NCBI RefSeq assembly: GCF_000007145.1 | Contig: NC_003902.1 | Span: 4,586,497 to 4,618,496, forward strand | DNA from: Xanthomonas campestris pv. campestris str. ATCC 33913 | Lineage (GTDB): Bacteria; Pseudomonadota; Gammaproteobacteria; Xanthomonadales; Xanthomonadaceae | Direction: 5' to 3' | DNA: 32,000 nucleotides | Shown here: positions 1 to 32,000 of the stretch, in pieces | Layout: every line of letters starts with the position of its first letter | Numbering within the stretch: position 1 is the first letter of the stretch | Notes under the pieces: model-generated | What the model was told of the DNA's origin: nothing | Seen by the model: the letters and a program-made list of their open reading frames with translations, nothing else | The model's database searches: none | Translations under genes and position numbers: made by a program

Positions 1-596
<596 letters not shown>

Positions 597-780
597 GGCG
601 GTGATGCGTGCGGGCAGGCGAGCGTGGTTGCATGCCAAGCGCATTGCCGGTGATCACGCTGCCGCACTGCGCTGCGTGGGCAGAACGAACGCCGCGTTTG
701 CGGGCGTGTTGAAGCCGTGCCGGTGCATGGCCGTGGCTGCACATGCTCTCGTCCATGAACGCGACTGCTGAAGTCAGAAG

Positions 781-804
781 GCCGCGCATTGCGCGGCTTT
801 CTTC
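781..804 (+). terminator. Candidate intrinsic terminator downstream of ydfG
   Basis: GCCGCGC-ATT-GCGCGGC forms a perfect 7-bp GC stem followed by TTTCTTCATT. It lies about 185 nt after the ydfG stop codon. Confidence 0.55.
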
Positions 805-956
805 ATTCGCGTCGATACGTCGAGAGATCGGTGGGTTGGTCGATCGGTAGCCGCTGCTTGTTGGCGCGATGTGGACAGACACAGCGCACGGCTGCGCGCC
901 TGTTCGGCCAACAAGGGTGTAGCGCATACCCAACGCAGGAGCCAACGCCGAGCGCG

Positions 957-2081
957 CTACGCCGGCTCGGCCACCACGGCCGAACTGCGCCGGCGAAGCA
1001 CCCTGCCGCGCAGGCGCAGGAACGGCCGCTCCACTGCGTAGTGCAACAACGCCCCGGCCAGCAGTGCGCAGACGCCGTAGACGGCGAACGCGAGGATGCC
1101 GCGCCCGTCCAGCGCCGCTCCCAGCCAGGTCTGGGTAACGTGGAACACCGCCTTGTGGGTCAGGTACAGGCTGTACGAAATGCATGCCAGCCAGGCCGCG
1201 CCCGGTACACGCAGCCTGCCGAGCGCGCTGTTGGTGGCGGTACCGGCCAGCACCAGGCATGCCAGGCCCAGCGACAACACCGGCCAGCCCACTGCATTGC
1301 CGAGCAGGCCGGTTCGGTCGCGGAACAGCCACAGCGCCAGCGCCATGACCGCCACGCCGGCCAGCGCGAAGGCGTTGCCGCGCTGCTGCAGGCGCTGCCA
1401 GGTGTGCGGGCGGAACACCTTCACCACCGCCAGCACCACGCCGGCCAGCAGGCAGTCCAGACGGTTCCAGGTGGGGTAATAGATGTCTTCGATAAACCAG
1501 TTGCGTTGCAGCCCGGCGCCGGCCGCATCCAGCGCGCTGTCATGCAGCCACACCCCCGCACGCAGCGCGATGCCTGCCACGACCACCGCGACGCACAGCA
1601 CGCCAAAGCGCAACGCCGACGGACGCCGCAGCAGTACCGTGGCCAGCAGCGGAAACAACAGATAGAAATGCTCTTCCACGCACAACGACCACGCATGCGA
1701 AAACGCGGCGTCACGGCCGTAATCGACCAGCAGATTCAGCGTAAAGGTCACAAACATCCACCACGGCGCCAGGCCCGGCGACTCGCGGAATCCCGGCCAG
1801 GCCAGGTACACCGCCAGCACCACCAGGAAGGCCGGCAAGATGCGGAAAGCGCGGCGCAGGTAGAAGTCGGTGAAATCCAGACGCTGCCCACTGGCCAGCG
1901 GCATCAGCACCTGCGTGCCGATCAGAAACCCGCTCAGCACGAAGAACAGATCCACGCCCATCCAGCCGTAGCGCGACAGCCATGCCCATTCCGGTCCCAG
2001 ACCACCGACCACGAACGCGTGGAACAGCATCACCCACACGATGGCGATACCACGCAACAGATCGAGAGCCGGATAGCGCAT
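957..2081 (-). CDS. Acyltransferase family 3 integral membrane O-acyltransferase (OafA/NolL-like)
   Basis: This 374-aa ORF is hydrophobic throughout, with multiple helices. The N-terminal LDLLRGIAIVWVMLFH and VDLFFVLSGFLI motifs are typical of Acyl_transf_3. Third-position GC is strongly high. Confidence 0.85.
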   Translation of the reverse strand: MRYPALDLLRGIAIVWVMLFHAFVVGGLGPEWAWLSRYGWMGVDLFFVLSGFLIGTQVLMPLASGQRLDFTDFYLRRAFRILPAFLVVLAVYLAWPGFRESPGLAPWWMFVTFTLNLLVDYGRDAAFSHAWSLCVEEHFYLLFPLLATVLLRRPSALRFGVLCVAVVVAGIALRAGVWLHDSALDAAGAGLQRNWFIEDIYYPTWNRLDCLLAGVVLAVVKVFRPHTWQRLQQRGNAFALAGVAVMALALWLFRDRTGLLGNAVGWPVLSLGLACLVLAGTATNSALGRLRVPGAAWLACISYSLYLTHKAVFHVTQTWLGAALDGRGILAFAVYGVCALLAGALLHYAVERPFLRLRGRVLRRRSSAVVAEPA

Positions 2082-2758
2082 GCGGGTAGAGGCAGTCGGG
2101 AGAACTCCGATTGTGCCCTAACCATCGCGGCGTTACGGATGGGTGCGCGTGCATTACGTGCAGGTGTCGCAGGCGCTGCGAGTAAACAATGCCGGCGTCA
2201 GCAGCGCACGTGCATGTGGCAATGCGCCGCAAGTGCACGCATGCCTGGATCAGAGGAAGCCTGTGCACGCATGAAAGACATGCCACTGCGCAACCACGCT
2301 GCCAGCGTGCATGCGATTCTGGCGATCGCGCGCCAACTGGCCGCCCCGCATGACGGGCGAATGATGCAAAGCAACGCAGTGCCGATGTCAGCGGCGCACG
2401 TTTGCTTGAACACTGTCGCGAGCGCATGCATGGAGCAGACGGCGGATACAGAAACGTACTCCACCGCCGCATCACGCGGCCAATCATGAAGACGCAGCCA
2501 GTGGCCCGATGAACCCTGGTGGCTCGCAGTGCTCTCACGTTAGATGGCCTTGCCTGCGCGTAGATCCAGCACGCAGCGCAGGCATACCTCCCACATGCAA
2601 CAAGGAACAGACCGCGTCACACGGTGGCCAGTTGATGCGTGCGCTATAGCCTTGCGCCCAGCACCGGCGCTTCAGCGACCAGACAAACGTGCCTGCTGCG
2701 GCAATGCATCGCGGCGCTGCTCACCTCAGCGCCGCCACATGCCAAACGCCATCGCGCC

Positions 2759-4093
2759 TCAGGCCATCGCCGGCTGCGTGCTCCGCGCATCCACGCTGAC
2801 GGGCGCGCCGGCCTCCAGTAACGCCCAGGCCTCCAGCTGGTCCACGGCCCGGCGGATGCCGTCTTCGTCGCGAATGCGTTGGCCCAGCGCAGCTGCGGCC
2901 GCACGCATGGTCGGCGTGCTGGCCTGGTCGATGGCATCGGCCAGGGCCTGCGGCAGCAACCCGTTACGTGACAACGCCGGCGGCGCCACACCGCGCTGGG
3001 CCAGGCAATGCGCCCAGAACGGTTGGTCGTAGCCGAACGGCAGCACCACCGACGGGATCCCTGCGGTCAGCGCCGCACCGGTGGTGCCGGCGCCACCGTG
3101 ATGCACGGCCACCGCCACGCGTGGGAACAACCAGTCGTGTGGCGCCTGCTCCAGATGGAAAAAGCGCGTGGCATCGTCGTCGGCGTCTTCCCCGGCCGCC
3201 AGCCCGCCCCAGCCGCTGGCCAGCAGCGCACGCTGGCCGGTCAGGCGCACCGCCGCCTTGACGGTGGCAGTGAGTTGCGCGGCATCGTTACTGGTCATGC
3301 TGCCGAAGCCGATGTACAGCGGCGGCGGCCCGGCTTGCAGAAACGCCTGCAGCGCCGCCGGCGGTTGCCACTGCGGCTGCGGCAACTGCCAGAAGCCGCA
3401 GACCTGCGCACTCTCCGGCCAGTCGGGCGGACGCGGACACAGATGCGCGCTGTAGCCATATAGCACCCGCAATGCACTGCGATCGGGCCCGCTCCACGGG
3501 TACGCCGGCAACCCCAATGCCGGGCGCACCACCTCGTTGAGCGCCGGGCGCATCAACTGCCAGCCGGCAAAGCGCATCACATGATGCAGCGCCACGCTCA
3601 CCAGCCCGGGCAGGCGCACGGTGGGCATCACCATCAACGGCAGATGGCGCGAGGCGGTCAGCGGCTGCAACTGCGCGAACACCACCGGCAGGCCATACCG
3701 CTGGCCCAGGCTATGAGCCAGGAAACTGGCGCTGCCCACGCCAAGAATCAGGCCGGCATCGGCGCAGGCGGCGCGGCCCTGGTCGGCCCAATCGCGCGCC
3801 CACTCCATCAGCTGAGCACGCAATTTGCCCCAGATGCCACGCCAGCCGCCACGCATCTCGGCGATGTCCGGATGCCCCTGCAACAGCTTCTGGTGATCGC
3901 CGCTCAGCGGGTAGAACTCCAGCCCGTTGGCAAGAATCAACGCGGCAAAGTTGGCGCTGGTCAGCACACGTACCCGATAACCACGCTGCTGCAGGCCACG
4001 GCCCAGCGCGATGATCGGGCGAACATCGCCATGCGTGCCCAGCGTGGCGATCACCACCGGGCGCTGGGATGACGCTGTGGAGGACTCAGGCAT
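2759..4093 (-). CDS. GT1-family glycosyltransferase (UDP-glycosyltransferase/MGT/RhlB-like, GT28 N-terminal domain type)
   Basis: The gene is 444 aa from ATG 4093. Its N-terminus is VVIATLGTHGDVRPIIALGRGLQQRGYRV, and the C-terminal donor-binding signature is HHGGAGTTGAALTAGIPSVVLPFGYDQPFW. I moved the start from the ORF-track 4303 to 4093 because the extra 70 aa overlap the NRPS coding region, and ATG 4093 overlaps the NRPS stop (ATGCCTGA). Confidence 0.85.
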   Translation of the reverse strand: MPESSTASSQRPVVIATLGTHGDVRPIIALGRGLQQRGYRVRVLTSANFAALILANGLEFYPLSGDHQKLLQGHPDIAEMRGGWRGIWGKLRAQLMEWARDWADQGRAACADAGLILGVGSASFLAHSLGQRYGLPVVFAQLQPLTASRHLPLMVMPTVRLPGLVSVALHHVMRFAGWQLMRPALNEVVRPALGLPAYPWSGPDRSALRVLYGYSAHLCPRPPDWPESAQVCGFWQLPQPQWQPPAALQAFLQAGPPPLYIGFGSMTSNDAAQLTATVKAAVRLTGQRALLASGWGGLAAGEDADDDATRFFHLEQAPHDWLFPRVAVAVHHGGAGTTGAALTAGIPSVVLPFGYDQPFWAHCLAQRGVAPPALSRNGLLPQALADAIDQASTPTMRAAAAALGQRIRDEDGIRRAVDQLEAWALLEAGAPVSVDARSTQPAMA

Positions 4094-7000
4094 ATTCGGC
4101 CACCCCGTCGCTGGCGGTGGTGATGCAGCCGTCGGTGCGCGCGGTTTTCGAGGTCGCCGCATGCAGCAGCGTGCTGAGCGTGGCCGAGTGCGCAGGCGAC
4201 AGCATCGAGTGGTGGTCGCTATCCAGGGTGTGCAGCTGCAGGGTGCGGACATACGGGCGCCATGCCTGCGGCCGGTAGTCCACCCACAGCGCATCGTCGC
4301 CACCGGAGGTCATGCGCACGCTGGCTTCGACGAACAGCACATCCTGCGCCAATGCACGCGGCTGGTAGCGCCGTGCCAGGTGCAGGTGATGCTGGGTCAC
4401 CGCGCCCAGATCATCCAGCAGCGTGGGGCGTTGATCGAGCAGCTGACGCACCGCCGGCAACGACATCAGCCCGTAGTGATCGCACAACAGGCTGGCGAGT
4501 TCGGCCACCGTGGTCGGCATGGGTTGTCCGTGCGCCAGGTTCAGATTGAGCGCATGCACCGAGGCACGCACGCCTTCGGATTCCGGCAACGCCGCGGCCT
4601 GCTGGCGATGCGGGTAACTGTCGAGCATGGCCAGCACCTCGACTTCCTCGCCAAGCGCATGCAGCTCGGCGGTGATCGCATGGGCGATCAGCCCGCCCAG
4701 CGACCAGCCCATCAGGCGATAGGGCCCGTGCGGCTGCACTGCGCGTAGCCGCGCCAGGTAATCGCGCGCAATCGCCTCGATGCTGTCCGGGCGGTGCAGC
4801 GGGTCGCTCAGGCCAGGCGACTGCAGCGCATACACCGGCCACTGCGGGTCGAGCTGCCCCAGCAAGGTGAGATACGACCAGCCAAGCCCCACCACCGGGT
4901 GGATGCAGAACAACGGCGTAACGCCTGCGGTGCCGGCACGCAGCGGCAGCAGCACGCCCAGTGGATCGTTCGGCGTATGGGTACTGCGCCGGACCACCTC
5001 GGCCAGCCCGGCAATGGTCGGCGCATGGAACAGCGTCCCCAGCGGCAGTTCCACCCCAAACAGCTGCGGAAAGCGTGCCGCCATTTCCGCAGCGCGCAGC
5101 GAGTCGCCGCCAAGCTCGAAGAAGTTGTCGTCCACGCCCACCACGGCAATGCCCAGCACGTCCTGCAGCATCGCTGCCAGCTGCTGTTCGAGTGCATCGC
5201 GCGGAGCCAGATGCGCACGCTGCGGCACAGCGCCCGGCGCCGGTAACGCGCGGCGATCGAGTTTGCCATTGGCCGTGAGTGGCAGCGCCTGCAACGGCAT
5301 CCACAGCGTGGGAATCATCGATGCCGGCAGGCGCTGCTGCAGATGCGCGCGCAGCAGCTCGGTGGACGGCGCGGTGCCGTGCTTGCCAACCACGTAGGCG
5401 AGCAGCTGCAACGCGTTGGCACCATCGTGATGCCCCACCACCACCGCCTGTGCCACCTGCGTATGCAGCAGCAGTGCGTTTTCGATTTCCGCCGGCTCCA
5501 CGCGGTGGCCACGGATCTTCAATTGCCCGTCCGCACGGCCGATGAATTCCAGCAGGCCGTCGCGGCGCTGACGCACGCGATCGCCGGTGCGGTACATGGT
5601 GCTGCCGTCATCGGCAAACGGGTCGTGCACAAACCGTTCGCTGGTGAGCTGCCGCTTGCCGCGATAGCCCTTGGCCACGCCCGCGCCCCCGATGTACAGC
5701 TCGCCGACCGCGCCGGTCGGCAACGGCTGCCGCTGCGCATCGAGCACGTACACGCGTGTATTGAGCAACGGCCGGCCGATCGGCGGCGCCGCCGCGTCGC
5801 TCAGCTGCAGCGGCATGATGGTCGACCAGATGGTGGTTTCGGTGGGCCCGTACAACTGGGTCAAACGGCCCACGCGGCTCAGCAGTTGCGCGGCCAGTTC
5901 GGGCACTAGGGCCTCGCCGCCGACCAGCGCATGCACGCGGTCCAGCGCCAGCTCCTGGTTGGCCAGCAGGATGCGCCACAACGACGGCGTGGCCTGCACC
6001 ACGCTGATCTGTTCGTTGGCGATCAGGCGCGAGAGGCTACGTGGATCGTGCGTAATCCCCGCAGGTGCAATGACCACGCGCGCGCCGGTCAGCAGCGGCA
6101 AATACAGTTCCAGCCCGGCGATATCGAAGGTGATGGTGGTGACCGCCAGCACGCGATCGCGCGGGCGCAATGCCAGTTCCTGCTCCATCGCATGCAGGAA
6201 ATTGGCCAGGTTGCGATGGCTGACTTCTACACCCTTGGGCACACCGGTCGAGCCGGAGGTGTACAGCACGTAGGCGGTGCCATCCGGCTGCGCCAGCGGG
6301 GCGATCGCGGCGGGCAAGACGGCCGGGCGCGGGTCAAGCCAGACCATGCCGCCGAGCAGATAGCGCTCGCACAGCGCAGGCTCGCAGACCAGCGCGATGG
6401 CACCGGAATCGTTGAGCATCTGGCGGTTACGCGCGGCCGGGCTTTCCGGGTCCAGTGGCAGATACGCCGCCCCGCTCCACATCACCGCCAGCAATGCCAC
6501 CAGCAACTGCTCGCTGCGCGGCAACGCGATGGCGACCACATCGCCCGGGCGCACACCATCGTCCACCCATTGCGCGGCGATGCGCGCGGCCAGCTCGCAC
6601 AGCGTGGCGTAATCCAGCGTGCGGTTGTCGTACTGCACCACCACCGCAGCGGGCATCAGCTCGGCACGCTGCAGCATGCCGTGCAGCAAGGTGCTCGGCT
6701 CCGGCAATGGCGCGGCGGTGGCGTTCCAGGTGTGCAGCAGACGCTGGCGCTCGGCATCGCCCAGCACATCGACCTGACCAAGCGCGCACTCCGGATCGGC
6801 GAGCACGGCATCGGCCAGATGGGTCAGACGGCGGCAATGCTCGGCCAGCTCCTCGCTGTCATACAACGCCGGGTTGGCATCCAGATCAAAGCGTAACGCT
6901 GCACCGTCGCCACGCTCGTAGCAGAAGATGGTCAGATCATCGGCCGGGCCATTGCACAGGTTATGCGGCACCGCGTAGGCCTCGCCAAACCGCAGTACAT

Positions 7001-8066
7001 AGTCGAAGGCTTCGATATTCACGGCCAGGCGTGCGAACTTCTGCTCGATGCCGAACAGGCCCAGATCGCGGCGCACATCCTCGAAGCGATATTGCTGGTG
7101 CCGCAGTGCACTCCTGACCACGGAGGCCACCTGCGCGAACAGTGCATGCACCGGCTGCTGCGGGTCCATCTTCAGACGCAGCGAAATGACATTGGCCACC
7201 AACCCGGCGGCCTGCCGGTAGCGTGCATTGATCCGGCCAGTCACCGGCATGGCCAGCACCAGGTCTTCTGCGCCGGTGCAGCGGTAGTAATACGTGGCAA
7301 TCAGCGCAATCAACATCTGCGGCAGGCTGGCACCGTAGTGCTTGCCCAGCGCCCGCAGCTGCACCACCTGCTGCGGGGAGAATTCCCCGGTGCCACGCAA
7401 CAACCCGGTGGACAGCTGGTTGCCCGGGCGCGCCAGGGTCGTCGGCGGTGGCAGGTCGGCCAGCTGCTCCATCCAGTAATTGCGATCACGCTGAAAGCGA
7501 TCAGAGTCGCGGTACTGCTGCTCCAGCTCGATCAACGACAGCGCGCTGCCGTACTCGGCAGGTGCCGGCTCGCACCCGGTGGCGTAGGCGGTATACAACA
7601 CCGCCATGCGCTGCATCATGATCGAAGCGCAATAGCCGTCCATCACCAGATGGCTCACACATTGCACCCACATGTGATGGTCTTCACCCAGACGGAAGAC
7701 TGCACATCGCCACAACGGCCCGTTCTGCAGATCCTCCGGCTTGCGGATCTCCTCTTCCACCCAATGCTCGGCCGCATTCCGTGGCGCAGGATCGTCGCTG
7801 AAGTTGAAATAATGGATCGGCGCGGTGTATTCGGGCATCACCACCTGGCTGGGCACGCCGTCGTGCTCGACGATGCATAGCCGCAGCGTGTCGAACTCGC
7901 GCGTGAGCTGCAGGCTGGCACGGAGCAACACTTCAGGATCGAGCGGGCCGAACAACTCCAATGCTTCGGACAACATCAAGGTGTTGTCGGTATGCAACTT
8001 ACTGGCCACCCACAGCCCGCGCTGCGCTCTGGTCAGGGGATGTGTCGGGGAAGAGTCAGCGTGCAT
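4086..8066 (-). CDS. Single-module nonribosomal peptide synthetase, domain order C-A-T(PCP)-TE
   Basis: The gene is 1326 aa from ATG 8066, with AAGGAA about 9 nt upstream; the ORF-track start at 8120 adds 18 aa with no RBS. The C-domain motif is SHLVMDG (His codon 7650-7652). A-domain cores are LYTSGSTGVPKGV (6231-6266), LYGPTETT, GELYIGGAGVAKGY, YRTGDRV, GRADGQLKIRGHRVEPAEIE and NGKLDRRAL. The carrier motif is FFELGGDSLRA (Ser codon 5100-5102). The thioesterase motif is GWSLGG (Ser codon 4701-4703). Confidence 0.92.
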   Translation of the reverse strand: MHADSSPTHPLTRAQRGLWVASKLHTDNTLMLSEALELFGPLDPEVLLRASLQLTREFDTLRLCIVEHDGVPSQVVMPEYTAPIHYFNFSDDPAPRNAAEHWVEEEIRKPEDLQNGPLWRCAVFRLGEDHHMWVQCVSHLVMDGYCASIMMQRMAVLYTAYATGCEPAPAEYGSALSLIELEQQYRDSDRFQRDRNYWMEQLADLPPPTTLARPGNQLSTGLLRGTGEFSPQQVVQLRALGKHYGASLPQMLIALIATYYYRCTGAEDLVLAMPVTGRINARYRQAAGLVANVISLRLKMDPQQPVHALFAQVASVVRSALRHQQYRFEDVRRDLGLFGIEQKFARLAVNIEAFDYVLRFGEAYAVPHNLCNGPADDLTIFCYERGDGAALRFDLDANPALYDSEELAEHCRRLTHLADAVLADPECALGQVDVLGDAERQRLLHTWNATAAPLPEPSTLLHGMLQRAELMPAAVVVQYDNRTLDYATLCELAARIAAQWVDDGVRPGDVVAIALPRSEQLLVALLAVMWSGAAYLPLDPESPAARNRQMLNDSGAIALVCEPALCERYLLGGMVWLDPRPAVLPAAIAPLAQPDGTAYVLYTSGSTGVPKGVEVSHRNLANFLHAMEQELALRPRDRVLAVTTITFDIAGLELYLPLLTGARVVIAPAGITHDPRSLSRLIANEQISVVQATPSLWRILLANQELALDRVHALVGGEALVPELAAQLLSRVGRLTQLYGPTETTIWSTIMPLQLSDAAAPPIGRPLLNTRVYVLDAQRQPLPTGAVGELYIGGAGVAKGYRGKRQLTSERFVHDPFADDGSTMYRTGDRVRQRRDGLLEFIGRADGQLKIRGHRVEPAEIENALLLHTQVAQAVVVGHHDGANALQLLAYVVGKHGTAPSTELLRAHLQQRLPASMIPTLWMPLQALPLTANGKLDRRALPAPGAVPQRAHLAPRDALEQQLAAMLQDVLGIAVVGVDDNFFELGGDSLRAAEMAARFPQLFGVELPLGTLFHAPTIAGLAEVVRRSTHTPNDPLGVLLPLRAGTAGVTPLFCIHPVVGLGWSYLTLLGQLDPQWPVYALQSPGLSDPLHRPDSIEAIARDYLARLRAVQPHGPYRLMGWSLGGLIAHAITAELHALGEEVEVLAMLDSYPHRQQAAALPESEGVRASVHALNLNLAHGQPMPTTVAELASLLCDHYGLMSLPAVRQLLDQRPTLLDDLGAVTQHHLHLARRYQPRALAQDVLFVEASVRMTSGGDDALWVDYRPQAWRPYVRTLQLHTLDSDHHSMLSPAHSATLSTLLHAATSKTARTDGCITTASDGVAEYA

Positions 8067-8953
8067 TGATGTGCGTTCCTTGTTGTTGGCGTGCAGTGAT
8101 CCAGCGCGTTCCCACCGCATTGCAGCATCAGGATGCAGGCGAGACCTTGCTGCCTTGTAAGATCATGGGGGTGAGCAACACCATCGATCACCGACATCTT
8201 CCGGCAATACGCGATGGAAACGCACAATGGAGACGCACACGAACGCGACGCACAGTCGACTGAATTGCAGTTGACTGTTAAAAGCCCCTTGCGTCGATAC
8301 AAGTTAATAAACACTAACAATCTGTGCACGCAATAAACCGTGCAAAAATCACGGTTTTCGCGTCGTGCGCAAATATTTTTACCGAAGCGTGATTTGAACT
8401 AGTGTTATTGATGCATAGGTCGCGCGCGCGCACTTCGCGATCGCAGCTGCCGCAGAAGCGCCTGATAAAGGCTGCATTCGTGCACTCAAGCCTCCACGCA
8501 TACTCGGAGTCTTCATCCATCGCAACGCATCGGATGGAGGCTCGAGTAAGACCACTTTGCGTAACGCTATTGGTATAACTGCGCCGCAGAGCGAATCACT
8601 TACCGAAATCGGACGGGCTCCAGAGAGCGGCGAACGTTTTAGCAAGCATGGCGTGTCCTCGCACGATCATCTGACAGTCGCCGAACTGTCATCGGCGGGT
8701 AGCAACCTTCGGGAACAACGCGCAGCGATTGCCTACGCCTTCTCGGCACACGCATGCGGCCAATGGCAGGCCTTACGCACAAGAAAGTGCGGCGTTGGTC
8801 ACTCTAATCGGTCGATGCGCATCGCGCGTGGCGCGGGCGTGTGAATGCATTACCCGGCTTGGAGAAGGCTGACAAGTGCACCCTGCTCCGTGGCAGGCAT
8901 GCGCACACACCACCCCCACTGCGCTGCGGCACTTGCCGCAGCGCAGCTGCCCA

Positions 8954-10840
8954 TCAGCCCAACGGCTCGTCGGACAGATAGGTGTAGCCGGTCAGGCCGG
9001 CTTCCAGGGCGTCGTGCAATTCCTGCGCGCGCTCGGGCGGCAACTGCGCCGCGGCGATACGTTCGGCATAGGTAGCACGCAGGGTGTCCAGCTGATAGCC
9101 CACGTAGTCGAGCATCACATCGGTGGTGTCGCCGCGACGCTGCTGCGCGATGCGGTAGCCGGTGCCGTCCACCGCCACTTCCACCGCATCGGTATCGCCG
9201 AACAGGTTATGGATGTCGCCCAGGATTTCCTGGTAGGCACCCACCAGGAAGAAGCCAATGCGATAGCTCTCGCCGGGGTTCAAGCCATGCAATGGCAGCG
9301 AGCTGTCCAGGCTTTCGTTCTCGACGTAGGTCTTGACCATGCCGTCGGAATCGCAGGTCATGTCGGCGATGATGCCGCGCCGCTGCGGCGCCTCGTTCAG
9401 GCGCTCGATCGGCACGATCGGGAACACCTGATCGATTGCCCACACATCCGGAATCGATTCGAACACGCTGAAGTTGACGAAGTACTTGTCCACCAGCCGC
9501 TCGTTGAGCTCGTCCAGCACCGGGCGATGGCTCTTTTCGTCGAAACTCAGGCGCGCACGCACGCCGTGGGCGATGGCGTAGAACAGGTCATCGATGCGCG
9601 CACGGTGGGTCAGGTCGATCTGGCCCAGCGCGTAGGCACTCAGCCCTTCGGCATGGAAGTGCTGCGCTTCCTGGAACAGTTCCACCGCCGGGCGCACATC
9701 GAGCTCGTCGTGGATCTCGCGCAGGTGACGGATCGCCGCCGGCTCGTCGTCGTGCGCATCCGGCACGCGGCCTTCCGGCGCCTGCTCCACTTCCGAGACG
9801 TTGGCGATCAACACTGCGTGGTGCGCGGTCATCGCGCGGCCGCATTCGGTGACGATGCGCGGCGGTGGCAGGCCGTGCTCTTCGCAGGCACTGGCCAGCG
9901 GCTGCACGATGTTGCTGGCGTACGAATGCAGGCCGTAATTGATCGAGCAATAGCTGCGCGAACGCGTGCCTTCGTAGTCGATGCCCAAGCCGCCGCCGAC
10001 ATCCACATGGCTGATCTTCGCGCCCAGGCGCGAGAGTTCCACGAAATACCGGGTGGCCTCGCGCATGCCGTTGGCGATGTCGCGCACGTTGGAAATCTGC
10101 GAGCCCATATGGAAATGCAGCAGGTTCAGGCTATCGGCGTATTCGGTGTCGCGCAGCGACTTCCACAGGTCCAGCACCTGGCGCGGCGACAGCCCGAACT
10201 TGGCCTTGTCGCCACCGCTGTTCTGCCACTTGCCCGCGCCCAGCGACGCCAGCCGCATGCGCACGCCCAGGCCCGGCTTGACGTCCAGCGCGCGCGCCTC
10301 TTCCAGCACCAGGTTCAGCTCGGAGGGCTTTTCGATGACGATGAAGGTCTGCAGGCCGAGCTTGCGCCCGATCAGCGCCAGGCGGATGTACTCGCGATCC
10401 TTGTAGCCGTTGCAGACGATCAGCCCACCCGGACGCGACAGTGCCAGCACCGCCATCAGCTCGGGCTTGCTGCCCGCTTCCAGGCCGAAGCCCTCGCCGT
10501 GGTGGCTGGCCAGCGTGCCGGCCACGCCACGGTGCTGGTTGACCTTGATCGGGTACACCGCGGTGTAACCACCGGCGTAGTCCCAATCGGCCTGGGCCTG
10601 GGCGAACGCCGCCTGCAGCTTGCCCAGGCGCTGGCCCAGGATGTCCGGGAAGCGCACCAGCAGCGGCAGCTTGGCGCCGGCCGCACGCGCGGCATCCACC
10701 ACTTCGGGCAGCGACACCGCAGGGCCGTCGGCGGTCGGTCTGACCACCACATGGCCGGCGTCGTTCACATCGAAATACCCATCGGCCCAATGCGGGATCG
10801 AGTAGGTCTTGCGGGCTTGGTCGAGGGACCAATCGCTCAT
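8954..10840 (-). CDS. speA: Biosynthetic arginine decarboxylase
   Basis: The gene is 628 aa from ATG 10840 (MSDWSLDQARKTYSIPHWADGYFDVN, the typical SpeA N-terminus). PLP-dependent decarboxylase features run throughout (YPIKVNQ, LEAGSKPEL, HFHMGSQ, DVGGGLGIDYEG). The 57 extra residues of the ORF-track start (11011) cross the intergenic region. Confidence 0.95.
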   Translation of the reverse strand: MSDWSLDQARKTYSIPHWADGYFDVNDAGHVVVRPTADGPAVSLPEVVDAARAAGAKLPLLVRFPDILGQRLGKLQAAFAQAQADWDYAGGYTAVYPIKVNQHRGVAGTLASHHGEGFGLEAGSKPELMAVLALSRPGGLIVCNGYKDREYIRLALIGRKLGLQTFIVIEKPSELNLVLEEARALDVKPGLGVRMRLASLGAGKWQNSGGDKAKFGLSPRQVLDLWKSLRDTEYADSLNLLHFHMGSQISNVRDIANGMREATRYFVELSRLGAKISHVDVGGGLGIDYEGTRSRSYCSINYGLHSYASNIVQPLASACEEHGLPPPRIVTECGRAMTAHHAVLIANVSEVEQAPEGRVPDAHDDEPAAIRHLREIHDELDVRPAVELFQEAQHFHAEGLSAYALGQIDLTHRARIDDLFYAIAHGVRARLSFDEKSHRPVLDELNERLVDKYFVNFSVFESIPDVWAIDQVFPIVPIERLNEAPQRRGIIADMTCDSDGMVKTYVENESLDSSLPLHGLNPGESYRIGFFLVGAYQEILGDIHNLFGDTDAVEVAVDGTGYRIAQQRRGDTTDVMLDYVGYQLDTLRATYAERIAAAQLPPERAQELHDALEAGLTGYTYLSDEPLG

Positions 10841-10872
10841 TTCGTTGTCTCGGCTGGGGCAAAAGGGCGTGA

Positions 10873-10908
10873 ATTGTAACGCCTGGCATGCCGAGGGTCC
10901 GTTACAAT
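10873..10908. promoter_or_regulatory. Perfect 9-bp inverted repeat in the speA/speE divergent promoter region
   Basis: ATTGTAACG (10873-10881) and CGTTACAAT (10900-10908) are separated by 18 nt. Each arm reads TACAAT (a near-consensus -10 hexamer) toward its own gene. It may be an operator, a promoter pair or an RNA hairpin; these cannot be told apart from sequence. Confidence 0.4.
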
Positions 10909-10915
10909 CCGCGCC

Positions 10916-11066
10916 GATCTGACGCCCTGTTCCCGATGGAAACGGGGCTGACGAGGGCTCGGACCTGGCCGTCAGCCGCATGGCTGCACCAGGCTGCGCC
11001 CCGACCCTCACCTGGCGCCGTGCGCCACCTTCTCCCGCCGGGAGCAGGAACAGCCCGTTTCTTTTC
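10916..11066 (+). promoter_or_regulatory. Candidate structured 5' leader / attenuator of speE
   Basis: Hairpin 10924-10948 is GCCCTGTTCC-CGAT-GGAAACGGGGC, 10 bp with one bulge. Its 3' arm (10939-10950, GAAACGGGGCTG) can instead pair with 11051-11061 (CAGCCCGTTTC), which is followed by TTTCTTTTCG. CTGACG occurs twice (10919, 10948) against a single CGTCAG (10970). These are mutually exclusive helices ending in a U-tract about 20 nt before the speE RBS. Confidence 0.35.
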
Positions 11067-11081
11067 GATTAGGACGTCCGC

Positions 11082-11939
11082 ATGAGCACCAACGACAACT
11101 GGTACATCGAACACTTCCAGCCCACCGGCTCGGCCATCGGCTACCGCATCAGCGGCAAGCTGGACGAGGTGCAGTCTCCGTTCCAGAAGATCGAGATCTA
11201 CCAGACCACCGATTGGGGCAAGCTGATGATCATCGACGGCGCGGTGATGCTCACCAGCCGCGACAACTTCTTCTATCACGAGATGATCAGCCACCCGGCG
11301 CTGTTCACCCATGCCGCACCCAAGCGCGTGGTGATCATCGGTGGCGGCGACTGCGGCACGCTGCGCGAGGTGCTCAAGCACCCCGGCGTGGAAAGCGCCA
11401 CCCAGTGCGACATCGACGAGCAGGTCACCCGCATGTCGGAGAAGTACTTCCCCGAACTGTGCGATTCCAATGACGATGCGCGCGCCGAGCTGCTGTTCGA
11501 CGACGGCGTGGCCTACATGGCCAATTGCCCGGCCGGCAGCGTGGATATCGTGATCGTGGATTCCACCGACCCGGTGGGCCCGGCCGAAGGCCTGTTCAAC
11601 AAGTCCTTCTACGAGAGCTGCTTCAAGGCACTCAAGGACGACGGCATCCTGGTGCAGCAATCCGAATCGCCGCTGGCGCTGCTGGACCTGATCAAGGAAA
11701 TGCGCACGGAAATGGGCAAGGCCGGCTTCCAGTCGTTCAAGACCCTGCCGTTCCCGCAGCCGTGCTACCCCACCGGCTGGTGGAGCGTGACCATGGCCAG
11801 CAAGCAGGCCAACGCGGATTTCGCCTTCCGCCAGGCCGACGCGCAGGCCAAGGGCTTCGACACGCTGTACTACACCGCGCACCTGCACACCGGCGTGCTG
11901 GTGGCACCGCCGTTTGTGGCCAAGGCGCTGGGCGAGTAA
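11082..11939 (+). CDS. speE: Spermidine synthase (polyamine aminopropyltransferase)
   Basis: This 285-aa protein contains YHEM..H, VVIIGGGDCGTLREVLKH, QCDIDE, DSTDPVGPAEGLF and the full SpeE architecture. Confidence 0.95.
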   Translation: MSTNDNWYIEHFQPTGSAIGYRISGKLDEVQSPFQKIEIYQTTDWGKLMIIDGAVMLTSRDNFFYHEMISHPALFTHAAPKRVVIIGGGDCGTLREVLKHPGVESATQCDIDEQVTRMSEKYFPELCDSNDDARAELLFDDGVAYMANCPAGSVDIVIVDSTDPVGPAEGLFNKSFYESCFKALKDDGILVQQSESPLALLDLIKEMRTEMGKAGFQSFKTLPFPQPCYPTGWWSVTMASKQANADFAFRQADAQAKGFDTLYYTAHLHTGVLVAPPFVAKALGE

Positions 11940-11993
11940 GCGTGAGAAACGCCGGCAGTGGAGTACGCGCTTGCCGGCGTCGTGTGAAACGAG

Positions 11994-12023
11994 AACGGGG
12001 CGGATGTTGTCATCCGCCCCGTT
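11994..12023. terminator. Bidirectional terminator hairpin between convergent speE and the OMP gene
   Basis: AACGGGGCGGATG-TTGT-CATCCGCCCCGTT forms a perfect 13-bp stem. A second hairpin (GCCGGCA..TGCCGGC) lies at 11951-11978. The U-tracts are weak on both strands. Confidence 0.6.
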
Positions 12024-12053
12024 GCCACATCTGCAGTTCCGACGCGCGTCTGA

Positions 12054-12836
12054 TCAGAAGCGCACTTCGGCACCAACGTTCAGCACTTCTGCGCGATTGA
12101 TGGTGATGTCTTCATCCGAGTAGTAGTAATCGTTGGCGTACACATAGTTCGTATAGAGCACGCTCAAGCTCGCGTGCCGGCCGAGGTCGACGCCAACGCC
12201 CGCACCGGCATAGCCGCCGGAAACGCGCTCGTTCGAGTCGCCTTGTGAATTAGCCGACCAGTATCCCAGCCGCACGACGGCAAACAGTGGGCTGTCGCCG
12301 AAGTTGAAGCGCGCCATGCCGCCCAGACTGCCGAATTCCACGCTAGGAACGTAGTAGCCGTCGTGATCACTGATACGGGCCAGCTTTCCAACTGCGGCCT
12401 CGAGGCCGATCAACGTCACCGGACCTGCCCGCCACCGATAACCGGCGTTGAGGCCAAGCATGTCCTGGTCGATGCTTTCGTACACCTTGCCCTGGCCGCC
12501 CTGCACACCGATAAACGCGCCACTCTTCAGGCGTTGTTCTTCCTGGCGTGGTGGCGGTGGTGCATACGCTGGTGCTGGTGTCGTGTCCACGACCGGGTAC
12601 GGCGCAGTGGCGGTAGTCATTCCATCGCTGGCGGTCCCGCTCGCATCTGTAGACTGCGGCGACGTGACGCGTGTTTGCTGCGTACTTGAGGCAGGCGCCT
12701 CCGCCCCCTGCGTACCGGCCTGCTGCTTTTGCTGCTGGCGGTAGCTGTCCCAGCCGCGCGATAACGATTGCGCCGAGGCCTGTGCCGTGACGCCAAGCGC
12801 CGTGCAGGCCAACAGCAGTGTTGCGGTCCTTTTCAT
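12054..12836 (-). CDS. Outer-membrane beta-barrel protein (OmpA-like/OMP_b-brl family) with a low-complexity N-terminal region
   Basis: The signal peptide is MKRTATLLLACTALGVTAQASA. It is followed by about 90 aa of Q/S/T/P-rich linker, then alternating amphipathic strands (GYRW, GLEAAVG, RLGYW, GAGVGVDL). The C-terminal EVRF ends in Phe, as is typical of OMPs. Confidence 0.8.
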   Translation of the reverse strand: MKRTATLLLACTALGVTAQASAQSLSRGWDSYRQQQKQQAGTQGAEAPASSTQQTRVTSPQSTDASGTASDGMTTATAPYPVVDTTPAPAYAPPPPRQEEQRLKSGAFIGVQGGQGKVYESIDQDMLGLNAGYRWRAGPVTLIGLEAAVGKLARISDHDGYYVPSVEFGSLGGMARFNFGDSPLFAVVRLGYWSANSQGDSNERVSGGYAGAGVGVDLGRHASLSVLYTNYVYANDYYYSDEDITINRAEVLNVGAEVRF

Positions 12837-13254
12837 CGCATCCCCATGTGTGGAACTCCATCGTCTTCCGCATCCTTGCGCGCGCAGGCATGGCCCAACG
12901 GCGTCCGGAAGTGGCGCAGTTGCCGTCAGTAGCTGGAGGCGTTCCCCACATCACCGTATGGCACGCGGCGCGCACGCCTTGGCACGCGCGCGAGTGATGC
13001 AGCCCCCTGACCGCAGCGGCACAGTGCCTGGAGTCTCATGCGCGGTCAAGACGTTAAGTGACCGGTTTCCGATGGACGGTTGAGGCGCGATGCCTGGTCC
13101 TTCCGGGCTGTCAGCCGTGCCTCGTCTCAACATAGCCGTTGTGCTGCGCCACCTCGGCATTTACCTCCAGCAACCGCCTGCCCCGGCACGATCGCCCAAG
13201 TGACTGATCTGGCAAAACGTTCCACCTCCGGAACATTTCATTTTTTTAACAAAT

Positions 13255-13286
13255 CTAATTTCAGAATTTGAAAGTTCTAAAATTAG
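13255..13286. promoter_or_regulatory. AT-rich 32-bp palindrome in the divergent OMP/kinase promoter region
   Basis: CTAATTTCAGAA-TTTGAAAG-TTCTAAAATTAG has arms matching 11 of 12. It is embedded in the only strongly AT-rich patch (about 13235-13290) of this part of the window, about 80 bp upstream of ATG 13365. Confidence 0.4.
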
Positions 13287-13364
13287 TCGGTCCCGATCCT
13301 TGCGATCACCGTGGACCTGCAGACGCGTGACCACTCCCGCGCCCCCAGAGTCCGGAGAGCCGTC

Positions 13365-14024
13365 ATGCACTACCAAGCGCTGGATACCGCCAGCCTGACC
13401 CTCGCCACCCCCGTGCTGCTCAAGCAAGGCACCCGCCTGCTCGAGCCCACCGTCTACCGCATCCATCTGGATGGGCAGCTGGCGGTGGTCAAGGACTACA
13501 GCCGCTACCGGCGCACCCTGCTGGCGCCGATCGCGCGGCTGATGGTGCGCCACGAGGCCAACATGCTGCGGCGCCTGCAGGGCTGGAAGCATGCACCGGC
13601 CTTGCTCGGCACCTTGGGCGGCCTGGCGCTGGGCATGGAGTTCATTCCCGGCGACACGCTCAGCGCCAGCGCGGTGGTGGGGCAGGAAGTCTTCCAGCAG
13701 CTGCAGCACGCCTTGCGCCGCCTGCATGCGGTGGGCATCACCCATAACGACCTGCATGGCACCAACGTGGTGGTCAGCGCCGGAGTGCCGGTGCTGATCG
13801 ATTTCACCTCGGCGTGGCGGTTCCCGCGCTGGTTACGCCGCAGCACGCTGTCGCGGCAGCTGCAGCGCAGCGATGTGGCGAACTTCCAGAAGATGCGTCG
13901 GCGCCTGGTCGGCATCGCGCCCAGCGACGCCGAAGCCGCGCTCACCGCCGAACCAGGCTGGGTGCGCGGCGTGCGTAACGGCTGGAAGCGGCTGTATCGG
14001 TGGCTGAAGGGTGGCGCTGCCTGA
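13365..14024 (+). CDS. Small protein-kinase-fold protein (RIO / Kdo-LPS-kinase-like)
   Basis: The gene is 219 aa from ATG 13365, with GGAGAG 6 nt upstream; the ORF-track GTG 13311 has no RBS. It has an AVVKDY lysine motif, the catalytic loop ITHNDLHGTNVVV and the metal-binding LIDF. Confidence 0.75.
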   Translation: MHYQALDTASLTLATPVLLKQGTRLLEPTVYRIHLDGQLAVVKDYSRYRRTLLAPIARLMVRHEANMLRRLQGWKHAPALLGTLGGLALGMEFIPGDTLSASAVVGQEVFQQLQHALRRLHAVGITHNDLHGTNVVVSAGVPVLIDFTSAWRFPRWLRRSTLSRQLQRSDVANFQKMRRRLVGIAPSDAEAALTAEPGWVRGVRNGWKRLYRWLKGGAA

Positions 14025-14081
14025 GACCCGGCAGGGGTGGGCTTGCGGTGCGTTGTTGATCGCAGGCTGGTGGGATCAACT

Positions 14082-14109
14082 GGACTGCGGACTGCGGACT
14101 GCGGACTGC
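14082..14109. repeat. Heptanucleotide microsatellite, GGACTGC x4
   Basis: Four perfect tandem copies lie in the intergenic region between the convergent kinase-like gene and glnB. Confidence 0.95.
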
Positions 14110-14298
14110 GATAAGTCTGTGCCCGTAGTAAGTCGGGCTACTGCGGTCGTCCGCAGACGATCACATCCAGATGCACGTGCATGCGCGCATGGCAGCGCCG
14201 TCGATCACGTCGTGGCGAGGTCCACCAGCGTCTCCACCCACTGCCCAGCACCAAGCACTACCTGGGAGCGTGTCATGCATCCCACGGACGAACGTGCC

Positions 14299-15100
<802 letters not shown>

Positions 15101-15115
15101 CCCAAGGCCGCCCCC

Positions 15116-16636
15116 ATGAGTCTGGCGCTGGTGCACAGCCGTGCCCGCGTGGGAGTGCACGCGCCTGAAGTCCGGGTGGAAGTGCATCTCTCCGGCGGCC
15201 TGCCTTCCACCCAGATCGTGGGCCTGCCCGAGGCCGCGGTGCGCGAGTCACGCGAACGGGTCCGTGCCGCCTTGCTGTGCGCACAGTTCGAATTCCCCGC
15301 ACGCCGCATCACCATCAACCTGGCGCCGGCGGATCTGCCCAAGGACGGCGGCCGCTTCGACCTGCCGATCGCGCTCGGCATCCTTGCGGCCAGCGGGCAG
15401 ATCGACCGCCAGGCCCTGGCCGACTACGAATTCCTCGGCGAGCTGGCCCTCACCGGCGAGCTGCGCGGCATCGATGGGGTGCTGCCTGCGGCCCTGGCCG
15501 CCGCGCAGGCCGGGCGGCGCCTGATCGTGCCGCTGGCCAACGGCGCCGAGGCGGCCATCGCCGGACATGTGCAGGCCTTTACCGCGCGCACCTTGCTGGA
15601 AGTGTGCGCCGCACTTAACGGCACCCAGCCGCCACCGCCCGCCGAACTGGCGATCGTGGCGCTCGGCGCCCGCGCGCTACCGGACATGGCCGACGTGCGC
15701 GGGCAACCGCATGCGCGCCGGGCGCTGGAGATCGCCGCGGCCGGCGGCCATCACCTGTTGCTGGTCGGCAGCCCTGGCTGCGGCAAGACCTTGCTGGCCT
15801 CGCGCCTGCCCAGTCTGTTGCCGGACGCCAGCGAGGCCGAGGCGCTGGAAACCGCCGCCATCACCTCCATCAGCGGACGCGGCCTGGACCTGGCGCGCTG
15901 GCGGCAACGTCCTTATCGCGCCCCGCACCATACCGCCAGCGCGGTGGCGCTGGTGGGCGGTGGCACCCATCCGCGCCCGGGTGAGATCTCATTGGCGCAC
16001 AACGGGGTACTGTTCCTGGACGAGCTACCCGAATGGCAGCGGCAGACCCTGGAAGTGCTGCGCGAGCCACTGGAGTCCGGCGTGGTCACCATCTCGCGGG
16101 CCGCGCGCAGCATGGACTTCCCGGCGCGGTTCCAGTTGGTCGCCGCAATGAATCCCTGCCCGTGCGGCTGGGCCGGCGACGCCAGCGGGCGATGCCGCTG
16201 CAGTGGTGACGCCATCCGCCGGTATCGCAGCCGCATCTCCGGGCCGCTGCTGGATCGCATCGACCTGCACGTCGACGTGCCGCGCCTGCCGCCGCAGGCA
16301 CTGCGCAGCGGTGCGACCGGCGAGGACAGTGCCAGCGTGCGTGCACGCGTTGCCGCCGCACGCGAACGCCAGCAGGTACGTGCGCAGGTGCCCAATGCCC
16401 GGCTGGACCAGGCCGCCACCGACCGCCACTGCCGGTTGGGCAATGACGATCAGCTGCTGCTGGAACGCGCCATCGAACATCTGCAGCTGTCCGCACGGTC
16501 GATGCACCGCATCCTGCGCGTTTCGCGCACCATCGCCGATCTCGACGACAGCGCCGACATCGCCACCCGTCACCTCACCGAAGCCATCGGCTACCGCAAA
16601 CTCGACCGTGCCCTTGATACCTCCAGCGCCGCATGA
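15116..16636 (+). CDS. comM: Mg-chelatase-like AAA+ ATPase ComM/YifB
   Basis: The 506-aa protein has a Lon-protease-like N-terminal domain (GLPSTQIVGLPEAAVRESRERV), Walker A GSPGCGKT, GVLFLDELPE, a Cys-rich CPCGW..C.C segment and a C-terminal Mg_chelatase_C domain. The reading frame is uninterrupted. Confidence 0.92.
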   Translation: MSLALVHSRARVGVHAPEVRVEVHLSGGLPSTQIVGLPEAAVRESRERVRAALLCAQFEFPARRITINLAPADLPKDGGRFDLPIALGILAASGQIDRQALADYEFLGELALTGELRGIDGVLPAALAAAQAGRRLIVPLANGAEAAIAGHVQAFTARTLLEVCAALNGTQPPPPAELAIVALGARALPDMADVRGQPHARRALEIAAAGGHHLLLVGSPGCGKTLLASRLPSLLPDASEAEALETAAITSISGRGLDLARWRQRPYRAPHHTASAVALVGGGTHPRPGEISLAHNGVLFLDELPEWQRQTLEVLREPLESGVVTISRAARSMDFPARFQLVAAMNPCPCGWAGDASGRCRCSGDAIRRYRSRISGPLLDRIDLHVDVPRLPPQALRSGATGEDSASVRARVAAARERQQVRAQVPNARLDQAATDRHCRLGNDDQLLLERAIEHLQLSARSMHRILRVSRTIADLDDSADIATRHLTEAIGYRKLDRALDTSSAA

Positions 16637-16637
16637 A

Positions 16638-16679
16638 GGGTCTTGGTTGATGGCTTATAACGGGTCTTGGTTGACGGCT
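16638..16679. repeat. Tandem direct repeat, 24-bp period x2 (core GGGTCTTGGTTGAYGGCT)
   Basis: GGGTCTTGGTTGATGGCT (16638-16655) and GGGTCTTGGTTGACGGCT (16662-16679) lie immediately after the comM stop codon. Confidence 0.8.
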
Positions 16680-17017
16680 CTGGCAACGCAACCTGCGGCA
16701 GACGCATGCGGGGGTCATGGTGCAGGCAAGACACATGGCCGCTGTGGTGTCACCGCAGGACTCGTAGCCAGGCTGCTCTGCGCTGCTCGATCAACACACT
16801 GCGTGTGCCGTGCGCTGCGTGGCCGCACGCCTGCGTTGCACCTGGCTGCGTTAATCTGCTCGGCACGCGCACTGCGCGGCGCCTGCTCGAAACAGCCCGC
16901 TGTGGTCAATCGCAGGAGCCCACAACCAGCGCGTAACGCCACCCCGCACCACATGCCGACACCCGATTCATGGCGGTGCGCGTACAACTGCGGCGATCCC
17001 ACTGCACAGAGGCCGCC

Positions 17018-17527
17018 ATGAGCCGACATCCCGACCTGTCCACCGTCGCATCATTGGACCTGAGCCGTTATCTCGGCACCTGGTACGAGATCGCCCGCCT
17101 GCCGATCCGTTTCGAGGATGCCGATTGCACCGATGTATCTGCGCATTATTCGCTGGACGCCGACGGCGGCATCCGCGTGCAGAACCGCTGCTTCACCGCC
17201 AAGGGCGAGCTCGAGGAAGCGGTTGGGCAGGCACGCGCGATCGATGAAACGGGCGCACGCCTTGAAGTCACCTTTTTGCCGGAAGGCTTGCGCTGGATTC
17301 CCTTCACCAAAGGCGACTACTGGGTGATGCGCATCGATAGCGACTACACCGCTGCGCTGGTTGGCAGCCCGGATCGCAAATACCTGTGGCTGCTGGCGCG
17401 CTTGCCGCAGCTGGACGAAAACATCGCGCAGACCTATCTGGCCCATGCACGCGAGCAGGGCTTCGATCTGGCGCCGCTGATCCACACCCCGCATACGGGG
17501 CGGCTGACCGAGCAGCCGCTCCCGTAG
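17018..17527 (+). CDS. blc: Bacterial lipocalin Blc-like protein
   Basis: The gene is 169 aa from ATG 17018. YLGTWYEIARLPIRFE, YSL..DGGI.V.N and SPDRKYLWLLAR match the E. coli Blc motifs as recalled. No signal peptide or lipobox is visible upstream in this frame. Confidence 0.85.
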   Translation: MSRHPDLSTVASLDLSRYLGTWYEIARLPIRFEDADCTDVSAHYSLDADGGIRVQNRCFTAKGELEEAVGQARAIDETGARLEVTFLPEGLRWIPFTKGDYWVMRIDSDYTAALVGSPDRKYLWLLARLPQLDENIAQTYLAHAREQGFDLAPLIHTPHTGRLTEQPLP

Positions 17528-17537
17528 CGCGGCACCG

Positions 17538-17714
17538 CTAGTTGTTGAGGGTGCCCAGGTCCTTGGCGGCGGCCTGCGCGCCCTCCAGGCTGTCGAAGGC
17601 GACGCCGGTGTCGCCCACCACGTACTTGGTCACCTCGCCGTCGCGGGTGGCCTCCTGCATCTTGAAGATCGGCACTGCATCGGTGCCGCCGACGCGTTCT
17701 TTCTGTTGGGTCAT
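17538..17714 (-). CDS. Small hypothetical protein (58 aa), below the ORF-track length cutoff
   Basis: My own translation is MTQQKERVGGTDAVPIFKMQEATRDGEVTKYVVGDTGVAFDSLEGAQAAAKDLGTLNN. GGAGAA lies 6 nt upstream of the ATG (17714-17712). Third-position GC is high like the neighbouring genes. The gene is convergent with blc, with a 10-nt gap. Confidence 0.55.
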   Translation of the reverse strand: MTQQKERVGGTDAVPIFKMQEATRDGEVTKYVVGDTGVAFDSLEGAQAAAKDLGTLNN

Positions 17715-18080
17715 GGGTCGTTCTCCATCGAGGGCGCCAGCATGGCGCCGAGGTGTCGGATCAGTGCAGCACTGCCGACGACCTGACCCTACCCGCTGCC
17801 CCGACGCGGGTGCGTGAACCTAACAGGGCCGGACCTTTCAACACCGACACAAGCGGCCGCGAGCATAAAAACGCGACCGCTTCGCCGAAACGCTGCCCGC
17901 AATGCACGTGTGTGTCGTACATTCGTGACGTGCAGCCTCATCTGTCACCGCCGCCCGCCATCTCCGTCCCCATGCGGCGGTGCTGCGTGGCCGAACATAC
18001 GCCACAGCGCAGACCACTCTCGAGCGCGCCGTGCGCGGCTGCCCACCCTGCCATCGGCCAGCCGGCAATGCTGGCCACCC

Positions 18081-19655
18081 ATGTCAGGATCTGAAGTGAA
18101 GCGGCACCGCATCATCAGCGTCACCGTGCTGCTTGCCCTGCTGTGTGCGGCGCTTCCCACCGGCGTGTCGTATTACCTGGCGTGGCGGTTGGCGCTCACG
18201 CGCGAGCAGGCCGAGTTGAGCCGGCTGGCCGAATTGTCGATCCGCCGCACCGACACCGCCTTCGACGAGGCGCATGGCGCGCTGCTGAGCATGGCCGCAT
18301 CGACGCTGCCCTCCTGTTCGCCCGCGCACCTGGCGCAGATGCGCGCGCTGGTGCTGAGCAGCCACCACATCGTTGAACTCGGCCATTTCCAGCAAGGTCA
18401 GCTGCGCTGCACCTCGTGGGGCACGCTGGACGCGGCAGTGCCACAGACGCCTGCGGACTTCACGGTCGCGCGCGGGATCGCCGTAACCACCCGCCTGCTC
18501 ACGCTGGCCAGCCCGCAGCACCCGGTGATGGCCCTGCACCTGGGCGACTACAACGTCCTGATCAACCCCTCCACGCTCACCGACATCAATGTTCCGCCCG
18601 GCCTGCAGTTGGCGATCGGCACGCCGGCCGGGCAGATCCTCAGCAGCACCGGCACCGCCGCCGAACAGTTGCTGCAGGGGCAGGCGCTGGCGGCCACCTC
18701 GCATGCCGCACCGGCCTCGGAAGTGCTGTCCGGGCGGGCGCGGCGCGGCGATTGGGTGGCCGTGGTCACCGAGCCGGCCGCCTATCTGCGCGGGCCGCTG
18801 GCGGCCTTGCGCCTGCAGCTGCTGCCGGTCGGCATCCTGGTGGCGCTGTTGCTGGTGGGCGCGGTGGTGTGGGTGTCGCGGCGGCGCCTGTCCCCGCTGG
18901 CGCGGCTGGAGATCGCCGTGCAGCGTGGCGAGTTCGTGGTGCACTACCAACCGATCATCGCGCTGGACAGCGGCGACTGCGTGGGCGCCGAAGCCCTGGT
19001 GCGCTGGCAGCAGCCCGGCGGCGCGCTGGTGCCGCCGGATGACTTCATCCCGTTGGCCGAGCACAGTGGGTTGATCCTGCCGATCACCGACCTGGTGGTG
19101 GCCGAAGTCATCCGCGACCTCGGCCCGATGCTGGCGGCCGACCGCTCCCTGCACGTGGCCATCAATGTCTCGGCCGGCGATATCAAGAGCGGCCGCGTGC
19201 AGAGCGTGCTGGCCGATGCATTGGCCGGCACCGGCGTGGACAGCGGGCAACTGTGGGTAGAAGCGACCGAGCGCAGCCTCATGGATATCGATGCGGCGCG
19301 CACCACGATCATGCATCTGCGCGGCGCCGGCCACACCGTGTCCATCGACGACTTCGGCACCGGCTATTCGAGCCTGCAATACCTGCAGGGGTTGCCGCTG
19401 GACGCGTTGAAGATCGACAAATCCTTCGTGGACACCATCGGCACGCACTCGGCCACCAGCGCGGTGACCTCGCACATCATCGAAATGGCCAAGACCCTGC
19501 AGTTGCGCACCATCGCCGAAGGCGTGGAGCGGCAGGAGCAACTGGATTATCTGCGCGCCCACGGCGTGGACCTGGCGCAGGGCTGGCTGTTCTCGCGCGC
19601 CTTGCCGGCTGCGGGGTTCATCGCCTATCGCAATGCGCTGCGGCGGACTGGCTGA
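18081..19655 (+). CDS. Membrane-bound c-di-GMP phosphodiesterase: CSS-motif periplasmic sensor domain + EAL domain
   Basis: The gene is 524 aa from ATG 18081. It has TM1 IISVTVLLALLCAALPTGVSYYLAW, a periplasmic segment with paired Cys contexts (PSCSP, LRCTSWG), and TM2 LLPVGILVALLLVGAVVWV. The EAL domain follows (YQPI, GAEALVRW, DDFGTGYSSLQYL, KIDKSFV, AEGVE). This architecture resembles E. coli PdeB/C/D/G/N. Confidence 0.88.
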   Translation: MSGSEVKRHRIISVTVLLALLCAALPTGVSYYLAWRLALTREQAELSRLAELSIRRTDTAFDEAHGALLSMAASTLPSCSPAHLAQMRALVLSSHHIVELGHFQQGQLRCTSWGTLDAAVPQTPADFTVARGIAVTTRLLTLASPQHPVMALHLGDYNVLINPSTLTDINVPPGLQLAIGTPAGQILSSTGTAAEQLLQGQALAATSHAAPASEVLSGRARRGDWVAVVTEPAAYLRGPLAALRLQLLPVGILVALLLVGAVVWVSRRRLSPLARLEIAVQRGEFVVHYQPIIALDSGDCVGAEALVRWQQPGGALVPPDDFIPLAEHSGLILPITDLVVAEVIRDLGPMLAADRSLHVAINVSAGDIKSGRVQSVLADALAGTGVDSGQLWVEATERSLMDIDAARTTIMHLRGAGHTVSIDDFGTGYSSLQYLQGLPLDALKIDKSFVDTIGTHSATSAVTSHIIEMAKTLQLRTIAEGVERQEQLDYLRAHGVDLAQGWLFSRALPAAGFIAYRNALRRTG

Positions 19656-19675
19656 GCGTCGGATCGCTGATCTGC

Positions 19676-19744
19676 TAGTTGAGTCGTTGAGTCGTTGAGT
19701 CGTTGGGTCGTTGGGTCGTTGGGTCGTTGGGTCGTTGGGTCGCC
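19676..19744. repeat. Octanucleotide microsatellite: GAGTCGTT x3 then GGGTCGTT x4-5
   Basis: Perfect period-8 tandem units start 21 nt after the EAL stop codon. There are two unit variants, arranged in blocks. Confidence 0.95.
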
Positions 19745-19869
19745 AATCAGCAGACAGGCTGCGCGCTGCAAAACTACCTCGTGCGTCTCATGCACTTGCA
19801 TGCGCTCCGCAAGCATCGGTTCGTGCCTCGCCATACCCATCACGCCGTCGCTTCCAGCCAGTCACCAGA

Positions 19870-19960
19870 TGACGGTGACGGCGCAGGGCTGGCTGTTCGC
19901 GCGCGCATTGCCGGCGGCGGATTCATCGCCTACCGCAATGCACTGCAGCGGACTGGCTGA
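19870..19960 (+). pseudogene. Decayed duplicate of the last ~27 codons of the EAL gene (gene-tail fragment with frameshift)
   Basis: 19880-19960 aligns with 19574-19655 at about 90 percent identity by eye (AQGWLF.RALPAA..FIAYRNAL.RTG*). A 1-nt deletion splits the remnant across two frames (ORFs 19695..20027 and 19703..19960). No upstream EAL domain is present. Confidence 0.75.
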
Positions 19961-19970
19961 TCGCTGTAGC

Positions 19971-20034
19971 GCTAATCGGCTATTCGGCTATTCGGCTATT
20001 CGGCTAGTTGGATCGTTGGATCGTTAGGTCGCGA
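19971..20034. repeat. Second octanucleotide microsatellite: GCTATTCG x3-4 then GATCGTTG x2
   Basis: Period-8 units follow the duplicated gene tail. The distal units (GCTAGTTG GATCGTTG ... GGTCGC) are homologous to the edges of the first array. Confidence 0.9.
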
Positions 20035-20262
20035 TCAGCGGACATGCTGCGCGCTGAAATAGCGACGCAACAGTTGTTACGCATTACCGCATGCACTCCA
20101 ACGCAACCGCCCTTCCGTCCCGGCGACATCGCATCACATCGCGGTTCCAAGCAAAGCCGACAGCGATGGCGCGAGCCCTGCCACACCTGTTTCTGTTGTA
20201 CGTGCCAACGAGCGCAGCTGCTCCTCAATACGGTCAGCCAAACAGTTGCGCACCCCACAAAC

Positions 20263-20298
20263 ATGATCGGCCTGCCGCACGCGCGACAGGCCGATCAT
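20263..20298 (-). terminator. Candidate terminator hairpin downstream of the desaturase gene
   Basis: ATGATCGGCCTG-N12-CAGGCCGATCAT forms a perfect 12-bp stem starting 20 nt after the stop codon. The minus-strand tail GTTTGTGGGG is only weakly U-rich. Confidence 0.45.
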
Positions 20299-20317
20299 CT
20301 GCATCAGGTCGCAAGCC

Positions 20318-21439
20318 TCAGGCGCGTTGCAGTGCGCCGTCGCTCTGGCGTACCGGTGCCGGGCGGCTCGGGAAGGCGTGCCGCACGATCCGCCACATCA
20401 CCTGGCCGAACTGACGCGGCAGCGAGCCGGTGTTGTAGTGCTGGCCGTAGCGCGCGCAGATCTGCTTCACTTCGACCGCGATCTGCGCATAGCGATTGGC
20501 CGGCAGGTCGGGATAGAAGTGGTGTTCGATTTGATGGCTCAAGTTGCCCGACAGCACATTCATCAGCTTGCCGCCGGTAAGGTTGGACGAACCACGCAGC
20601 TGACGCAGATACCAGTGACCACGCGACTCGTTGCGGATCGATTCTTTCGGGAACACTTCCGCATCGGCGGTGAAGTGGCCGCAGAAGATGATCACGAAGG
20701 TCCAGATGCTGCGCAGCATGTTCGCGGCCAGGTTGCCCAGCAGCACGGTCAGGAAGAACGGGCCGGCCAGCAACGGAAACACGATGTAGTCCTTGAGCAT
20801 CTGGCGGCCCATCTTGCGGCCGACCGGCAGGAACGACGCGCGCAATTCGGCGGCCTTCATCTTGCCGGCGAACCAGCGGCCCAGGCGCAGGTCCTGGATC
20901 GCCACGCCCCATTCGAACAGCAGCGCGAACACCACCGCGATGAACGGCTGCAGCAGGTAGAACGGGCGCCAGCGCTGCTCGGGGAAGATGCGCAACAGGC
21001 CGTAGCCGATGTCGTCATCCATGCCACGCACGTTGGTATAGGTGTGGTGCTTGAAGTTGTGGGTCTTGCGCCAGTTGTCGCCGGTGGCAACGATGTCCCA
21101 CTCGTAGGTGTTGCCGTTGAGCTGCGGGTCGCCCATCCAGTCGTACTGGCCGTGCATGACGTTGTGGCCCAACTCCATGTTCTCCAGGATCTTGGACAGG
21201 GTCAGCAGCACCACGCCGACGATCCACGCCGGGATCAACACGCTGTGTACGAAGGCGCCCAGGAACAGCAGCGCCCGGCCGGCCACGCCGGTCCAGCGCA
21301 CGGCCGCGACGATGCGGCGGATGTAGCGCGCGTCGGCGGCGCCGACCTGGGTCAGCACGCGGGCACGGACGGCATCGAGCTCGTCGCCGAAGGACTGCAA
21401 TTCGGCGGCGGACAGGGCGCGGTTATGGACTCGGCTCAT
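20318..21439 (-). CDS. Membrane fatty acid desaturase (acyl-CoA/acyl-lipid desaturase, Pseudomonas DesB-like by context)
   Basis: The 373-aa protein has three His boxes (HNVMHGQY, HNFKHHTYTN, HQIEHHFYPDLP) and hydrophobic helices between them. AAGGAA sits just upstream of the ATG and overlaps the stop of the reductase gene. Confidence 0.88.
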   Translation of the reverse strand: MSRVHNRALSAAELQSFGDELDAVRARVLTQVGAADARYIRRIVAAVRWTGVAGRALLFLGAFVHSVLIPAWIVGVVLLTLSKILENMELGHNVMHGQYDWMGDPQLNGNTYEWDIVATGDNWRKTHNFKHHTYTNVRGMDDDIGYGLLRIFPEQRWRPFYLLQPFIAVVFALLFEWGVAIQDLRLGRWFAGKMKAAELRASFLPVGRKMGRQMLKDYIVFPLLAGPFFLTVLLGNLAANMLRSIWTFVIIFCGHFTADAEVFPKESIRNESRGHWYLRQLRGSSNLTGGKLMNVLSGNLSHQIEHHFYPDLPANRYAQIAVEVKQICARYGQHYNTGSLPRQFGQVMWRIVRHAFPSRPAPVRQSDGALQRA

Positions 21440-21448
21440 GAGGGTTCC

Positions 21449-22525
21449 TTACAGATCCAGGATCAGGTCGGTGCTGGCGGCGCTGATGCACAGGCGTACC
21501 TGTGCGGTGGGTTCGCTGCTGCGCTCGCCGGTCAGCAGGTGCCGCGTGGTGCCGGACTGGCGCGCACACGCGCAGCTGTTGCAGATGCCCATGCGGCAGC
21601 CGTGTTTGGGACGCAGGCCCTGGGCTTCCAGCCCTTCCAGCAGCGACTGGCCGCGCGAAAGGGTCAGCGTACGGCCGCTGCGTGACAGCTGGACCTGCAC
21701 TTGGCCGGCTTCGCCGTCGTCCAGTACCGGCACGCTGAAGGCTTCGGCCTGGAATCGGGCAACACGGTCCTGCAAGCGCGCGCGCGCGGCCTGCACGAAA
21801 CCGCCCGGCCCGCAGGCCATCACATGCCGGTCCTGCAGGGCGGTGACCTGCTCCAGCGGGAAGCTGTCGATCCGCGGCGCAGGTGCGGCGCCTTCGCGGG
21901 TGGTGAGCAGTTGCGCGCGCAGGCGTGGATGCGCGGCCGCCAGCGCTTCGAATTCGTCCAGAAAGCAGGCCTCGTCGCGCTGGCGCACCCAATACAGCAG
22001 GTCCACGTCCATCGGCATGCCTGCCGCAGCGGCGGCCTGCAGCAGCGCGCGCATCGGCGTGATGCCGCTGCCAGCTGCCAACAGCAACAGAGGTGCGGGC
22101 GTTGTGGGCAGCAGCATGTCGCCGAAGGCCGGATCCAGCGAGACCACCGCACCCAGCGGCGCCTCACCGGCCAGATACGTGCTGACCAGCCCGCCGGTGA
22201 TCGCCTTGACGGTGATCGCCAGGCGGCCGTCGGCCAGCACCGTGGGGCTGTAGCTGCGCAGCAGGCGGCGGCCGTCGATTTCCACGCCGATGCTGACGTG
22301 CTGGCCGGCCTGCAGGCCCTGCCAATGCCCATTGGGCTGGAACAGCAAGGTCACTGCATCCCGGCTGGCTGGCGTGCGTGCGACCAGCCGCGCCATCGGG
22401 CGCTCCAGGGTCCACAACGGGTTGATCCGGGTCGCCCAGAAGTCGAACAGCTGGGGCGACACCAGCCGGCGCGCCAGGCGCGTGGGCAGCGGGGACTTGG
22501 GCATGCGAGCAGGAGCCGAGTTCAT
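21449..22525 (-). CDS. Ferredoxin-NADP-reductase-like oxidoreductase with C-terminal 2Fe-2S ferredoxin domain (DesC-like partner of the desaturase)
   Basis: It has an FAD-binding RLLRSYSP motif, an NAD-binding LLAAGSGITPM motif and a C-terminal CRMGICNSCAC cluster motif. The start is uncertain: ATG 22525, ATG 22504 or GTG 22543, none with a clear RBS. Confidence 0.85.
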   Translation of the reverse strand: MNSAPARMPKSPLPTRLARRLVSPQLFDFWATRINPLWTLERPMARLVARTPASRDAVTLLFQPNGHWQGLQAGQHVSIGVEIDGRRLLRSYSPTVLADGRLAITVKAITGGLVSTYLAGEAPLGAVVSLDPAFGDMLLPTTPAPLLLLAAGSGITPMRALLQAAAAAGMPMDVDLLYWVRQRDEACFLDEFEALAAAHPRLRAQLLTTREGAAPAPRIDSFPLEQVTALQDRHVMACGPGGFVQAARARLQDRVARFQAEAFSVPVLDDGEAGQVQVQLSRSGRTLTLSRGQSLLEGLEAQGLRPKHGCRMGICNSCACARQSGTTRHLLTGERSSEPTAQVRLCISAASTDLILDL

Positions 22526-22552
22526 GGGGTGCACTATACGCACGCATGCACA

Positions 22553-22576
22553 GACGTGTATACAGTTGTATATCGA
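22553..22576. promoter_or_regulatory. Candidate operator in the reductase/TetR divergent intergenic region
   Basis: TGTATA is directly repeated 10 bp apart (22557-22562 and 22567-22572), and the first copy forms the GTATAC palindrome. It is the only AT-rich patch in the 76-94 bp intergenic region. Confidence 0.3.
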
Positions 22577-22618
22577 CCAGAGGGGCTATGATTCAGGCCC
22601 ACGCCCGGCTGCTGCCTC

Positions 22619-23266
22619 ATGACCTCCATCGCCCTGCCATCCCACGACGCGCCGCCGTCACGCAAGCCGGCGATTTCACGCGAGGACCTGATCGCCGCGG
22701 CGTTGTCATTGATTGGCCCGCACCGCAGCCTGTCCACGCTGAGCCTGCGCGAAGTGGCCCGTGAGGCCGGCATCGCGCCGAACAGCTTCTACCGCCAGTT
22801 CCGCGACATGGACGAGCTCGCCGTGGCGCTGATCGATCTGGCCGGGCGCTCGCTGCGCACCATCATCGGCCAGGCACGGCGGCGGGCGACCTCCACCGAC
22901 CGCAGCGTGATCCGGGTGTCGGTGGAAACCTTCATGGAACAGCTGCGCGCCGACGACAAGCTGCTGCATGTGCTGCTGCGCGAGGGTGCGGTGGGCTCGG
23001 ATGCCTTCAAGCAGGCGGTGGAACGCGAGCTCAGCTATTTCGAAGACGAGCTGCGCGTGGACCTGATCCGCCTGGCCGCTGCCGATGGCGCCACGCTGCA
23101 TGCGCCGGCGCTGGTCTCCAAGGCGATCACCCGGCTGGTGTTTGCGATGGGCGCCACGGCGATGGACCTGCCGCCGGAGAAAGATCCCGAGCTGGTCGAA
23201 CAGATCTCGCAGATGCTGCGCATGATCCTCACCGGCGCACGCACGCTGGGCTCGCACGGCCACTGA
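22619..23266 (+). CDS. TetR-family transcriptional regulator, FabR/DesT-like
   Basis: The 215-aa protein has an N-terminal HTH (LSLREVAREAGIAPNSFYRQFRDMDELAVAL) resembling FabR/DesT. It is divergent from the desaturase-reductase operon, as desT is from desCB in Pseudomonas aeruginosa. Confidence 0.85.
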   Translation: MTSIALPSHDAPPSRKPAISREDLIAAALSLIGPHRSLSTLSLREVAREAGIAPNSFYRQFRDMDELAVALIDLAGRSLRTIIGQARRRATSTDRSVIRVSVETFMEQLRADDKLLHVLLREGAVGSDAFKQAVERELSYFEDELRVDLIRLAAADGATLHAPALVSKAITRLVFAMGATAMDLPPEKDPELVEQISQMLRMILTGARTLGSHGH

Positions 23267-23629
23267 GTTTGCGGGACGGCGGGTGATTCCTTGTCGGCAC
23301 GCTGGAGTGCGTGCGCCATTGCCGCTGTGGTGCGCCACGGGTATCCCTGCGCGACTGCGTGCTTAGTCGCCTACAAACCGTTGATGCGTACTGGTGCATG
23401 CATTCAAGCGGCACCGCGACGCGTTGCTCACAGTGCGACCAGCTGTCGCGATTGGGCTGCGTTGAGCGCGCGCCCAGCGCGTCTCTCGCACGCCTGCCGA
23501 GGTCGCCGTTGCATCAATGGCCAAACACGCATGCGCACCGTCGCCACCCAGTGAGCATGCCCGCACATACCACTGCGTGATTCACGGCGTCTCGGCGGGC
23601 CGCGCCCTAGCGTCGGCTACCCGCTTGCC

Positions 23630-24301
23630 TTGCCGCTGCCCATGCCTGCGCACCGCATCCCTTCTGCGCCCACCACTCCATTGGCCAAACCGGTGGACAC
23701 CGTGCCCAGCGGCACCTTGACCGCGCTGCGAGCGCAGGCACAGGACTGCCGTCGCTGCGATCTCTGGAAGCCGGCCACTCAGGTTGTATTTGGCGCCGGC
23801 CCTGCCCGCGCGCCGTTGATGATCATTGGCGAACAGCCCGGGGACCAGGAAGACCAGCAGGGCCGCCCGTTCGTGGGCCCGGCCGGCCAGTTGCTGGGCA
23901 CGCTGATGGCCGACGCGGGCCTGGATCCGGCGATGGCCTACGTCACCAACACGGTCAAGCATTTCAAGTTCGTCCCGCGCGGCAAACGCCGGCTGCATCA
24001 GCGCGCCACTGCCGGCGAACAGGCCGCGTGCCGGCCATGGTTGGCCGCCGAACTGTTGCGGGTACGCCCACGCATTGTGCTGGCGCTGGGCGCGATGGCG
24101 GCGCAAACCCTGTTCGGTAACGCGTTTCGATTGACCACCGAACGCGGGCAATGGCGCGCGCTGGATGGCCGCACCACTGCGCTGGCAAGCTGGCACCCGT
24201 CCGCCATCCTGCGCATGCGTGAGCCCGATCGCACCGCCACGCGCGCGCTGCTGCGAGAGGATCTGGCCCAGGTCGCGGCCGCACTGGATAACCTCCGATG
24301 A
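23630..24301 (+). CDS. Family-4-related uracil-DNA glycosylase superfamily protein of the UdgX type
   Basis: The 223-aa protein has motif A GEQPG (23828-23842) rather than GE(A/G)PG. It has VKHFKF followed by an insertion carrying KRRLH (23984-23998), and motif B WHPSAILR. Fe-S Cys contexts are CRRCDL and ACRPW. It is co-linear with M. smegmatis UdgX as recalled (GEQPG ... VKHFKF...GGKRRIH ... HPSSLLR). Confidence 0.82.
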   Translation: MPLPMPAHRIPSAPTTPLAKPVDTVPSGTLTALRAQAQDCRRCDLWKPATQVVFGAGPARAPLMIIGEQPGDQEDQQGRPFVGPAGQLLGTLMADAGLDPAMAYVTNTVKHFKFVPRGKRRLHQRATAGEQAACRPWLAAELLRVRPRIVLALGAMAAQTLFGNAFRLTTERGQWRALDGRTTALASWHPSAILRMREPDRTATRALLREDLAQVAAALDNLR

Positions 24302-24310
24302 TGCCCGGAG

Positions 24311-24333
24311 ATAATCGGCTCGATTATTTTTTT
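24311..24333 (+). terminator. Candidate intrinsic terminator of the UdgX-like gene
   Basis: ATAATCG-GCT-CGATTAT forms a 7-bp AT-rich stem followed by seven T residues. It starts 10 nt after the stop codon. Confidence 0.5.
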
Positions 24334-24344
24334 GCATAAAGTCC

Positions 24345-24602
24345 TTGCACAATAAAAACAACACGGGTAATGTTCGCGCCCTCGGCAGGTACGTCCTGCA
24401 CTTTTTGGATTCCCGCGCAGATGACCATTCATCTCCCCAGCAAACAGGACCGACTGCAACGCGCCAACCGCGTTCCGCAGACGCGTGTCGCCGTGCTGGC
24501 AGCGCGGATGCACACCTTCGATTGATCTTCAGCCACAGGAGATCGGTCACCCGATCTCCGAGGCTTGCGAACGCCCTCGGATGCTGCATCCGGGGGTTTT
24601 TT
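24345..24602 (+). ncRNA. Candidate small RNA or small-protein transcript bounded by a promoter-like element and a strong terminator
   Basis: A promoter-like element reads TTGCAC (24345-24350), N17, TAATGT (24368-24373). Internal hairpins are GCAGG-TACGT-CCTGC (about 24387-24401) and GGAGATCGG-TCAC-CCGATCTCC (24538-24559). The terminal terminator is at 24574-24602. A 34-codon ORF (24421-24525, MTIHLPSKQDRLQRANRVPQTRVAVLAARMHTFD) has no clear RBS. I matched no known RNA family by eye. Confidence 0.35.
24574..24602 (+). terminator. Strong intrinsic terminator
   Basis: CCCTCGGATG-CTG-CATCCGGGGG forms a 10-bp stem (one G-U pair) followed by TTTTTT. Confidence 0.85.
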
Positions 24603-24650
24603 CGTTATGCGTTCGCTCAACAGGTTCGTGCGGCTGATCGCCAAAGACAC

Positions 24651-24884
24651 CCGGGCAGGGAACGCCCGGCAACACGGAAGTTGCAGTGCTGCGAGGCGCG
24701 CAAGCGCTGTGCCCAGGTGTCGGGCACGGGCGGCAGACGATCATGCGTACACATGGATTATCGTTCCTAAAGAACGGTAATCAGAAACGATGCAGAACGG
24801 TTTCCAGCGGTCTGGAGTTTATTCCAGCTGGTGTGCGCGGCGTGCCGTGGCATATACCGGAAACCCCGATGCAGTTTCTGACAC
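24651..24884 (+). ncRNA. Hairpin-dense non-coding leader preceding the tRNA-like elements
   Basis: The hairpins are CCGGGC-AGGGAAC-GCCCGG (24651-24669), GCGC-GCAA-GCGC (24696-24707), GTGCCC-AGGTGTC-GGGCAC (24709-24727) and GATTATCGTTC-CTAAA-GAACGGTAATC (24756-24782). A long-range pair is formed by AGAAAC (24783-24788) with GTTTCT (24874-79). It encloses GGTTTCC (24799-24805) paired with GGAAACC (24859-24865), and CTGGA-GTTTAT-TCCAG (24812-24827). No plausible ORF is present. Confidence 0.3.
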
Positions 24885-24953
24885 CGGATGTCGGCTCCTG
24901 GTAGGAGCGGTGGCGTCAGCCACAGGGTCGGTTCGATTCCGGCACATCCACCA
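24885..24953 (+). ncRNA. tRNA-like element 1 (acceptor, D-arm, T-arm, ACCA end; anticodon loop replaced by a tetraloop)
   Basis: The acceptor is GGATGT (24886-91) paired with ACATCC (24944-49), followed by A and CCA. The D-arm is GCTC-CTGGTAG-GAGC. The T-arm is GTCGG-TTCGATT-CCGGC. The central arm is GTGGC-GTCA-GCCAC (4-nt loop), with a 3-nt variable region. The total is about 68 nt, so it cannot present a normal anticodon. Confidence 0.55.
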
Positions 24954-25023
24954 CTGGATAGCTCAGTTGGGTAGAGCAGCGGATTCACCTCCGTGAGTCG
25001 CGGGTTCGAATCCCGCTCCACCA
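24954..25023 (+). ncRNA. tRNA-like element 2 (canonical D- and T-arms, CCA end; 6-nt central loop and only a 4-bp acceptor)
   Basis: The D-arm is TA-GCTC-AGTTGGGTA-GAGC and the T-arm is GCGGG-TTCGAAT-CCCGC. The central arm is GCGGA-TTCACC-TCCGT (6-nt loop). The 3' strand TCCACCA pairs with the 5' strand only over TGGA/TCCA. It starts directly after the CCA of element 1. The body resembles a tRNA-Phe-type scaffold (GGATAGCTCAGT.GGTAGAGCAG.GGATT). Confidence 0.55.
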
Positions 25024-25381
25024 TGACCTTTCACGTCATGCACCACGGGACGCATGTCCCAACTCCAGGAAACGCCCTTGCCTGGTGTAAGCGCACACCC
25101 GTGCGCGGCCACCAGACAGCGGCGCTGTCGCCGGGCCTGTGGCCTGACGCTGCCTTCCCTGCAGTGCGCCTGGCTGTGCGGTTCGCCGTGTTGGTCATGC
25201 GCGGTGCGGCGGCAGCGCCAGCCCACCGTGCTCCGCCACCGCGCTGTCACGGGCGTTTCCTTCTTTTTCTTGCTTGCGCCGCGTTGCATCGGCAATGGCT
25301 TCGTCCCGGTTCCGATCCGGGGAACGAGGCGTGCGTGTGTGCCCGGATCGGATCACCAGAGCCAACCCAAGGAGACATGCC

Positions 25382-26503
25382 ATGTTCTGGACCAAGAAGG
25401 TCGTGATCGGTGACGGCGACCGCGGCCTGGTGTATCGCGACCGGCGCTTTGCGCGCCTGCTCATGCCCGGCGTTTATCGCCTGTTCGACCCGTTGCATCG
25501 CCTGACCATCACGCTGCATGCGGTGGGCAATGGCGCCCCGGTAGGGGCCGAGGCCGAGCGGCTGATCGAGGCGCTGGGCCCGCAGCTGGAGACGCACTGC
25601 GTGCTCGCCGACATCGGTGCGCACCAGGTCGGCCTGCTGCTGCGCAACGGCGTCCTCGACGGCGTACTGCCGCCGGGTTCGCGCACGCTGTACTGGCGTG
25701 GGGCCACCCCCGTGTCCGTGCAGGTGCTGCCGCTCAGCGATGGGCTGCAGGTGCCAACGGATGTGCAGCGCCGGCTGCGCCAGCTCGGCACACTGTCGAA
25801 GGTGGCGAGCTGCGTTGAGGTGCCGGCCGATTCGGTCGGCCTGGTCTCGGTGGATGGCACGCTCGCACCACCGCTGCCACCCGGGGCGTATGCGTTCTGG
25901 AATTTCCAGAACACCGTGGTGACCGAAGTGGTCGACCTGCGCGTGCAATCGGTCGAAGTCTCCGGCCAGGAGCTGCTGACCCGCGACAAGGTGTCGTTGC
26001 GGGTCAACCTGGCTGCCAGCATGCGCATCACCGATGCGGTGGCCATGCGCACCCGCGTGGCCAAGGCCGGTGATTTGCTGTATCGCGAACTGCAATACGG
26101 GCTGCGCCGTGCGGTGGCCAGCAAGACGCTGGACGAGTTGCTGGGCGACAAGGCATCGCTGGACGCCGACATCGTGGCGCATGTGCGTAGCAGCGTGCAC
26201 GGCTTCGGCATCGAAGTGCTGGGCGTGGGCGTCAAGGACGTGATCCTGCCCGGCGAGATGCGCGCCATCCTCAATGCCGTGGTGCAGGCAGAGAAGCAGG
26301 CGCAAGCCAATGTGATCCGCCGGCGCGAAGAAGCCAATGCCACGCGTTCACTGCTCAACACTGCAAAGTTGATCGAGGAAAGCAGCGTGCTGATGCGGTT
26401 GAAGGAACTGGAGGCCTTGGAAAAGGTCACCGAAAAGATCGACACGCTCACCGTGTTCGGCGGCCTGGATGGCGTGCTGAAGCAGCTGGTGACGCTGCGC
26501 TGA
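25382..26503 (+). CDS. SPFH/band-7 (stomatin/slipin-like) domain protein with an uncharacterised ~170-aa N-terminal region
   Basis: The gene is 373 aa from ATG 25382, with AAGGAG 7 nt upstream. The SPFH core reads VSGQELLTRDKVSLRVNLAASMRI ... FGIEVLGVGVKDVILPGEMRAILNAVVQAEKQAQANVIRRREE and is followed by a coiled-coil tail. I see no obvious N-terminal transmembrane helix. Confidence 0.85.
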   Translation: MFWTKKVVIGDGDRGLVYRDRRFARLLMPGVYRLFDPLHRLTITLHAVGNGAPVGAEAERLIEALGPQLETHCVLADIGAHQVGLLLRNGVLDGVLPPGSRTLYWRGATPVSVQVLPLSDGLQVPTDVQRRLRQLGTLSKVASCVEVPADSVGLVSVDGTLAPPLPPGAYAFWNFQNTVVTEVVDLRVQSVEVSGQELLTRDKVSLRVNLAASMRITDAVAMRTRVAKAGDLLYRELQYGLRRAVASKTLDELLGDKASLDADIVAHVRSSVHGFGIEVLGVGVKDVILPGEMRAILNAVVQAEKQAQANVIRRREEANATRSLLNTAKLIEESSVLMRLKELEALEKVTEKIDTLTVFGGLDGVLKQLVTLR

Positions 26504-26560
26504 TGATCGTCGTGTGCGGTGGACGGATCCGCCGCGCACGGCCCCAAAGGAATGAGAACA

Positions 26561-27781
26561 ATGAACACACACACCTACGAATTTCTGCATGCCGATGGCA
26601 CCTCCACGCCGATCAAGGGCTGGGTGCGCGGCGTACCGCTGGAAGAACAGGCGCTTGCACAGCTGCGCAACATCGCCGCCGTACCCTTTGTCGGGCCGTG
26701 GGTGGCGGTGATGCCCGACGTGCACCTGGGCAAGGGCGCAACCGTGGGCTCGGTGATCCCGACCCGCGGCGCCATCATCCCGGCTGCGGTCGGGGTGGAC
26801 ATCGGCTGTGGCATGGCCGCAGTGCGCACCACGCTGCGTGCCAAGGATCTGCCCGACAACCTGGCCCAGCTGCGCTCCAGCATCGAGCGCAGCGTGCCGG
26901 TGGGCAATGGCCGTGGTGGCGAACACCGTAACCTTCCGGACAGCATCGCCACGCGCATTGCACAGTCCGGGCTGGTGCAGCGCCTGGAGGCGATCAAGCA
27001 GACCCATCGGCGCATCCGTACCGACAAGCTGGAGTGCCAGATCGGCACGTTGGGCGGTGGCAATCACTTCATCGAGATCTGCCTGGACGAAACCGATGCG
27101 GTCTGGGTGATGCTGCACAGCGGCTCGCGTGGCACCGGCAACCTGATCGGCACCTATTTCATCGAGCGGGCGCGTGAGCAGCTGGCCAACCGCGTGCTGG
27201 GCTTTCATTTGCCCGACAAGGACCTCGCATTCTTCATGCAAGGCGAGCCGTTGTTCGATGAGTACGTGGAAGCGGTGTCGTGGGCGCAGGATTACGCCCG
27301 CGAAAACCGCGAGGCGATGATGGCGCGGGTATTGGCGGAAATGCGCCACCGCCTGCCGAAGTTCCAGCTGGAAAAGCTGGCGGTGAACTGTCACCACAAC
27401 TACGTGCAGAAGGAAACGCACGGCGGCGAGGAACTGTTGATCACCCGCAAGGGCGCAGTCAGTGCGCGCACCGGCGAGCTGGGCATCATTCCCGGCAGCA
27501 TGGGTACGCGTAGCTACATCGTGCGCGGGCTCGGCAACGCGGAGAGCTTCCACAGCTGCAGCCATGGTGCGGGCCGGGTCATGAGCCGGACCGCCGCGCG
27601 TCAGCAGATCACGCTGGCGCAGCACCGCGAAGCAACTGCGCATGTGGAATGCCGCAAGGATGCGGCGGTCATCGACGAATCGCCGGCGGCGTACAAGTCG
27701 ATCGACGCCGTGATGGCCGCGCAGCAGGATCTGGTGGAAGTGCTGCACACACTGCGCCAGGTGGTGTGCATCAAGGGGTGA
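26561..27781 (+). CDS. rtcB: RNA 3'-phosphate/2',3'-cyclic phosphate--5'-OH ligase RtcB
   Basis: The gene is 406 aa from ATG 26561, with AAAGGAA about 9 nt upstream. It contains MPDVHLGKGATVGSVIP, DIGCGM, GGGNHFIE, MLHSGSRGTGN, IPGSMGT, SCSHGAGR and the C-terminal HTLRQVVCIKG. It is co-linear with E. coli RtcB and lies 57 nt downstream of the SPFH gene. Confidence 0.95.
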   Translation: MNTHTYEFLHADGTSTPIKGWVRGVPLEEQALAQLRNIAAVPFVGPWVAVMPDVHLGKGATVGSVIPTRGAIIPAAVGVDIGCGMAAVRTTLRAKDLPDNLAQLRSSIERSVPVGNGRGGEHRNLPDSIATRIAQSGLVQRLEAIKQTHRRIRTDKLECQIGTLGGGNHFIEICLDETDAVWVMLHSGSRGTGNLIGTYFIERAREQLANRVLGFHLPDKDLAFFMQGEPLFDEYVEAVSWAQDYARENREAMMARVLAEMRHRLPKFQLEKLAVNCHHNYVQKETHGGEELLITRKGAVSARTGELGIIPGSMGTRSYIVRGLGNAESFHSCSHGAGRVMSRTAARQQITLAQHREATAHVECRKDAAVIDESPAAYKSIDAVMAAQQDLVEVLHTLRQVVCIKG

Positions 27782-27785
27782 GCGA

Positions 27786-27808
27786 GGGCCGCGCAAGCGG
27801 CCCTTTTT
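27786..27808 (+). terminator. Intrinsic terminator of the SPFH-rtcB operon
   Basis: GGGCCGC-GCAA-GCGGCCC (GNRA loop) is followed by TTTTT. It starts 5 nt after the rtcB stop. Confidence 0.85.
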
Positions 27809-27981
27809 CATTGCGCGCGCGAAGGCAGCGAACTCATCCGGGTCTGCGCGTGCACAGTTCAGTCATGTCGTGGCCGCACTCACATCCACGCACACACGTT
27901 TCACTCCTGCGACGCCATCGTGACGCCACATTCGCGGACCTGCAGTATCAGGACGCGTCCTTGAAGCAACCCGGAGGCGAC

Positions 27982-28779
27982 ATGCACAGCTACGACAAGC
28001 AGGAACGCAAGGCAGAAGCGCAAGATCTCAACCGCGACCCGATCTCCGGCACGCCCGGCTCCCATCCGGTGGGCGTGGGCGTGGGCGGCATTGCCGGTGG
28101 TGCGGCCGCAGGCGCGCTGGCGGGCACGGTGTTTGGCCCGCTGGGCACGCTGATCGGCGCCGCAGCAGGTGTGGTGGCTGGCGCTGCCGCCGGCAAGGGC
28201 GTCGCCGAACGGCTAGACCCCACGGTGGAAACCGAATACTGGCGCCAGGAGCATCGCAACCGCCCTTACTACAAGGAAGGCACCGACTACGATCGCGACT
28301 ACGCCACCGTTTACGGATTCGGCCTGCAGGCGCGCGAAACCCGCCCCACCAGCACCTGGGAAGAGACCGAAGCCACGCTGGCAGGCGAATGGCCGCGCAA
28401 CCGCGGTGAATCGCGTCTGGAGTGGGACGAAGCCCGTTTGGCCTCGCGTGATGCCTGGGACCGTGCGGATCGCACTCACACCGTGTATCGCGACAACGAC
28501 ACCCACTACCAGAGCCGCTTCGACAGCGTGGGTTACCGCGAAGCCGATTACTCCTACGATGACTATCGCCCTGCGTACCGCTATGGCATGCAGGCGCGCC
28601 AGCAACACGCCGGCCGCCAATGGGATGACCATCTGGAACGCGACCTGGGCGACGGCTGGGACCGCTTCAAGGCGGATTCGCGCCTGAGCTGGGAAAAAGC
28701 CAAGCATGCCGTGCGCGAGGCCTTCGACTCGGATCGTCACGACGGCTCGGTGCGGCACACCGATGACACCCGTCTCTAA
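27982..28779 (+). CDS. Hypothetical protein: glycine-zipper segment followed by an internally duplicated W/Y/D/R-rich region
   Basis: The gene is 265 aa from ATG 27982, with GGAGG 4 nt upstream. The Gly-zipper is GVGVGGIAGGAAAGALAGTVFGPLGTLIGAAAGVVAGAAAGKG. Two rounds of paired motifs follow: (YWRQEHRNRPYY..DYATVYGFGLQARE / YDDYRPAYRYGMQARQ) and (TWEETEATLAGEW..LEWDEARLASRDAWDR / QWDDHLERDLGDGWDRF..LSWEKAKHAVREAFD). Confidence 0.8.
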   Translation: MHSYDKQERKAEAQDLNRDPISGTPGSHPVGVGVGGIAGGAAAGALAGTVFGPLGTLIGAAAGVVAGAAAGKGVAERLDPTVETEYWRQEHRNRPYYKEGTDYDRDYATVYGFGLQARETRPTSTWEETEATLAGEWPRNRGESRLEWDEARLASRDAWDRADRTHTVYRDNDTHYQSRFDSVGYREADYSYDDYRPAYRYGMQARQQHAGRQWDDHLERDLGDGWDRFKADSRLSWEKAKHAVREAFDSDRHDGSVRHTDDTRL

Positions 28780-28823
28780 GGGAGCGCGCTACGTGTAGCG
28801 CAATGCGTTGCACGCGGATGGCT

Positions 28824-28859
28824 AACAACAACGGGCCCAGTGGGCCCGTTATTGTTTTC
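28824..28859. terminator. Intrinsic terminator after the glycine-zipper gene
   Basis: AACAACGGGCCC-AGT-GGGCCCGTTATTGTT forms a long stem with a GC core and runs into TTTTC. Confidence 0.75.
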
Positions 28860-29068
28860 AAGTCTTGCGAGCCTGTCTTGCTGCGCGGCAACGCGCGTGT
28901 TTTGACCCGCCTCGGCAAGTGCAGCTTAGAGCGGCTAACAAAACGTAGCGAGCAGTCGTCAGGTGGGTGCGCACGGCGCGGAGGAACCGGAATGTACGTG
29001 GGTACATGCCGATTCCGAGCACCGGCCGCGCCCGCCTGACGGCTGCGCAGTCGTTTTGATAGCTGCTC

Positions 29069-31050
<1,982 letters not shown>

Positions 31051-31131
31051 GGCATTCCCCTCATGGCAGGTTGTCACTGGCGTGATGCACGCATCGCATG
31101 CCATGCCCCGCTGTCTACCGCGCCGTGTCTG

Positions 31132-31296
31132 CTACTTCAGCAGCAGGTAGAACCCGAACACGATCAGCAGGACAACGACCAGGCTGACCAACATGCGCCC
31201 GCCACGTAGCTCCAACAGGGCGTGCCACCAGACGCGTGCTTCGGGGGTGCCGCTTGCGTGATGCGGCTTTGAACTGCGGTTATCGCTGTCCTGCAT
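31132..31296 (-). CDS. Small membrane protein (54 aa; 60 aa if started at 31314)
   Basis: The sequence is MQDSDNRSSKPHHASGTPEARVWWHALLELRGGR followed by a single C-terminal TM helix MLVSLVVVLLIVFGFYLLLK. GGAGAG lies 8 nt upstream of ATG 31296. The gene sits 81 nt upstream of the DUF3182-like gene on the same strand. Confidence 0.45.
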   Translation of the reverse strand: MQDSDNRSSKPHHASGTPEARVWWHALLELRGGRMLVSLVVVLLIVFGFYLLLK

Positions 31297-31706
31297 CCTG
31301 AGTGCTCTCTCCATCGCTCCAAGCGTCCACCTTAACGATCAGACGTTACACAGGTGTGGAGCGGTTCAGAATCTTCCGTGAAATGACGCAGTGCGCGCGC
31401 CATTTCGCACAATCAATGCAGGCAACCCGACGCTGTTGCTCCACCGCGCGCAGTGCGCAGTTCAGCGATGCGCCGTAACGTGGCTGCAATCGGCACTGAA
31501 ACGCCGCAGTGCCTGGTGGAAGGTGCGGCACATGTGCACGCAAGGTGTTCGCAGGTGAGTTGCGTTGGCACGCTGTGCAGGCGCGGCGCAAAAAGCTGAC
31601 TAATTAAGCAAACCCTGGCAAACGCAGCGCTGAATTGTCGCGTTCGATGATCATTTGTTGACATACCTGCAGTTACTCTGCGCGTCAAGTTTGTTTAACC
31701 CGGAAC

Positions 31707-31997
31707 ATGCAAGTCATGAGCAGAGATCCCTCCGTCATCGATGTACAAGCCGAAATCGCGCATTGGCAGGCGCGGCATGCCCAAGGCAATCTCGGCGCCG
31801 GCAAGTTCAGCGAATTGTCGCCGGTTGTGAAGATGGCCTGCGACATCTATCTGCAGGCACCGCGTTCCAGCGACCAGGAACGTTTGAGGCTGTTTCGCGA
31901 CCGTCTGGAACATCACTTCATTTCGTCGAGCACGCAGTCGAACTACGAACAGTTGGCCACTGACTGCTGGCAGCGTCTGGGCAATCGCACAAGTTGA
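31707..31997 (+). CDS. Hypothetical protein (96 aa; alternative start 31716)
   Basis: This intact ORF lies in a lower-GC stretch and has no clear RBS. The segment AEIAHWQARHAQG...FSELSPVVKMACDIY loosely resembles the YWRQEHRNRPYY...DYATVYGFG motif of the 27982-28779 protein. The evidence is weak. Confidence 0.4.
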   Translation: MQVMSRDPSVIDVQAEIAHWQARHAQGNLGAGKFSELSPVVKMACDIYLQAPRSSDQERLRLFRDRLEHHFISSSTQSNYEQLATDCWQRLGNRTS

Positions 31998-32000
31998 TCG

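Follow-up and report, generated by a model that had tools for sequence, protein, structure and literature searches.

Here we present a gene pair on the minus strand of a stretch of DNA from Xanthomonas campestris pv. campestris (Xcc) ATCC 33913 (32,000 nucleotides, hereafter the window), in which a single-module NRPS gene is followed by a gene for a GT1 glycosyltransferase (GT) (Table 1). The NRPS protein is a 100% letter match to AAM43098.1/AAY50991.1 (XCC3867) and the GT matches AAM43097.1 (XCC3866) exactly; the equivalents in strain 8004 are XC_3952 and XC_3951, respectively. The NRPS reading frame spans 8120 to 4086, and the start at 8066 (MHADSS...) gives the protein found in the databases. 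Both reading frames are unbroken, and database protein matches revealed identical copies in many strains.

Table 1. Features of the locus, in window positions
Feature	Position	Strand	Details
Truncated SDR gene	12..596	+	downstream; SDR family confirmed
Acyl_transf_3 gene	957..2081	-	downstream of GT
Non-coding gap 3' of GT	2082..2758	-	677 bp; no convincing ORF
GT1 glycosyltransferase gene XCC3866 / XC_3951	2759..4093	-	444 aa; PF03033 + PF06722
NRPS stop/GT start overlap	4086..4093	-	8 bases, ATGCCTGA
Single-module NRPS gene XCC3867 / XC_3952	4086..8066	-	1326 aa, 3981 bp; C-A-T-TE; from ORF, Pfam and exact match
Thioesterase (TE) domain	4182..4916	-	aa 1051-1295; PF00975; GWSLGG Ser1122, Asp1149, His1285
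Peptidyl carrier (T) domain	4995..5186	-	aa 961-1024; PP-binding PF00550; FFELGGDSL with phosphopantetheine serine
Adenylation (A) domain	5262..6668	-	aa 467-935; PF00501 (AMP-binding, 467-801) + PF13193 (AMP-binding_C, 860-935)
Condensation (C) domain, predicted starter type	6735..8045	-	aa 8-444; PF00668, E 2.5e-63; motif SHLVMDG
Intergenic region upstream of NRPS	8067..8953	-	887 bp; lower GC, 0.57
speA	8954..11011	-	upstream of NRPS
speE	11082..11939	+	upstream of NRPS

The pair is real and intact, and it has been known since 2013 for ATCC 33913 itself. A preceding interpretation made from the letters alone (the sequence-only reading) had called it orphan and undescribed, which does not hold: exactly XCC3867/XCC3866 appear in a table of Royer et al. 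(2013, PMC3849588; Additional file 3) under 'short NRPS genes overlapping a glycosyltransferase', and those authors had predicted the same class of product, namely an amino acid, a beta-hydroxy acid and a sugar. Further members listed there are XALc_0364/0365, XALc_1145/1144, XC_3952/3951 and XAC3922/3921. The short NRPSs were characterized as C-A-PCP-TE proteins whose genes overlap a GT gene at the 3' end by 4 or 8 bp; in the tree of these authors the C domains of the Xanthomonas short NRPSs grouped with starter C domains, and the code DILQLGLIWK (Gly) was published for XCC3867 and for ABO_1784 (PMC3849588).

Pfam analysis of the NRPS gave the order Condensation, AMP-binding (with AMP-binding_C), PP-binding and Thioesterase, in agreement with the stand-alone C-A-T-TE module described previously. 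The catalytic landmarks said to be intact, SHLVMDG, FFELGGDSL and GWSLGG, are all seen in the translation; the carrier motif is common to the NRPS family in a MAFFT alignment, and the three TE residues listed in Table 1 are kept in at least 95% of 127 aligned relatives. The 10-residue A-domain code, DILQLGLIWK, was extracted from the MAFFT alignment and is of the glycine type, with codes of the form DILQLG[LFM][IV]WK in nearly all of the 127 NRPS relatives. The closest solved structures to the C domain are RzmA-Cs (7C1K/7C1H, 4e-70) and then CDA-C1 (4JN3, 2.6e-49), both lipoinitiation domains (PMC7804268), and LCL domains score far below either. Furthermore, Ala147 of XCC3867 aligns with R148 of RzmA, the 'gate' for the acyl chain; with a small residue there, C8-C16 acyl-CoA can enter (PMC7804268), and 115 of the 127 relatives have Gly or Ala. 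At the sequence level, the starter type proposed for this domain is thus supported, and it would accept an acyl thioester. In the Xanthomonas clade the first His of the HHxxxDG motif is replaced by Ser (SHxxxDG), with the second His kept.

The GT has a Glyco_transf_28 domain at its N-terminus and an EryCIII-like domain at its C-terminus in Pfam, and its closest solved structure is a sterol 3-beta-glucosyltransferase (5XVM/5GL5, E 2.4e-46), a UDP-glucose enzyme. The overlap of the NRPS stop with the GT start can be read directly on the minus strand (...GAATATGCCTGAGTCC...), with the GT ATG at 4093-4091, the NRPS TGA at 4088-4086 and a Shine-Dalgarno-like element, GGTGG, 6 nt upstream. The same ATGCCTGA overlap occurs in X. 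pisi, X. prunicola, X. translucens and an Acidobacteriaceae MAG, and its counterpart in Dyella is ATGCGTGA. Such an arrangement had been taken to imply co-translation; the 8-base overlap supports co-transcription and translational coupling and nothing beyond, so that co-translation itself was an overstatement.

Core polyamine genes do lie on one side, with speA and speE upstream of the NRPS. The intergenic region before the NRPS is probably its promoter/operator region: conserved blocks were found within it on comparison among clade-2 Xanthomonas, and it carries a palindrome, AAACCGTG-N7-CACGGTTT, at 8335-8357, which occurs once in the window. The regulatory scans found neither a sigma-70 consensus promoter nor, upstream of the NRPS, a Clp/CAP-type site (TGTGA-N6-TCACA), and no Rfam match falls within 1-12000. 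The two-gene operon likely ends in the gap after the GT, where a terminator-like hairpin is located at 2625..2611, such sites in the region being no more frequent than expected by chance. As reported earlier, the large ORFs of the 32-kb window include no gene for a PPTase, an MbtH protein or a transporter and no further NRPS module.

The presence of the locus across related genomes was resolved by comparison: the NRPS-GT pair is kept in synteny across Xanthomonas, with the Acyl_transf_3 gene alongside throughout, and the locus is ancestral in the genus. The novelty claimed for the pair is reduced in part by this genus-wide conservation as backbone, and in part by the existence of a characterized family member, but one of only 42-44% identity (below). 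Among the matches listed, the same two-gene unit was found in Lysobacter, Dyella, Spongiibacter, Acetobacteraceae, Acidobacteriaceae and others, and it moves as a unit, the flanks being different in Lysobacter, Dyella, Acidobacteriaceae and Acetobacteraceae. The profile search of genome contigs with the GT alignment gave at least 600 stretches and therefore samples the taxonomic spread rather than counting it in full; Alcanivorax was not among the matches listed for this search and was reached with the Spongiibacter NRPS as query. Against other species, dN/dS was 0.10-0.12 for the NRPS and 0.14-0.19 for the GT at dS 0.6-0.7, which indicates clear purifying selection on both genes. In planta, DSF quorum sensing raises the expression of both X. 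citri orthologues, XAC3921/3922, together (PMC6337780). Also, a Tn5 insertion in XC_3951 was recovered in a screen for lowered hrpX expression.

These data bear on whether the pair functions at all. In neither Xcc nor X. citri did Royer et al. (PMC3849588) find an XaPPTase-like gene, and they suggested a possible loss of function, in which case the genes would persist in X. campestris as a relic, with the carrier left unactivated for want of the dedicated XaPPTase. The window, without a PPTase, and the Ser in place of the first His of the C-domain motif are compatible with such decay. We consider it quite improbable, given the intact reading frames identical in many strains, the purifying selection (dN/dS 0.10-0.19 at dS about 0.65), the retention of all catalytic residues, among them the second C-motif His, the PCP serine and the TE triad, the conserved start/stop overlap, and the DSF-regulated transcription of the X. 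citri orthologues in planta; furthermore, Xcc owns a broad Sfp-type PPTase, XcHetI (PMC13001928). A pseudogene was therefore rejected on the intact ORFs, the selection and the kept catalytic residues.

A different identity is embedded in the annotation. Legacy names such as 'entF / ATP-dependent serine activating enzyme' and 'enterobactin synthetase component F' imply an EntF-like siderophore synthetase that joins an aryl acid (e.g. 2,3-dihydroxybenzoate) to serine, and one paper placed XAC3922 among iron genes on the strength of its annotation. The names have some foundation, in that the C-A-T-TE order equals that of EntF and the best NCBIfam matches of the window NRPS are MxcG and EntF; these matches are partial and far below the cut-offs, however, with 642 bits against an equivalog cut-off of 2400 bits for EntF. 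Moreover, the A-domain code is for glycine and not serine, the C domain is nearer to the lipoinitiation starters (4e-70 and 2.6e-49) than to EntF (1.7e-44), no ent-type genes (DHB synthesis, aryl carrier or receptor) are found in the window, and a GT1 gene is the constant partner across phyla. On score, code, C-domain type, window content and partner, the siderophore identity was rejected as extremely improbable, and the evidence points instead to a glycine-lipid-sugar surfactant pathway.

The characterized relative of the pair is in Alcanivorax borkumensis, where the ABO_1782-1784 cluster was reportedly shown by Cui et al. in 2025 to make a glycine-glucolipid biosurfactant. This lipid consists of glucose, four ester-linked 3-hydroxy acids and an amide-linked glycine (PMC10710537). 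ABO_1784 (CAL17232.1) aligns colinearly and full-length with the window NRPS (42% identity, 60% positives, 1313 aa), and the GT of Alcanivorax sp. 97CO-5, which adjoins an ABO_1784 orthologue and is taken as the counterpart of ABO_1783, has 44% identity and 60% similarity to the window GT. The architecture, which the sequence-only reading did not recognize, thus has full-length homology with the ABO_1784/1783 pair. In both systems a C-A-T-TE NRPS of one module precedes a GT1 gene, the 10-residue glycine code is identical, as the direct alignment also shows, and the residue at the acyl gate is of the same small class. They differ in that the Alcanivorax and Spongiibacter loci run NRPS-GT-PPTase (ABO_1782 being the PPTase), whereas no Sfp/EntD-type PPTase is contiguous with the pair in the 32-kb window; in gene spacing, 122 bases apart in Alcanivorax sp. 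97CO-5 as opposed to the 8-base overlap; in the C-domain motif, HHxxxDG rather than SHxxxDG; and in the host, an oil/alkane degrader rather than a plant pathogen.

We therefore interpret the locus, with a probability of roughly 0.7, as the Xcc copy of a widespread 'short NRPS + GT1' unit related to the Alcanivorax synthase pair, with a cell-associated, surface-active glycosyl-(3-hydroxyacyl)n-glycine as the expected product. The missing adjoining PPTase and the Ser for the first His of HHxxxDG count against this. In the proposed pathway, a PPTase encoded elsewhere would first have to phosphopantetheinylate the carrier; XcHetI is a candidate for this, being the sole Sfp-type PPTase of Xcc and serving both primary and secondary metabolism (PMC13001928). 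The A domain, judging from its code, would activate glycine and load it on the carrier. The starter C domain would then attach a 3-hydroxyacyl group of medium or long chain length, drawn as a thioester from primary metabolism, to the nitrogen of the carrier-bound glycine, as suggested by its similarity to acyl-CoA-using starter C domains and its small gate residue. By analogy with Alcanivorax, more 3-hydroxyacyl units may be ester-linked to yield an oligo(3-hydroxyacyl)-glycine, and the TE would hydrolyse the product off the carrier. Finally, the co-transcribed and translationally coupled GT1 would place a hexose, most likely glucose from UDP-glucose, on the free 3-hydroxyl of the lipid, a step suggested by its similarity to the sterol glucosyltransferase and the Alcanivorax GT. 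An N-acyl amino acid that is then glycosylated, as had been proposed, is the most likely product class, and it is the class that Royer et al. predicted. The accompanying proposal of glycosylation before TE release is not supported. In the Alcanivorax case, the NRPS is said to release the aglycone first, with the GT acting afterwards.

At 42-44% identity, the sugar, the acyl chain length and the number of acyl units cannot safely be transferred from Alcanivorax, and sequence does not reveal GT1 sugar specificity. The same family of enzymes could accordingly yield another product: a single-acyl N-(3-hydroxy)acyl-glycine glycoside, a glycoside with a sugar other than glucose, or a product O-acylated by the neighbouring Acyl_transf_3. 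In the related variovoracin and rhizoleucinoside systems, the sugar is rhamnose and the acyl units number three (PMC12964202), and throughout Xanthomonas an Acyl_transf_3 gene accompanies the pair in conserved synteny. We regard these variants as unlikely in view of the identical glycine code, the architecture and gene order matching the Alcanivorax pair, and the use of UDP-glucose by the closest solved relative of the GT. Acyl_transf_3 as a third cluster member was rejected for now: its synteny is confined to Xanthomonas, the 677-bp gap separates it from the pair, and it is absent beside the NRPS-GT pair in the other genera looked at.

The main value of these findings is a correction, as the label 'entF / serine activating enzyme / siderophore' persists in many records, and the interpretation of these genes in at least one transcriptome paper followed it. 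A literature search found no metabolite tied to XCC3867/XCC3866-type genes in any Xanthomonas. Since most Xanthomonas pathogens keep and express the pair, with selection acting on it, its metabolite could reveal a surface-active lipid, which could bear on leaf colonisation or DSF-regulated behaviour and would test the reach of the Alcanivorax chemistry into plant-associated bacteria. A more tentative, rather doubtful extension is that Xanthomonas and many other Lysobacterales make an undetected cell-surface glycine glycolipid from their own 3-hydroxy fatty acids, under DSF control, which would influence wetting, attachment or hrp/T3SS expression in plant infection; the hints are the XC_3951 insertion from the hrpX screen and the DSF induction of XAC3921/3922 in planta.

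Among other known systems, EntF and MxcG resemble the window NRPS as stand-alone C-A-T-TE (or C-A-T-R) enzymes in need of an external acyl donor, but they have a serine or lysine code instead of glycine, and the partner in the window is a glycosyltransferase. The variovoracin (rlpA-F) and rhizoleucinoside clusters of Variovorax, Janthinobacterium and Bradyrhizobium BTAi1 likewise have a starter-C NRPS followed by a GT1, and their type of product is a surfactant in which a sugar is joined to an oligo(3-hydroxyacyl)-amino acid or peptide (PMC12964202). The variovoracin-type NRPS, however, ends in a reductase (yielding leucinol), uses Ser/Leu codes with MbtH, goes with a rhamnosyltransferase of the RlpC type and often has another rhamnosyltransferase as well as an MFS exporter alongside, whereas the window NRPS ends in a thioesterase, with no reductase domain and no MbtH in the window; also, the GT of BTAi1 shares only 23% identity with the Xanthomonas-type GT. 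The short NRPS + GT pair of Royer et al. is the same object as the window pair, at ~4 kb with a single C-A-PCP-TE module and the 8-bp overlap. Thus no new system class is involved, the architecture, predicted product and characterized homologue all being in the literature already; what is added here to the description by Royer et al. is the purifying selection, the genus-wide synteny, the gate residue, the candidate PPTase (from later literature) and the direct alignment with ABO_1784.

The short NRPS XCC3867 and the GT1 glycosyltransferase XCC3866 lie head to tail on the minus strand (see table). Translation and Pfam matches bear out the sequence-only reading of a stand-alone C-A-T-TE enzyme: the Condensation, AMP-binding (with AMP-binding_C), PP-binding and Thioesterase domains follow one another in that order, and the catalytic motifs to which it had pointed are all found in the translation, as SHLVMDG, FFELGGDSL and GWSLGG. 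The overlap of the NRPS stop with the GT start also stands. At the junction, which reads GAATATGCCTGAGTCC on the minus strand, ATGCCTGA is common to the NRPS stop codon and the GT start codon, and a GGTGG element is located 6 nt upstream of the GT ATG.

Features of the NRPS-GT locus and its surroundings (window positions, or residues of XCC3867 where marked aa)
Feature	Position	Strand	Details
XCC3867, NRPS	ORF 8120 to 4086; ATG at 8066	minus	1326 aa; window ORF calling
Condensation	aa 8-444		Pfam
AMP-binding	aa 467-801		Pfam
AMP-binding_C	aa 860-935		Pfam
PP-binding	aa 961-1024		Pfam
Thioesterase	aa 1051-1295		Pfam
XCC3866, GT1 glycosyltransferase	4093 to 2759	minus	444 aa; Glyco_transf_28 N-terminal, EryCIII-like C-terminal (Pfam)
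speA, speE			upstream of NRPS
Acyl_transf_3 gene	957-2081	minus	OafA-like membrane acyltransferase; downstream of GT (domain search)
Truncated short-chain dehydrogenase (SDR)			downstream of GT (domain search)
Intergenic region	8067-8953		contains the palindrome
Perfect palindrome	8335-8357		AAACCGTG-N7-CACGGTTT, in AT-rich stretch
Fatty-acid desaturase	20318-21439	minus	
Ferredoxin-reductase-type FAD/NAD/2Fe-2S protein	21449-22543	minus	
TetR regulator	22619-23266	plus	divergent from the preceding two

Exact-sequence look-up identified the NRPS as AAM43098.1/AAY50991.1 and the GT as AAM43097.1/AAY50990.1, that is, XCC3867/XCC3866 in strain ATCC 33913 and XC_3952/XC_3951 in strain 8004. Such genes have a section of their own, as "short NRPS genes", in Royer et al. 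2013 (PMC3849588): they are ~4 kb in length with a single C-A-PCP-TE module, their 3' end runs 4 or 8 bp into a glycosyltransferase gene, and their C domains group with starter C domains. Additional file 3 of that paper names XCC3867, XC_3952, Xccb100_4052 and XAC3922, with the signature DILQLGLIWK (Gly), and gives XCC3866 and the equivalent genes as their partners; the homologues ABO_1784/ABO_1783 of Alcanivorax borkumensis were reported with the same signature and a contiguous PPTase, ABO_1782. The hypothesis drawn from the sequence, of a lone module making a glyco(lipo)amino acid, therefore repeats one already published for these same genes. Its feature is real and its chemistry sensible; its claim to novelty falls, the locus being the published short-NRPS pair and a member of the family of Alcanivorax glycine-glucolipid genes. 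The gene pair is already known, and what is left for Xanthomonas is the metabolite and its biological role.

The specificity of the module was examined in an alignment of 127 family members, from which the ten Stachelhaus positions were extracted. The window NRPS carries DILQLGLIWK, the code assigned to Gly in PMC3849588, and DILQLG[L/F/M][I/V]WK variants are present in nearly all of the family. The TE residues Ser1122, Asp1149 and His1285 are kept in at least 95% of the same relatives. When the C domain was searched against all PDB sequences, the top matches were 7C1K/7C1H/7C1P (E 4e-70), then 4JN3 (2.6e-49), with ObiF1 (3.8e-48) and EntF (1.7e-44) lower and elongation domains of the ordinary kind, TycC and SrfA-C among them, at 1e-20 or worse. 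The two leading matches are starter condensation domains: 7C1H is RzmA-Cs, which takes acyl-CoA donors, and 4JN3/4JN5 comes from CDA (PMC7804268), which upholds the proposal of a starter-type C domain. In RzmA the acyl-chain length is gated by the side chain at R148, where small residues let in C8-C16 chains (PMC7804268); Ala147 of the window NRPS aligns with this position, at which 106 of the 127 relatives have Gly and 9 have Ala. Reading XCC3867 as an EntF-like siderophore synthetase fails: the A-domain code and the cut-off scores contradict it, as do the ranking of the C-domain matches (EntF 1.7e-44 versus RzmA-Cs 4e-70), the neighbouring genes and the GT that constantly accompanies the NRPS. 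For the GT, yeast sterol 3-beta-glucosyltransferase is the closest solved structure (E 2.4e-46), ahead of the vancomycin Gtf enzymes; this fits a UDP-glucose-dependent enzyme that glycosylates a hydroxyl group on a hydrophobic acceptor, with the sugar specificity a prediction.

Royer et al. suggested that the Xcc and X. citri copies may be inactive, these strains lacking a gene like XaPPTase, the dedicated PPTase. This reading fails because of selection, conservation and expression. In comparisons with X. pisi and X. prunicola (dS 0.6-0.7), the NRPS has a dN/dS of 0.10-0.12 and the GT one of 0.14-0.19. The ATGCCTGA overlap is kept in X. pisi, X. prunicola, X. translucens and an Acidobacteriaceae MAG, and the order speE/speA-NRPS-GT-Acyl_transf_3-SDR is retained across both major Xanthomonas clades. 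Furthermore, XAC3921 and XAC3922 are induced together in planta by DSF/Rpf quorum sensing (log2 fold changes 1.52 and 1.42; PMC6337780). As for the missing PPTase, the one Sfp-type PPTase reported for Xcc, XcHetI, is said to act in primary as well as secondary metabolism (PMC13001928, citing Chen et al. 2022), and is a candidate for modifying this carrier domain. Additionally, a Tn5 insertion in XC_3951 came out of a screen for lowered hrpX-promoter activity (PMC6122198).

Most species of Xanthomonas have an NRPS orthologue of 82-90% identity; the value is 72% for X. maliensis and 57-59% for the X. translucens group. X. albilineans has two copies (67% and 53%), and identity is ~50% in Dyella, Lysobacter, Luteimonas, Marilutibacter, Frateuria and Rhodanobacter. 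X. oryzae and X. sacchari have lost the pair. The distribution of the pair comes from a profile search of genome contigs and is indicative only. The NRPS-GT pair occurs with differing flanks in Lysobacter capsici and Dyella caseinilytica and, among the matches listed, in an Acidobacteriaceae MAG, Spongiibacter, Acetobacter and Acetobacteraceae; the order is GT-NRPS, again among those listed, in a Janthinobacterium lividum MAG (L011) and one Acetobacteraceae MAG (L012). The pairing is therefore retained, and the overlap arrangement is not universal. GT1 homologues of 35-41% identity from Chloroflexota, cyanobacteria and actinomycetes had no NRPS linkage among the matches listed, so the NRPS-associated GTs form one part of a wider family. 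Such a pattern is typical of a self-sufficient two-gene module for which the host supplies the acyl donor, the sugar donor and, often, the PPTase.

Several of these loci have peculiarities of their own. The X. campestris GT and NRPS share one 90%-identity cluster in the protein database, presumably an artefact of read-through or a fused gene call, because of which no X. campestris GT is found among the GT search matches (best 86%, X. arboricola). In Xanthomonas sp. MUS 060 (JZIM01000020.1, locus positions 7079-13436) the NRPS call is 1811 aa long and contains two AMP-binding regions, with a separate Condensation fragment (326 aa) immediately upstream, which suggests internal tandem duplication or mis-assembly; three extra genes, one HSP70/MreB-like, separate its GT from the Acyl_transf_3 gene. 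In X. euvesicatoria ATCC 11633 (NZ_JAJIUJ010000105.1, L005), the NRPS, speA and the Acyl_transf_3 gene each give a tblastn match that is split once, in two, and these frame breaks in three adjacent genes look like assembly errors rather than pseudogenes. Directly after the GT of D. caseinilytica (locus L003, 13397-17793), on the opposite strand, is a MacA/MacB/OEP-type efflux system, a possible exporter for the lipid, and a patatin-like lipase, EptA and PAP2 adjoin the L. capsici pair (L002, 13785-17701); neither set is kept with the pair elsewhere.

No PPTase, MbtH, transporter or further NRPS module was found among the larger ORFs of the 32-kb window, in agreement with the sequence-only reading. 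The Acyl_transf_3 gene is syntenic with the pair, at 76-85% identity, in every Xanthomonas locus examined, parted from it by a 677-bp non-coding gap, and is not beside the pair in the other genera examined. Upstream, the palindrome lies ~270-290 bp from the NRPS start and occurs once in the window. Its core CGTGATTTTTGCACGG is kept among clade-2 Xanthomonas with the adjacent blocks GTTCAAATCAC, GTTAGTGTT and CATTGTGCGTTTCCATCGCGTATTGCCGG, and neither core nor blocks are conserved in X. translucens; the stretch is a candidate operator or promoter region. The genes at 20318-23266 resemble a small operon for lipid modification and show no evident tie to the NRPS pair.

In the pathway that we propose, glycine would be loaded onto the holo-carrier of XCC3867 and N-acylated there by a medium- or long-chain 3-hydroxyacyl thioester, additional 3-hydroxyacyl units possibly being joined through ester bonds; TE hydrolysis would then free the product, whose free 3-hydroxyl would be glycosylated by the GT. 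These five steps agree with the structure of the Alcanivorax lipid, a cell-wall-associated compound in which glucose is glycosidically bound to four ester-linked C6-C12 3-hydroxy acids, with the terminal carboxyl amide-linked to glycine (PMC10710537). If it carried four 3-OH-C10 units, the product would have a calculated neutral mass of about 917.6 Da; iso-branched C11-C13 units may be used in Xanthomonas. A product with a single acyl chain, a different sugar or additional acylation is a less likely variant. In the related variovoracin system, the assembly route of the oligo-hydroxyacyl chain was left undecided by the authors of that study.

The Alcanivorax NRPS was recovered by a search seeded with the Spongiibacter orthologue, and its 90% cluster holds CAL17232.1 of A. 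borkumensis SK2. XCC3867 is 42% identical to CAL17232.1 (60% positives) over 1313 residues, colinear over all four domains, and XCC3866 is 44% identical to the GT beside the NRPS in Alcanivorax sp. 97CO-5. In the 2025 work of Cui et al., ABO_1784 reportedly makes tetra-3-hydroxydecanoyl-glycine from 3-hydroxydecanoyl-CoA and glycine, which ABO_1783 then reportedly glucosylates. The Alcanivorax and Spongiibacter loci are both ordered NRPS-GT-PPTase, in agreement with the account of ABO_1784-1782 by Royer et al.

Follow-up and report, generated by a model that had tools for sequence, protein, structure and literature searches.

In Xanthomonas campestris pv. campestris ATCC 33913, two tRNA-shaped elements lie upstream of a gene for an SPFH/Band-7 protein and of the gene for the RNA ligase RtcB, and this arrangement raises the questions of what kind of RNA these elements are, with which protein they work, and what purpose they could serve. 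The window analysed here is a stretch of 32,000 nucleotides of this genome (NC_003902.1, positions 4,586,497 to 4,618,496), and its sequence is identical in X. campestris pv. campestris 8004. An earlier note, made from the sequence alone, described the two elements, their loops of 4 nt and 6 nt, and their place ahead of the SPFH and rtcB genes, and all of its sequence-level statements hold in the window sequence. The distance to the SPFH gene, given there as about 360 nt, is 359 nt from the end of element 2 to the ATG at 25382, on the same strand. The two elements and two genes are listed below, with positions numbered within the window.

24886-24953, + strand: element 1, a tRNA-like module (minimum free energy cloverleaf, covariation, score with model R1)
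24955-25020, + strand: element 2, the main tRNA-like module, of b7a type (Rfam tRNA, ARAGORN, homologues, covariation)
25382-26503, + strand: SPFH/Band-7 ("slipin family") protein, 373 aa (Pfam Band_7, 9.1e-30)
26519-27781, + strand: open reading frame for the RtcB RNA ligase, directly following the SPFH gene (Pfam RtcB, 3.6e-124)

In public gene calls of identical genomes (L161-L165), the start of rtcB is placed at about 26552 or 26561.

Structure and conservation of the two tRNA-like elements

In the window sequence, element 1 consists of a 6-bp acceptor (GGATGT 24886-24891 with ACATCC 24944-24949), a D-arm (24893-24908) whose loop carries GG, a 5-bp hairpin at the position of the anticodon arm (GTGGC-GTCA-GCCAC, 24910-24923) that is capped by the tetraloop GTCA (24915-24918), and a T-arm (GTCGG-TTCGATT-CCGGC, 24927-24943; GGTTCGATTCC), and A-CCA (24950-24953) directly follows the acceptor. 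A single base, C24954, separates this CCA from the start of element 2, the two elements being arranged head-to-tail. Element 2 has an acceptor of 4 bp (TGGA 24955-24958 with TCCA 25017-25020), a canonical D-arm (GCTC-AGTTGGGTA-GAGC, 24961-24977), an anticodon arm with a 5-bp stem and the 6-nt loop TTCACC at 24984-24989 (GCGGA-TTCACC-TCCGT, 24979-24994), and a likewise canonical T-arm (GCGGG-TTCGAAT-CCCGC, 25000-25016). The encoded CCA reported earlier is present after both elements; however, the CCA that follows element 2 (25021-25023) runs into the stem of the hairpin after it (CATGAC, 25022-25027), and its position is not fixed in relatives, 9 of 76 copies having it where a canonical tRNA does. 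The acceptor is 4-6 bp long in 59 of these copies.

The minimum free energy fold of element 1 is a cloverleaf (-31.8 kcal/mol, z -3.3), and 0 of 200 shuffled sequences folded as well. For element 2 folded in isolation the cloverleaf was not obtained (z -1.8) and, because energy-based folding alone fails to give this structure, its cloverleaf is argued from covariation. Among 76 distinct copies aligned with MAFFT, 97.1% of the cells are paired in comparison to 72.6% in shuffled alignments (0/500), the slid controls give 33-46%, and double changes are seen in 16 of the 19 pairs. For element 1, 89% of the cells are paired among 21 homologues as against 72% after shuffling (0/500), both sides have changed in 15 of 20 pairs, and compensatory changes are seen even within Xanthomonas. 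As MAFFT misaligns the short anticodon arm of element 1 (66.7% paired), this helix rests mainly on inspection of the individual sequences; its cap is commonly a GNRA tetraloop in relatives. The (A)CCAC linker between the two elements is also kept in relatives.

The earlier note expected ARAGORN to make either a pseudogene call or no call; element 1 is indeed not called, and element 2 alone is called, as a tRNA-??? with a 2-base anticodon. In the scan with Rfam tRNA, tmRNA and YrlA models which that note had suggested, only element 2 passes, on the tRNA model (RF00005, 44.9 bits, E 1.3e-6, gathering score 29). No gathering threshold was reached in the Rfam search with element 1, the best match being to tRNA-Sec (23.4 bits, E 0.06), and a tmRNA was rejected since the RF00023 match (26.4 bits versus 47) aligns only the T-arm and acceptor and skips 328 model positions, and ARAGORN finds no tmRNA. 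A canonical decoding tRNA was rejected as well, in view of the loops of 4 and 6 nt, the acceptors of 6 and 4 bp, and an anticodon that varies among orthologues. The description of the elements as non-decoding mimics thus stands, with variable triplets and loop lengths, truncated acceptors and an unconserved CCA.

Distribution of the tRNA-like RNA and its association with the SPFH gene

Model R1 was built from element 2 and scores element 1 at 26.8 bits (E 1e-4). Of 80 SPFH loci from several phyla and distant lineages that have enough upstream sequence, 77 carry a homologue detected by this model (55-91 bits), on the same strand as SPFH and 150-900 nt before its start. The full tRNA-like module was not found in three SPFH loci (L035, L073 and L160), nor in the E. 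coli island, where PGAP leaves the corresponding position without annotation. The relatives also supply the conservation and covariation which the earlier note had asked for, and they agree with its view that the elements are too well formed for decay.

The identity of the partner is a different matter. The earlier note had linked the RNA to the RtcB repair pathway. Among 57 metagenome loci anchored on SPFH, only 25 have RtcB encoded no more than 1.5 kb downstream, although the RNA is nearly always present, and in the loci in which the SPFH gene is located downstream of rtcB (viz. L014, L015, L022 and L032) the RNA stays beside the SPFH gene. This gene order indicates that the tRNA-like RNA tracks the SPFH gene rather than rtcB, and the partner to which the genomic evidence points is the SPFH protein. 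The linkage to SPFH, the structures and the conservation of these structures are all direct observations. In loci lacking RtcB, the genes after SPFH are heterogeneous (AAA ATPase, TPR, amidohydrolase, MFS, and a weak ATP-grasp match), and no single alternative partner emerged among them.

The unusual loops had been stressed in the earlier note, but of 79 element 2 homologues 65 have a 7-nt loop and 14 a loop of 4-6 or 8 nt. As judged from these sequences, the abnormal loop lengths are a trait of some lineages, including Xanthomonas, and most members of the family have canonical 7-nt loops. The family shows three architectures, of which the abutting pair is one. In 62 seven-nt loops of the tRNA-like module there are 25 different triplets, while U33 is retained in 49 and A37 in 55 of them, and ARAGORN calls many of the homologues as tRNAs bearing ordinary anticodons. 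Among Xanthomonas species the loop of element 2 is 5-7 nt long, with both its triplet and its length varying between species, and this loop is partly degenerate, as is that of the following hairpin. Due to this degeneracy, any role depending upon the loops is weakened for the X. campestris genome.

The tRNA-like pair as the 5' part of a longer structured leader

Comparison of the sequences upstream of SPFH indicates that a conserved and covarying RNA of approximately 550 nt (about 24828-25375) has the tRNA-like pair in its 5' part. Its other parts are as follows.

24828-24860, + strand: 5' hairpin, the "P0" box, consensus GGTGCGCGCGGC-nnT-GCCGTGGCGTATGCC, about 25 nt before element 1
25022-25040, + strand: free-standing anticodon-stem-loop mimic CATGAC-CTTTCAC-GTCATG (minimum free energy hairpin; 7-nt loop at 25028-25034)
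25047-25060, + strand: hairpin GGGAC-GCAT-GTCCC, with a GNRA tetraloop (GCAA or GAAA) in relatives
25066-25260, + strand: large domain with an 11-12-bp long-range closing helix and internal helices (RNAalifold, 20 leaders)
25261-25276, + strand: pyrimidine-rich tract TTCTTTTTCTTGCTTG, directly 3' of the long-range helix and also C/U-rich in relatives
25312-25375, + strand: 3' hairpin, then the conserved ACCAGAGCC-AACCC, and the Shine-Dalgarno sequence AAGGAGA (25369-25375)

The close subgroup and four further species of Xanthomonas keep the P0 box, and replacements in its inverted repeat, such as GGC/GCC by GAC/GTC and G.T by A-T or C-G, leave the pairing intact. RNAalifold pairs the box, which by itself folds with -17.5 kcal/mol and a z of only -1.3. 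A promoter was considered for this box and rejected, as the spacing of its hexamers fits neither sigma-70 nor sigma-54 and the compensatory changes favour a hairpin; the box may be an RNA structure or a DNA site.

By automatic picking, 41 of 76 copies have a stem of 4-7 bp and a loop of 7 nt after the main tRNA-like module, and in these 41 loops (automatic picks, a few replaced by hand) C32 is present in 38, U33 in 37 and A37 in 40, while positions 34-36 hold 16 different triplets; five of the six pairs of the stem have changed on both sides. Further downstream, the hairpin at 25047-25060 has 97% of its cells paired and double changes in 3 of 5 pairs. The strands of the long-range helix (CAGGAAACGCCC, 25066-25077, with GGGCGTTTCC, 25251-25260) are paired in 95.4% of the cells, with both-side changes in 10 of 11 pairs, and those of the 3' hairpin (CCGATCCGGG, 25312-25321, with CCCGGATCGG, 25342-25351) in 93.7%, with double changes in 4 of 5 pairs. 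When the helices downstream of the tRNA-like modules are pooled, 92.7% of the cells are paired in comparison to 82% after shuffling, and 22 of 27 pairs have changed on both sides.

The pyrimidine-rich tract contains UCCUU, complementary to AAGGA of the Shine-Dalgarno sequence, and it may be an attenuator or an anti-Shine-Dalgarno element; the terminator-like match near it is weak, and there is no clear intrinsic terminator. A scan for sigma-70 promoters found none, and the sole match to the sigma-54 pattern, TGGCAGCGCGGATGCA at 24497, lies a long way upstream and is probably not related. With Rfam at permissive thresholds, the interval 24300-25500 gives only sub-threshold matches to the tRNA clan and YrlA, and thus no other known RNA is present there.

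Relationship to b7a-tRNA and other known systems

An RNA of this kind had been predicted earlier. [quoted passage not shown] At the present locus, a Band_7 gene begins 359 nt downstream on the same strand and is followed by the RtcB open reading frame, element 2 scores above the RF00005 threshold and element 1 forms a cloverleaf below it, and both have homologues among the tRNA-like genes that precede other Band-7 genes. We found no conflict with b7a-tRNA as it is described second-hand in the preprint, and on that description the two elements are the X. campestris representative of b7a-tRNA. The suggestion that they form a distinct class of tRNA mimic was therefore anticipated by the 2016 prediction, to the extent that the preprint relates it. 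The b7a-tRNA family has no entry in Rfam 15, and our literature search for later work on it yielded nothing past the 2018 preprint and a survey (PMC13086221). The present analysis adds to the prediction, as the preprint gives it, the linkage with SPFH, the three architectures, the free triplet flanked by U33 and A37, the free hairpin and the leader of about 550 nt.

Two other systems invite comparison. The operons of the RtcR/CARF type share with this locus an RtcB operon logic centred on broken tRNA anticodon loops; in them, however, the sensor is the protein RtcR, which has tRNA halves as its ligand and turns on a sigma-54 promoter (PMC7790460; PMC10159003), whereas the Xanthomonas locus lacks RtcR, RtcA and a clear sigma-54 promoter and carries instead a cis-encoded tRNA mimic upstream of its genes. 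The vault resembles it in that a protein of SPFH fold, bearing N-terminal beta repeats and a long helix, has a small structured RNA of its own, but vault RNAs are not tRNA mimics of the kind seen in Xanthomonas. The rat vault protein (4v60_A) is matched by Foldseek with E 1.2e-5 over 434 aligned columns, only at rank 37, and the model-based resemblance may serve as a lead.

The SPFH protein and its gene neighbourhood

The SPFH protein has at least 6903 relatives, named slipin. No transmembrane segment is predicted in it (maximum hydropathy 1.26), and its structural model, which is of moderate confidence (pLDDT 73.5), has N-terminal beta repeats, the SPFH domain and a long helix. The matches of this model in Foldseek include HflK/C, stomatin, QmcA, prohibitin and flotillin, with the vault protein MVP at rank 37, and the protein is thus predicted to be soluble and to share its fold with SPFH proteins that form cages.

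Among the large open reading frames of the 32-kb window there is no TROVE/Rsr, RtcA or RtcR, and no sigma-54 activator is found in the window. The 265-aa gene located 3' of rtcB is syntenic in Xanthomonas, belongs to no family and has only a weak SlyB-like match; it was considered as a part of the system and rejected. The PADLOC defence models gave no meaningful match to SPFH, RtcB or this gene, and a phage collection searched with the SPFH protein gave no match.

Proposed function and alternative explanations

The reading which we consider probable is that the RNA is a b7a-tRNA, that it extends over about 550 nt and that it works as a partner of SPFH or as a bait, all of these jointly. We infer that the RNA would be transcribed together with the SPFH and rtcB genes, that it would bind SPFH and form a subunit of an SPFH assembly, as YrlA or Y RNA does for Rsr or Ro60 in the alternative rsr-rtcB operons, and that it would present both tRNA elbows and anticodon-loop look-alikes. 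Since these are the parts displayed, the particle is proposed to engage proteins recognising tRNAs, such as the repair ligase, enzymes of tRNA processing or modification and anticodon nucleases, and it could then help, as an adapter or a bait, to repair tRNA damaged by nucleases. A role as a pure scaffold leaves unexplained that the geometry of the anticodon loop is kept while the triplet is free. This triplet changes even between near-identical copies.

It is also conceivable, but in our estimate quite unlikely, that all of the following holds together: a multi-domain RNA family of more than 500 nt that is dedicated to soluble SPFH proteins, loops that are bait for anticodon nucleases, and hence a sensor or decoy of tRNA attack which consists of RNA and is encoded in cis. 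The bait would then be offered by one loop in the tRNA body and another in the free hairpin, with Y32, U33 and A37 kept; the nucleases may be toxins of the colicin E5/D, PrrC, VapC or zymocin type; and the choice of the toxin that is sensed or absorbed may depend on the triplet, while the SPFH repair operon would be switched when the RNA is cleaved or is re-ligated by RtcB.

Of the rival explanations we give most weight to a cis-acting sensor leader, although we regard it as unlikely. By this explanation, anticodon nucleases would cut the tRNA-like modules and loop mimics, and the cleavage, or re-ligation by RtcB, would refold the long-range helix, the pyrimidine-rich tract and the Shine-Dalgarno hairpin, altering read-through or translation so that a putative refolding switches SPFH-rtcB on or off. 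The unbroken covarying structure from the tRNA-like modules to the Shine-Dalgarno sequence suits a cis-regulatory leader equally well, the complementarity of UCCUU to AAGGA directly after the closing helix is consistent with it, and the anticodon-loop signature is kept with the triplets free. Known targets of such nucleases are GUC, GUA and GUU (colicin E5), ACG (colicin D) and UUC (zymocin-type toxins), and many triplets of the free hairpin match them. The leader would replace the RtcR/CARF sensor, which is absent from the Xanthomonas operon as is any sigma-54 activator from the window, and operons of the RtcR type do sense damaged tRNA (PMC7790460). However, the pyrimidine-rich tract is no clear intrinsic terminator, the loops are degenerate in Xanthomonas, and in some relatives (L015, L055 and E. 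coli) promoters of sigma-54 type lie upstream of the RNA, and hence an RNA sensor is unneeded there. Moreover, a sensor of this kind is compatible with a trans-acting partner of SPFH and does not exclude it.

A role limited to processing or stability is improbable. The use of tRNA-like structures as punctuation is an established principle, and here they would be recognised by RNase P and RNase Z and would define or protect the 5' end of the SPFH-rtcB mRNA. The 6-bp acceptor of element 1 followed by A-CCA and the conserved (A)CCAC linker would fit this, and the YrlA of M. smegmatis is cut by RNase P (PMC4201824). However, the acceptor of element 2, with only 4 bp, would make a poor RNase P substrate by the argument of the same study, and punctuation leaves the conserved anticodon-loop mimic, the second module and the covarying downstream domain of about 300 nt unexplained.

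It is highly improbable that the locus encodes a permuted Y RNA of the YrlA type, formed from the T-arm of element 1, an AUCCA-CCAC-UGGAU hairpin and the D-arm of element 2, with Rsr/Ro60 encoded elsewhere. A weak RF02553 match (21.8 bits, E 0.08) does cover 24927-24977 with precisely this permuted arrangement, and the 5-bp hairpin can be drawn from the window sequence. This score is nevertheless far below the gathering threshold of 69, which true YrlA genes in the SPFH-less RtcB loci of our sample exceed (70-78 bits, same strand, equivalent position); there is no rsr (Ro60/TROVE) among the large open reading frames of the window, and the GNCGAAN0-1G motif (PMC4201824) is absent from the + strand of 24600-25400. 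The hairpin itself was rejected as unconserved, being lost in relatives with differing acceptors (L089, L083, L094 and L099), and covariation supports the two cloverleaves instead. The analogy to YrlA without membership in its family, as drawn earlier, is therefore apt: both are non-decoding RNAs adjacent to rtcB which carry the elbow of D- and T-arm and accompany a scaffold protein (PMC4201824; 10.1101/312249), but YrlA is circularly permuted (T-arm, acceptor hairpin, D-arm), has a Ro-binding helix and no anticodon-loop mimic, and belongs to rsr-yrlBA-rtcBA operons, whereas the Xanthomonas elements are ordinary 5'-to-3' cloverleaves with anticodon arms at a locus without Rsr.

Finally, that these are pseudo-tRNAs decaying after an integration event, or unusual tRNAs that decode, has next to no probability despite the Rfam score of element 2 and the ordinary anticodons called in homologues, as the position relative to SPFH is kept across distant lineages, all helices are maintained by compensatory changes, the "anticodon" varies among orthologous loci and even among Xanthomonas species, the acceptors are truncated, the CCA is not conserved and no integrase is nearby; the comparative sequence data refute the integration scar offered as an alternative in the earlier note.

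Returning to the RNA as a partner of SPFH, the b7a-tRNA as related in the preprint has been a prediction since 2016, outside Rfam and unannotated in genomes, and X. campestris pv. campestris 8004, a genetically tractable plant pathogen, offers a compact case in which this RNA, a soluble SPFH protein and RtcB occur together. The anatomy described here gives concrete mutations and probes, viz. in the elbow modules, the mimic with the free triplet, the long-range helix and the link to SPFH. If the RNA were a bait or sensor, it would add a new mechanism by which cells perceive an attack on tRNA; if only its scaffold role were true, the theme of Ro/Y RNA and the vault, in which a cage or ring protein is combined with a small RNA, would be extended to SPFH proteins. 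As a separate observation, the 2026 survey records an SPFH gene inside the rtc locus of P. aeruginosa (PMC13086221).

The tandem tRNA-like elements

Upstream of the SPFH (Band-7) and RtcB genes lie two tRNA-like folds, element 1 (24886-24953) and element 2 (24955-25020), and a re-reading of the sequence bore out the earlier note in describing 24886-25023 as two tRNA-shaped folds with odd loops. The parts of this RNA and the genes following it are listed below.

Features of the RNA and its downstream genes in the window
24828-24860, + strand: conserved box, probably a hairpin, preceding element 1
24886-25023, + strand: tandem tRNA-like stretch, both elements including CCA, read from the sequence
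25022-25040, + strand: predicted anticodon-stem-loop mimic CATGAC-CTTTCAC-GTCATG, hairpin directly 3' of element 2
25047-25060, + strand: hairpin, GNRA type in relatives, first part of a large downstream domain
25066-25077 with 25251-25260, + strand: long-range helix of 11-12 bp, both-side changes in 10 of 11 pairs
3' of the start of the 25066 helix and before 25312, + strand: further inner helices, then a pyrimidine tract (downstream domain)
25312-25351, + strand: hairpin just 5' of the Shine-Dalgarno sequence (downstream domain)
25382-26503, + strand: SPFH/Band-7 protein, 373 aa, gene downstream of the elements
26519-27781, + strand: RtcB, gene downstream of SPFH

In element 1, a 6-bp acceptor (GGATGT with ACATCC) and a D-arm with GG in its loop are accompanied by a 5-bp 'anticodon' hairpin capped by GTCA and a canonical T-arm (GTCGG-TTCGATT-CCGGC), next to which is A-CCA. 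Element 2 starts one base past this CCA and has a 4-bp acceptor (TGGA with TCCA), a D-arm of textbook form (GCTC-AGTTGGGTA-GAGC), a 5-bp anticodon stem with a 6-nt loop (TTCACC) and the T-arm GCGGG-TTCGAAT-CCCGC; the CCA found 3' of it lies within the stem of the next hairpin. In keeping with the pseudo or missing calls that had been expected, ARAGORN called element 2 alone, as tRNA-??? with a two-base anticodon. With the Rfam tRNA model element 2 scored 44.9 bits against a gathering score of 29, whereas element 1 remained below every Rfam threshold; its minimum-energy fold is a cloverleaf (z = -3.3).

Conservation and genomic linkage

Comparison loci were sampled by means of RtcB (80 loci) and of SPFH protein alignment (80 loci). 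The SPFH gene is present in only 12 of the 80 RtcB-sampled loci, and where present it has the tRNA-like gene upstream on the same strand; in four loci (L014, L015, L022 and L032) SPFH is downstream of rtcB, and the tRNA-like gene is still upstream of SPFH. With a covariance model based on 17 copies of element 2 (R1), 77 of 80 loci having at least 600 nt of upstream sequence show a homologue at a distance of 150-900 nt before the SPFH start. Of 57 SPFH-anchored metagenome loci, 25 have an RtcB start no more than 1.5 kb downstream, the other neighbours being heterogeneous. Across the loci the RNA tracks SPFH, not RtcB. Over 7.1 kb the window matches Xanthomonas campestris pv. campestris 8004 (CP000050.1) without a difference.

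Covariation was measured on sequence-only MAFFT alignments, with shuffling (500 shuffles) and slid partners as controls. In 76 distinct copies of element 2, 97.1% of the cells are standard pairs versus 72.6% after shuffling (0/500 shuffles reach 97.1%) and 33-46% with slid partners, and 16 of the 19 pairs show changes on both sides. For element 1 (21 copies), the corresponding values are 89% versus 72% shuffled, with both-side changes in 15 of 20 pairs. Within Xanthomonas both elements are retained with compensatory changes (viz. GGATGT/ACATCC to GGGTA/TACCC and GCTCC/GGAGC to GCTCG/CGAGC). The tandem elements are more than chance or decay, and because both are kept with compensatory changes, the alternative that they are pseudo-tRNAs left by an old integration event is ruled out.

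The loops and acceptors agree with the claim that these elements cannot decode. Of 79 element 2 homologues, 65 have a 7-nt loop and 14 a loop of 4, 5, 6 or 8 nt; in five Xanthomonas species the loop measures 6, 6, 7, 7 and 5 nt, with unrelated sequences and unchanged stems. In tRNA numbering, 62 seven-nt loops keep Y32, U33 (49/62), A37 (55/62) and A38 (49/62) around 25 different triplets. The acceptor (n=76) is 4 bp in 19 copies, including that in the window, 5 bp in 14, 6 bp in 26 and 7-8 bp in only 10; CCA is at the canonical position in 9/76. Judged from these sequences, the element 2 family is predicted not to decode.

Wider anatomy of the RNA

Of the 76 distinct copies, 32 carry a second T-arm module directly upstream (the window type), 21 a smaller module 30-50 nt downstream (a GGTA(A/G)AG D-loop-like segment, a GNRA hairpin and a T-arm) and 23, by a strict criterion, no second module. 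In relatives, a GNRA or other short loop usually closes the 'anticodon' arm of element 1, so that this module mimics the tRNA elbow but lacks an anticodon loop. Further, in 41/76 copies a 4-7-bp stem with a 7-nt loop was picked automatically 3' of the main element. The stems of this hairpin covary, and the 41 loops (automatic picks, a few swapped by hand) have C32 in 38, U33 in 37 and A37 in 40, with 16 different triplets; A37 is missing in X. vesicatoria and X. axonopodis. Many of these loops match the anticodon loops of real E. coli tRNAs, viz. CUGUCAC (Asp), CUUUCAC (Glu), CUUCCAA (Gly), CUGUAAA (Tyr), CUGUUAA (Asn) and CUACGAA (Arg).

The whole conserved RNA is ~550 nt in length, and a second subgroup of metagenome loci (L107-L117, L123) has >600 nt of conserved structure, in which otherwise near-identical copies differ in loop triplets. 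Their stems are invariant, ACGGT/ACCGT in the tRNA-like anticodon arm and CCAGT/ACTGG in the following hairpin. The triplets (CGT, GAT, GAA, GGT and CGG in one loop; GAA, TGA, ACG, GTA and GCA in the other) differ in nearly each copy, a localised hypervariability.

Class membership and possible working

The window RNA adjoins a Band-7 gene in an RtcB context, resembles tRNA and is homologous to other Band-7-linked elements, and it very probably belongs to the predicted class of Band-7-associated tRNA-like RNAs (b7a-tRNA). In the Discussion of Wang et al. (bioRxiv 10.1101/312249, 2018), which cites Burroughs and Aravind 2016 as its source, such an RNA is described as strongly akin to authentic tRNA, probably redundant with YrlA and without validation. 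This is a direct precedent, and the elements as first noted are a rediscovery of a predicted class. A literature search found no later experimental work on this RNA, and the class is absent from Rfam and unannotated. What may be new is the extended anatomy: a second module, a free-standing anticodon-loop mimic whose triplet is free, the ~550-nt covarying leader and an association with SPFH instead of RtcB.

In the SPFH protein no transmembrane segment was found. Its model (pLDDT 73.5) has N-terminal beta repeats, an SPFH domain and a long helix. Among solved structures, it is closest in fold to the cage-forming HflK/C, stomatin, QmcA, prohibitin, erlin and flotillin, and matches major vault protein less well (434 aligned columns). 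Under the name 'slipin family protein', the family counts at least 6903 members at E <= 1e-20.

What is directly observed is the structures with their conservation, and the SPFH linkage. The explanation we favour, with some reserve, is that this RNA would be to an SPFH assembly what YrlA is to Rsr, its RNA subunit. It would be transcribed together with SPFH-rtcB, since strand, distance and the continuous conservation up to the Shine-Dalgarno sequence point to this. By offering tRNA elbows and imitations of anticodon loops to proteins that recognise tRNAs, it could act as an adapter or a bait when tRNA damaged by nucleases is repaired. A loop-dependent role in Xanthomonas itself is probably limited, because the element 2 loop varies from 5 to 7 nt and the hairpin has lost A37 in two species. 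The main rival, rather unlikely and compatible with the favoured explanation, is that the leader itself is the sensor, loop cleavage or re-ligation refolding the downstream domain and switching expression. That the RNA serves only as RNase P punctuation is improbable, as it leaves the loop mimic and the large domain unexplained. Its interpretation as YrlA has very little in its favour: it scores 21.8 bits with RF02553 (threshold 69) whereas true YrlA genes in SPFH-less RtcB loci of our sample score 70-78, and neither the GNCGAAN0-1G motif (+ strand, 24600-25400) nor rsr (large ORFs of the window) was found. Least credible of all is the pseudo-tRNA reading. For the specialist, the existence of this RNA is no surprise; the locus makes what repair modules sense testable in a tractable organism.

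Surroundings and other genomes

As the earlier note stated for Rsr/Ro, no Rsr/TROVE gene is found among the large ORFs of the window, and none for RtcA or RtcR. Downstream of rtcB, a 265-aa ORF (27982-28779, +), syntenic in all Xanthomonas loci examined, belongs to no Pfam or NCBIfam family, its sole match being a weak one of SlyB-like (glycine-zipper lipoprotein) type. The Xanthomonas sRNA sX9 (RF02228) is matched over its full length (92.5 bits, E 8e-16) at 28933-29007 (-), about 1.1 kb past rtcB and in the opposite orientation. Between a UDG-family gene (~23642-24301) and the tRNA-like RNA, a candidate small transcription unit (24497-24597, +) comprises a sigma-54-like TGGCAGCGCGGATGCA (24497) and two hairpins, 24539-24559 and 24573-24597, the latter being strong, terminator-like and furnished with a T-run. 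Two Stenotrophomonas loci, L001 and L075, also have the motif CACCTTCGATT upstream of the RNA. A palindrome ATCGTTCCTAAAGAACGGTAAT (24760-24781, +) and hairpins at 24709-24727 and 24812-24827, conserved in five Xanthomonas species, look operator-like; a syntenic TetR-family gene (22619-23266) lies just upstream.

Sigma-54-type motifs CGGCACAAGCATTGCT (L015, ~6455-6475) and TGGCACATCCCTTGT (L055, ~1437-1452) precede the tRNA-like RNA in some gammaproteobacterial loci, unlike the Xanthomonas-type loci, where no such promoter was evident. An island located between yjbD and lysC occurs in about 1425 of the 5426 complete E. coli genomes (e.g. L170 3466-3995, STEC639; L171, WAT). Its intergenic region of 530 nt contains a sigma-54-type promoter (TGGCACGCTTCTCGCA), a single T-arm (TGGGTTCGATTCCCA) and a hairpin whose loop is 7 nt; slipin and nucleotidyltransferase genes come next, and a zeta-toxin-family gene is encoded on the opposite strand. 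The region has no annotated RNA, and only its T-arm is detected by R1; this could be a relative of the same RNA in reduced form, perhaps RtcR-controlled. Several metagenome-assembled genomes or contigs (L026 706-3966; L137 4-941; L144 1-1292; L126, L141, L118 and L148) have an array of ~10-27 tRNA genes immediately 5' of an RtcB or b7a-SPFH cassette and in the same orientation; tRNA arrays apparently move along with tRNA-repair modules. Unrelated to this RNA, the window also encodes a single-module NRPS (C-A-PCP-TE) adjoining a glycosyltransferase, then arginine decarboxylase and spermidine synthase (4086-8120, -, and 8954-11939).
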